Assembly: GCA_041659405.1 (NCBI GenBank)
Contig: JBAZYK010000003.1
Location: forward strand, 127,651-159,650
Reading direction: 5' to 3'
Source of the DNA: Candidatus Altimarinota bacterium
Lineage (GTDB): Bacteria > Patescibacteriota > Gracilibacteria > UBA1369
DNA length: 32,000 bases
Part shown: piece by piece, positions 1 through 32,000 of the stretch
Layout of the letters: the number at the start of each line of letters is the position of its first letter
How positions within the stretch are numbered: the stretch's first letter is position 1
Translations under genes and position numbers: made by a program
The notes under the pieces: generated by a model
Seen by the model: the letters and a program-made list of their open reading frames with translations, nothing else
Told to the model about the DNA's origin: nothing
Database searches by the model: none

Positions 1-11
1 ACTCTTCAGCC

Positions 12-2261
12 ATGACCGGAACCGAACATGAATCCGAAGTTGAAGGCCCCCCCGAAAATCAAAGCTCTTCTAACCTGATCGCCCAAGTTTTAACACCGGA
101 AACTCTTGCCGATTTTTACGACAATGAAGGACCACTTTCCAAGATCATGGAAGAATACGAAACCCGTCCGCTCCAAAAACTGATGAGTGAAAAAATTCTT
201 GATGCTTTTCAAAAAAGTCATTCTGCTCTGATTGAAGCCGGAACCGGCACCGGGAAAACCGCCGCTTATCTTTTAAGCAGCGCCATCTGGAATCAATCTA
301 CGCAGCAAAAAATCGTTATTTCCACCTACACTCACAATCTGCAAAATCAAATTTTGGAAAAGGATTTGCCGCTGGTGGAAAAGGCGCTCCAACAAATCGA
401 TCCGAATTTAAAACTAAAAGTTGCCATTTTAAAAGGACGCAAAAATTATCTTTCCCTAAAACGGCTTGAGCAATTCATGAAAAAGGATTTTCTTGAAGAA
501 TCCGAAGTTATTTTTTTGATGAAGGTCATTTTGTGGATCACACGCGCCGATCAAGGCGCGAATCATGCCACCCAAAGCCAAAACACTGCACAATCTCATG
601 AAACTCAAACCACCAACCCCGCTCGGCCATTTACCGGCGACCTGACGGAATTAACCCTGCAAGGCCGGGAATTTATGCTCATCGACGAAATTTGTTGTAT
701 GGATCACGTTTGTCCGCATGACGACATGGCCTACAAATCAGGCTGCTATTTGATAAAAGCACGCGCAGCCGCGGAACAAGCCGATTTTATCATCATCAAT
801 CACGCCATACTCATTCAAAATGAAATCAGCGAATCGCCACTTTTGCCCGAATACAACTATTTAATTGTTGATGAGGCCCATCATCTGGAAAAAATCACCA
901 CCGACGCGTTGACCATAACGCTGACGCTTAACATGTTTTTGCGGCCTTTTCAGAAAATCGAAAAAATTCTGCATTTGATCAACGACCCAAAGCAAAATGG
1001 CGATAATCTTAGCCAGCTGAAAAACGAAATCAATCATTTAATGAATCGCGTTGAAATCTTTTTTGGCTTGATTGGGATCTTTTTGGAAAAAGAAATGGAT
1101 ATGTTTCAATTTCAATATGAACTGAATCTGACTTCTAACAGACTTAATTCCGCCGACTGGCTTAAGGTAATGGATTCCGCCAAATCGGTCACAAGTCTTG
1201 GCGCGGAAGTTCTGACCAAAATTAAAAATTATCTTAATACTTTAGAAGGTCAGGTAGAAATTCAAACAGAACTTCTTCCGGAAACGGAAAACTCCTCAAA
1301 CCTGCGCGGGTCCAAGAACTCCTTCAAAAACATGATCGCCGATTTTAAATCCGGCCTTTATGAAAGTGAAAAACGCATTATCGACCTGAAAAAAGTCCTG
1401 CTTTCTGAAACTAAGCACAATGACATCACCTGGATTTTTAAAAGCCCGGAAGAGAGTATTGGGCTTAAATGCGCGCCACTTTCCATTGGCGAAAATCTGC
1501 ACACCATGCTTTTTGGCAAAAAGAAAAGCATCATTTTGACTTCGGCCACACTGCGCACCAACGGCAATTTCAATTACATTCGCGGTCAACTTTCGCTTAA
1601 CAAGGATTTTCAGGAGCTCACACTCCCCTCTCATTTTTCCTATCCCGATCTGGTCAAAATTATTATTCCGGAAGATCTGCCAGAACCGGCTACAGAAGGC
1701 TATTTTTTAAGCTGCGCCAATTTGATTTACGAAATCATCAAAAAAAATGGTGGCCGGACTTTAGCGCTTTTCACTTCTAAAAAAGCCCTTGCCGCAACAT
1801 TTCATCAAATCGCCCCAAAATTAAAAGCCGATGGATTCACGCTGCTTGCCCAAAACATGACCGGCGGCCGCGGCAAAATTCTGGAACATTTTAAGGATGA
1901 ACCCGACAAATGCGCCATTTTGGGAACAGCCAGTTTTTGGGAAGGTGTGGATATTAAAGGCAGCGACCTGACTTGCGTAATCATGCAAAAACTTCCCTTT
2001 GATCCACCGGACGATCCGATCATTGCCGCAAGATCCAGAAAGTATGTAGACGCTTTTAACGACTACCAGGTACCACGTGCCATTTTGCGCTTTAAACAGG
2101 GCTTTGGCAGACTTATCCGCAGCAGCAAAGATACCGGCAGCATTGTAATTTTAGATACCCGCCTACTTCAAAAATCCTACGGCCACAAATTCCTGGAGTC
2201 ACTCCCGGAGGGCATCAAAATTCTCTACGGCACCAAAAACAACCTGGCGGATTTGCTGTAG
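12..2261 (+). CDS. dinG: DinG/XPD-family superfamily-2 ATP-dependent DNA helicase
   Basis: 749-aa ORF with an ATG start. Walker A 'EAGTGTGKT', DEAH box 'LIVDEAHHLEK', and C-terminal helicase motifs ('LGTASFWEGVDI', 'FKQGFGRLIRS'). A Cys228/229/234/245 cluster lies between motifs I and II, consistent with the 4Fe-4S domain of this family. Confidence 0.85.
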   Translation: MTGTEHESEVEGPPENQSSSNLIAQVLTPETLADFYDNEGPLSKIMEEYETRPLQKLMSEKILDAFQKSHSALIEAGTGTGKTAAYLLSSAIWNQSTQQKIVISTYTHNLQNQILEKDLPLVEKALQQIDPNLKLKVAILKGRKNYLSLKRLEQFMKKDFLEESEVIFLMKVILWITRADQGANHATQSQNTAQSHETQTTNPARPFTGDLTELTLQGREFMLIDEICCMDHVCPHDDMAYKSGCYLIKARAAAEQADFIIINHAILIQNEISESPLLPEYNYLIVDEAHHLEKITTDALTITLTLNMFLRPFQKIEKILHLINDPKQNGDNLSQLKNEINHLMNRVEIFFGLIGIFLEKEMDMFQFQYELNLTSNRLNSADWLKVMDSAKSVTSLGAEVLTKIKNYLNTLEGQVEIQTELLPETENSSNLRGSKNSFKNMIADFKSGLYESEKRIIDLKKVLLSETKHNDITWIFKSPEESIGLKCAPLSIGENLHTMLFGKKKSIILTSATLRTNGNFNYIRGQLSLNKDFQELTLPSHFSYPDLVKIIIPEDLPEPATEGYFLSCANLIYEIIKKNGGRTLALFTSKKALAATFHQIAPKLKADGFTLLAQNMTGGRGKILEHFKDEPDKCAILGTASFWEGVDIKGSDLTCVIMQKLPFDPPDDPIIAARSRKYVDAFNDYQVPRAILRFKQGFGRLIRSSKDTGSIVILDTRLLQKSYGHKFLESLPEGIKILYGTKNNLADLL

Positions 2262-2309
2262 CTTCACCCAGGATAGAAAGAGGCGCCTCGTACGTGATTG
2301 TCGATATTT

Positions 2310-3209
2310 TTAATTTGACTGACCTTTTGGAGGATGTAAAACAGAAATAGCTCCATATACTGCAACTATTTCATCGATTTCACTTGGCGATGAATCATCT
2401 ATGTTTTCACCTGCCGCTTTCGTAACAGCTTCTTTTTTCATCTCTTGGATTACCACTTCATACTTTTTCAAAACACAATCATTATTTGGATCAATTTGAA
2501 AACCATTTTCATAAGCTACTTTTGCCCTTGCCCATTCACCATACTTAAACAACAAATCACCATAAAAAAAGCATAGAGCGGAAGATTTTGGATTCATTTC
2601 AAGTGCCATTTTAATATGCTTAAAAGCATCCGGAAAATCTCCCATCATGTCAAAATATTGAGCAAGTTCAAAATAAATATAGGGATTATTGGGATCAAGC
2701 AGCAAAATTTGGTCAAAACATTCAACCAGGTTTTCAGTATCTCCTAATGTTTTATAAATATTGGCGAGTTTCAATAATGTATTTTTTCTTCCTTCCAAAG
2801 AAATAGCTTTCTCCAGAGCAAAAGTAAAAATATTAATAGCGCTTTCAAAATCTCCATCCTTCAAATATAAACCTCCCAAGCGCGCAAGACGAGGATAAGT
2901 AGGCTGCGCATCAATTAAATACGCCAAATTTGTAATTCGGGCTTCAATAAATTCCGGCACAACTTTTGCCACCATCCAAAAAACCTCCTCCAAAAGATCA
3001 GCCAAAACCGGACCACACTGCTCCAGCGCGGTATCAATGTCCATTCCTACCATTAAATCAAGATCATCCCTCTTTCTGCATAAAAACTTCATCAAAGCAG
3101 GATCATTTTCGGCTTTTGCCATTATGGTTCCTATAACATTAGGATCAACCACAAATTCCAAGTGGGAAATTTCATCCGGAGAAAAAGACTGATCAAGAAT
3201 CTGGCCCAT
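2310..3209 (-). CDS. TPR-repeat protein, function unknown
   Basis: 299-aa ORF with an ATG start. The C-terminal two thirds contain consecutive 34-aa TPR-like units (e.g. 'LANIYKTLGDTENLVECFDQILLLDPNN', 'ELAQYFDMMGDFPDAFKHIKMALEMNPKS', 'GDLLFKYGEWARAKVAYENGFQIDPNN'). I do not recognise the N-terminal ~100 aa. Confidence 0.7.
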   Translation of the reverse strand: MGQILDQSFSPDEISHLEFVVDPNVIGTIMAKAENDPALMKFLCRKRDDLDLMVGMDIDTALEQCGPVLADLLEEVFWMVAKVVPEFIEARITNLAYLIDAQPTYPRLARLGGLYLKDGDFESAINIFTFALEKAISLEGRKNTLLKLANIYKTLGDTENLVECFDQILLLDPNNPYIYFELAQYFDMMGDFPDAFKHIKMALEMNPKSSALCFFYGDLLFKYGEWARAKVAYENGFQIDPNNDCVLKKYEVVIQEMKKEAVTKAAGENIDDSSPSEIDEIVAVYGAISVLHPPKGQSN

Positions 3210-3297
3210 TTTAGATATTTAAAACTTACAGGAGTGCAATTATAAGCCGAAAGGCCATAAAGTCAAGCCACTGGAAGCCCTTTCAAGGCCCCTTTTC

Positions 3298-3325
3298 TTG
3301 CAAAACGCCCGTTTTAGCCTATAAT
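3298..3325 (+). promoter_or_regulatory. Candidate sigma70-type promoter for the lemA operon
   Basis: -35 'TTGCAA' (3298-3303), a 16-nt spacer, and a perfect -10 'TATAAT' (3320-3325), 25 nt upstream of the lemA ATG. Confidence 0.4.
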
Positions 3326-3350
3326 TATCACGATTTTTTAACCTTAAAAT

Positions 3351-3917
3351 ATGTCTACAACCATTTGGATCATTTTAGGAATAGTTGTCCTAATAGTTAT
3401 CTTTGCAATCGGCATCTACAACGGTCTTATTCAGCTTAAAAACAAGGTGGACGAAGCCTGGGCTGACATCGAGACACAACTCAAACGTCGTTATGACCTT
3501 ATCCCAAACATCGTAGAAACTGTCAAAGGTTATGCCACTCACGAAAAAGGCACTTTGGAAGAAGTGACCAAAGCCCGCTCGGCAGCCATGGGCGCAGGAA
3601 CTATGGAAGATAAAGCTCAAGCGGAAAATATGCTTTCCGGAACCTTAAAATCACTCTTTGCACTTTCCGAAAACTATCCACAATTACAGGCAAACCAGAA
3701 CTTTTTGGATCTTCAACAAACTTTAAAACAAGTGGAAGAACAACTTCAACTTTCACGCCGTTATTACAACGCTACAGTTCGTGATTTCAACGTTAAAATT
3801 GAAGTTTTCCCAAACAACGTTTTTGCCGGTATGTTCAACTTTACCAAACGTTCATTCTTTGAAGTTGGATCTGAAACTGAACGCGAAAACGTAAAAGTTT
3901 CTTTTGATGCCAAATAA
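3351..3917 (+). CDS. lemA: LemA family membrane protein
   Basis: 188 aa. N-terminal TM helix 'IWIILGIVVLIVIFAIGIY' followed by the characteristic LemA block 'YNGLIQLKNKVDEAWADIETQLKRRYDLIPNIVETVKGYATHEKGTLEEVTKAR ... RRYYNATVRDFNVKIEVFPNNVFAGMF'. Confidence 0.9.
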   Translation: MSTTIWIILGIVVLIVIFAIGIYNGLIQLKNKVDEAWADIETQLKRRYDLIPNIVETVKGYATHEKGTLEEVTKARSAAMGAGTMEDKAQAENMLSGTLKSLFALSENYPQLQANQNFLDLQQTLKQVEEQLQLSRRYYNATVRDFNVKIEVFPNNVFAGMFNFTKRSFFEVGSETERENVKVSFDAK

Positions 3918-5784
3918 GCCACTTTTGAACGAAGAACAAAAAGCGAAACTTACCAGGGCCGTCCGGGACGCCAAACAAAATACCTTCTTCAACGGAGGTA
4001 TTATTGCTTTTTTCCTGATAATTTTTGCCATCGGCTTTGTTACATTTGGCTGGCTGATGTACATGCAATGGCAATCCTCCAATACATCTACACAAAATAA
4101 CTGGAAAATCCCCGAATTCAAAGTAAACATGGATATTTACCAGGACGGCCGGACCTTTATTACCGAAAACATTCAAGCGGACTTCAGCCAAGAAAAGCAT
4201 CACGGCATTTTCCGCTACATTCCTCTTTATTATAATGACGATCAAAACCAGAAAATGGATCTGGGAATATATCTTCAAACCATTAGGGATGAAATAGGCA
4301 AAATCTGGACATACGACCAAAGTTATCTTCAGGATTCGATCTACTTAAAAATTGGCGATGCTAATGTTTATCTTAATTCGCTGGAAACTTATATTATAGA
4401 TTATCAGGTCAATCACGCCATTCGTTACTATAAGGATCACGATGAAATTTATTGGAACATCACCGGAAACGATTGGCCGGTAGCGATTGAACACACCGAA
4501 GCAAGCATTACCCTGCCAAAAGACCTGGCTGAAAAAGATTTAAAATTCACCTGTTTTACGGGGATAACCGGATCAAAAGACCAAAATTGCACACACAGTA
4601 TTGAAAAAGCCGAAGATGGCAGCCAAATTTTCACCTTTAAAGCTGATAACCTGAAAACTTTGGAAGGTTTAACTGTGGCAGTTGGCTTTCCTAAAGGTGT
4701 TATAAACGAAATCGCACCGGTTCCTTACCAAAGTGATTCATATTACCAGGGCTCTTCAAACGGAGACAATACACCAAATTGGACCATGATCTTCCTGGAA
4801 ATTTTTGTCCTGCCATTTTTGCTTTCCATTATTTACACAATTTTGTGGTTTAAAAATGGACGTGATCCCAAAGCAGATAAAACGGCCATCATGCCAATTT
4901 ATACGCCTCCGGCGGATTTAACCCCGGCAGAAATTGGTGCTTTGGTTAAAGATTATGTTGAAGAAAAAGACCTTTCCGCCACCATTGTGGATTTATGCGT
5001 GCGAGGTTATATGAAAATAAAAGAACTGGCCAACCACGATTTCCAGTTTATAAAATTAAAAGATTTTGCCAAAGATAATTCCTTGAAAGATTATGAAAGA
5101 GAGTTACTGCACAGCCTTTTTAAGGATTTCGATAAACGCAAGTTGAGCAGTTTAAAACAACATTTTTCTCAAAGTTTTGCGAAGATCAAAAAAATTATTT
5201 ATGAAAATTTAATTAAAAAAGGATTTTATGATTCTTCACCAGAAAAAATCATCGATAAATTCCAGGGATTGGGTATTGCCTTTATTTTCTTTGGAATATT
5301 TTTTATAGCTCCGGTCTCTTTGTGGATTAGCGGAAGCCTTATTTTGAGCGGAATTTTATCGGGCATTTTTGCTAAAATAATGCCACGCAAAACCAAAGCG
5401 GGAGTCAATATGCGTCAACAAATTTTGGGTCTGGAAGAATATATTAAAACTGCCGAAACCGATCGAATCAAATTTCAGGAAAAGGAAAATCTGTTCGAGA
5501 AACTGCTGCCCTATGCCATGGTTTTGGGCTTAACCGACAAGTGGACCAAAGCTTTTGCCGGCATTACCACTACCCCACCGGAGTGGTACGAAACCACAAG
5601 CTCCAGATCGATGGTCTTTTCCACGGACGTCTTCCTTTCGAATCTAAATGTAATGAGCACCAGCATCAGTGCAACCTTTTCAGCTCCGGCACCTTCCCAC
5701 GGCAGCGCCTTTGGAGGCGGTGGTGGCGGAGGCGGTGGATCTTCCGGCGGCGGAGGAGGCGGCGGTGGTGGTGGAGCGTGGTAA
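3907..5784 (+). CDS. DUF2207-family membrane protein, paralog A (N-terminal TM anchor, Gly-rich C-terminal tail)
   Basis: The ORF track starts at TTG 3904. The first ATG is 3907, which overlaps the lemA stop by 11 nt. Architecture: N-terminal TM, ectodomain motifs 'HHGIFRYIP' and 'HDEIYWNITGNDW', a TM plus 'WFKNGRDP', a cytoplasmic domain, further TMs, 'TAETDRIKFQEKENLFEKLLPYAM', and a terminal 'GGGGGGGGSSGGGGGGGGGGAW'. This layout is typical of DUF2207. Confidence 0.8.
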   Translation: MPNKPLLNEEQKAKLTRAVRDAKQNTFFNGGIIAFFLIIFAIGFVTFGWLMYMQWQSSNTSTQNNWKIPEFKVNMDIYQDGRTFITENIQADFSQEKHHGIFRYIPLYYNDDQNQKMDLGIYLQTIRDEIGKIWTYDQSYLQDSIYLKIGDANVYLNSLETYIIDYQVNHAIRYYKDHDEIYWNITGNDWPVAIEHTEASITLPKDLAEKDLKFTCFTGITGSKDQNCTHSIEKAEDGSQIFTFKADNLKTLEGLTVAVGFPKGVINEIAPVPYQSDSYYQGSSNGDNTPNWTMIFLEIFVLPFLLSIIYTILWFKNGRDPKADKTAIMPIYTPPADLTPAEIGALVKDYVEEKDLSATIVDLCVRGYMKIKELANHDFQFIKLKDFAKDNSLKDYERELLHSLFKDFDKRKLSSLKQHFSQSFAKIKKIIYENLIKKGFYDSSPEKIIDKFQGLGIAFIFFGIFFIAPVSLWISGSLILSGILSGIFAKIMPRKTKAGVNMRQQILGLEEYIKTAETDRIKFQEKENLFEKLLPYAMVLGLTDKWTKAFAGITTTPPEWYETTSSRSMVFSTDVFLSNLNVMSTSISATFSAPAPSHGSAFGGGGGGGGGSSGGGGGGGGGGAW

Positions 5785-5786
5785 CA

Positions 5787-5851
5787 GATCGCTGAAAGCG
5801 ATCCGCGCCCGCCCTAAAGCGGGCATAGCAAATAACTATCGCGCAGCGATA
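5787..5851 (+). other. Three consecutive GC-rich stem-loops in the DUF2207A-DUF2207B spacer
   Basis: GATCGCT-gaa-AGCGATC (5787-5803), GCCCGC-cctaaa-GCGGGC (5807-5824) and TATCGC-gca-GCGATA (5837-5851). None is followed by a U-tract. They begin 3 nt after the stop codon. Confidence 0.4.
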
Positions 5852-5887
5852 CATTATCAAAAACGAAAATTCATTTAATACCCCCCC

Positions 5888-7711
5888 ATGAAACTCACAA
5901 AAAAAATTGCGGCAGGAATAATTCTGATACTTACAATAACCCTGATATCCGCATTACATATTGGAAGTACAAATATCACAAAAGCCCAAGATTCCACATC
6001 TTTTGATGATTTTTCTTCTGATGTTACCTCCCCGGATTCCACCAATGATTGGAGCATCACAAATTTTGATGCCGATATTCAGGTTCAAAAAGACGGCTCC
6101 GTGTTGGTCGATGAGACAATCACTACCGACTTTCCACCGGAAAGTGAACACCATGGCATTTTCCGCTTTATACCAATTAATTATAAAGACGATTTTGGCA
6201 ATAATGTCTCAATCAAGCTAAAAGTTTTAAGTATCCAAGATACCAAAGGCAACGAATGGCCTTATGAAACCTCTTATTCCGGACAAAATATTACGTTAAA
6301 AATCGGTGATCCGGACAAAATAATTCATGGACAAAATATTTACAAAATAACTTATCAGGTTGATCGCGCACTTTTGTTTTTAAAAGATCACGATGAACTT
6401 TATTGGAACATCACCGGTGATCAATGGGAAACAGACATCCAAAAAGCCAGTGCCACCATTACCGTTCCTGCGGAAATTCAACAAAAAGATTTAAAAGCGG
6501 ATTGTTATACCGGCGCTTACGGCTCAACCGACAAAAAATGCGACCTTAAAATTCAAGATAATACCACAACGGTAACTTCAACTACCGACTTTAAATATGG
6601 TGAAGGCCTTACAGTGGCCGTTGCTTTCCCAAAAGGAATTATTAAAGAGCCAACCGCCCAGGAAAAAATTACGTGGTTTTTAGCAGACAACTGGGGGTAT
6701 TTCTTGCCGGTAATTGCCTTTATCGCCCTCTTTTCCCTTTGGTTCACACGCGGTCGTGATCCTAAAGAAGGCGTAAAAACGACCATAATGCCTTATTATG
6801 AAGCTCCGGATAATTTAACCCCCAGTGAAATTGGAACCCTGGTCGATGAAAAAGCCGATATGCAAGATATTACCTCCACAATTATTGATATGGCCGTGCG
6901 GGGGTATCTTAAAATTATCGAAATCCAGGAGAAAAAAATAATTTTCAACAAAACCGATTACGAACTGGAATTACAACAAGAATTTGAAAACGACAACAAA
7001 GTCCAGGAGCACGAAAAAGCTGTTCTAAGAGCCATTTTTGATGCTTCAAACAACTCAAAAGGAGCAAAAGTTAAACTCTCTACACTCGCCAATAAATTTT
7101 ACATGTTTATCCCGGGTATCAAAAAAAATATTTATGAATTAACGGTATCTAAAGGTTATTTCCCGGTAAATCCGGACAACGTTCGCAAAATATATTTAGG
7201 TGTTGGTATCGGTTTAATTGTTTTGGGATTTTTCAGTTTTATGTATTTCTCGAATGGCGGTTCTGTTTCAGTCCCCATTGGACTTGTTTTAAGTGGGTTG
7301 ATCATCATAATTTTTTCCAATTTCATGCCGATCAAAACCAAAAAAGGAGTTGAGATCTATTACAAAATAAAAGGCCTGAAAGAGTTCATCAATACTGCCG
7401 AAGCCGATCGCCTTAAATTCCAGGAAAAAGAAAATCTGTTCGAAAAACTGCTTCCTTATGCCATGGCCCTTGGAATTGCCGAAAAATGGTCCAAAGCTTT
7501 TGAAGGAATCTATAAAAATCCCCCAAGCTGGTATCAAAGCAGCAATCCAAACTTCATGAACAATTTTTCCACTTATTATTTTGTTCATAGCCTGAATTCG
7601 TTTTCCAACACAATGCAACAAACCCTGGCCTCCACTCCAAAATCATCCGGCGGAATTGGCGGAGGCTTTTCCGGTGGCGGCTTTGGCGGCGGCGGCGGCG
7701 GCGCGTGGTAG
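5888..7711 (+). CDS. DUF2207-family membrane protein, paralog B (cleavable signal peptide, Gly-rich C-terminal tail)
   Basis: 607 aa. Signal-like N-terminus 'MKLTKKIAAGIILILTITLISALHIG'. Same motif set as paralog A ('HHGIFRFIP', 'HDELYWNITGDQW', 'WFTRGRDP', 'TAEADRLKFQEKENLFEKLLPYAM'). Ends 'GGGFSGGGFGGGGGGAW'. Confidence 0.85.
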   Translation: MKLTKKIAAGIILILTITLISALHIGSTNITKAQDSTSFDDFSSDVTSPDSTNDWSITNFDADIQVQKDGSVLVDETITTDFPPESEHHGIFRFIPINYKDDFGNNVSIKLKVLSIQDTKGNEWPYETSYSGQNITLKIGDPDKIIHGQNIYKITYQVDRALLFLKDHDELYWNITGDQWETDIQKASATITVPAEIQQKDLKADCYTGAYGSTDKKCDLKIQDNTTTVTSTTDFKYGEGLTVAVAFPKGIIKEPTAQEKITWFLADNWGYFLPVIAFIALFSLWFTRGRDPKEGVKTTIMPYYEAPDNLTPSEIGTLVDEKADMQDITSTIIDMAVRGYLKIIEIQEKKIIFNKTDYELELQQEFENDNKVQEHEKAVLRAIFDASNNSKGAKVKLSTLANKFYMFIPGIKKNIYELTVSKGYFPVNPDNVRKIYLGVGIGLIVLGFFSFMYFSNGGSVSVPIGLVLSGLIIIIFSNFMPIKTKKGVEIYYKIKGLKEFINTAEADRLKFQEKENLFEKLLPYAMALGIAEKWSKAFEGIYKNPPSWYQSSNPNFMNNFSTYYFVHSLNSFSNTMQQTLASTPKSSGGIGGGFSGGGFGGGGGGAW

Positions 7712-7715
7712 AGGC

Positions 7716-10700
7716 CTAAAACGCAAAGACCCTCACAATAATCTTGGCAGCTTCACCGCGGGTGAGGTTGTTGTTTGGCCCAAACAGGTTTAACGGGTTT
7801 CCCTGGCCGTCAACATATCCGGAGATAAAGCTGTGATCAACCGCAAACGAAATGTATCTATAATACCACGCTGTTGCAGAAACATCAGTAAAAGTTAGCG
7901 CGTTTCCATGAATTTCCTGATCGGCATAGATTGTTGCCAAGACGACTTTTAGGGCTTCTGCTCGAGTGATTTGGTTAAACGGCAGGAAGTAATTTTTGGA
8001 ACCGACCACAACTCCCAATGATTTTGCTTTAGAAACGGCTGCACTAAACCAATCGGTTGTGTGTACATCAAAGAATGGATTTTCGGTGGCTGCCGGCAGT
8101 GTTGGGAACTGGCACTGCATCACAATTTTCACCAATTCCGCTCTGGAAATTGTATCATTTGGTCGATATTCGTTAAGGAGATTCCCGTTTGCATCTTTAT
8201 ATCCTTGAACATCACATTTCTGCTGGAGTTTTTCGATATAGGTTTCAGCCCAATGGTTTTGGGTATCTGTGAAAAGTGCTTGCGCTACCGGTTGTGTTTG
8301 AGGTTGTTGCGCCGGTTGCGCTGGTTGATTATTCTGAGTTGGCTGAGTATTAAAAATAACGCCACTGCCGCCGGTGGTAATCGTGAATGAATTAATTCCA
8401 AGTGCCGTACCGGCATTTCCGGTTGCATCGGTAACAAGAATAGTACAGCCGGAATGAGTTCCAAGACTCATTGATTGAAATGTAATAGTATTGTCACCGG
8501 AAATTGCGCTGGTGGTTAAGCTTAAACAACTTCCTGAATATGTGATTGTTCCAGCTTCATCAGAACTGAATGTATAATTAGGAGTTGAGTCGATGGTTGA
8601 ACTTGGAACTGCGAGAACTTCGGCTAAAGTTGGGGCGGTATTATCGATTGTGAATGTGGATCCGCTTGTTGGAACGGCTGTGATAACATTTTCCGCGACA
8701 TCGGTTCCAATCGACATTGAAACAGTTGCAGTTGCAATGTTTCCAGCCGGTACATCCAAATCATACGTATATTCCGTGGTACTAACTTTTGTCATGGCTG
8801 TTGCCGACAAAACCGCATTATCAACTGCAATTTTAACTACAGGTGAGTCTGCCATTGGTTCATTAAATGTTGCTTTGATTATTAATGTATTAGCGTTTCT
8901 AACTGATTCTGTTGAGGCGTATGTAACCCCGGCATCTTTTGAATATGTAATCGCTGCGGTTGGCGCGGTTGTATCAAAAGTCACCGCTGTTCTGCTAACC
9001 GCTGTTGCGGCGTTTCCCGCGTCATCGGTTGCGTTGAATGCAAATGTATAGACGGCTCCGCTAACCAATCCGCTGGAATCACTCGTACATCCGTTTGTTG
9101 TATCCGAAAGATCCAAGTTCGCATGTGCTCCGGTATTTTTCGCTGTACCGACTAACGTACAGGTATGCGGAGCGCTGCCATCTGCCGTTCCTGAAGTTTG
9201 TGAAATTAAAATTGTTCCACTCGCGACTGCTTCGCTCAATGTATAACTCACATCGGATGAAGTGGTGACATTATTTATTGAAGTACTTGCGGTTGGGCTC
9301 ACGCTGCTGAATACCGGGATAATTGTATCGATTGTGTAATCGCTTGTGTCGGTAACGGTTGTTTGGTTTCCTGCGTTGTCTGTAACGGTCACGGTCACAT
9401 TGTTGGTTGCATCATCTTGGCTGTCCATGGCGCCGGATAGTGATGTTGTCCAAGTATCTGATGAATTACTTCCAACCAAAGCCGTATCGCCAGCTTTAAA
9501 GTTTGCCGCATTAAAACTCACGGAAGAAATCGTGTCCGTGTTATTGTCGCCGGTCGCAAGTGTATCGTCCCAGGTTGGCACTGCGGTATTTCCATTCTTA
9601 AACGCGCCGCCCGTTCCCGTTGCTCCCGTTACGGAAATATTTGCCGCGGTTAATGTGGGCGCGATATTATCAACCGTCGCATTGGTTGTATCCGCTGCCG
9701 TAGTTGCATTTCCCGCATCATCCGTCGCTGTCACGGAAACATTTCTGTTTGTAGTGTCGATTATGCCTGCAATAACAGGAAAAGTTGCCGTCCAGGTTCC
9801 ACTTGAATTGGTTGCAGCGACTGCCGCTCCTCCTCCAAATTGGCTAAAATCAACCGTAACGGTTGAAATTGTATCCGAGTTATTTTGTCCTCCAGCGGTA
9901 TTATTCCAGGTTGCCGTTACAGTATCGTTAATCTTATACGCGCCGCCCGTTCCACTTCCTCCGGAAATTGAAATATATGCATCGGTCACAGTTGGCGGCA
10001 AAGTATCCACCGCAAAAGCTGAAGAATACATGGTTGTTCCGGTTGCTGTTCCGTTGTTTGGCGTGATCCGCAGCCAAACGGTTAAATCATTCGTGTTGGG
10101 AATATCCGTAGCCGCGTTCCAGGCAAATGTAAGGGCAACGGAGCCATCGTTATTTGTATCAATTCCGGAAATGGTATTGGTGGAAATAGTCACACCATTT
10201 CCCTCTCCATTTTCAGAAGCGGATGCAATTGTGGCGTTAACCCAGGTCACATTGTTTGTGGAATATTCTACAGAAACAGATGTTGTGCCCAAACCCGCAT
10301 CAACAATTGTTGAAGTGGCGGTGACAAGAGACGCGGAAGTCTGCGAGGCATTTGGTTTACTGGCGACCGGAGCGGTGGTGGCGGGAATGGTGGTGGTGTT
10401 GAGAATAACTTTCACATGGCCCACAGGGGAAGCTGAATCTGCTCCGGCAATATCAGTTTTCCCATCTGCATTAAAATCACCTGTGACTAAAACCCAATTA
10501 CCTCCTGTTGTATAGTCTGTCTTCGCACCAAAGGTTCCGTCTCCTACACCTAATAGGACTGAATCTTTGCTACCACTAATTCCTACAACAAGATCGGTTT
10601 CTCCATCTGCATTAAAGTCGCCTGTAGCTGTTCCAAATGTATGAGCCCCTATAGCAGTATTTGCTGCCGCACCAAAAGTTCCATCTCCAGTGGGAGAACC

Positions 10701-11573
10701 TAAGAGAACTGAAATGTTATTATCAGCATAATTTGCCACAAAAAGATCGAGTATGCCATCTGCATTGAAGTAGCCTGCGGCCATAGAGATTGAATTACCT
10801 CCTGTAATGTAGTTTGCTGCCGCACCAAAAGTTCCAAGTCCCGTACCTAATAAGACTGAGACGCCACCGGCAGTACCTTTTGCATCAGCCAGGTCAAGAT
10901 TACCATCACCATTGAAGTCGCCCATAATCAAATATTGTGGACCAGTTCCCGCGGCATAGTTTGTTGCCGTACCAAAAGCTCCATTTCCATCACCTAATAA
11001 AACTGAAATGTTGTTCGTGCTAAAATTTACCACAGCTAAATCGAGCTTACCATCACCATCAAAGTCGCCTGCAACAGCCACCATTGGAGCAGTCCCTACA
11101 GGGTAATTTACTGCTGTATTGAATGTCCCATCTCCTCTACCCAACAAAATTGAGACATTGTTATCACTATAATTTGGCACAGCAAGATCAGTTTTGCCAT
11201 CACCATTAAAGTCACCTGCAACTGATGAAATTGGATTTGCTCCTACAGCGTATGGCACCGCCGCACCAAAAGTCCCATTTCCAATGGAAGAACCCAACAG
11301 AACTGACACAGTGTTACCATAAACATCTGCTATAGAAAAATCAAAAATACCATCTCCATTGAAATCACCTTTGGTTATTGAATACGAACCATCTCCTTCG
11401 TTATAACTCGCATCCGCAGCAAACGTCACCGCCGCATGCGCCGATTTTGTTGATAACCCTAAAAATCCTATCCCAATAAATAAAAAGGATAACGCAAAAA
11501 TCCCTAACTTTTTTAAATTTGTTCCAAAGTTATAGACTGAATTATTTTCCATTTGTTTTTTATTTTTTTGCAT
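7716..11573 (-). CDS. Giant surface protein P1: signal peptide, 7 FG-GAP/VCBS repeats, Ig-like domain array, Q/P linker, 3 SLH domains
   Basis: 1285 aa. Signal peptide ending 'KSAHA|AV'. Seven repeats of '(G/Y)(D)F(N/D)(G/A)DG..D' with 'VSVLLG.G.GTFG' (about nt 10398-11411). Tandem domains of about 100 aa, each ending '(V/I/F)D(T/N)xxPT'. Linker 'QPTQNNQPAQPAQQPQTQP'. Three SLH-like units (nt 7719-8279): 'FTDTQNHWAETYI..', 'FFDVHTTDWFSAAV..ITRAEALKVV', 'FTDVSATAWYYRYI..LTRGEAAKIIV'. Confidence 0.85.
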   Translation of the reverse strand: MQKNKKQMENNSVYNFGTNLKKLGIFALSFLFIGIGFLGLSTKSAHAAVTFAADASYNEGDGSYSITKGDFNGDGIFDFSIADVYGNTVSVLLGSSIGNGTFGAAVPYAVGANPISSVAGDFNGDGKTDLAVPNYSDNNVSILLGRGDGTFNTAVNYPVGTAPMVAVAGDFDGDGKLDLAVVNFSTNNISVLLGDGNGAFGTATNYAAGTGPQYLIMGDFNGDGNLDLADAKGTAGGVSVLLGTGLGTFGAAANYITGGNSISMAAGYFNADGILDLFVANYADNNISVLLGSPTGDGTFGAAANTAIGAHTFGTATGDFNADGETDLVVGISGSKDSVLLGVGDGTFGAKTDYTTGGNWVLVTGDFNADGKTDIAGADSASPVGHVKVILNTTTIPATTAPVASKPNASQTSASLVTATSTIVDAGLGTTSVSVEYSTNNVTWVNATIASASENGEGNGVTISTNTISGIDTNNDGSVALTFAWNAATDIPNTNDLTVWLRITPNNGTATGTTMYSSAFAVDTLPPTVTDAYISISGGSGTGGAYKINDTVTATWNNTAGGQNNSDTISTVTVDFSQFGGGAAVAATNSSGTWTATFPVIAGIIDTTNRNVSVTATDDAGNATTAADTTNATVDNIAPTLTAANISVTGATGTGGAFKNGNTAVPTWDDTLATGDNNTDTISSVSFNAANFKAGDTALVGSNSSDTWTTSLSGAMDSQDDATNNVTVTVTDNAGNQTTVTDTSDYTIDTIIPVFSSVSPTASTSINNVTTSSDVSYTLSEAVASGTILISQTSGTADGSAPHTCTLVGTAKNTGAHANLDLSDTTNGCTSDSSGLVSGAVYTFAFNATDDAGNAATAVSRTAVTFDTTAPTAAITYSKDAGVTYASTESVRNANTLIIKATFNEPMADSPVVKIAVDNAVLSATAMTKVSTTEYTYDLDVPAGNIATATVSMSIGTDVAENVITAVPTSGSTFTIDNTAPTLAEVLAVPSSTIDSTPNYTFSSDEAGTITYSGSCLSLTTSAISGDNTITFQSMSLGTHSGCTILVTDATGNAGTALGINSFTITTGGSGVIFNTQPTQNNQPAQPAQQPQTQPVAQALFTDTQNHWAETYIEKLQQKCDVQGYKDANGNLLNEYRPNDTISRAELVKIVMQCQFPTLPAATENPFFDVHTTDWFSAAVSKAKSLGVVVGSKNYFLPFNQITRAEALKVVLATIYADQEIHGNALTFTDVSATAWYYRYISFAVDHSFISGYVDGQGNPLNLFGPNNNLTRGEAAKIIVRVFAF
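8958..9290 (-). repeat. 333-bp block 100% identical to 22454-22786 (inside P2)
   Basis: Base-by-base comparison at a constant offset of 13496 nt shows no mismatches. Both copies are flanked by a mismatch on each side. It encodes 'PTASTSINNVTTSSDVSYTLSEAVASGTILISQTSGTADGSAPHTCTLVGTAKNTGAHANLDLSDTTNGCTSDSSGLVSGAVYTFAFNATDDAGNAATAVSRTAVTFDTTAPT'. Confidence 0.95.
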
Positions 11574-11635
11574 TGAAAAAACCTTACCTTTTATCTACTA
11601 AAAGACCAAAGAAAATATACACGAAAACGGCCCAC

Positions 11636-11661
11636 AAAAACAACCCAAAAAGGTTGTTTTT
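11636..11661 (-). terminator. Candidate intrinsic terminator overlapping the uvrB stop codon
   Basis: Read on the minus strand: TAA-AAACAACC-tttttg-GGTTGTTTTT-g. The arms pair over up to 10 bp (an AACAACC/GGTTGTT core plus A:U extension) and run into a T-run. The stem is AT-rich, so this is a moderate call. Confidence 0.45.
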
Positions 11662-13678
11662 ACAATTTAAACTCCTCCCTAATCTGCTCGATTTCATCAC
11701 GAAGTTCTGCCGCTTTTTCGAATTCCATATTTTGTGAAGCCATGTCCATTTGCGCTCCCAGTTCCTCCAAAAAGCGTTTCATTTCTTCACGCGGGACTTT
11801 CTTTGGATCAATATGACGTTCACCTTTTGCCGCCCCTTTATTATGTTCCATCGCAATATCCTTAATCGCCTTCACAATTGTTTGCGGAGTAATTCCATGT
11901 TTTTTATTGTAATCCGATTGAATTTTTCTACGACGATTTGTCTCATCCATCGCCTTTTTCATGGCATCGGTTACATGGTGCGCATACATCACCACAAATC
12001 CGTTAATGTTACGGGCACAACGACCAATGGTTTGAATAAGTGCCGGCGCCGAGCGCAAAAAACCCTGTTTATCCGCATCCAAAATCGCAATAAAAGAAAC
12101 TTCCGGCAAATCCAAACCTTCACGCAATAAGTTAATACCGACCAAAACATCAAACTTCCCAAGACGTAAATCACGCAAAATTTCAATACGTTCCATGGTG
12201 TCGATATCCGAATGCAAATATTTCACTTTCACACCAACATCGGTCAAATATTCGGTCAGATCTTCCGATGAACGTTTGGTTAAAGTTGTAATCAGCACAC
12301 GCTCTTTTTTGGCGACGCGTTTTTGAATTTCATTGATCAAATCATCAATCTGATGTTCACTTGGACGAACCTCAACTTCCGGATCTATAAGCCCTGTTGG
12401 ACGAATAATTTGCTCAACAACATTGCCCCCGACTTTTTCCGAACTCAAACCAAAAACAAGCTCTTTTGCGCCCGCTTTTTTAAGTTCATATTGAGCCGGA
12501 GTCGCTGAAACATAAATCACCTGATTAATGGCCTCTTCAAATTCATCAAACTTTAGCGGACGATTATCATGCGCGGAAGGAAGACGGAAACCATAATCAA
12601 CCAAAGTCTGTTTGCGTGAATAATTTCCATTAAACATTCCCCCAACCTGCGGAATTGTCATGTGTGATTCATCAATAATCATCAAATAATCATCCGGAAA
12701 ATAATCCAATAAAGTGGCTGTAGGAGCGCCCGGAGCCCGTTTGCTAAAATAACGTGTATAGTTTTCAATTCCCGTTGTATAACCCGTTTCCAGCAAAATT
12801 TCCAAATCATATTCGGTGCGGGTTTTAATGCGTTCCGCTTCCAGCATTTTGCCCTGAGCCCTAAGCTCGTCATATCGAATCACCAAATCTTCACGAATTC
12901 GTGCAGCAGCAGCCTGAATTTTATCTTTACTGGTCACATCATGCTTGGCCGGAAATATTTTAACCGATTGCAGCTCCCGAATTTCTTCACCCGTAAACGA
13001 ATCGGCCTCACTGATGCGCTCAATCTCATCTCCAAAAAACTCCAAACGGAAAATCGTATCACGATCCGGTGGAAAAATTTCCACAGTATCGCCCAAAACA
13101 TGGAACATACCCTGTTTAAAATCCATCTGCGAACGGGAATATTGGATGTCACTAAGCTGTCTTAAAAGTTTGTCACGCTTGCGCTCGTCCCCCACCTTAA
13201 TTTCCATGGCGAATTTGGAGTAATCCTCAACATCACCCAAACCATAAATACATGATACCGAAGCCACAATCAAGACATCACGGCGCGTTAATAAATTCAC
13301 CGTAGCCGCATGACGAAATTTGTTAATTTCTTCATTGATGGACGCGTCTTTTTCAATATAAGTGTCCGTAGACGGCAAATACGCTTCCGGCTGATAATAA
13401 TCGTAATAAGAAACAAAGTAGCTGACCGCGTTATTCGGGAAAAATTCCTTAAACTCCGCGCAAAGCTGAGCCGCCAAAGTTTTGTTATGAGCAAGCACCA
13501 AAGTTGGCCTCTGCACCTGCTGAACCACGTTTGCAATAGTGAAAGTTTTCCCGGACCCCGTCACCCCAAGCAAAACCTGCTGCTTCTCCCCTTTTTCCAG
13601 ATTCTTGATCAAATAATCAATCGCTTGTGGCTGATCTCCGGTCGGCTTAAACGGTGAGACTAACTCAAATTTACTCAT
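11660..13678 (-). CDS. uvrB: Excinuclease ABC subunit B
   Basis: 672 aa. Full-length match to hallmark UvrB sequence: '[14 protein letters not shown]', Walker A '[10 protein letters not shown]', '[14 protein letters not shown]', 'DESHMTIPQ', '[15 protein letters not shown]', and the C-terminal UVR motif '[11 protein letters not shown]'. Confidence 0.97.
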
Positions 13679-13766
13679 GACAAAAAACTTAGCTAAATAA
13701 AACAGCTTTTTCAGGATAGCTGAGCTATTTTAGACATGTAACCAATAAAAAGCAAGAGCGGTAGCC

Positions 13767-13807
13767 TAAAATGGGTACTTCGGGATCATCCGCGGGGCCA
13801 TACCCGT
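13767..13807 (-). terminator. Weak candidate terminator after the 261-aa hypothetical gene
   Basis: On the minus strand, immediately after the stop: ACGGGTA...(23-nt GC-rich loop region)...TACCCAT followed by only TTTT. A 7-bp stem including one G:U pair. Confidence 0.3.
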
Positions 13808-14593
13808 TTATCCCACAGGTTTAAATGAATCCACCACATCCTGCATCACCCGATAAAGAAAATTATTTTTATACGGTTCAGAAACCATAATTTGCCCTGC
13901 CGATTTAAACATTGTCCCCAATCTAACCACCAGCCGCTCAGTAACTTCAAGCAACTGTTTATTATTCCAACCCCTTAATGCAATATTTGAAAAAAGAAAA
14001 CGAAATATTTCATCAGAATAAGATTTCATTTGTTTGAACAAATGCGGATGACGATATTCGGCAAGCTCAAGCGCTCCCTGCACCAAAGATTTTCGCGAAG
14101 ATTGCTCCGCCGCAAAATCAGCCTCCCAATCTCCAAGCCTTCCCCTAACTTCTGTCTGCACTCTTTCAACCCGATATATTGCTTCCAGGCTCTTTTCCGG
14201 CTCCGATTTATCTTGCCCCCTCGGAAACAAAATAGCTTCAAATTTTGCCATTACAGCATCTAAACGCGACCTCTTTCTTTGATGCTCTTCCTCAAAACCA
14301 TCTCCGTTAAAAAAATCCTGTAAAGAGGGAATTTGGCAGCCGGAAGCTATTTTTTGCAAAAAAGAAATCTCAAATTCTGCCAGCGGAGAGTCTGGATAAT
14401 GTTGAAAGTGATGTCGAATACCTGCAAATAATCGCTCTTCAACAGAACTTCTACTTTCCCCGGAAAAATCAATCCAAATCCGCGTTAACTCTTTCCACTC
14501 CTCAGAAAACAAAATTTCCGACATTGGTGCCAACAACTCTTCCGGCACAGCTGAAGTCGCAATTGGAGCCGCGGGCGCACCACTCAAAGCCAT
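13808..14593 (-). CDS. Hypothetical protein (no recognisable family)
   Basis: The track ORF 13808..14617 begins at a TTG. The first ATG is at 14593 ('MALSGAPAAPIATS...'). The long open frame has ordinary amino-acid composition. I recognise no motif. Confidence 0.55.
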   Translation of the reverse strand: MALSGAPAAPIATSAVPEELLAPMSEILFSEEWKELTRIWIDFSGESRSSVEERLFAGIRHHFQHYPDSPLAEFEISFLQKIASGCQIPSLQDFFNGDGFEEEHQRKRSRLDAVMAKFEAILFPRGQDKSEPEKSLEAIYRVERVQTEVRGRLGDWEADFAAEQSSRKSLVQGALELAEYRHPHLFKQMKSYSDEIFRFLFSNIALRGWNNKQLLEVTERLVVRLGTMFKSAGQIMVSEPYKNNFLYRVMQDVVDSFKPVG

Positions 14594-14746
14594 AATCCAA
14601 AAAATACGTATAAACAAAACCGTGATACCACAATCAAAGTCCCGCAGACAACCCTAAAACAAGATCTAAAGCCATAAACTTTCTATTTAAGTCCTTCTCG
14701 TATATACTGCATACGGTTTTCTTTATTATTTTACCTCACTACACCT

Positions 14747-14989
14747 ATGGTAAAACACAAACCAATGTGCTGGGTTGTCAGCCTTTTAGTTGTTGTCGGT
14801 GGTCTTAACTGGGGTCTTGTAGGCCTTGGCAGTCTAATGGGATCAGGAACAAACCTAAACGTTGTTAACCTTCTTTTGGGAAGTGTCCCAATGGTAGAAT
14901 CAATCGTTTACCTTCTAGTAGGTGTTGCAGCTCTATTAATGGGCTACATGTTCTTCACAGAAAAAACCTGCGCCTGCGAAAAAATGTAA
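14747..14989 (+). CDS. DUF378-family small membrane protein
   Basis: 80 aa with two TM helices. It carries the signature 'VVGGLNWGLVGL' that typifies DUF378. Confidence 0.8.
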   Translation: MVKHKPMCWVVSLLVVVGGLNWGLVGLGSLMGSGTNLNVVNLLLGSVPMVESIVYLLVGVAALLMGYMFFTEKTCACEKM

Positions 14990-15011
14990 TTTTAAAAATT
15001 GAAATCAAAAA

Positions 15012-15041
15012 GGGCTTCGCTACAAGCGGAGCTCTTTTTTT
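15012..15041 (+). terminator. Rho-independent terminator after the DUF378 gene, at a convergent junction
   Basis: GGGCUUCGC-uacaa-GCGGAGCUC gives a 9-bp stem (two G:U pairs) followed by T7 (15035-15041). The reverse complement is weaker (two A:C mismatches) but is followed by TTTTTGATTT, so it may serve both converging transcripts. Confidence 0.6.
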
Positions 15042-15204
15042 ATGAAGATTTCAAACTATCCAAATAAGATTTCATTTCTGCCAAATTCTTAGTTTCTTTA
15101 ACCTTACGCCCTTTCTTTGCATCTTCGGAAGCCACCAAAACCGCATCCTCCTGTGCGAGAGTTAAGCCATTCGCAGTCAAAAGTTTAAGATGAATAGTAG
15201 CCAT
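15040..15204 (-). CDS. Possible 54-aa small protein, below the ORF-track length cutoff
   Basis: I translated it by hand: 'MATIHLKLLTANGLTLAQEDAVLVASEDAKKGRKVKETKNLAEMKSYLDSLKSS*'. Its ATG lies 3 nt after the stop of the 308-aa gene (TAA-TCT-ATG). The ORF fills the whole gap to the convergent terminator. No family recognised. Confidence 0.35.
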   Translation of the reverse strand: MATIHLKLLTANGLTLAQEDAVLVASEDAKKGRKVKETKNLAEMKSYLDSLKSS

Positions 15205-15207
15205 AGA

Positions 15208-16134
15208 TTATGCATTTAAACAGGCAATCAAACAACCTCTAAGGTCTGCGTCCCGATTACTCATTTCTTCTGGAATTTCAAGCCCTTCTTCGCGCATTGC
15301 CCTAATGGGTTTTATCCATGCAAACACTGGAATACGATCATCACCACCCCTGGAAAGATAATCTCGAATTAGCGGAAATGCAGCAGCTCGGCCTAATGCA
15401 ACAATATCAGCTATAGCATCAGGATCCTCAGAGGCAAAGTAATTAGAGTTTGATTCCACAGCATCACAATGCTTTTCCCAACGCGTCACCGCGTCAGTGA
15501 ATTTAGTTTCAAGAGGTGTCATTTCAGCTAATTGCGCTGGATTTTGCCTAGCTAATTCCGCCAATATTTCATCTAATTCATTCGGGATTAATGAAGTTCT
15601 TCTAGGATCTAAAGGTTCGTAATGATCATCATTTTTATCAACCATCCAATTACGATAAGGATGATCCCACTGACAAGCTTCAGCAGTATTCCCCTGAGCA
15701 TCAAGCGTAAAGATTCTACATTGACCAAGCCCTTCCTCGGAAATATTTTGGACAATTCTATACCCTTCCACATCTGACACGCGACGAGCCATTTCAATAT
15801 CTTTAGGCAAATCGACAGTATCTCCCAACTCAGCAAAAAATTTTCCATCATTTCCCATACCTAAAGCTCTCACTTTTGCCCTAGTCCAATTTCGCATTTC
15901 AAATTCCAAAAAATTTGCCGGCACAGCATATAAACGTGGATGAAAAGCCTCAGAAGTTTTTGGAATAAGTCGCTCCAAATATACATCATGTGCTCCACCA
16001 AAAAACTTTAAATCCACTGTTTCATGAACATTATCACCCAAAAGACGTTCTAAAATTTCCTTTCGCTTGGCAGCAATTTTAGGATCAGCTTCAATTGAAC
16101 TTTCTTGATGATCTCCCGTCTGAGCTTCCGTCAT
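15208..16134 (-). CDS. Hypothetical protein (no recognisable family)
   Basis: 308-aa ATG-initiated ORF with acidic, soluble-looking composition. I recognise no motif. Confidence 0.6.
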   Translation of the reverse strand: MTEAQTGDHQESSIEADPKIAAKRKEILERLLGDNVHETVDLKFFGGAHDVYLERLIPKTSEAFHPRLYAVPANFLEFEMRNWTRAKVRALGMGNDGKFFAELGDTVDLPKDIEMARRVSDVEGYRIVQNISEEGLGQCRIFTLDAQGNTAEACQWDHPYRNWMVDKNDDHYEPLDPRRTSLIPNELDEILAELARQNPAQLAEMTPLETKFTDAVTRWEKHCDAVESNSNYFASEDPDAIADIVALGRAAAFPLIRDYLSRGGDDRIPVFAWIKPIRAMREEGLEIPEEMSNRDADLRGCLIACLNA

Positions 16135-16452
16135 AAAATATAAATTTTAAAATAAACACCCAGAATCTAGCACCCAGTCCCCCTTAATGCAAACACAAGC
16201 CAAATTACCCCTCAAAAAAATTCCCAACAGCATCCTTACCAAAACCCATCCCCACGTTTTGCAATCTTTTTAACATCAAGTCAAATACACCGCAGCAGCA
16301 AGCCGAAATTACGTCCTTCGTCAACGAAGCCGCGAATACAAAAGAAATTTTTAAAAAAGCAAATTGCCACTCATGCATGGAATTTTATGGGGAAGCAAAC
16401 AGCTCTCCCAACCTAAACCCCAACAAATTTTTCTCGTTGCGCCCTGCGTCTG

Positions 16453-16574
16453 AAAATTCATTTAAATTGAGCAGATACAAGGCGAAAATAAAAAATCGAC
16501 CGCAGTGTATTTAGTTATACACGAGGATCGATTTTTTGTTTTCAACGAAGTAGATGCCAATTTAAATGAATTTT
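16453..16574. repeat. Nested inverted-repeat structure at the nrdJ 3' end
   Basis: A 17-nt perfect inverted repeat 'AAAATTCATTTAAATTG' (16453-16469) pairs with 16558-16574. It encloses a second imperfect hairpin ATCGACCGCAGTGTAT/ATACACGAGGATCGAT (16495-16532). That inner hairpin is flanked by an A-run on one side and a T-run on the other. The right outer arm overlaps the nrdJ stop codon (16573-16575). Confidence 0.8.
16484..16544 (-). terminator. Probable intrinsic terminator of nrdJ
   Basis: Minus-strand reading: ATCGATCCTCGTGTAT-aactaa-ATACACTGCGGTCGAT followed by TTTTTTATTTT. The inner stem GTGTAT/ATACAC and outer stem ATCGA/TCGAT are separated by an internal loop. Confidence 0.55.
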
Positions 16575-19500
16575 AGCTACACCCACTGGTTTCTCCACAA
16601 TCCACGCATTTATAACAACTCCCATTACGCACCATCACCGCGCCGCAAGCTGTACAAATAGCCGCATCTTCGTTGTTTAAGGACAGTGCTTTATCCTTTT
16701 GCATCTTGGCAAATTCTTCACGACTCATGGCGTTGACAGCAGCTTCACGCGCGCCAACCTTTTCCATTTCTTTCACGGAAATTTTCTCGATTTCCACGTT
16801 TTTTGCTGATTGATGAGTTCGTTCCTTCATAATTGAAGCCGTTACATCCTCAAACTTTGCCGCCCGATTCAATCCCCGAATTTGACCATCTGAATCGACA
16901 CTTCCGTCCGCAGCCTCCACCATTTCCAACGGCAACTTAGGCAAAAACAGGCTTGTTCCCTCGTTATAAGCACGATCCACCAAATCTTCATTGTGATATT
17001 TTTTAACCACATCACGAGGCAAAAATTTCAATCCCAGCCAGCGACCGATATAATCCACAATTGATTTAACCATTGGGATATCACGATTTCCGGTCATGCC
17101 GGCCGGTTCAAATCTGGAATGGCAGAACTTGCTGACCAAAACTTCCAAAGGCACGCCATATTGCAGATTCAACGAAATAGTCAAAGCCAGCGCATCCATA
17201 ATTCCGGATAGTGTAGAGCCTTCCTTGCTCATCTTGATAAAGATTTCGCCCGGCAAACCGTCCTCGTACAAGCCAACCGTAATGTAACCTTCATGTCCGG
17301 AGATCGAAAATTTATGAGTAATACTGTGACGTTCCGATGGCAATTTGCGACGGAAAGGTTTTTGCACAATTTTCTCGATCACCTGCTGAACCTGCTGCGG
17401 ACCAACCGCTTCACTCATATCTTCCACATTTTCAAAATTGAAAAGCTCGGCAAAATTTCCCTGAGTACTGCCGGTATTTAATGGCTGACTCAATTTAGAT
17501 CCATCGCGATATAAAGCATTACACTTCAACATCAACGCCCAACTTTCCATATAAGCTTTTTGGATGTCGGAAACCGTGCATTCCTCCGGCATATTTACCG
17601 TCTTGGAAATCGAACCGGAAATAAAAGGCTGAGCCGCCGCCATCATGTGCAAATGGCCTGTGTAAGGGATATAACGCTTGCCCTTCTTTCCACATTTATT
17701 GGCGCAATCAAAAACCGCGTAATGTTCTTTTTTAAGATGAGGAGCTTCCTCAATCGTCATGGTTCCACAAACATATTCGTTAGCTTCGGCAATTTGCTCC
17801 TTGCTAAAGCCAAGCGCGAGCAACATATCAAACTCAAAATCATTCAATTCCACATCGGTTAATCCCAAAACTTTTCGGCAGAATTCTTCACCCAAAGAAA
17901 ATTTATTAAACGCGAATTTTAGTTCAAAGACGCCGGTTAATTGAGTTTCAATCGCCAAAATTTCTTTATCGGTGAATCCCTTCTTTTTTAAGGATCCCGG
18001 ATTTATATGAGGACAATCCCCTAAAGTCGCATGACCCTTCACATAATTTTCAATATCCAAAATTTGCGCGCTGGAATAACCCAAAGTTTCCAAAGCCGGT
18101 TTTAAAGATTGATTTACGATCTTAAAATAACCACCACCAACCAGTTTCTTAAATTTAATCAAAGCAAAATCAGGTTCAATGCCGGTGGTATCGCAGTCCA
18201 TTACAAGCCCGATTGTCCCTGTCGGAGCAACCACCGTCACCTGCGCATTACGATAACCAAACTGTTCACCCCAATTTAAAGCACGATCCCAAACTTCACG
18301 CGCGGACTCCAAAAGATAATCGGGACAATACGCCGGATTGATCCCCTGTGGCGCAACACTCAAATTTTCATATTCATTTTTAGCTGCATTATAAGCCGCA
18401 CGGCGATGATTGCGGATGACCTTCAACATGTGTTTTTTATTCTTTTCATACTTATTAAAAGGCTTTAGCACCTTGGCCATTTCCGCCGAAGTCGCATAGG
18501 ATTCACCGCACATAATAGCCGTAATCGCCCCGGTAATAGCGTAAGCTTCTTCCGAAGTATAAGGAAAACCCATCTGCATCAGCATAGTGCCAATGTTGGC
18601 ATAGCCAAGACCCAAAGTACGGAACTCATAACTCAATTCCGCAATTTCCTTGGATGGAAACTGTGCCATTAAAACCGAAACCTCCAACACAATCGTCCAC
18701 AAACGAACACTATGTCTAAAAGCCTGAATATCAAACTGTTTAGTATTTTGATTATAAAATTTAATCAGATTTAACGAAGCCAAATTGCAGGCGGTATCAT
18801 CCAAAAACATATATTCCGAGCATGGGTTACTGGCGTTAATACGGCCATCTTCCGGACAGGTATGCCACTCGTTAATAGTGGTGTCATATTGAATTCCCGG
18901 ATCGGCGCATGACCAGGCGGCATAAGCAACTTCAGCCCACAACTTGCGGGCGGAAATTGATTTATAGGTTTTACCATCTTTGCGATTTTTTAAATCCCAA
19001 AGACCATCTTTTTTCACAGCATCAATAAACTCATTCGGAACACGAATTGAATTATTGGAATTTTGGCCGCCAACAGTCAAATAAGCCTCGGAACGGAAAT
19101 CGGTATCATAACGGCGGAAACTGAATTCCTCCGGTTTCATGCCATCTTCAATCAACATCAAAACACGTTTAATGTAATTGAGTGGAACATGTTTTTTATT
19201 GGCTTCATAAATTTTTAATTTGAGCGCCGGATTTTTTTCCGGATCAAGCCCGGAGTCATGAGCGCAGTCCACAATTTTCTTGAGTTCTTCGTAACAAACG
19301 TGTGAACCTGCATGCAGTGCGGCCACTTTTTGCTCTTCTGTAACTTTCCAGTTAATAAATTCCTGAATTTCCGGATGATCCATATCCAAACACACCATTT
19401 TGGCCGCACGACGGGTTGTTCCACCGGATTTTATTGCACCGGCAGCTCTATCCAAAACAGCCAAAAAGCTCATCAAGCCGGAAGATTTACCGCCACCGGA

Positions 19501-20253
19501 AAGATTTTCATTTACACCACGCAATTTAGAAAAGTTGGTTCCCGTACCTGAGCCATATTTAAACAAACGCGCCTCGCGAACCACTAAATCAAAAATTCCA
19601 CCCTCGTTTACCAAATCATCGTTTACCGCTTGAATAAAGCACGCATGGGGCTGAGGTCTGGTATAAGCATCCTTGGATTTTGTCAGTTTTTCAGTTTCAG
19701 GATCAACATAAAAGTGCCCCTGCGCATCACCGGTAATCCCATAAGCATGAGCCAAGCCGGTGTTAAACCATTGTGGACTGTTTGGAGCACACATTTGAGC
19801 CACAATCATATGTTTCAATTCATCTTCAAAAGCCTGCGCATCATCGGCAGTTTCAAAATAATTATATTTTTCACCCCAATGACGCCAGGTTGAAGCCATT
19901 CTATTGGCAACCAATTTAATGGAAGTCTCCGCCCCCAAAACCGGTTTTCCATCTTTATCCAAAATTGCATTTCCACTTTTATCCATTTGAGGAACCCCCT
20001 TCTTACGGCAATATTTTTGCGCCAAAATGTCGGTTGCAACCTGCGACCAGAATTTTGGAACTTCCACATCCTTCATTTCAAAAACCACCGAACCGTCCGG
20101 ATTGGTAATTTTTGAAACCCGCAACTCAAAATCAAAAGCAGCAAAAGGATCCTTGCCCTTTTCAGTAAAAAAACGCTCAATTTTTAAACCTTTTCCGGTT
20201 CGATCCGCAAGCGAAGTTGAAGCGACCTTTTGGAAAGTATTTGGGACAACCAT
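16573..20253 (-). CDS. nrdJ: Class II (adenosylcobalamin-dependent) ribonucleotide reductase
   Basis: Hallmarks: N-terminus 'GLKIERFFT', 'QMCAPNSPQWFNTG', 'CFIQ', catalytic 'ASNPCSEYMFLDDTACNLASLNL', and a C-terminal Cys-rich tail 'CTACGAVMVRNGSCYKCVDCGETSGCS'. The track ORF extends to a TTG at 20394. I place the start at ATG 20253 ('MVVPNTFQKV...') because the 47 extra codons have no RNR-like sequence. Confidence 0.92.
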   Translation of the reverse strand: MVVPNTFQKVASTSLADRTGKGLKIERFFTEKGKDPFAAFDFELRVSKITNPDGSVVFEMKDVEVPKFWSQVATDILAQKYCRKKGVPQMDKSGNAILDKDGKPVLGAETSIKLVANRMASTWRHWGEKYNYFETADDAQAFEDELKHMIVAQMCAPNSPQWFNTGLAHAYGITGDAQGHFYVDPETEKLTKSKDAYTRPQPHACFIQAVNDDLVNEGGIFDLVVREARLFKYGSGTGTNFSKLRGVNENLSGGGKSSGLMSFLAVLDRAAGAIKSGGTTRRAAKMVCLDMDHPEIQEFINWKVTEEQKVAALHAGSHVCYEELKKIVDCAHDSGLDPEKNPALKLKIYEANKKHVPLNYIKRVLMLIEDGMKPEEFSFRRYDTDFRSEAYLTVGGQNSNNSIRVPNEFIDAVKKDGLWDLKNRKDGKTYKSISARKLWAEVAYAAWSCADPGIQYDTTINEWHTCPEDGRINASNPCSEYMFLDDTACNLASLNLIKFYNQNTKQFDIQAFRHSVRLWTIVLEVSVLMAQFPSKEIAELSYEFRTLGLGYANIGTMLMQMGFPYTSEEAYAITGAITAIMCGESYATSAEMAKVLKPFNKYEKNKKHMLKVIRNHRRAAYNAAKNEYENLSVAPQGINPAYCPDYLLESAREVWDRALNWGEQFGYRNAQVTVVAPTGTIGLVMDCDTTGIEPDFALIKFKKLVGGGYFKIVNQSLKPALETLGYSSAQILDIENYVKGHATLGDCPHINPGSLKKKGFTDKEILAIETQLTGVFELKFAFNKFSLGEEFCRKVLGLTDVELNDFEFDMLLALGFSKEQIAEANEYVCGTMTIEEAPHLKKEHYAVFDCANKCGKKGKRYIPYTGHLHMMAAAQPFISGSISKTVNMPEECTVSDIQKAYMESWALMLKCNALYRDGSKLSQPLNTGSTQGNFAELFNFENVEDMSEAVGPQQVQQVIEKIVQKPFRRKLPSERHSITHKFSISGHEGYITVGLYEDGLPGEIFIKMSKEGSTLSGIMDALALTISLNLQYGVPLEVLVSKFCHSRFEPAGMTGNRDIPMVKSIVDYIGRWLGLKFLPRDVVKKYHNEDLVDRAYNEGTSLFLPKLPLEMVEAADGSVDSDGQIRGLNRAAKFEDVTASIMKERTHQSAKNVEIEKISVKEMEKVGAREAAVNAMSREEFAKMQKDKALSLNNEDAAICTACGAVMVRNGSCYKCVDCGETSGCS

Positions 20254-20644
20254 AGATGGGGGGAAATTAAAGGGAGTAGATGGGGAAAAACATTTTGGGG
20301 ACTCTCTAAGTCCTTTCTTCCGTGTTGAGTCCACAAAAGTGAAGAAAGAAGCAAGCCCACCACATATAGGTGAGCCTATTAAGATAAACCACAAGATGTT
20401 GATGGACGTCCCCTAAGATAGTCTTTTGGAAACTCTGCGTCAAGGAAACTGGATTCAAAATTCTTTGCGCTACAATTCGTTTATTATGTGATATACAAAA
20501 GCCAAACGCACAGAACAAAATGGCACATCAGGCAAGGGCTCATCGATCAAAATCCTTTGCTGAAAAACACTTGAAAATGGTACCATCACCAGCCCTCTTT
20601 TTTACAAAAATTTTCCTCTGGTTTAAATTCAACGCTGACGAGCC

Positions 20645-23600
20645 CTAAAACGCAAAAACCCTCACAATAATCTTGGCTGCTTCACCGCGGGTTAGGTTAT
20701 TGTTTGGGCCAAACAGGTTTAACGGGTTCCCCTGGCCGTCGACATATCCGGAAACGATGTTTTTAAGCACTGCGGTATAAATATATTTTCCATACCACGC
20801 GCCCTTGATTGTATCCGTAAATGTTAATGCCCCATCAACAATTTGCGCTTCAAGATAATTAACCAAAAGTATCATTTTGGTGGCTTCTGCACGGGTAACA
20901 GGCTGGATCGGCTTAAAGATTGTTCCATTTTGATAACCAATCACAATATTTAAGATTTTTGCTTTGGCCACGGCAGGTGCAAACCACGAATCTTTTGGCA
21001 CATCTTTAAACGGATCATTTAGAGGATTTGGAAGTGTCGCATATTTGCACTGCATAAACATTTTTGCATATTCGGCTCTGCTGATTTGGTTGTTTGGTCG
21101 ATATTCATTAAGTAGATTTCCATCTGCGTCTTTGTATCCTTGAACATTGCATTTCTGTTGGAGTTTTTCGATATAGGTTTGTGCCCAGTGGTTTTGAGTA
21201 TCTGTGAAAAGTGCTTGTGTTGCCGGTTGAGTTTGAGGTTGTTGCGCCGGTTGTGTTGGCGGTTGCGTTGCCAGTTGTGTTGGCTCTTGCGTTTGGGTGG
21301 TTGGAGTTGTTGGTGTAGTAGTTGTTGTTGTTGTAGTCGAGCTTCCGCCGCCACCACCACCTCCGCCGCTGCTGCTGCTCTGATTAACGATTATGGTGTC
21401 TGCGGTCACTGCCGAATCTTGATATATTGTGGCATCACCGCTTGTTGTGACTGTAATGGTATATGCTCCCGTAGAGCCAATCGACCCGGATGTGACTATA
21501 TTTTGAATTGTACAGCTTTCTGCAGCCGCTGCCTGTTCACTTCCACCACTCCTGGCAAGAATAACTGTTTGTGAAGAAACTGTTGTCGTGATTGAACCAT
21601 CCATTGTTGAACAAACTCCCGCTGAAGCTGATGCAACATTAAACCCTGATCCAAATGTAATCTTGATTTTGTCGGTAGCTGCAATTGTTCCATTTGGTGT
21701 AAAGGTGGCTGTTGCCGTTGTGGATGATCCAATTCCATACGTGGATAACGACACATCTGTTGATGATAATGATGCTGCGGTTTCAACAACCGTATTATTG
21801 TCATGAACCAGGTTTGTATTGGACGCCATATCTGTCACCGCCAATGCGTCTACATCCAGCACAACCGCTCCGCCATCTCCTCCTGTTGTCCCTGAAATAG
21901 CTATTGCGGCTGCACGTTGCGCGGCGGTTAATGTGAAAGTTAGACTCGTCGCGTCCACATTGGCAGGCGCGGCTGTCAGGCTCACGACATCTGTTCCGGT
22001 TATATTATTTAGATGAAAACCACTCGCAACCGTTGCGCTTGCATCCATGATTTCACTGAAAGTTGTCACCATTACAGCCGTACCATAGTTAATTGTTGTT
22101 GAAACTACGACCGGTTTGGCCGCATCGGTAAGATTCACCGCTGTCCAGGTTTGTAACTGGTTTCCGGCTGCATCCGAAATTTCTCTGGCTCCATTATCGG
22201 TATACGCAATAGTTGGAGCTGTTGTATGGCTGGTTATGTTTGAATTTCCCAATGTTCCCAAAACCAGACGCACCGTTGAAGTATCAGGATAACTCAGGGT
22301 TCCGGAAGTCAAAACCGATCCGGTAATATCATTGGCCACATACGCAAAATCGGCAATTGTTGCCGTCTGCGTTGAAACAGGTTCCGAAAGGGTTAATGTA
22401 ACACGATCAACTCGTCCATCGTTATCTGAATCTTCATAAACTTTTGCGGAAATGGTTGGCGCGGTTGTATCAAAAGTCACCGCTGTTCTGCTAACCGCTG
22501 TTGCGGCGTTTCCCGCGTCATCGGTTGCGTTGAATGCAAATGTATAGACGGCTCCGCTAACCAATCCGCTGGAATCACTCGTACATCCGTTTGTTGTATC
22601 CGAAAGATCCAAGTTCGCATGTGCTCCGGTATTTTTCGCTGTACCGACTAACGTACAGGTATGCGGAGCGCTGCCATCTGCCGTTCCTGAAGTTTGTGAA
22701 ATTAAAATTGTTCCACTCGCGACTGCTTCGCTCAATGTATAACTCACATCGGATGAAGTGGTGACATTATTTATTGAAGTACTTGCCGTTGGGCTCACGC
22801 TGGTGAAAACGGGAATGATTGTATCGATTGTGTAATCGTTTGTGCCGGTTGCAGATGCGGTGTTTCCTCCATTATCCGTGATGGTTACGGTCACATTGTT
22901 GGTTGCATCATCCTGGCTGTCCATGGCGCCGGATAGCGATGTTGTCCAAGTATCTGATGAATTACTTCCAACCAAAGCCGTATCCCCCGCTTTAAAGTTT
23001 GCTGCGTTAAAGCTCACGGATGAAATTGTATCCGTATTATTATCGCCGGTCGCAAGTGTATCGTCCCAGGTTGGCACTGCGGTATTTCCATTTTTAAACG
23101 CTCCACCGGTTCCCGTTGCTCCAGTCACGGATATTTTTGCGGCGGAAATTGTTGGCGCAACATTGTCCACGCTGATCGCATCGGAAGCTGTTGTTGCAGT
23201 GTTCCCCGCGTTATCGGTGACGGTGATTATAAATGTCAGGGCACCGGTATCCAATGCGCCGGCGGTAACAACCGTAGATTCCGAAGTAGCCGCAAGTGTA
23301 GCCTGGCCGGTTAATGTTGTTAAATTTATTGTTGTTGTATCGGTATCGGAAGCATCAAGCGTAACTGCACTTTGTGTAACTTTATCCTGATTTGTTGAAC
23401 CGTCATTTAACGCAGCAACACTCGCCGTCCCATTATCCGTTGAAATCGTTAACGTTCCATTTGCGCTGATGATTGGCGCAACGCTATCCACAGTAGCATT
23501 TGTTGTATCAGAAGCCGTTGCTGCGTTTCCCGCATCATCGGTTGCAGTGACGGAAACGTTTCGGTTTGTTGTATCAATTGCTCCTGCAGCTATTTCATAT

Positions 23601-26455
23601 GTTGCTGTCCAGGTTCCGGATGAATTTGTCGCGGAAACCGCCGCTCCTCCACCAAATTGGGTGAAGTTAACCGTTACGGTTGAAATTGTATCTGAATTAT
23701 TTTGGCCTCCTGCCGTATTATTCCAGGTTGCCGTTACAGTATCGCCAATCTTATATGCTCCTCCAGTTCCGCCCGCGCCACTTATGGAAATATATGCGTC
23801 GGTCACCGTTGGCGCCAAAGTATCCACAGGAAAAAGAGTTGAAGTTTGTGTTGTTCCATCTACAGTGTCATCATTTGGCTTTACGCGGAAATAAACCGTT
23901 GGATCATCGGTATTTGGAATGTCGGTTGCGATGTCCCAATTGAAGGTTAAAGCTATATCACCATTAAAATCCGTATCAATATCGGAAATTAGACCGGCTA
24001 CGGAAGTTGCACCGTCGCCTTCCAGCCCTTCACTAATAGATGAAACCGTGGCGTTAACCCAATCGGAATTATTCAAAGAATATTGAACGGTTAGATTTGT
24101 TACATCGTTGTCCGCATCTGCAACGGTGGTTACAACCGCCACAGCTGTTGCTGATGTTTGACTTGGCAACGCGTCACCGGTAATAGCGCTTGCCGTTGGA
24201 GCAGTATTAGACACATTTATAAATGAAACTTTATCTACAGAAGCCGTTTCCCCAGACGCTCCCTGCGTAAAAGCCCGAACATTAAAAGTTCCGGCAGTAA
24301 GTCCGGACAAACACGGATCAGTCAAATCCCCTGCGGCACTTGCGGTAGAAATCGTATTATCACCTAAGGTAAGTACGCCTCCGGAACAATAATTCCAAGT
24401 GACACCAGCATCATCAGAAACCTGAAATTTCACCACGGCAGATCCGGTTGTTGATGTTGTAGCTGCAAATGTTGTAATTGAATTAAATGTGTGACCAACA
24501 GTAAATTTCAAATTCTCAGAAACGGTTGCGGGAGCCACTTCAGCAGCAAACTCAACAGTAGGTTCGGTTGTGGCATATGAACGAATATAAAGATCATCCA
24601 TATAACTAATACCGCCATTATAACGAGAAAACCCAACTTTCAAAGGCGTTTCCGAAAGATAAACACTATCAAAAATCAAATTGAAAATAGTTCTATCATT
24701 CGGATTACTCAGATAATATTTCGCTCCAGTGCCTTTAAGCTGTATTTTTAACCAATAAGTTGAATTACAATTGAAAGTACCACCCCCCCCTTGGCTAACC
24801 CCACCCTCATAAACCTCACGAGTTCCACTGGTGGTAGTTGCAGCACTAAAATATATGCCATGAGTAATAGCGGTATAACTCACACCACTACCATTGTTCC
24901 AGCCAATCATAGTATTGTCCAAACCAATATCGCAAGTAGGTGTGTACTTCACGCGTAACTCTTTTGTTCCCCTGGCAAAAGTACTATCAGTAAACAAAGC
25001 CGTTTCACCCCAGGCTGAAGTTCCGGCATTAATTAAAATTTGATTATTCTGTTCAATGTTAGATCCAACATCAGTCTCATCCCATTTAGCCGTATTGATT
25101 GTTAAACCTGTGAAATCATCAAAGAAGTCAAAAACATTAGCACCATTGCTCGCATCTGCAGCAGCAGCATTTCCATAGTACATATAAATAGTTGCTGTTC
25201 CAGTGGCTGCAATCGTAGGCACTTCAACCCAAAAAGTGGCACTGGTACTATCCACTTTTGTCTCCAGCCAGTGATCAATTAAAGTTTCCCCATCCGAACT
25301 TGTAAAACGGATATCATCAAAATCAGCCTGCATATCGGTATCATAAGTAACAGCAACCTCAACCTGGAAATTAGTTAATACAGAAGCAGTACTGTTGGTA
25401 ACCGTAACGGCTTTTTGCTTAGTCCAACTGGCATTATACCAATTAGAAGTTATCACTTGCGCAGTACCACCGGCATAAGTAAAAGCAGCAGCGTCACTTT
25501 CTGTATAAAAATTAGTTGAATTAAAAGTCCTGCTTGTTTTTATAACGGCATTAGCGGTCGGAGCAGCATCCTGAATAGTAAAATTGCTTTCACTTGTCAC
25601 GGCATAATTATTACCATCATTATTTGATGAAATTCTTATTTTAACTGTCGCGCAAGTCGCCCCACCACAAACAGTTGTGGCGGAAGGAACAGTCCATACA
25701 TAAGATTTAACCGCGGCAGCATCAGCAACAGAAGCTTCAGAAGCATCAATAGTTGAAGCTGTCGCAAAACCATCTGTTGAATATTCCAGCTTAACAGTTT
25801 CGCCGGCCCCACCGCCGGTACTTCCCCATTCTACGTTTTGCACAGTTCCACCCTGGACAGCGCCACCTACATTAAAAGTATATAATTCAATCGCTCGCGG
25901 AACATAAAAAGTTGAAGCTGCTGACCACGACCCCTCTCCATCGGAATTGGCAAAAAGAATATGCCAATAATAAGTTGTATTATAAGCCAATTGAGTTCCG
26001 CCATAAGAAATATCCGCACTCCTGGCCGCGTCACTTATATCAACGATATTAATTGATCCGGATTGCCAAGTGACGCCCGTAGTAAAATTACCGGTACCTC
26101 CATCAACTGTAGGATCAGCAGCAACCTCAATTTTTGCAGTTATACATTGTCCAAGTGGAGCATTACAAATTGCCGAAAAAACCGGAGAAAGACTCGTTAA
26201 ATTGGTTGGATTAACATCACCGGCCTGCGCATTTGTACTATTGGAATAAAGCGTTGTAGGCGCAGAAGGAACAACCGCACTTACCCTTTGGACAATACTT
26301 CCAAAATTTTGAAAAATAAAAAATAAAAATAAAAAAAGAACCAGTGAAGCTCGCTTCACTCGCGGTAGAAGTAGACACTTCAGGCGTGGAAGAAAACTAT
26401 TCCTTCCTATAAATTTACTTCTTTTTTTATTCTTGATTTTAAGTGAAAATTTCAT
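20645..26455 (-). CDS. Giant surface protein P2: signal anchor, FN3-like module, Ig-like, DUF2341, LamG/concanavalin-like, Ig-like array, S/G/T linker, 3 SLH domains
   Basis: 1936 aa.
- N-terminal hydrophobic anchor 'ASLVLFLFLFFIF'.
- Residues ~64-186 follow the 'P.FSA...W.SG...Y.G..L...T.YYW...' pattern.
- Residues ~339-435 match the DUF2341 pattern ('W...R..VTV......L.NFQV.V.......DF.DIRF...DG..L.HW.E.........FWVEVP........IYMYYGN').
- Residues ~440-627 are a LamG-like beta-sandwich.
- Many domains of about 100 aa end 'VD..APT'.
- Linker 'SSSSGGGGGGGGSSTTTTTTTTPTTPTTQTQ...'.
- SLH triad at nt 20648-21214. Confidence 0.85.
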   Translation of the reverse strand: MKFSLKIKNKKRSKFIGRNSFLPRLKCLLLPRVKRASLVLFLFLFFIFQNFGSIVQRVSAVVPSAPTTLYSNSTNAQAGDVNPTNLTSLSPVFSAICNAPLGQCITAKIEVAADPTVDGGTGNFTTGVTWQSGSINIVDISDAARSADISYGGTQLAYNTTYYWHILFANSDGEGSWSAASTFYVPRAIELYTFNVGGAVQGGTVQNVEWGSTGGGAGETVKLEYSTDGFATASTIDASEASVADAAAVKSYVWTVPSATTVCGGATCATVKIRISSNNDGNNYAVTSESNFTIQDAAPTANAVIKTSRTFNSTNFYTESDAAAFTYAGGTAQVITSNWYNASWTKQKAVTVTNSTASVLTNFQVEVAVTYDTDMQADFDDIRFTSSDGETLIDHWLETKVDSTSATFWVEVPTIAATGTATIYMYYGNAAAADASNGANVFDFFDDFTGLTINTAKWDETDVGSNIEQNNQILINAGTSAWGETALFTDSTFARGTKELRVKYTPTCDIGLDNTMIGWNNGSGVSYTAITHGIYFSAATTTSGTREVYEGGVSQGGGGTFNCNSTYWLKIQLKGTGAKYYLSNPNDRTIFNLIFDSVYLSETPLKVGFSRYNGGISYMDDLYIRSYATTEPTVEFAAEVAPATVSENLKFTVGHTFNSITTFAATTSTTGSAVVKFQVSDDAGVTWNYCSGGVLTLGDNTISTASAAGDLTDPCLSGLTAGTFNVRAFTQGASGETASVDKVSFINVSNTAPTASAITGDALPSQTSATAVAVVTTVADADNDVTNLTVQYSLNNSDWVNATVSSISEGLEGDGATSVAGLISDIDTDFNGDIALTFNWDIATDIPNTDDPTVYFRVKPNDDTVDGTTQTSTLFPVDTLAPTVTDAYISISGAGGTGGAYKIGDTVTATWNNTAGGQNNSDTISTVTVNFTQFGGGAAVSATNSSGTWTATYEIAAGAIDTTNRNVSVTATDDAGNAATASDTTNATVDSVAPIISANGTLTISTDNGTASVAALNDGSTNQDKVTQSAVTLDASDTDTTTINLTTLTGQATLAATSESTVVTAGALDTGALTFIITVTDNAGNTATTASDAISVDNVAPTISAAKISVTGATGTGGAFKNGNTAVPTWDDTLATGDNNTDTISSVSFNAANFKAGDTALVGSNSSDTWTTSLSGAMDSQDDATNNVTVTITDNGGNTASATGTNDYTIDTIIPVFTSVSPTASTSINNVTTSSDVSYTLSEAVASGTILISQTSGTADGSAPHTCTLVGTAKNTGAHANLDLSDTTNGCTSDSSGLVSGAVYTFAFNATDDAGNAATAVSRTAVTFDTTAPTISAKVYEDSDNDGRVDRVTLTLSEPVSTQTATIADFAYVANDITGSVLTSGTLSYPDTSTVRLVLGTLGNSNITSHTTAPTIAYTDNGAREISDAAGNQLQTWTAVNLTDAAKPVVVSTTINYGTAVMVTTFSEIMDASATVASGFHLNNITGTDVVSLTAAPANVDATSLTFTLTAAQRAAAIAISGTTGGDGGAVVLDVDALAVTDMASNTNLVHDNNTVVETAASLSSTDVSLSTYGIGSSTTATATFTPNGTIAATDKIKITFGSGFNVASASAGVCSTMDGSITTTVSSQTVILARSGGSEQAAAAESCTIQNIVTSGSIGSTGAYTITVTTSGDATIYQDSAVTADTIIVNQSSSSGGGGGGGGSSTTTTTTTTPTTPTTQTQEPTQLATQPPTQPAQQPQTQPATQALFTDTQNHWAQTYIEKLQQKCNVQGYKDADGNLLNEYRPNNQISRAEYAKMFMQCKYATLPNPLNDPFKDVPKDSWFAPAVAKAKILNIVIGYQNGTIFKPIQPVTRAEATKMILLVNYLEAQIVDGALTFTDTIKGAWYGKYIYTAVLKNIVSGYVDGQGNPLNLFGPNNNLTRGEAAKIIVRVFAF
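22454..22786 (-). repeat. 333-bp block 100% identical to 8958-9290 (inside P1)
   Basis: See the partner feature. Flanking homology at roughly 90% identity extends to about 24165 in P2 and about 10345 in P1. Confidence 0.95.
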
Positions 26456-26582
26456 TTATTTTTAATTTTAAAAAAATCCCGCCCAATTCGTCTAAACTGC
26501 CCAATTCACACAAATAACCTTTAAGCAATTTAACACATTTTCCTAAAAAAACGCGCCTTTTTGGTATTGAAAAAAATGGGTT

Positions 26583-29063
26583 TTATTGTGTGGGAATTTT
26601 CATTGCTCCCCAGGCTGAATCATAGTTATTTCCGGCATTCCAAACCACAAAAGAAAAAAGTCCAAGATCATATGTGGCATCAACCTGTTTTTGCACATAG
26701 GCAGGCCCAAAATTAGTCACGCGCAATCTAAATCCCTGCAACCACGGTCGTAACTCCACCGAAGTTCCTGCAATCAACTTCTGAAATTGTTTCAAACTTT
26801 CCTGCACAAAAAAATACGGTTCATTCGCAGGATTTTTGTGTCCGGCAAACCCGGGACCAAAATGCGAAGGATAAACCATCGGATAAATTGCATCAACGTA
26901 AGGCGCCAACTCTTCAATTTTCTGTCCGGTCGAAACCGAATCGTAGCCGCCATTCCAGGCAACCACCCCATAAACATCAATGCCCACTTTAACCCCAAGT
27001 GGATGCAATGTTTCACCCGCCTTCTTTAAAAAATCGCGAATAATTTCATATTTTTGAACAACCTTTTCATCAAACGAATAATTTGCTTGCCCAACTTTTC
27101 CCTGCGTTGGAAAGCGCACGTAATCAAACTGAATTTCATCCACGCCAAGTTTCGCAACTTCCTCAGCCACGCTGATTACATAATCCTGAACTGCAGGTAG
27201 CGAAGGATCAAGCCAAGACTGCCCTTCCGGACTCCTCCAAAGATTTCCGTTAAAATCATGAATCGCCCATTCCGGCTTTTTCACGGCCATTAACTCATCC
27301 TTAAAACAAACCACGCGCGCCACCACGGTAATCCCCTTTTCATGCGCGGACTTTATAAACGCCTGCGGATCCTTAAAAATAAGTCTGTTATTCCCACCAA
27401 CCTTTTTATTGATTTCATTTTGAGTTTGATAGTACAGATGCCCATCAGTTTCCTTAAAATCCACCACCACCAAATTGCCGCCACTTTGCTGCAATTTTTT
27501 CAAAATATCTTCAGCATGAGTAGAACCGGCCGAATAAGCCGTTAAATAAATCCCCCGATACGATATTAGATATTGCAAAGTTTTTATTAAAACCCGGGGA
27601 GCCTTTTTAAAAGTCGCCGCCAGATTAGTATAAATTTTCATCAAAAATTCACGATTTCTTTTATCCGCCGCCGCCTGCTCGGCCGGAGTTCGAATAATCT
27701 GCTGAATCACTTGAGTTTCGACTTGTTGAGTCACCGCAGTTTTTGCCACCTGTGTAGAATTTTGCTGAGTTGCCACCGTCACTTGCGTCCCCACGGCCAC
27801 ACCCTGCACCACCACTGCTTCCACGGCCGAAACTGGAAGCGCCAGCCCTGCCGCAATCGCACTTTGCACACCTGCCAAAACATTTTCAACATTCACCTCA
27901 CTAAAAATATATGGCTTAAAAGTTTCCACGCGTGCGCCCAAAGTCACAACCGCACGAGCCGTCTCTCCAGGCTTTCTGCCAAAATGTCGCAACCACTCAG
28001 CATCAATACCCTGAATGCGCGGTGTGCGAAAAGGATCAACCCCCGCAGCCAAAGTTTTTGTAGGATCAGCGCCGACCAAAAGTCCAAGTTTAATATTGTA
28101 AGAAATTCCATCAGCAGAACCGGACATTAAATCTGCCAAGTTAGATTTGGCAACAGGAACACCACCTTGCGCCACTGCACCACCAACCTCTTTGACAGAA
28201 GCAACAGGCACTTTTGGCACTCCACCAAAAGGATAAGCAATGGTATCCAAACGCATCCCCACCGGCAAAAGCGCTTTTAAAGCCTTAGTCTGATCCAAAA
28301 AAATCTGCTTAATTGCCTCCGGTTTCACTTTGGAAAGGTTTGTATGCGACAAAGTATGATAACCAATTTGACGACCGGTCTGATACAAATACTCAAACTT
28401 TTGCTTCACCAAATCTTTTTGACCAAAAGCGTTATCATTCACAAAAAATGTCGCAGCACGGCCAAAATCAGGATATTGTTTATAAAAGTCGTCCAAAATT
28501 CCAACAGCGCAGTTTGGGTCTATCTTAAGCTGTCCGGCGTCACTTACCCCCAAAGTTTGATTCTGACTGGCATCACTCGCCTCCAAAGTTTGACGCTGGC
28601 TAACATCACCGGCCCCCAAGCTTTGATTCTGGCTGACATCACCCTTCAAATATTTAAACTGACTGATCAGCCCATCATCAAAAGTTAAAATTACCGGCTT
28701 TTTCCCGGCAGGCCCCACAATCTTTCCATCAACAAAATCCTCCAAACTGATCAAACGATAATCATTATTATAAAGCCACAAAAGATCATTTTTAAATTGA
28801 TTCACCGAAGTCCCCCAGCGACTTCCGGCCGCATCAATATGATGAATCTCTAAAATCGGGATGCGGCCGGTAGCCACACTTACGCTTTGAACAGTGCCCG
28901 TACCGGCATTCGATGCGGACAAACTCGTGCTCCCACCAGTCACACCAGTCGTCACCAAATTTTGCGCGTACAATTTTTCAAAACTAAATCCTCCAAAAAC
29001 AAAACTTGCCGCTGTCACCGCCACACTCATCACCGCCAAAATCCCAAACGAAATTTTTCTCAT
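26583..29063 (-). CDS. Secreted bifunctional-looking enzyme: NodB-type polysaccharide deacetylase domain plus DUF4015/COG1306 TIM-barrel glycoside-hydrolase-like domain
   Basis: 826 aa. Signal peptide 'MRKISFGILAVMSVAVTAASFVFG'. NodB motifs 'ILEIHHI', 'PVILTFDDG', 'IGYHTLSH'. The C-terminal half, 'GIYLTAYSAGS...VVVDFKETDGHLYY...ARVVCFKDELMA...WLDPS...GVDEIQFDYVRFP', matches my memory of the putative glycosyl hydrolase domain DUF4015. Confidence 0.8.
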   Translation of the reverse strand: MRKISFGILAVMSVAVTAASFVFGGFSFEKLYAQNLVTTGVTGGSTSLSASNAGTGTVQSVSVATGRIPILEIHHIDAAGSRWGTSVNQFKNDLLWLYNNDYRLISLEDFVDGKIVGPAGKKPVILTFDDGLISQFKYLKGDVSQNQSLGAGDVSQRQTLEASDASQNQTLGVSDAGQLKIDPNCAVGILDDFYKQYPDFGRAATFFVNDNAFGQKDLVKQKFEYLYQTGRQIGYHTLSHTNLSKVKPEAIKQIFLDQTKALKALLPVGMRLDTIAYPFGGVPKVPVASVKEVGGAVAQGGVPVAKSNLADLMSGSADGISYNIKLGLLVGADPTKTLAAGVDPFRTPRIQGIDAEWLRHFGRKPGETARAVVTLGARVETFKPYIFSEVNVENVLAGVQSAIAAGLALPVSAVEAVVVQGVAVGTQVTVATQQNSTQVAKTAVTQQVETQVIQQIIRTPAEQAAADKRNREFLMKIYTNLAATFKKAPRVLIKTLQYLISYRGIYLTAYSAGSTHAEDILKKLQQSGGNLVVVDFKETDGHLYYQTQNEINKKVGGNNRLIFKDPQAFIKSAHEKGITVVARVVCFKDELMAVKKPEWAIHDFNGNLWRSPEGQSWLDPSLPAVQDYVISVAEEVAKLGVDEIQFDYVRFPTQGKVGQANYSFDEKVVQKYEIIRDFLKKAGETLHPLGVKVGIDVYGVVAWNGGYDSVSTGQKIEELAPYVDAIYPMVYPSHFGPGFAGHKNPANEPYFFVQESLKQFQKLIAGTSVELRPWLQGFRLRVTNFGPAYVQKQVDATYDLGLFSFVVWNAGNNYDSAWGAMKIPTQ
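28530..28643 (-). repeat. In-frame 33-nt tandem repeat (about 3.5 copies) inside the NodB domain
   Basis: Encodes 'GDVSQNQSLGA / GDVSQRQTLEA / SDASQNQTLGV / SDAGQ'. DNA units: GGTGATGTCAGCCAGAATCAAAGCTTGGGGGCC, GGTGATGTTAGCCAGCGTCAAACTTTGGAGGCG, AGTGATGCCAGTCAGAATCAAACTTTGGGGGTA. Confidence 0.9.
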
Positions 29064-29363
29064 AACAAAAATAAAGAACAGGTCTATTCTCCTGAATCAC
29101 AAAACAAAAAGCAAACGGAAAAAAGGCTAAACAAGGATAGCAAAATATAAATTTAAGCGAATTAACCTAAAACAAATTCACCCTCTGCCGTCACGCGCAA
29201 ATTACCCATCTCCACCATAAACAAAGCAAGCTCCATAAAACCATCAAAACCCCTGGAGCCGGAACATAAATCCGCACACGGCAATAGTCAAATATTGGCT
29301 TAGAATAAAGGAAATTCGCCAATATACCACACCGCACTTTTAATAACTTTTCAACCCGAAAAG

Positions 29364-29392
29364 TTCGATTTTTCTTTGCGAAAATGTATAAT
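29364..29392 (+). promoter_or_regulatory. Candidate promoter for the HNH-protein gene
   Basis: -35-like 'TTCGAT' (29364-29369), a 17-nt spacer, and a perfect 'TATAAT' (29387-29392) preceded by TG. It lies about 120 nt upstream of ATG 29514 in a 450-nt divergent intergenic region. Confidence 0.3.
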
Positions 29393-29513
29393 TCTAATAT
29401 TCGATAAAGCGCAGCAGGAAAAGAAAAAACAAGATTCACAAAACTTCAAAAAAATCCAAAAAAAATAAAACCTTAAATATCCTCGAAATCTCAAATTTTA
29501 ACCAAGATACAAC

Positions 29514-30632
29514 ATGCAAACACCCAATCTCACAACCAGCAACCTTAAAATTATCGACGACCAAAATATCACAACCCTAAACGACCAGGAACTTCTTGCC
29601 ATGGACGACCAAAAATTGTTTGCGATGTGCCAAAAATATGGAGAACAAGCGCGAATCTGGCGTCAGAAATTTGCCGGACTACTTCCGGAAGTAAACAAAC
29701 GCCGCTTGTATGAGCGCAAAGGCTTTGAATCGATTTTCGTATTTGCCAAAAAATTGGCTAGTATGAGCGAACTGCAAGTACGACGAGCGCTCAATCTTAA
29801 AGAAAAATTCAAAGAAATGCCCATGCTGCAAAATCTTTTAATCAACGGTGAAGTTAGCATGAATAAACTCGCGCGCGTGGCTTCAATCGCAACTCCAAAA
29901 AATCAGGAAATTTTGGCTGAACAGGCAAAAATCCTTTCAAATCGAGCCCTGGAAACTTTTGTGAAAGATGAACGAACCGCAAAAGAAAATTCGGACCAAA
30001 ATGATCCAACCAAACTCATTGAAAGCGAAACCCAAAACGGCAGTATCAAAAATAAAAATAGCTTCCAGAAGCCACTTTTTGACCTTAAATCTGTGCACGT
30101 GCACACGCAAACAACAGATCTTTTCGAGGATGTCAAATTGCTCGAAAAACTTTCGTCGGAACTTAAAACAAAACTAAAAGAACTCGACCAAAAAGGCTTG
30201 GACATCAATCAAATTCTGCTCAAACTTTTGCAAAATCGTGAAGAAGAAATCGCAGCAGAAAAAGAAAAAATCGGCGAAGCAATCGTGGCAGAGCAGTTAA
30301 TGCAACAGCAGGCAAAAAGCCAGAAACAAGCGCTGAATGCACAAAATCAGGCTGCCAACACACAGATTCTCGCGGAAATTCCAACAAAAAAGCCATCACG
30401 CTACCTCAATGTGAAAATTAAAAACGTGCTTAAAAAAGAATTCGGTGATAAATGTTCGATTCCAGGTTGCAACAATCTTGCAAAACCAAATCACCACACG
30501 CAAAGGTTTGGACTAAGCCAAAATAACGACCCACGTTTTCTGGCCCCGCTTTGTCCGCAACATCACGAAATCGCGCATTCGATTGACCAAAAATATCAAT
30601 TCAGAAAACATCTGGCAATTTGCGCGACCTGA
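29514..30632 (+). CDS. HNH endonuclease-domain protein with a DUF222-like N-terminal region
   Basis: 372 aa. C-terminal HNH/zinc motif 'CSIPGCNNLAKPNHHTQRFGLSQNNDPRFLAPLCPQHHEIAH'. The N-terminal 'ARIWRQKFAGLLPEVNKRRLYERKGFESIFVFAKKLASMSELQVRRALNL' resembles the DUF222/13E12-type domain. The centre is a K/E/Q-rich coiled region. Confidence 0.75.
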   Translation: MQTPNLTTSNLKIIDDQNITTLNDQELLAMDDQKLFAMCQKYGEQARIWRQKFAGLLPEVNKRRLYERKGFESIFVFAKKLASMSELQVRRALNLKEKFKEMPMLQNLLINGEVSMNKLARVASIATPKNQEILAEQAKILSNRALETFVKDERTAKENSDQNDPTKLIESETQNGSIKNKNSFQKPLFDLKSVHVHTQTTDLFEDVKLLEKLSSELKTKLKELDQKGLDINQILLKLLQNREEEIAAEKEKIGEAIVAEQLMQQQAKSQKQALNAQNQAANTQILAEIPTKKPSRYLNVKIKNVLKKEFGDKCSIPGCNNLAKPNHHTQRFGLSQNNDPRFLAPLCPQHHEIAHSIDQKYQFRKHLAICAT

Positions 30633-30822
30633 AAATCAGACCACCGGCTTCCGCCCATTCAGCGCAAAGCAATCACGCGCAATTGCGCAATCCGCAACAC
30701 AATCTACGGACATCTTTACAAAAACCGGCCGCACCCGTAGCATGAAAACAAATGAACCTGGGCTAACCAGCAAGTGGCCGATACCGTGACCAAACCAAAC
30801 AGCCAATCCTCGCAACTCCCCC

Positions 30823-31794
30823 ATGAACCTCACCCCTTATTACGATTTCGCCGTTCGCACAGCGCAGCACGCAGGCAAAATTTTGCTGGACCATTACCAA
30901 ACCGATCTTAAAATTAATTACAAAAGTTCCAACAAAAAAAATCTGGTGACAATGGTCGACAAAAAATCCGAAAAATTCATTGTTGATGCCATTAGAAAAA
31001 ACTTCCCGGACCACAGTATTTTAGCCGAAGAAGGCGGAGAATATGGGCCGCTGGCTGCCGAGAAAGATCATGCTCGAACATCAGACCAGTCCTCCGGCCA
31101 GCACAACTCGCGCGCGAAAACCGCGGGCCGTCAACCCACTCTCACGAAATCCAAAGTCGCCGCACACACTTTCCGCTGGATTATTGATCCGCTCGACGGC
31201 ACCACCAATTATGCCCATGGCCACAACTTTTTTGCTGTTTCGATCGCCCTGGAAATTGATGGCGAGATTGTAATTGGCGTAGTTTACGCCCCACAATTAG
31301 ACGAGCTTTTCCGCGCAGCCAAAGGGCACAAAGCCTATCTGAACAACGAAACAATCCACGTTTCCAAAATTAAAAAATTAGACGATTCCCTGCTTGCAAC
31401 CGGTTGGATTTATGAACAGCGCGACCGCAACATGCCTTTTGTGAAAAAATTTATGGGCGAGTGCCACGGTTTACGCCGATGCGGAGCCGCAGCCATTGAT
31501 CTGGCCTATCTGGCCATGGGTCGCTATGAAGGATTCTGGGAATTTGGCTTAAAAGCCTGGGATATTGCCGCCGGAAAATTAATAGTTGAAGAAGCCGGAG
31601 GCAAAATAACCGATATGGCAGGCAAAAAAATCAACATCGACGATTTCTGGAATTCGAAAAAATCAGCAGCAGCAGAAAAATCAGACGCTCACGCAAGCGA
31701 CAAAGCGGACTCGAAACAAGCCCCACCCACAATTTTGGCCACCAACAGCCTGATTCACAGCCAAATGCTCAAAGAAATCAAGAGTGTGAAATAG
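30823..31794 (+). CDS. Inositol monophosphatase family protein (SuhB-like) with two lineage-specific insertions
   Basis: 323 aa. Motifs 'ILAEEGG', 'WIIDPLDGTTNYAHG', 'RRCGAAAIDLAYLAMGRYEGFWEFGLKAWDIAAG', 'EEAGGKITD'. Confidence 0.85.
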   Translation: MNLTPYYDFAVRTAQHAGKILLDHYQTDLKINYKSSNKKNLVTMVDKKSEKFIVDAIRKNFPDHSILAEEGGEYGPLAAEKDHARTSDQSSGQHNSRAKTAGRQPTLTKSKVAAHTFRWIIDPLDGTTNYAHGHNFFAVSIALEIDGEIVIGVVYAPQLDELFRAAKGHKAYLNNETIHVSKIKKLDDSLLATGWIYEQRDRNMPFVKKFMGECHGLRRCGAAAIDLAYLAMGRYEGFWEFGLKAWDIAAGKLIVEEAGGKITDMAGKKINIDDFWNSKKSAAAEKSDAHASDKADSKQAPPTILATNSLIHSQMLKEIKSVK

Positions 31795-31827
31795 AAGGCC
31801 GGTACATTCAATCCCAAACCAAATCCT

Positions 31828-31891
31828 GATCCCACCGATAATCCTCCCCCAGGGGAGTGTTATCACGAACTTCTGGGATCATACGCTTTTT
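31828..31891 (+). terminator. Possible terminator after the IMPase-family gene
   Basis: Outer stem GATCCCA (31828-31834) / TGGGATC (31874-31880) encloses an inner CTCCC..GGGAG hairpin. A T5 run at 31887-31891 sits 6 nt after the stem, which is an atypical geometry. Confidence 0.3.
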
Positions 31892-32000
31892 GGTTTGAAT
31901 AAATTAAATCGCTAGACATAGAGCTGAACAATGCGATATAAAAAGAAATCAACATCACTCACCCCACGAACCAGTAATCTGAATCCTTTTAATCTGGCAT

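Follow-up and report, generated by a model that had tools for sequence, protein, structure and literature searches.

Recent gene conversion as the probable source of a 333-nt identical Ig-like module in two SLH-anchored surface-protein genes of a Patescibacteria genome

Two long genes, here called A and B, lie 13.5 kb apart in a 32-kb window (the whole stretch of DNA that was analysed), and a single internal block is the same in both. How does one segment of two diverged surface-protein genes come to be identical at every base? Comparison of the two copies, P1 in gene A and P2 in gene B, bore out what an earlier note on this DNA had described: they agree at 333/333 bases and in the same reading frame, with a mismatch just outside each end (C/T next to the low-coordinate end, G/C next to the high-coordinate one). 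The block is 111 codons long and codon-aligned in both copies on the minus strand, and these two direct repeats are its only exact copies within the window. The near-identity of P1 and P2 is certain, and assembler bubble-popping could mask a few true differences between them in a short-read consensus.

Table 1. Features of the two surface-protein genes and of the interval between them (window coordinates)
Feature	Position	Strand	Description
Gene A	7716..11573	-	1285 aa; NCBI MFA5829323.1
Gene A linker and three SLH motifs	7719..8324	-	About 70% identical to B 20648-21259
A-specific modules directly after block	8325..8957	-	Without homology to B at the equivalent position
P1	8958..9290	-	Gene A residues 762-872; Ig-like stalk module Ig3, linker D-T-T-A-P-T at its end
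Gene A Ig2	9291..9674	-	86.5% identical to B 22787-23170; homologous flank upstream of block
Gene A Ig1	9675..10016	-	79% identical to B 23492-23833
Genes between the direct repeats	11660..20394	-	UvrB 11660-13678, two hypothetical genes, class II ribonucleotide reductase 16573-20394 (Pfam)
Gene B	20645..26455	-	1936 aa; NCBI MFA5829330.1
B-specific modules directly after block	21260..22453	-	Without homology to gene A
P2	22454..22786	-	Gene B residues 1224-1334 (Ig3)
Gene B Ig2	22787..23170	-	Partner of A 9291-9674
B-only extra Ig-like module	23171..23491	-	Between Ig1 and Ig2; D-x-x-A-P linker on each side

A and B are SLH-anchored cell-surface proteins that are paralogous only in part. Their heads differ, an FG-GAP propeller in A and DUF2341/LamG-like domains in B, and both heads are borne on a stalk of Ig-like modules of ~105 to 130 residues with D-x-x-A-P-T linkers between them; Ig3, the module that makes up the block, would be part of this stalk. 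Gene A, which NCBI names 'FG-GAP-like repeat-containing protein [Candidatus Gracilibacteria bacterium]', consists of a signal peptide, FG-GAP repeats, a module X, Ig1, Ig2, and Ig3, followed by two A-specific Ig-like modules, a P/Q-rich linker, and three SLH motifs (Pfam FG-GAP_3, 8.9e-42; SLH, 2e-26). Gene B has a signal peptide, an Ig/DUF2341 head, X, Ig1, a B-only extra module, Ig2, and Ig3, followed by about 400 aa of B-specific modules, an S/G/T/P/Q linker, and three SLH motifs (Pfam DUF2341, 6.1e-27; SLH, 4.2e-27). SLH (PF00395) matches three stretches in each protein. The signal peptides are putative: in each translation, a hydrophobic stretch follows a basic N-terminus and leads to a site resembling A-x-A, 'STKSAHA/AV' for gene A and 'RVSA/VV' for gene B. 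Of the large ORFs of the window, none was identified as csaB-like.

The surroundings of the block differ from the first description of the locus, in which an identity island lay inside diverged paralogs between flanks of about 90% identity. Only the high-coordinate (gene-upstream) flank is homologous, at 86.5% over 384 nt and 78 to 96% in 100-nt windows, whereas the low-coordinate (gene-downstream) flank is non-homologous, its 26 to 29% identity being that of random sequence. The block is thus no island but sits at the edge of a homologous segment. Other parts of the two genes had been called unrelated, which applies to the heads and the post-block modules but not to Ig1, nor to the linker and SLH tails with about 70 to 72% identity. 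The block covers almost exactly one domain module, the last of the stalk common to A and B. On the gene-3' side, A/B homology ends abruptly, exactly after the D-T-T-A-P-T inter-domain linker, so that the boundary coincides with the end of the linker codons, GATACAACCGCGCCAACC.

Neither Pfam nor a PDB sequence search found a family for this module. An AlphaFold model (mean pLDDT only 58.9) is all-beta over the block, with seven strands at pLDDT 55 to 84, and its Foldseek matches include the Bap C region (3.9e-5), SraP, SiiE, and FnIII tandems; these matches indicate no more than "tandem beta-sandwich adhesin-like modules."

Silent divergence between A and B changes sharply from module to module. 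Nei-Gojobori dS is saturated in X, 0.96 in Ig1, 0.55 in Ig2 (dN, 0.054), 0 in the block, and 1.07 in the SLH tail. The breakpoint is sharp, with six mismatches in the 31 nt just before the block and none from its first base on, and of the 84 synonymous sites within the block not one differs (P about 1e-12). Chance is excluded as the source of this identity: when the 52 mismatches were redistributed over the 717-nt ungapped alignment, none of 200,000 permutations gave an identical run reaching 333 nt (the longest was 190 nt), and the analytic estimate for such a run is 4e-13. Protein-level selection is excluded as well. An 84-aa run of identical protein within Ig2, which serves as an internal control, differs silently at 20 positions in 252 nt, and the C-terminal 35 residues, identical in A and B, at seven in 108 nt. 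Since runs of identical protein elsewhere in this gene pair carry silent differences at 6.5 to 8%, protein-level constraint cannot yield 0/333. The fall of dS from 0.55 to 0 at a sharp breakpoint, together with these controls, upholds the proposal of recent gene conversion or homologous recombination between the paralogs.

Is the duplication itself real? The source is a metagenome-assembled genome (MAG) of a tiny, uncultured member of the Patescibacteria (Gracilibacteria/Peribacteria), and the block might exist at one locus only and have been spliced into the other, or substantially differing copies might have been collapsed. The assembly risk foreseen for this locus has materialized: five contigs from four other assemblies of the population, as well as a partial protein of a second NCBI MAG, stop within the block. 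Only the window's own contig shows B-upstream sequence running into the block, and a MEGAHIT k=141 contig crosses P1 but stops 121 nt into P2, an outcome not expected of a simple exact 333-nt repeat. However, a single-copy sequence would not break assemblies, and a copy diverged like Ig2 would assemble separately without a break. In two runs (SRR6484324 and SRR18595301), Logan k=31 contigs on the A-downstream side (L087 and L088) end at window position 8987, exactly k-1 (30 nt) into the block. For the B-downstream side, a contig beginning at the same depth of 30 nt, with a 612-aa product at contig position 1, was predicted and then found in both runs (L090 and L091). The k=31 ends from the two sides mean that, in the reads, the last 31-mer of the block continues both into A-downstream and into B-downstream sequence. 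Because independent k=31 assemblies of two runs fork k-1 inside the block toward A and toward B, the duplication of at least its 3' end is real. In addition, the MEGAHIT contig, which starts at window position 22574 inside P2, has at least 121 nt of the block joined to B-downstream sequence and also contains the full block inside gene A. Direct repeats of the form X-R-Y-R-Z also permit only one linear path that uses all unique segments. An assembly artefact is therefore very unlikely. The assemblies compared represent an almost clonal population (1 SNP in 21.5 kb) and thus independent data, not independent lineages. Outside the block, Logan contig L085 ends at window position 23063, exactly 30 nt into a 50-nt run common to A and B. 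Contig ends at 121 nt and at 123 to 125 nt inside the block are odd; an assembler k-1 was considered for them and rejected, as the numbers do not fit.

We conclude that gene conversion, a recent and non-reciprocal recombination event limited by heterology, is the probable source of this one identical Ig-like stalk module. The Ig3 of one gene would have been overwritten by the copy of the other through ectopic gene conversion, presumably in the course of RecA-dependent repair with the paralog 13.5 kb away as the template. One end of the tract would lie within the Ig2-Ig3 linker and the other would be the very last homologous base. The tract would stop at that base because heteroduplex formation and branch migration cannot enter the unrelated downstream sequence, so that heterology would fix this end. 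The outcome would be a homogenised stalk module, that is, concerted evolution rather than diversification. The geometry of the locus also points to conversion rather than crossover. Judged from the arrangement of the direct repeats, a crossover between P1 and P2 would delete the intervening genes for UvrB and class II ribonucleotide reductase; since such a loss would be lethal, all survivors should carry non-crossover products, which would account for only conversion products being seen.

Classical conversion requires homology on both sides of the tract. In A and B, one end of the tract is also the homology end, and a one-sided, homology-facilitated illegitimate event would give the same picture. 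In another reading, one gene lacked Ig3 and gained it through a homologous crossover in the Ig2 end and an illegitimate or microhomology join at D-x-x-A-P-T linker DNA. Such a module acquisition, by homology-facilitated illegitimate recombination or template switching, would itself create the homology boundary. It would fit with the block ending exactly at the final base of the linker motif, with a similar motif at every module boundary of A and B, mostly in the same codons, GCG-CC(A/C) (a bias that rests on very few independent cases), and with the B-only module, likewise an indel of an entire module with a linker copy on either side. In structure, the two stalks differ only by whole modules bordered by D-x-x-A-P-type linkers, and other Patescibacteria proteins have the Ig3-type module in many contexts, as would fit a shuffled cassette. 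However, the dS steps of 0.96, 0.55, and 0 at one boundary are more simply explained by successive tracts with Ig3 already included, and the Ig2-Ig3 pairing is also found in another Patescibacteria protein (P0085), indicating that the pair is old. Elsewhere in the window, nothing matches the block-end linker-DNA motif with 3 mismatches or fewer, which would leave only short microhomology partners of at most 8 nt. Hence, acquisition of the module seems unlikely to us. Linker DNA as a repeated recombination signal was rejected, since no further copy was found in the window within that limit. It is also unlikely that, in the SLH-anchored surface proteins of this Patescibacteria lineage, linker DNA of the GCGCCAAC type is a preferred recombination joint at which whole stalk modules are repeatedly copied between differently headed adhesins. 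If this were true, the dS steps ending at one linker would be nested events, and copying at linker joints would be a lineage-typical remodelling of attachment proteins that could underlie the reported strain variation of large extracellular proteins in Peribacteria.

Does the exchange serve surface variation, as the earlier note had suggested? A and B might regularly exchange cassettes in a programmed antigenic or host-range variation, as pilE/pilS, vlsE, msp2, and MgPa do. Both products are exposed and wall-anchored, the bacterium is probably host-attached, and the stepwise dS suggests that this segment has been exchanged repeatedly; Peribacteria strains have also been reported to vary in their large extracellular proteins (PMC4736985). 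The organization of the locus speaks against such a system: the window holds only two copies, both in complete genes with a start, a signal peptide, a distinct head, and an anchor, and it lacks truncated or silent cassettes. What was exchanged is a stalk module, and the exchange left the copies identical instead of diverse, so that the stalk is homogenised and the exposed head is not diversified. The window ORFs of >=150 aa include no recombinase, reverse transcriptase, or invertase, and the consensus at the block (fork or A copy) agrees with the window in every assembly reaching it, covering at least three data sets. A programmed mechanism is thus highly unlikely. Selection on the DNA or RNA itself, through a regulatory RNA, an antisense gene, or a binding site array, is a formal possibility for which there is nothing direct. 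The window has no Rfam match, and the antisense ORFs differ, with one at 8593-9051 over P1 and none over P2. No constraint would keep all 84 synonymous sites while an equally constrained neighbour shows 8% silent change, and no close DNA-level relative appeared among JGI metagenome contigs searched with protein-derived patterns or viral contigs searched with an exact 40-nt pattern. Such selection appears extremely improbable as the source of the identity.

Three further candidates were rejected: a phage or mobile-element origin (the exact 40-nt pattern had no match among viral contigs, and the window lacks mobile-element genes), an RNA element (0 Rfam matches), and a diversity-generating retroelement target (no reverse transcriptase domain among window ORFs of >=150 aa, and identical copies without the adenine-specific mismatch pattern). 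Promoter and terminator scans of the locus returned no more than shuffled controls.

Relatives of the two genes are confined to single modules. No A/B homolog was found near UvrB in any of the 80 UvrB-anchored loci fetched from 185,579 species-representative genomes, the nearest of these loci being in a Candidatus Peribacteria MAG with a UvrB of 80% amino acid identity. Neither three word-indexed protein searches nor an exhaustive HMMER search gave a close ortholog of A or B; protein searches yielded hundreds of single-module matches in giant repeat proteins of many phyla, and across the protein and metagenome searches all relatives were single-module ones with <=76% amino acid identity. A scan of the JGI metagenome collection, without the source contig, with the Ig2+Ig3 protein returned only two distant loci (70% and 48% amino acid identity), both matching Ig2 only. 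A and B fall into 90% clusters whose representatives are a truncated fragment (P0122) and an unrelated 49-aa peptide (P0124), which hides near-identical sequences from protein searches.

Among known systems, the closest precedent is the ligA/ligB pair of Leptospira, in which identity ending inside an Ig-like domain has been attributed to gene conversion, helped by gene proximity (PMC7821625). Like A and B, ligA and ligB are neighbouring surface-protein genes with tandem bacterial Ig-like domains and a long stretch of identical or nearly identical DNA that stops abruptly in the array and gives way to unrelated sequence. In ligA/ligB, however, the identity extends over about 2.1 kb including the promoter and 5' end, so that the N-termini are common and the C-termini differ, whereas in A/B a single internal module is identical and both the heads and the following modules differ. 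A and B are also anchored by SLH motifs rather than as lipoproteins, their domains are not Big_2 and have no Pfam match, and their lineage is Patescibacteria.

Bacterial paralogs that evolve in concert through ectopic gene conversion are familiar from Helicobacter babA/babB, tuf genes, and rRNA operons, and were reportedly discussed by Santoyo and Romero in 2005. These cases share with A/B a non-reciprocal copy between dispersed paralogs and a tract without silent differences in diverged genes; they have homology on both sides of the tract, whereas in A/B one tract end is the homology end and the unit is almost exactly one domain. Neisseria pilE/pilS, Borrelia vlsE, Anaplasma msp2, Treponema tprK, and Mycoplasma MgPa likewise involve gene conversion in a surface-exposed protein, but with one expression site and many silent partial cassettes that generate within-clone diversity, in contrast to two full genes and identity in A/B. 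Campylobacter fetus sap and the Clostridioides difficile cwp/slpA cassette are wall-associated families with a conserved anchoring part and recombining paralogs. There, what the paralogs share and recombine is the anchoring domain or a segment that bears a promoter, whereas in A/B the SLH anchors are more diverged (dS about 1.07) and it is the stalk module that is identical.

The identity of the block is real, and the event behind it would be an ordinary one, of a known kind, in a new lineage. The large surface proteins of candidate-phyla-radiation bacteria are thought to mediate attachment to host cells, and to our knowledge almost nothing is known about their evolution; a full-text literature search found no paper mentioning gene conversion together with surface proteins in this bacterial group. 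The locus would provide a clean, datable case of single-module concerted evolution in such a bacterium. Its practical weight is greater, for an exact 333-nt direct repeat in two long genes breaks short-read assemblies at predictable points and truncates gene calls in public MAGs, and the representative protein of one public cluster is such a fragment.

P1 (8958-9290), the copy of the block in gene A, and P2 (22454-22786), the copy in gene B, are identical at 333/333 positions. Encoded on the minus strand and aligned codon for codon, they show a mismatch at the first base beyond either end; direct comparison and a repeat scan thus bear out the 333-bp perfect identity in one reading frame, bounded by mismatches, that the earlier note described. 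The products of both genes begin with a signal peptide and end in three SLH motifs (Pfam, 2e-26 in A and 4.2e-27 in B). In between, gene A (NCBI accession MFA5829323.1) encodes at least 6 FG-GAP repeats (8.9e-42), a series of Ig-like modules, and a P/Q-rich linker, and gene B (MFA5829330.1) an Ig/DUF2341 head (6.1e-27), a series of Ig-like modules, and an S/G/T/P/Q linker. Both accessions belong to a 'Candidatus Gracilibacteria bacterium' MAG and come from a 159,650-bp contig. With table 11 the ORFs come out long and uninterrupted, so the genetic code is standard.

Coordinates and divergence of the two surface-protein genes and their stalk modules
Feature	Location	Strand	Description
Gene A	7716-11573	minus	1285 aa (ORF and translation); block at residues 762-872
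Gene B	20645-26455	minus	1936 aa (ORF and translation); block at residues 1224-1334
Ig1	gene coordinates A 1557-1906 vs B 2622-2971		79% nt identity, dS 0.96
Ig2			384 nt; 86.5% identity, 52 mismatches, dS 0.55, dN 0.054
Ig3 (block)			333 nt; 0 differences, 0/84 synonymous sites changed
D-x-x-A-P linkers, gene A	9990-10007, 9654-9671, 8958-8975, 8628-8645		module boundaries
D-x-x-A-P linkers, gene B	23807-23824, 23471-23488, 23150-23167, 22454-22471		module boundaries

Genes A and B are separated by genes for UvrB (best match, a Candidatus Peribacteria MAG at 80% aa), two hypothetical proteins, and a class II ribonucleotide reductase (Pfam), and the remaining window has ordinary chromosomal gene content. 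The UvrB match identifies the organism as a member of the Patescibacteria/CPR. The reductase ORF (16573-20394; 1273 aa) has its barrel domain in two matching stretches and a C-terminal TSCPD domain, and may carry an insertion (an intein or extra domain). In window 3351-7711, LemA precedes a tandem pair of DUF2207 membrane-protein paralogs (626 and 607 aa), of which the second has a Gly-rich tail and a stop 4 nt from that of the convergent gene A. Within the gene B linker (21223-21335), 12-nt and 9-nt short-period direct repeats code for an S/G/T/P run ('SSSSGGGGGGGGSSTTTTTTTTPTTPTT'), a slippage-prone tract that could vary in length from strain to strain.

Similarity between the two stalks changes module by module. 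Module X is homologous at the protein level only, with dS saturated; after Ig1, gene B has a 105-aa extra module that is absent from A; in Ig2, 32 of the 45 differing codons are synonymous. Beyond the block, homology stops entirely right after the D-T-T-A-P-T codons (GATACAACCGCGCCAACC), continuing as 'AAITYSKDAG...' in A vs 'ISAKVYEDSD...' in B, where ungapped identity is at the random level of 26-29%. It comes back only in the linker and SLH tail (~70% by codon alignment, 71.6% by BLAST, dS 1.07). A D-x-x-(A/P/I)-P-(T/V/I) linker marks every module boundary of both genes; the block starts 7 codons past one D-x-x-A-P-type linker and ends exactly at the next. Hence the block is the final module of the common stalk, bounded on one side by the end of homology itself, rather than an island inside diverged homologous sequence as had been proposed. 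The Ala-Pro codons of the D-x-x-A-P linkers are GCG-CC(A/C) in 6/7 cases, which are few and non-independent; elsewhere in A and B, Ala-Pro dipeptides are mostly encoded with GCT, and GCG accounts for just 26% of Ala codons. This codon usage hints at shared or homogenised linker DNA.

How could two diverged stalks come to share a module without a single silent difference? Chance was rejected, since none of 200,000 permutations of the 52 mismatches over the 717-nt alignment gave a 333-nt identical run (the longest was 190), and the analytic estimate for such a run is 4e-13. Protein-level selection was judged against identical-protein runs elsewhere in the gene pair, namely an 84-residue run in Ig2 with 20 silent differences in 252 nt and the identical 35-residue C-terminus with 7 in 108 nt, every one at a third codon position. 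At that silent rate, 0 differences in 333 nt has P ~1e-12, and this explanation was rejected as well. With zero changes at 84 synonymous sites, block dS is below about 0.036 (95% bound), so the Ig2 divergence is at least 15 times as old as the block.

The fall of dS from 0.55 in Ig2 to 0 in the block, together with the silent-site control, supports the earlier proposal of recent recombination, and the best-supported reading, which we consider probable, is ectopic gene conversion, a non-reciprocal homologous recombination between the stalks of A and B. The Ig3 module of one gene would have been overwritten with the other gene's copy, with one tract end in the Ig2-Ig3 linker and the other presumably forced by the heterology past the D-T-T-A-P-T linker. 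Ig3 might otherwise have been gained by module acquisition, via a homologous join together with an illegitimate one at the linker, a course of events that we regard as unlikely. Under gene conversion, the stepwise dS of 0.96, 0.55, and 0 towards the common boundary suggests that homogenisation of the segment may have recurred. Because P1 and P2 form direct repeats that enclose UvrB and ribonucleotide reductase, both of these genes would be lost in a crossover between the copies, so only non-crossover products should persist.

The exchanged unit is most likely a spacer or stalk module, because it lies between different heads and the wall anchor. In an AlphaFold model of low overall confidence (mean pLDDT 58.9, poor outside the block), the block is all-beta (pLDDT 55-84); Foldseek hits are to tandem adhesin modules, e.g., the Bap C region (3.9e-5), SraP, and SiiE. 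The exchange brought the two proteins closer together rather than diversifying them. The suggested role in surface variation finds no footing here: cassette-type antigenic variation was rejected, as the window holds two copies only, both in complete genes and without silent cassettes, and every assembly reaching the block has the same consensus sequence there. A DGR target was also rejected, with no reverse transcriptase among window ORFs of 150 aa or more and no adenine-biased mismatches.

Other assemblies of the same population are practically clonal, the MEGAHIT contig (ENA ERZ27249449:k141_1136201) differing from the window at 1/21,573 positions (window 1651). This contig begins 121 nt within P2 (window 22574), where the block is linked to B-downstream sequence, and also carries gene A with complete P1. 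In a second NCBI MAG, a 138,011-bp contig terminates in partial protein MFA6343106.1 (P0122), which begins 41 residues into P1. The predicted assembly hazard is thus demonstrated, and the block has some practical bearing on MAG quality. A k=31 unitig breaks off k-1 bases into a shared stretch only where the reads offer two successors to the next k-mer. Logan k=31 contigs (single-run assemblies) of SRR6484324 and SRR18595301 both end at window 8987, 30 nt (k-1) inside P1 on the A-downstream side. The same rule predicted B-downstream contigs starting 30 nt inside P2, with a 612-aa partial product, found at contig position 1 in both runs. These ends indicate that, in two independent read sets, the 3' end of the block runs on into A-specific as well as B-specific sequence; were the block single-copy, none of these assemblies would break there. 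By the same rule, the B-upstream Logan contig ends at window 23063, 30 nt inside a 50-nt A/B-common run of Ig2; the join from B-upstream sequence to the block is seen in the window's own contig only. Bubble-popping could hide a few true P1/P2 differences in the consensus. The MEGAHIT k=141 contig runs through P1 though the repeat is longer than k, and the ends at 121 nt (window 22574, in P2) and 123-125 nt (P0122, ~9080-9082, in P1) are not k-1. Sparse k-mer coverage might account for this, as might a minor variant lying ~122-126 nt from the gene-3' end of the block. In public 90%-identity clusters, the representative of gene A is a 454-aa fragment cut off at the block and that of gene B an unrelated 49-aa peptide, making full-length A and B effectively invisible to representative-based homology searches.

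The closest known case is Leptospira ligA/ligB, two neighbouring genes whose surface-protein products are built of Ig-like repeats. The genes are nearly identical from -266 to +1890; the identity stops within the seventh Ig-like domain and has been ascribed to gene conversion (PMC7821625). Here, by contrast, the tract covers one internal module, the heads are different, SLH motifs serve as anchors, and the lineage is CPR. Peribacteria are reported to encode large extracellular proteins with strain variation and S-layer proteins (PMC4736985). A full-text literature search returned no paper combining CPR, gene conversion, and surface proteins. The block adds a further case, from a poorly known lineage, to a known class of events, and is of modest biological interest.

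No orthologs of A or B were found at 80 UvrB-anchored loci of species-representative genomes, in a JGI metagenome scan for an Ig2+Ig3 protein, or in a 5.8-billion-sequence protein collection and a 1.84-billion representative set; viral contigs, scanned with one exact 40-nt pattern, gave no match, and no Rfam family was detected in the window. The family of ~105-aa repeats that includes the block module is very large and un-modelled; one 3876-aa representative has 37 matched stretches. Its closest single modules (74-76% identity) are in Komeilibacteria and Patescibacteria proteins (P0041, P0085), and P0085 also has the Ig2-Ig3 pair. The Ig1-type module (gene B 23492-23833, gene A 9675-10016; 'DTLAPTVTDAYISISG...GAYKIGDTVTATWNNTAGGQNNSDTISTVTV...') has 75-84% protein identity to single modules in proteins assigned to Opitutaceae, Shewanella, Pseudoxanthomonas, Kaistia, and others (P0026, P0012, P0078, P0020, P0028, P0035). 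Such conservation across phyla is unusually high for an adhesin repeat, and inter-phylum module transfer is possible.

Follow-up and report, generated by a model that had tools for sequence, protein, structure and literature searches.

The ligA and ligB genes of Leptospira code for paralogous surface proteins built from Ig-like repeats, in which a near-identical block of repeats is followed by divergence, and this arrangement has been attributed to recombination. The tufA and tufB duplicates of Proteobacteria and other phyla undergo gene conversion and are associated with the term "selection for functional uniformity" (Lathe and Bork 2001; Kondrashov et al. 2007; reviewed in PMC6053082). Histones and ubiquitin represent families that are kept alike by purifying selection alone under a birth-and-death model, the criterion for which is restated in that same review. 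For the mammalian HSP70 genes HSPA1A and HSPA1B, a further paper (PMC5865164) describes concurrent purifying selection and gene conversion for paralog similarity.

Here we examine a block of 84 codons that is present in two genes, P1 and P2, of an uncultured Peregrinibacteria (CPR) bacterium. Both genes lie in the window, which is the whole 32,000-nt stretch of DNA that was analysed. The two copies of the block code for the same amino acids and differ only at silent sites, and an earlier note interpreted this as the mark of a functionally critical module. We consider it probable that the pattern instead reflects purifying selection overlaid by concerted evolution through patchy gene conversion. 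The block thus provides a clean and quantified case in which an identical protein with silent paralog differences can mislead readers.

Architecture of P1 and P2

P1 (positions 7716-11573, minus strand) is an open reading frame for a protein of 1285 aa, and P2 (20645-26455, minus strand) for one of 1936 aa. The two loci are direct repeats located 13.5 kb apart. P1 comprises N-terminal FG-GAP repeats that form a propeller-type head (Pfam FG-GAP_3, 8.9e-42), Ig-like stalk repeats, a P/Q-rich linker, and three SLH wall-anchor domains (2e-26). P2 carries DUF2341 (6e-27) and other head domains, followed by the Ig-like stalk cassette of P1, a G/S/T/P/Q-rich linker, and three SLH domains (4e-27). The distal heads differ, whereas the stalk cassette and the wall anchor are common to both. 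There are 71 SLH matches genome-wide, with three SLH stretches per protein in P1 and P2, and a single match to PF04230 (pyruvyl-transferase, CsaB-type; 1e-46). Because SLH domains and a PF04230 gene are both present, P1 and P2 qualify as SLH-anchored cell-surface proteins, and they are paralogs of each other.

The block resides at 9387-9638 in P1 (minus strand; amino acids 646-729) and at 22883-23134 in P2 (minus strand; amino acids 1108-1191). Although it was originally described as a domain, structure prediction indicates that it is the first three quarters (strands A-F) of one Ig-like stalk repeat of ~110 residues, and that it ends in the middle of the beta-sandwich. An AlphaFold2 model of the whole repeat is all-beta with 9 strands (pLDDT 90.7). 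Its best Foldseek matches in the PDB are PKD and bacterial Ig-like domains, with probabilities of 0.99-1.0, weak E values of 0.035-0.08, and target-normalised TM scores of 0.59-0.66. The repeat scores 15.4 bits (E 0.026) against Pfam Big_13 (PF19077), below the 27-bit gathering cut-off, and has no match above the cut-offs of Pfam and NCBIfam. A PDB sequence search with the repeat found no relative at E<=1. The repeat carries conserved glycine-rich and tryptophan motifs, and its position in the protein suggests that it serves as a stalk or spacer repeat.

The neighboring Ig-like repeat, termed rep1 (9675-9974, minus strand; P1 amino acids 534-633; P2 23492-23791), was used as the unconverted comparator, with a dS of 1.11 and an omega of 0.094; P1 and P2 differ in it by 14 replacement codons. 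P2 alone carries an extra Ig-like repeat of 103 aa (23183-23491, minus strand), which separates rep1 from the block repeat, appears as an alignment gap and has a weak Big_13 match at P2 1006-1097. The search for the module elsewhere that the earlier note proposed yielded only four copies in the genome, all of them within P1 and P2, and only 78% identity in a relative of the same genus. Variation by a diversity-generating retroelement or by silent cassettes was also considered and rejected. No reverse-transcriptase family was found by a family search among the scanned ORFs of the window, there are no additional module copies, and all four bases occur among the differences.

Counts and chance expectations for the silent-only block

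Translation of the minus strand of both 252-nt copies yields the same 84 residues, ISVTGATG...NNVTVT. The codon alignment confirms the original count of about 20 synonymous and zero nonsynonymous changes, because there are exactly 20 base differences, all at codon position 3 and all synonymous. These include 13 transitions and 7 transversions, and their base direction is unremarkable (10 GC-to-AT, 6 AT-to-GC, and 4 neutral by hand count). Replacements bound the block on both sides, with N/K at the adjoining upstream codon and V/I at the adjoining downstream codon, and therefore it constitutes a maximal replacement-free run.

Downstream from the block, the Ig-like repeat continues into its variable final strands (9303-9386, minus strand; P1 amino acids 730-757; P2 22799-22882). 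These 28 codons include 9 with replacements, in agreement with the many replacements noted earlier for the next ~30 codons, and 7 with silent differences (NG86 10.5/10.5, dS 0.92, omega 0.20), and they are the most variable stretch in the family alignment. A single further silent difference occurs at 9291, after which P1 and P2 are identical from 9290 down to 8958. On sequence grounds, this 333-bp block (8958-9290, minus strand; P2 22454-22786) appears to be a very recent conversion tract, and other assemblies of the organism break within it.

Only 26.8% of random point changes in the block would be silent (transition bias 2), and the neutral probability that 20 of 20 are silent is 3.6e-12. 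Neutrality is therefore rejected outright, as the earlier note had supposed, and purifying selection acting on the amino acids is needed, especially in two patches that comprise 34 codons. By the NG86 method, the block has a dS of 0.42 and a dN of 0, which places the 95% upper bound on omega at 0.038. At an omega of 0.1, which holds for the neighboring repeat, the whole domain, and the comparison between species, 7.9 replacements are expected in the block and the probability of finding none is 3.5e-4. In the dN/dS analysis per domain that had been proposed, the block alone has a dN of 0, and the whole repeat that bears it has an omega of 0.10, equal to that of its neighbor.

The run of 20 silent-only codons is the longest among the 269 differing codons in alignable P1/P2 regions, and the next longest are 10, 7, 6, and 6. 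A longest-run test with shuffled labels, which allows for the post hoc choice of boundaries, gives P=1e-4. In six further pairs of recent paralogs from the same genome, all with long open frames, the longest run of silent-only differences is 3-11, and omega for such pairs is 0.06-0.33. The block is thus the extreme of a pattern that is common among the paralog pairs of this genome. A second silent-only stretch between P1 and P2 is formed by the last 35 codons of the SLH anchor (7719-7823, minus strand; P2 20648-20752), which exhibit 7 silent differences and 0 replacements (dS 0.34).

The constrained coding sequence might instead be an overlapping gene on the opposite strand, and an open frame of 389 aa indeed runs antisense across the block (9346-10515, plus strand), with only 2 amino acid differences in 83 codons. 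However, its third positions coincide with those of the sense frame, such that a change that is silent in the sense frame is almost always silent in antisense as well. The frame shrinks to 182 aa in the P2 counterpart (22842-23390), its 2 differences compare with 0 in the sense frame, and FG-GAP, SLH, and hundreds of homologs are all on the minus strand. We rejected the antisense frame as an artefact of composition and frame geometry, and its role as a gene is scarcely credible.

The differences could also be artificial if they were derived from mixed haplotypes or from a misresolved repeat, in which case the true copies would be identical or would differ in some other way. The source is a metagenome-assembled genome, the adjacent 333-bp repeat is where other assemblies break, and there is no independent assembly on record with the exact P2 product. 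Among 90% protein clusters, only a C-terminal fragment of P1 and an unrelated 49-aa protein were found. However, over 5858 nt, the P1 region is matched without a single difference by an independent ENA MEGAHIT contig. Identical runs within the block are at most 50 nt, and both versions run without a break into flanks that are specific to their copy (79% identity upstream and the variable segment downstream), so ordinary k-mers should separate the two. A 13:7 ratio of transitions to transversions that is confined to third positions is characteristic of biological change rather than error, and the assembly of a second species exhibits the same kind of pattern. An origin by strain mixture or misassembly is thus very improbable.

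Putative old patches and homogenised tracts

The block could have a single age, with silent sites that changed freely while exceptional purifying selection on a critical binding or interaction surface removed every replacement. This possibility is consistent with the count of 20 silent differences and 0 replacements, with the upper bound on omega of 0.038, and with two patches that are saturated at silent sites without a replacement. The confident prediction of an Ig-like fold and the conserved glycine-rich and tryptophan motifs might also be accommodated. However, flanking homologous DNA has a dS of 1.07, more than twice the 0.42 of the block (Fisher P=0.0023), which indicates that the block has been homogenised. 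The proposal that, unlike the 333-bp block, this region has had time to diverge is not supported, as 50 of the 84 codons contain only 3 differences, and most of the block is probably young through homogenisation, much as the 333-bp block is.

Further evidence comes from G001, a relative of the same genus. Searches of genome and metagenome collections found no relative closer than this one, at 74%-78% identity, and the comparison between species covers one sister genome in which the P2-like copy of the block repeat is unassembled. G001 differs from the block at 20 of 84 aligned positions, including a one-codon indel. P1 and P2 are 100% identical in amino acids and 92% identical in nucleotides across the block, whereas identity to the positional ortholog is 78% and about 70%, respectively. 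Likewise, a 128-codon piece differs at 52 nt between P1 and P2 and at 113-116 nt from G001. Silent divergence between the species is near saturation (dS 1.3-1.85), and the repeat evolves about twice as fast as RNR and UvrB (dN 0.153 versus 0.073-0.105).

One contig of G001 carries the order RNR-UvrB-(P1-like) and another carries IMPase-deacetylase/DUF4015-(P2-like), with the P2 gene syntenic with its P2-like counterpart and the head of the latter at 60% amino acid identity. This conserved synteny of both genes implies that P1 and P2 were separate loci before the species split. Similarity within the genome nonetheless exceeds similarity between the species, and the two copies have in common states that are derived when judged against G001 and outgroups, a one-codon insertion among them.

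Variability across the wider family is 0.485 inside the block and 0.468 in its flanks, and under this distribution the finding that 0 of 13 replacement codons fall within the block has a probability of 3e-7. Intrinsic constraint alone therefore cannot explain the identity of the block. Selection against replacements stands as part of the original interpretation, because neutrality is rejected and the patches are saturated without replacements, but constraint as the sole cause fails. Nor is this likely to be a uniquely critical module, given the 20 changes in the sister species, the equal variability of the family, and the ordinary omega of the repeat; ordinary conversion plus selection is the likely cause. 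The block should not be labeled in annotations as a special functional module.

The 20 differences are distributed unevenly, as two patches totaling 34 codons hold 17 of them and the other 50 codons hold 3. The first putative old patch (9597-9638, minus strand; P2 23093-23134) covers block codons 1-14, ISVTGATGTGGAFK, and carries 7 silent differences (pS 0.57) in the motif that the repeat family conserves most strongly. It is followed by a candidate homogenised tract, A (9549-9596, minus strand; P2 23045-23092; block codons 15-30), where the copies differ at 0 bases and the between-species dN is 0.31. Tract A also includes a one-codon insertion that is specific to this organism and present in both copies. 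The second putative old patch (9489-9548, minus strand; P2 22985-23044) covers block codons 31-50, GDNNTDTISSVSFNAANFKA, and its 10 silent differences amount to saturation (pS 0.77), with only moderate conservation across the wider family. Candidate tract B (9387-9488, minus strand; P2 22883-22984; block codons 51-84) has 3 silent differences, a dS of 0.13, and a between-species dN of 0.21. When combined, the patches have a pS of 0.67 and a between-species dN of 0.047, compared with a pS of 0.08 (dS 0.09; 3 differences between copies in 50 codons) and a dN of 0.24 for the tracts.

In the second patch, the P1 base is found in G001 at 7 of the 10 differing sites. A recent import of this patch into P1 from a G001-like lineage was considered, given a 29-nt run that is identical between P1 and G001 and a 7:2 sharing of states. 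By our own estimate, these signals are nonsignificant once protein conservation is allowed for, and the import was rejected.

Taken alone, the clustering of differences inside the block is marginal, with P values that range from 0.04 to 0.17 by statistic (sum of squared gaps, P=0.039; 20-codon scan, P=0.05; 34-codon minimum, P=0.09; largest gap, P=0.17). However, a partition derived from the P1-P2 silent differences alone predicts where the protein changes between species, which is at 3 of 34 patch codons versus 17 of 50 tract codons (P=0.009). Moreover, the codons with silent differences and the 20 codons at which the G001 protein differs do not overlap (P=0.0018), whereas a block of single age would be expected to yield an overlap of ~5. 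Given this result, along with the halved silent divergence, the end of the block in mid-domain, and a silent-only stretch on a different repeat in G001, a single-age block under exceptional constraint is improbable. The block was chosen as replacement-free, which means that variable stretches within it must be young, and this ascertainment explains part of the association.

Patchy conversion on top of purifying selection would account for these observations as follows. Homologous recombination between the P1 and P2 loci would repeatedly copy short tracts from gene to gene, and some 50 codons of the block would have been overwritten fairly recently to near base-for-base identity, including positions that vary between species in the protein. 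The two patches would have escaped recent overwriting, leaving their silent sites saturated while purifying selection removed replacements from what are probably the conserved core motifs of the repeat. Overwritten tracts and constrained patches together would then produce 20 silent differences and 0 replacements. We infer recombination as the mechanism, as well as where its tracts begin and end and the sequence in which events occurred, and the best reading is that the homogenising process is the same one that created the adjacent 333-bp identical block. The result would be conversion tracts finely interleaved with constrained patches rather than one old constrained block.

The same kind of pattern is present in the sister species, where the paralog pair of G001 has 10 silent differences and 0 replacements across 59 codons of rep1, beside contig breaks. 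Because the silent-only stretch is on rep1 in G001, and yet rep1 carries 14 replacement codons here, it is history and not the identity of the module that decides where such patterns appear. Concerted evolution would accordingly shape the large set of SLH-anchored surface proteins in at least two species of Peregrinibacteria and break their assemblies.

The mosaic partition still predicts 4.5-6.4 replacements, of which 3.3-4.7 should be in the patches, and the joint probability of finding none is about 0.002-0.01. This residual shortage (P about 0.01) leaves room for selection favoring uniform copies, by which both proteins need the same repeat sequence. One variant of this proposal invokes a common partner or mutual contact in the wall-anchored surface layer, and another holds that most replacements are adaptive and benefit either copy alike. 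Under either, conversion tracts that carry replacements would be favored and would erase nearby silent differences, while copy-specific replacements would be removed. The concentration of DNA identity where the protein changes between species would fit, as would the fast evolution of a repeat whose copies do not differ and the silent-only stretches in the SLH tail (7:0) and in G001 (10:0). There is also a precedent for the concept in the tuf duplicates (Kondrashov et al. 2007, cited in PMC6053082).

Polarisation by outgroups assigns 5 of the 20 between-species changes to this organism and 7 to G001, with 8 ambiguous, which are too few to choose between random and selected conversion. States clearly derived in this organism at block codons 25, 27, 61, and 65 are all in the low-divergence tracts, in accord with adaptive conversion, but another at codon 34 falls inside an old patch. 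The association between identity and protein change is in part the ascertainment effect. Uniformity is also not a requirement of the entire stalk, because 9 residues differ 1-28 codons downstream in the same repeat and 14 differ in rep1. Furthermore, by hand count, 6 of the 10 silent differences in the rep1 pair of G001 are in codons that differ from this organism, and therefore such avoidance is not general. We regard a need for uniform copies as unlikely, and just as unlikely that short conversion tracts under positive selection drive replacements from the gene in which they arose into the other. Of all the observations, the replacement shortage alone, if confirmed, would hint at this less ordinary cause. 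The repeat would then represent a contact surface shared within a CPR surface layer, and DNA identity would track the protein-variable positions, with silent differences surviving only where the protein never changes.

Relation to known concerted and constrained families

Similar to tufA and tufB, P1 and P2 are dispersed paralogs that predate speciation and yet are closer within a genome than between species, as recurrent conversion would explain, and their remaining differences in the block are silent, as those of the tuf genes mostly are. However, each tuf copy is a whole, highly conserved housekeeping gene, whereas P1 and P2 appear to be homogenised only in subdomain tracts of fast-evolving surface proteins. 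They also differ from tuf in a fine mosaic in which apparently old patches and apparently young tracts sit next to a variable segment left unconverted.

The old patches resemble histone and ubiquitin families in that an identical protein is paired with divergent silent sites. In those families, the protein is invariant across species and silent sites are as diverged as the age of the genes allows. The dN/dS of the block is likewise far below 1, but its silent sites have diverged less than half as much as those of its flanks, and its protein differs by 22% in the sister species.

Like ligA and ligB, P1 and P2 are paralogous surface proteins composed of bacterial Ig-like repeats with a shared block. 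The systems differ in repeat type (Big_2 versus an unclassified Big_13-like repeat), in attachment (lipoprotein versus SLH anchor), and in organism. The parallel with HSPA1A and HSPA1B is that both forces together are invoked to explain extreme paralog similarity, although that pair is a eukaryotic tandem duplicate of a conserved chaperone, whereas P1 and P2 are modular surface proteins of a bacterium.

Silent divergence between two surface-protein genes

The SLH-anchored surface protein P1 (window 7716-11573, minus strand; 1285 aa) carries N-terminal FG-GAP repeats, Ig-like repeats, a P/Q-rich linker, and three SLH domains. Its paralog P2 (20645-26455, minus strand; 1936 aa) comprises a head with DUF2341, the Ig-like cassette of P1 plus one extra repeat, the linker, and three SLH domains. 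Over 84 codons, P1 9387-9638 and P2 22883-23134 (minus strand) give the identical translation ISVTGATGTGGAFKNGNTAVPTWDDTLATGDNNTDTISSVSFNAANFKAGDTALVGSNSSDTWTTSLSGAMDSQDDATNNVTVT from DNA that differs at exactly 20 bases (13 transitions and 7 transversions), all of them silent and at third codon positions. Codon alignment of both whole genes bears out the counts of the earlier note for this block and its neighbors (20 silent and no replacement differences in the block), and shows the block to be flanked by replacements: the codon immediately upstream is N/K and the codon immediately downstream V/I. Of the 28 codons that come next, 9 differ by a replacement and 7 silently. Past them come a single silent difference at 9291 and then 333 bp (8958-9290) identical to 22454-22786, an identity that represents the most recent homogenization event. 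A second silent-only stretch closes the SLH anchors: their final 35 codons (7719-7823 and 20648-20752, minus strand) show 7 silent and no replacement differences and a dS of 0.34, in contrast to the middle of the SLH region, where dN is 0.53.

Because 26.8% of random changes in the block would be silent, the probability of 20 out of 20 is 3.6e-12, and the neutral expectation, against which so short a region had to be weighed, is excluded. By NG86, the block has a dS of 0.42, a dN of 0, and an omega whose upper bound is 0.038; for comparison, omega is 0.094 in the neighboring Ig-like repeat (rep1), 0.10 in the whole block-containing repeat, and 0.08-0.11 when the block is compared with G001, a relative of the same genus. 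At an omega of 0.1, ∼8 replacements would be expected (P(0)=3.5e-4). With 20 differing codons in a row that are silent only, the block stands clear of the runs ranking next in length (10, 7, 6, and 6), and shuffling the labels of the differing codons, which allows for the post-hoc boundaries of the block, gives P=1e-4. Among six further recent paralog pairs of this genome that have long open frames, omega ranges over 0.06-0.33 and silent-only runs of 9-11 are common. The block is the most extreme instance of a silent-only pattern that is itself common.

It is unlikely that an assembly or strain artifact produced the block differences, given that an independent contig carries the P1 region without a single difference over 5858 nt, that the differences lie at most 50 nt apart and are contiguous with copy-specific flanks, and that their mutational spectrum looks biological. 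Other assemblies of this organism break within the 333-bp identical stretch. In another public assembly, P0122 comprises no more than the C-terminal 454 aa of P1, starting inside that stretch where a 138-kb contig ends, and no independent assembly has a record of the exact P2 product.

Long antisense open frames at 9346-10515 and 22842-23390 (plus strand) cross the Ig-like repeats. They have their third positions in register with those of the sense frame, so they differ by only 2 aa (versus 0 in the sense frame), and the silent/replacement count alone therefore cannot separate the strands; these frames, whose lengths differ between the copies, were rejected as an explanation. Retroelement- or cassette-driven variation was likewise rejected, as there are no extra module copies and differences occur at all four bases. 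No reverse-transcriptase family was found among the window ORFs scanned.

The repeat and its genome

A confident AlphaFold2 model of a 128-residue piece around the block (pLDDT 90.7) is a nine-strand all-beta sandwich, for which the Foldseek matches are all weak (E 0.035-0.08) and fall on PKD and bacterial Ig-like domains. On the repeat, Pfam Big_13 reaches 15.4 bits, below the cut-off of 27, and a PDB sequence search with the repeat found no relative. The repeat spans approximately P1 residues 643 to 752. The block, previously described as a domain, covers only the first three quarters of this one repeat and stops in mid-domain.

The repeat subtype is present in other CPR genomes and beyond, and related repeats fill hundreds of giant repeat proteins. 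Identity to the G001 copy is 78% over the 84-aa block and 74% over a 127-aa piece. With the latter query, copies in an Uhrbacteria MAG (L024 6001-6354; 71%) and in a MAG labeled Gammaproteobacteria (L023 605-964; 66%) are nearly as close. This suggests either that the module has moved from lineage to lineage or that a small number of variable positions saturated quickly.

The host genome is a 1.5-Mb MAG (98.5% complete) whose relatives carry the labels Candidatus Peregrinibacteria or Peribacteria. It has 71 SLH-domain matches over many separate open frames and a single CsaB-type pyruvyl transferase, and its SLH-anchored surface proteome is unusually large for a CPR bacterium. A Peribacteria genome paper describes a cell envelope that is heavily invested in, with large extracellular proteins and S-layer genes (PMC4736985). 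The other genes in the window have housekeeping or envelope roles (helicase, TPR, LemA, two DUF2207, UvrB, class II RNR, deacetylase/DUF4015, and IMPase). A 372-aa ORF without a Pfam match (29514-30632, plus strand) has three paralogs in the genome (C1:166763-167897, C4:58630-59731, and C4:23937-24917) that are 71%-73% identical to it in nucleotides, two of them 93% identical to each other. Since the syntenic IMPase-deacetylase interval of G001 has no counterpart, the gene could be mobile.

An interspersed intergenic repeat family of ∼150-180 bp is represented by at least 10 copies at 84%-95% identity, including C5:14867-15042 (L032 ∼268-443), C6:98190-98368, C7:51483-51665, C9:18763-18933, and at least six more. 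No long open frame was found (there are stops in the frame examined), nor any Rfam match at E<=0.01. Identical peptide-like words can be read from either strand, suggestive of an inverted-repeat (MITE- or REP-like) element.

Constraint and probable homogenization

Purifying selection on a critical module is insufficient as an explanation of the block. Compared with its positional ortholog in G001, it shows differences at 20 of 84 aligned positions, a one-codon indel among them, and the dN to this ortholog is 0.153, about twice that of RNR (0.105) or UvrB (0.073). In a family alignment of 19 sequences, variability is 0.485 in the block and 0.468 in the flanks of the repeat; on this basis, 68% of the 13 replacement codons of the repeat would be expected in the block, and none is observed (P=3e-7). 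Moreover, block dS is less than half that of flanking homologous DNA (0.42 versus 1.07; Fisher P=0.0023), a reduction that homogenization brings about and purifying selection does not.

P1 and P2 were already separate loci in the common ancestor with G001, as follows from the split synteny there: RNR-UvrB-(P1-like) and IMPase-deacetylase/DUF4015-(P2-like) lie on different contigs. Over 128 codons, P1 and P2 differ at 52 nt, and either differs from G001 at 113-116. The pair also shares states derived relative to G001 and outgroups at block codons 25, 27, 34, 61, and 65, an inserted codon included. The G001 gene at the P1 position (after uvrB; C42/L030 6835-10017) has a glycine-rich repetitive head where P1 has FG-GAP repeats (window 10400-11573), on the same rep1-rep2 stalk; heads appear to have been swapped on a conserved stalk.

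Between the P2-like and P1-like genes of G001, 59 codons of rep1 show 10 silent differences and no replacements (L029/C20 6939-7118 and L030/C42 9245-9424); rep1 has 14 replacement codons between P1 and P2, which is a further argument against a critical module as the whole explanation. The G001 stretch adjoins contig breaks, with C20 ending inside rep1 and C42 shortly past the next repeat. This pair is an independent case of both the silent-only pattern and assembly breakage.

A probable mosaic within the block

Silent differences occupy block codons 1, 3, 4, 9, 10, 11, and 14; 31, 33, 35, 36, 38, 41, 43, 44, 49, and 50; and 66, 74, and 83. Two patches (codons 1-14 and 31-50; 34 codons in total) hold 17 of the 20, and the other 50 codons hold 3, a clustering that is marginal (P=0.039 and 0.05; two other statistics, 0.09 and 0.17). 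The patches are saturated between P1 and P2 (pS 0.67), have a between-species dN of 0.047, and include the most conserved motif of the family, GATGTGGAFK. The remaining tracts have a pS of 0.08 (dS 0.09) and are protein-variable between species (dN 0.24). The claim that the block had had time to diverge is not supported, given its dS relative to the flanks and these 50 codons.

Although set from P1-P2 silent differences alone, the partition foretells protein changes in G001 (3 of 34 patch codons versus 17 of 50 tract codons; P=0.009), part of which association is ascertainment, since a block selected as a replacement-free run necessarily has young variable stretches. None of the 20 silent-difference codons is among the 20 changed in G001 (P=0.0018). 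In patch 2, G001 has the base of P1 at 7 of 10 sites and that of P2 at 2, a nonsignificant difference that would be compatible with an old split there.

We consider it reasonably probable that the block is a composite of ordinary concerted evolution and purifying selection. Approximately 50 codons would have been overwritten fairly recently by short conversion tracts, while in two old patches the saturated silent differences would persist on account of the constrained core motifs encoded there; the sum would be 20 silent and no replacement differences. This mosaic model still expects 4.5-6.4 replacements (joint P(0) about 0.002-0.01), a shortage that speaks for selectively favored conversion of tracts bearing replacements, or “selection for functional uniformity” (Kondrashov et al. 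2007, as cited in PMC6053082). Such favored conversion also predicts that the homogenized tracts are the protein-variable ones. However, uniformity is clearly unneeded in the neighboring strands, which differ by 9 replacements, or in rep1, with its 14; the association of tracts with variable positions is partly the ascertainment effect; and silent differences in the G001 rep1 pair do not avoid variable codons (hand count). We regard this favored conversion as rather improbable.

Purifying selection is present, as the earlier note held, but the note's emphasis on a critical module was misplaced: the block is not a domain, is not invariant, and is not of a single age. The pattern is real and statistically non-random, and adds one more case to a known kind of process. 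Concerted evolution together with purifying selection is described for tuf and other prokaryotic paralogs in PMC6053082, and the same pairing is proposed here for P1 and P2.

Follow-up and report, generated by a model that had tools for sequence, protein, structure and literature searches.

Within the analysed window (32,000 nucleotides of contig JBAZYK010000003.1 from a Candidatus Altimarinota bacterium) two genes encode surface proteins, P1 and P2, that end alike and begin with different heads, which raises the question of what the head of P2 is, how it is displayed and what it may bind. The source bacterium is an ultrasmall member of the CPR, of the Peregrinibacteria/Gracilibacteria type. 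CPR bacteria are mostly attached to other cells, and the molecules by which they choose their partners are largely unknown.

Export, anchoring and overall architecture of P2

The P2 reading frame (20,645-26,455, minus strand; open under translation table 11; 1936 aa) encodes a real, intact cell-surface protein. Its first 60 residues (26,276..26,455, minus) read in translation as a putative Sec signal peptide, with a long basic N-region, the hydrophobic core ASLVLFLFLFFIF and a site between VSA and V; homology to proteins with related heads begins at aa 55. A distal putative binding domain, a repeated stalk and a surface anchor are combined in one exported protein, and the best reading, which we consider probable, is that P2 is an exported surface fibre that qualifies by its architecture as a fibrillar adhesin. 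The wall anchor and the long stalk would hold out a five-domain head, which the stalk may project some tens of nanometres from the cell. An NCBIfam search yielded nothing beyond the Pfam results for P2, and promoter and terminator scans around the gene gave about as many hits as shuffled sequence (20 vs 17 and 15 vs 11).

Fibrillar adhesins, in which a wall anchor and a stalk of repeated domains carry a tip domain that adheres, were reportedly surveyed by Monzon et al. in 2021. P2 resembles them in being exported and in having a distal non-repeated head, a repeated Ig-like stalk, a low-complexity spacer and a cell-wall anchor; it differs in its CPR host, in its five-domain DUF2341 head and in its anchor, which is an SLH triplet where the others use LPXTG/sortase or an autotransporter, and the likeness is one of architecture. 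P2 is an ordinary kind of modular adhesin, as exchanged heads are common among modular surface proteins and it does not depart from this pattern.

The anchor consists of three SLH domains (aa 1747-1936 with the stop codon; 20,645..21,217, minus), recovered by PF00395 as three C-terminal stretches (E 4.2e-27, 94.3 bits against a cut-off of 20.8) and as three matches at C3:148325-148858 in a profile scan of the genome. They carry TRAE-type motifs (SRAE1792, TRAE1854 and TRGE1922), whose polymer-binding role we assume from the Sap and SpaA structures. Sap and EA1 of B. anthracis and SpaA of P. alvei are SLH proteins that bind pyruvylated secondary cell-wall polymer; P2 has in common with such proteins of Firmicutes and other groups that three SLH domains with TRAE-type motifs stand in tandem and that the genome encodes a pyruvyl transferase of the CsaB type, while what the P2 triplet anchors is a headed fibre instead of a domain that forms a lattice. 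Since the genome encodes a candidate CsaB-type transferase (PS_pyruv_trans, PF04230; G000:C8:19271-20197, E 1e-46, 159 bits against 25.3), the SLH triplet of P2 would be expected to bind a pyruvylated wall polymer.

The preliminary description had proposed a survey of SLH-anchored head variants; a count of SLH proteins gave 31 in this genome, and each of the 41 sampled genomes of the order has SLH matches (13-96 per genome), so that SLH display is lineage-wide and the anchor type of P2 serves dozens of proteins across every sampled genome. We find it very improbable that P2 is a structural protein of an S-layer or envelope lattice, with the head domains making the lattice contacts, as it is only one among 31 SLH proteins, its long Ig stalk and distal head are fibre-like, and among 40 relatives the head was found only in the same-genus genome, when a main lattice protein should be conserved. 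This is so in spite of the C-terminal SLH triplet, a single Foldseek match in the PDB to the Deinococcus HPI S-layer protein (8cka) and the SLH proteins and S-layers reported for related CPR lineages (10.1101/2024.03.08.584096), all of which count for a lattice.

A mosaic stalk shared in part with P1

The paralogue P1 (7,716..11,573, minus) is composed of a signal peptide, seven FG-GAP repeats, the Ig cassette that it shares with P2 (aa ~410-872), a lower stalk of its own type and three SLH domains. The common anchor and cassette noted in the preliminary description were borne out: the two anchors are 66% identical over 190 aa, and the cassette (P2 aa ~765-1334) is 55% identical in its first part and about 80-82% identical in its last ~300 aa. 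At the DNA level the upper stalks show 79% and 92.7% identity by blastn (the latter over 717 nt), including a stretch of at least 300 nt without a single difference (8,958-9,257 = 22,454-22,753) that forms the last 111 codons of the P2 upper stalk; this upper stalk was recently homogenised with that of P1. In P2 it spans aa 761-1334 (22,454..24,175, minus) and comprises about five Ig-like modules common to P1 plus one P2-only inserted module (aa ~990-1095); a weak Big_13 match covers aa 1006-1097.

The stalk is common to both proteins only in this upper part. The lower stalk of P2 (aa 1335 to about 1690-1700; 21,386..22,453, minus), with about three beta-rich modules as counted from sequence only, has no match in P1 (872-1090) or in the relative P0004, and is 42-43% identical to two other SLH paralogues on another contig, C4 (C4:31215-34679 and C4:34868-37645). 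It is followed by a low-complexity linker (aa 1691-1746; 21,218..21,385, minus) that reads as Ser/Gly, a Thr run and then a Pro/Thr/Gln-rich stretch. The P2 stalk is a mosaic of about eight Ig-like modules by a count from sequence, the upper ones common to P1 and the lower ones to the two C4 paralogues. The family with this stalk has two members in the genome: the other 29 SLH proteins have only their SLH domains in common with it, save the two C4 paralogues that also share part of the P2 lower stalk, and a search with the P2 stalk and anchor returned scattered Ig-module matches and no second full-length member. The modular family envisaged earlier is thus small within this genome, while the shuffling it implies is seen directly in the independently assembled P0004, which joins a P2-type head (66% identity) to a P1-type lower stalk (64% identity to P1 872-1090) and an SLH anchor. 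Pairs of the Leptospira LigA/LigB type are comparable, as paralogous surface proteins in which gene conversion keeps the Ig-like modules of the stalk nearly identical while other parts differ; in P1/P2 the distal heads are non-homologous (FG-GAP vs DUF2341) and the lower stalks differ too.

A chimeric assembly of P2, considered as a danger in the preliminary description, is unlikely, because an orthologue stands behind the same neighbour gene and because independent assemblies join the head to SLH anchors. The upstream neighbour (26,583..29,063, minus; 826 aa) has a polysaccharide deacetylase domain (Polysacc_deac_1) and a glycosyl-hydrolase-like DUF4015 by Pfam; on contig C20 of the same-genus genome G001 its homologue (57% identity) has the P2 orthologue directly behind it, and the head of this orthologue runs into Ig stalk modules before the contig ends inside the stalk. 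In P0004, P0008 and P0084 the head or its DUF2341 core is joined to SLH in independent assemblies. The exact P2 sequence is present on one contig only, so the exact-sequence look-up provides no independent assembly of it.

In a narrower version of this concern the assembly would have joined the wrong flanks at the exact repeat (at least 300 nt), the true continuation of the P2 head and upper stalk being the lower stalk and anchor now assigned to P1. We give it hardly any credence, even though the repeat ends precisely where P1 and P2 diverge, P0004 displays exactly that arrangement and the contig of the G001 orthologue breaks inside the stalk: both repeat copies lie in direct orientation on the same 160-kb contig, A-R-B-R-C is the sole linear order that uses each unique segment once, and in the alternative UvrB and ribonucleotide reductase would end up on a circle of 13.5 kb. 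With either join the head keeps an Ig stalk and a homologous SLH anchor, and its reading is therefore unchanged.

The five-domain head

Nothing in P1 or in the rest of the 1.5-Mb genome corresponds to the first ~760 residues of P2; the unmatched part had been put at ~640 aa. The contrast of heads on a common upper stalk and anchor stands, with seven FG-GAP repeats in P1 and a DUF2341 head in P2. Three N-terminal modules had been described, of which DUF2341 was recovered and the domain with the 'P.FSA...T.YYW' pattern is supported through relatives; the head in fact has five domains (Ig, Ig, DUF2341, jelly roll and Ig, in this order), the second and the fifth having been missed. We base the domain limits on an AlphaFold2 model of aa 55-760 built from an alignment of 44 sequences (pLDDT 86.6, pTM 0.73, all-beta), used instead of a single-sequence model of aa 51-765 (pLDDT 34.5), and on aligned relatives. 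Searched by sequence, the PDB yielded no match within the head for either the head itself or the A1 profile, and the only matches were FN3 ones in the stalks of relatives; the matches of the whole model to the PDB in Foldseek were dominated by Ig-domain chains.

D1 (aa 61-185; 25,901..26,275, minus) is an Ig-like beta-sandwich, all-beta in the model, with a pLDDT of about 90 except in one loop. It had been called an FN3-like module of the kind found in glycosidases; a glycosidase-type Ig domain is supported through relatives, and the domain is probably of the Ig_Rha78A_N type (PF25788), a profile that scores just below its cut-off in P2 itself (aa 109-184, 22.2-25.4 bits against 27.4) and is matched in 13 of 15 aligned head relatives at E<=1e-3 (best E 1.1e-11). 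The match falls in the region of the pattern noted earlier, with PVFSA at aa 91 and TTYYW at aa 160. D2 (aa 186-300; 25,556..25,900, minus), a second Ig-like beta-sandwich by its model strands (pLDDT 73-96), is 41-73% identical across 14 relatives in 20-residue windows and 70-90% identical to the same-genus orthologue, with a weak PKD_6 match (E 0.0016).

D3a (aa 301-445; 25,121..25,555, minus) is the DUF2341 beta-sandwich (pLDDT 93-98; 35-77% identity in relatives). The DUF2341 pattern ending in IYMYYGN was recognised correctly: PF10102 matches aa 378-460 over profile positions 1-83 of 84 (E 6.1e-27, 94.3 bits against a cut-off of 23.4), the motif reads DMQADFDDIRF...IYMYYGN, with IYMYYGN at aa 423, and the domain scores 101.8 bits in the profile scan of the genome, where it is the sole DUF2341. 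D4 (aa 643-760; 24,176..24,529, minus) closes the frame as another Ig-like beta-sandwich (pLDDT 92-97; 38-71% identity in relatives) and contains an Asp-box-like SDDAGVTW, the BNR motif match being weak (E 0.048).

Between D3a and D4 lies D3b (aa 446-642; 24,530..25,120, minus), a candidate ligand-binding cassette predicted to adopt a variable, concanavalin-like jelly roll of about 14 strands without helices (model residues 390-582); with a pLDDT of 65-87 it is the lowest-confidence part of the model. Its fold assignment rests on whole-model Foldseek matches of modest TM, namely to GH16 jelly rolls (1mac, TM 0.52; 8xph, TM 0.48) and to proteins of viruses labelled 'Concanavalin A-like'. For the ~340-residue unit of DUF2341 and jelly roll, the structures that match best are virion or structural proteins of Sulfolobales viruses (SEV1, TM 0.60 over 341 columns; SPV2 and SBRV1) and a DUF2341 protein of CroV (TM 0.48-0.60 overall); compared as predicted structures only, they are 13-15% identical in sequence and differ from P2 in having neither the Ig frame nor the SLH anchor.

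The earlier designation of this region as LamG/concanavalin-like survives only in its second half, and only through the AlphaFold model. We rejected membership in the Laminin_G family, as every sequence test failed: Pfam gave no LamG match (PF13385, PF02210) at E<=0.1 over the whole of P2 and no match of any kind even at E<=10 on aa 446-650 alone, and a 19-sequence profile compared by hhalign with five genuine Laminin_G_3 segments gave no significant match (E 0.059 over 74 columns). No lectin family was detected for D3b by sequence either. A true Laminin_G_3 (aa 742-870) directly follows DUF2341 in the relative P0021; P0029 and P0032 also match Laminin_G_3 somewhere in the protein.

A conserved frame with an exchanged jelly roll

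The head as a whole (aa 55-755) is 40-66% identical in P0004, P0008, P0011-13, P0016 and P0017 and is carried by three named Patescibacteria genomes. While hundreds of giant proteins contain D1 alone, repeated in tandem, the D1-D2 pair is confined to about 15-17 among 1.84 billion cluster representatives. Beneath the head the relatives have supports of the SLH, PG_binding_1 or fn3 kind, and among surface proteins of Patescibacteria the head is a conserved supermodule. A Gly-rich beta-helix-like module that precedes it in P0004 and in the G001 orthologue is absent from this genome, and thus from P2.

Conservation within the head is uneven. The four frame domains are 35-77% identical in relatives, whereas the jelly roll is 12-25% identical among those that share the frame and BLAST-detectable in only 2 of 14 of them; even in the same-genus orthologue it escapes BLAST (5-30% identity, vs 60-90% in the flanking domains). 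The closest jelly rolls (44-48% identity) belong to P0048, P0038 and P0039, the last from an Aenigmatarchaeota MAG; P0038 and P0039 are without D1/D2 and D4, and P0048 has a D1-D2 similarity of only 28%, elsewhere in the protein. From one lineage to another the frame domains stay and the jelly roll between them is replaced. The heads may present alternative binding specificities, as the preliminary description suggested, and it is the jelly roll within the head, more than the head as a whole, that varies most in what is likely to determine specificity.

Read as a carbohydrate-active enzyme on display at the cell surface (a lyase or a GH16-like glucanase), the head would act with the upstream deacetylase/DUF4015 protein on host or environmental polysaccharide, which seems to us rather improbable: a regular-expression search found the ExDxxE or ExDxE motif nowhere in P2, and Pfam and NCBIfam gave no match to a glycoside hydrolase or lyase family. 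The Foldseek matches to the GH16 enzymes 1mac and 8xph do favour catalysis, as do the naming of the D1 family after a rhamnosidase, the conservation of several polar residues among P2-type jelly rolls (R495, E550, D620, R625 and E631) and the adjacency to the Polysacc_deac_1 and DUF4015 gene, which is conserved within the genus and fits an enzymatic role too. Against these stands the fact that no other part of the head is conserved so little as the jelly roll, for which close relatives have unrelated versions (including Laminin_G_3), a replacement pattern typical of binding modules rather than of catalytic cores.

In the reading of P2 as an adhesin, the jelly roll would bind a glycan or another ligand exposed by a host cell or substrate, and its exchange would alter specificity. 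We tentatively propose, as a possibility still open to considerable doubt, that Ig-Ig-DUF2341-[jelly roll]-Ig is a dedicated display frame and that the jelly roll is a specificity cassette exchanged horizontally among CPR bacteria, DPANN archaea and archaeal viruses, setting which host or surface glycan the episymbiont attaches to. The proposed swapping may be likened to that of phage tail fibres, whose receptor-binding domains are exchanged. P2 offers a concrete candidate for host or substrate recognition, with a variable domain of ~190 residues held in a conserved, well-modelled frame.

Proteins with DUF2341 are said to occur in archaeal type IV pilus loci. P2 resembles the large secreted DUF2341 proteins of Patescibacteria, DPANN and other archaea in its DUF2341 core, followed by a putative jelly roll that starts with an 'F.FFDDF...W' strand. 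Giant DUF2341 proteins in Patescibacteria have been suggested to act in adhesion or host interaction (PMC11809585), and the function of DUF2341 is still regarded as unknown (PMC12505986); the P2 head gives a structural handle on this widespread domain, which is still treated as uncharacterised. Many of the relatives bear tandem DUF2341 domains or pilin-type anchors, whereas P2 displays a single DUF2341 in the fixed Ig-Ig-DUF2341-jelly roll-Ig frame on an SLH anchor.

Conserved frame and exchangeable jelly roll in the head of P2

The P2 gene (20645-26455, minus strand, 1936 codons) encodes a protein in which a Pfam scan placed DUF2341 at aa 378-460 (E 6.1e-27), as the preliminary description had claimed, and three SLH stretches at the C-terminus (E 4e-27). 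As no counterpart of its first ~760 residues was found in the paralogue P1 (7716-11573, minus strand, 1285 codons; seven FG-GAP-type repeats and three SLH stretches by Pfam) or elsewhere in the genome, the earlier observation of a private N-terminal region is correct save for its length, which had been put at ~640 aa.

The AlphaFold2 model of P2 aa 55-760 (44-row alignment, pLDDT 86.6, pTM 0.73) is all-beta, and from its strand pattern and the conservation profile we drew the borders of five domains: D1 (aa 61-185, Ig_Rha78A_N-like), D2 (aa 186-300, Ig-like), D3a (aa 301-445, the DUF2341 sandwich), D3b (aa 446-642, a sandwich of about 14 strands, referred to as the jelly roll) and D4 (aa 643-760, Ig-like). 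In P2 itself the Ig_Rha78A_N match (aa 109-184) stays below threshold (22.2 bits vs a cut-off of 27.4); the assignment of D1 to this family (PF25788) is supported through its relatives, as 13 of the 15 aligned head homologues match it (best E 1.1e-11). In library-wide phmmer searches D1 alone retrieved 866 representatives (E<=1e-3), and the D1-D2 pair only about 15-17; by itself, D1 is, judging from such matches, a common repeat unit of giant proteins. The DUF2341 core (window 25121-25555) carries at aa 372-398 an acidic cluster, D..D...D..D..F in YDTDMQADFDDIRF, which is nearly invariant across 44 relatives and may serve to bind a metal or ligand. An Asp-box-like motif (SDDAGVTW, aa 676-687) lies in D4 (window 24176-24529), where the weak BNR match (E 0.048) probably reflects only a structural turn.

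P2 aa 55-755 aligned over their full length (40-66% identity) to the database relatives P0004, P0008, P0011-13, P0016 and P0017, and the head was also matched in three named Patescibacteria genomes; in all of these the head unit is internal. The proteins in which relatives of the head occur also bear SLH, PG_binding_1 or fn3, and a Gly-rich beta-helix-like module (about 320 aa) usually precedes the head. Situated between signal peptide and D1, this module is 57% identical between P0004 (aa 45-378) and the P2 orthologue of the same-genus genome G001 (L104, G001:C20:3000-21117, in which the ORF extends from near 14743 as far as the end of the contig); P2 has none, and no copy was found in its genome.

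Our main result is the incongruence between frame (the head minus D3b) and jelly roll. In 20-residue windows over 14 frame-sharing relatives, identity to P2 was 26-73% (mostly >=45%) in D1, D2, DUF2341 and D4, and 12-25% over most of aa 455-654. Even the same-genus orthologue, which matches P2 at 60-90% identity over most of the stretch from D1 to DUF2341, shows 5-30% in aa 481-620. By BLAST, the P2-type jelly roll is kept only in P0004 (57%) and P0012 (26%); jelly rolls 44-48% identical to that of P2 occur in P0048, P0039 (from an Aenigmatarchaeota MAG) and P0038, the latter two without D1/D2 and D4, and P0048 with a D1-D2 match of only 28%, at its far C-terminus. On these comparisons, the frame stays fixed and the jelly roll acts as a cassette that can be exchanged inside it.

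The LamG-like label given earlier to D3b failed at the level of sequence and stands only as a probable concanavalin-like fold of the model. No Pfam LamG match was obtained in the whole of P2 at E<=0.1, nor any Pfam match for aa 446-650 searched alone at E<=10, and a 19-sequence D3b profile reached an E-value of only 0.059 against five bona fide Laminin_G_3 segments. The model of the whole head matched GH16 jelly rolls in a fold search (1mac, TM 0.52; 8xph, TM 0.48); its best matches in a viral library were DUF2341/structural proteins of CroV, SEV1 (TM 0.60 over 341 columns), SBRV1 and SPV2, with phage 'Concanavalin A-like' proteins also present. The first strand of D3b reads FDFFDDF...KW, an opening that we take to be typical of the concanavalin-like superfamily. 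In the relative P0021, DUF2341 (aa 621-703) is directly followed by a true Laminin_G_3 domain (aa 742-870), and Laminin_G_3 is also matched, anywhere in the protein, in P0029 and P0032. From these matches of the whole head model, a concanavalin-like fold of D3b is likely.

P2 comprises, as shown by the searches or read from its sequence, a segment resembling a signal peptide at the N-terminus, then the five-domain head, a mosaic stalk, a linker and the SLH triplet. The triplet may bind a pyruvylated wall polymer (its motifs are SRAE, TRAE and TRGE, and the genome encodes a PS_pyruv_trans protein of the CsaB family), a stalk of about eight modules would project the head, and the variable jelly roll would bind a ligand, probably a glycan, whose specificity could change with cassette exchange. 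The chief competing explanation, that the head is an enzyme working together with the carbohydrate enzyme next to it (a Polysacc_deac_1 + DUF4015, glycosyl-hydrolase-like, gene is located upstream of P2 on the same strand), is disfavoured, as a catalytic motif is missing (a motif search of P2 found no GH16 motif) and the jelly-roll domain is variable. DUF2341 has been noted in giant Patescibacteria proteins (PMC11809585) and is still termed uncharacterised (PMC12505986). P2 is of interest chiefly as a testable candidate for host or substrate recognition.

Mosaic stalk and integrity of the assembly

P1 and P2 share the anchor (66% identity over 190 aa) and an Ig-like cassette (P2 ~765-1334, P1 ~410-872), which in P2 has an extra module (aa ~990-1095); a weak Pfam match to Big_13 covers aa 1006-1097. 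At the DNA level they are 92.7% identical over 717 nt, and within this stretch at least 300 nt are repeated without any difference and in direct orientation (8958-9257 and 22454-22753). Since its 3' end, in gene orientation, is the very point at which P1 and P2 diverge (…VTFDTTAPT), the repeat suggests a recent conversion tract with a domain junction as its boundary.

Below the cassette, P2 1335-1700 and P1 872-1090 are unrelated. In P0004, which comes from an independently made Logan assembly (L105), a head of the P2 type occurs together with cassette modules, an SLH anchor and a lower stalk of the P1 type, 64% identical to P1 872-1090, so that the proposed grafting of heads onto stalks is seen directly. 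The lower stalk of P2 has no match in P0004; its similarity is to two SLH paralogues encoded on contig C4 (42-43% identity). P2 is hence a mosaic with four or more sources.

That P2 might be a chimeric assembly product, as the preliminary description had considered, is made unlikely by other assemblies. In G001 the P2 orthologue comes immediately after a homologue of the deacetylase/DUF4015 gene (57% identity) and continues into Ig stalk modules up to the contig end, and this head, or its DUF2341 core, is joined to SLH in P0004, P0008 and P0084, which come from further assemblies. A mis-join at the repeat, by which the P2 head would really continue into the P1 tail, is highly improbable: both copies are direct and in the same contig, which leaves a single linear order. 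The product of that join, the sole alternative, would still consist of head, Ig stalk and SLH anchor.

SLH proteins, related genomes and gene neighbourhood

Surveyed for SLH-anchored head variants, as had been envisaged, the genome holds 71 SLH matches in 31 ORFs; from one protein to another, the SLH domains lie close to either terminus or in the interior. Each of 41 genomes sampled within the order had SLH matches (13-96 per genome). SLH proteins have been reported for related CPR lineages (10.1101/2024.03.08.584096). The passengers in 21 scanned SLH proteins were FG-GAP (P1), DUF2341 (P2), Peptidase_S41 with PDZ, CAP, Beta_propel and FlgD_ig; 11 had nothing recognisable besides SLH. A further SLH protein, of 5316 aa (G000:C1:106009-121959, L083), has SLH-like stretches at about aa 1430-1600 and 4930-5065. 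Within the genome the stalk cassette is common to P1 and P2 only.

Among 40 relatives searched, the full P2 head was present only in the same-genus genome, and some match to it in 14, mostly as DUF2341 pieces of giant proteins. Giant ORFs of family-level relatives include one of 8157 aa with three DUF2341-type matches (G010:C1:266663-285217, L103) and one of 11167 aa with eight (G020:C1:1248058-1254828).

The source genome (1.51 Mb, 21 contigs, estimated completeness 98.5%) is read as that of a Peregrinibacteria-type CPR bacterium; proteins with the label Candidatus Gracilibacteria or Candidatus Peregrinibacteria match its UvrB at 75-79% identity, and long ORFs are uninterrupted under table 11. 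Three ORFs of 269-372 aa (13808-14617 and 15208-16134, minus strand; 29514-30632, plus strand) matched no Pfam family at E<=1e-3. Downstream of P2, the large ORF at 16573-20394 (minus strand) looks by inspection like a class II ribonucleotide reductase; its listed TTG start is probably over-extended, the first ~45 residues being non-genic in appearance. In window 3351-7711, a LemA gene precedes a tandem pair of paralogous genes for DUF2207 membrane proteins (626 and 607 aa).
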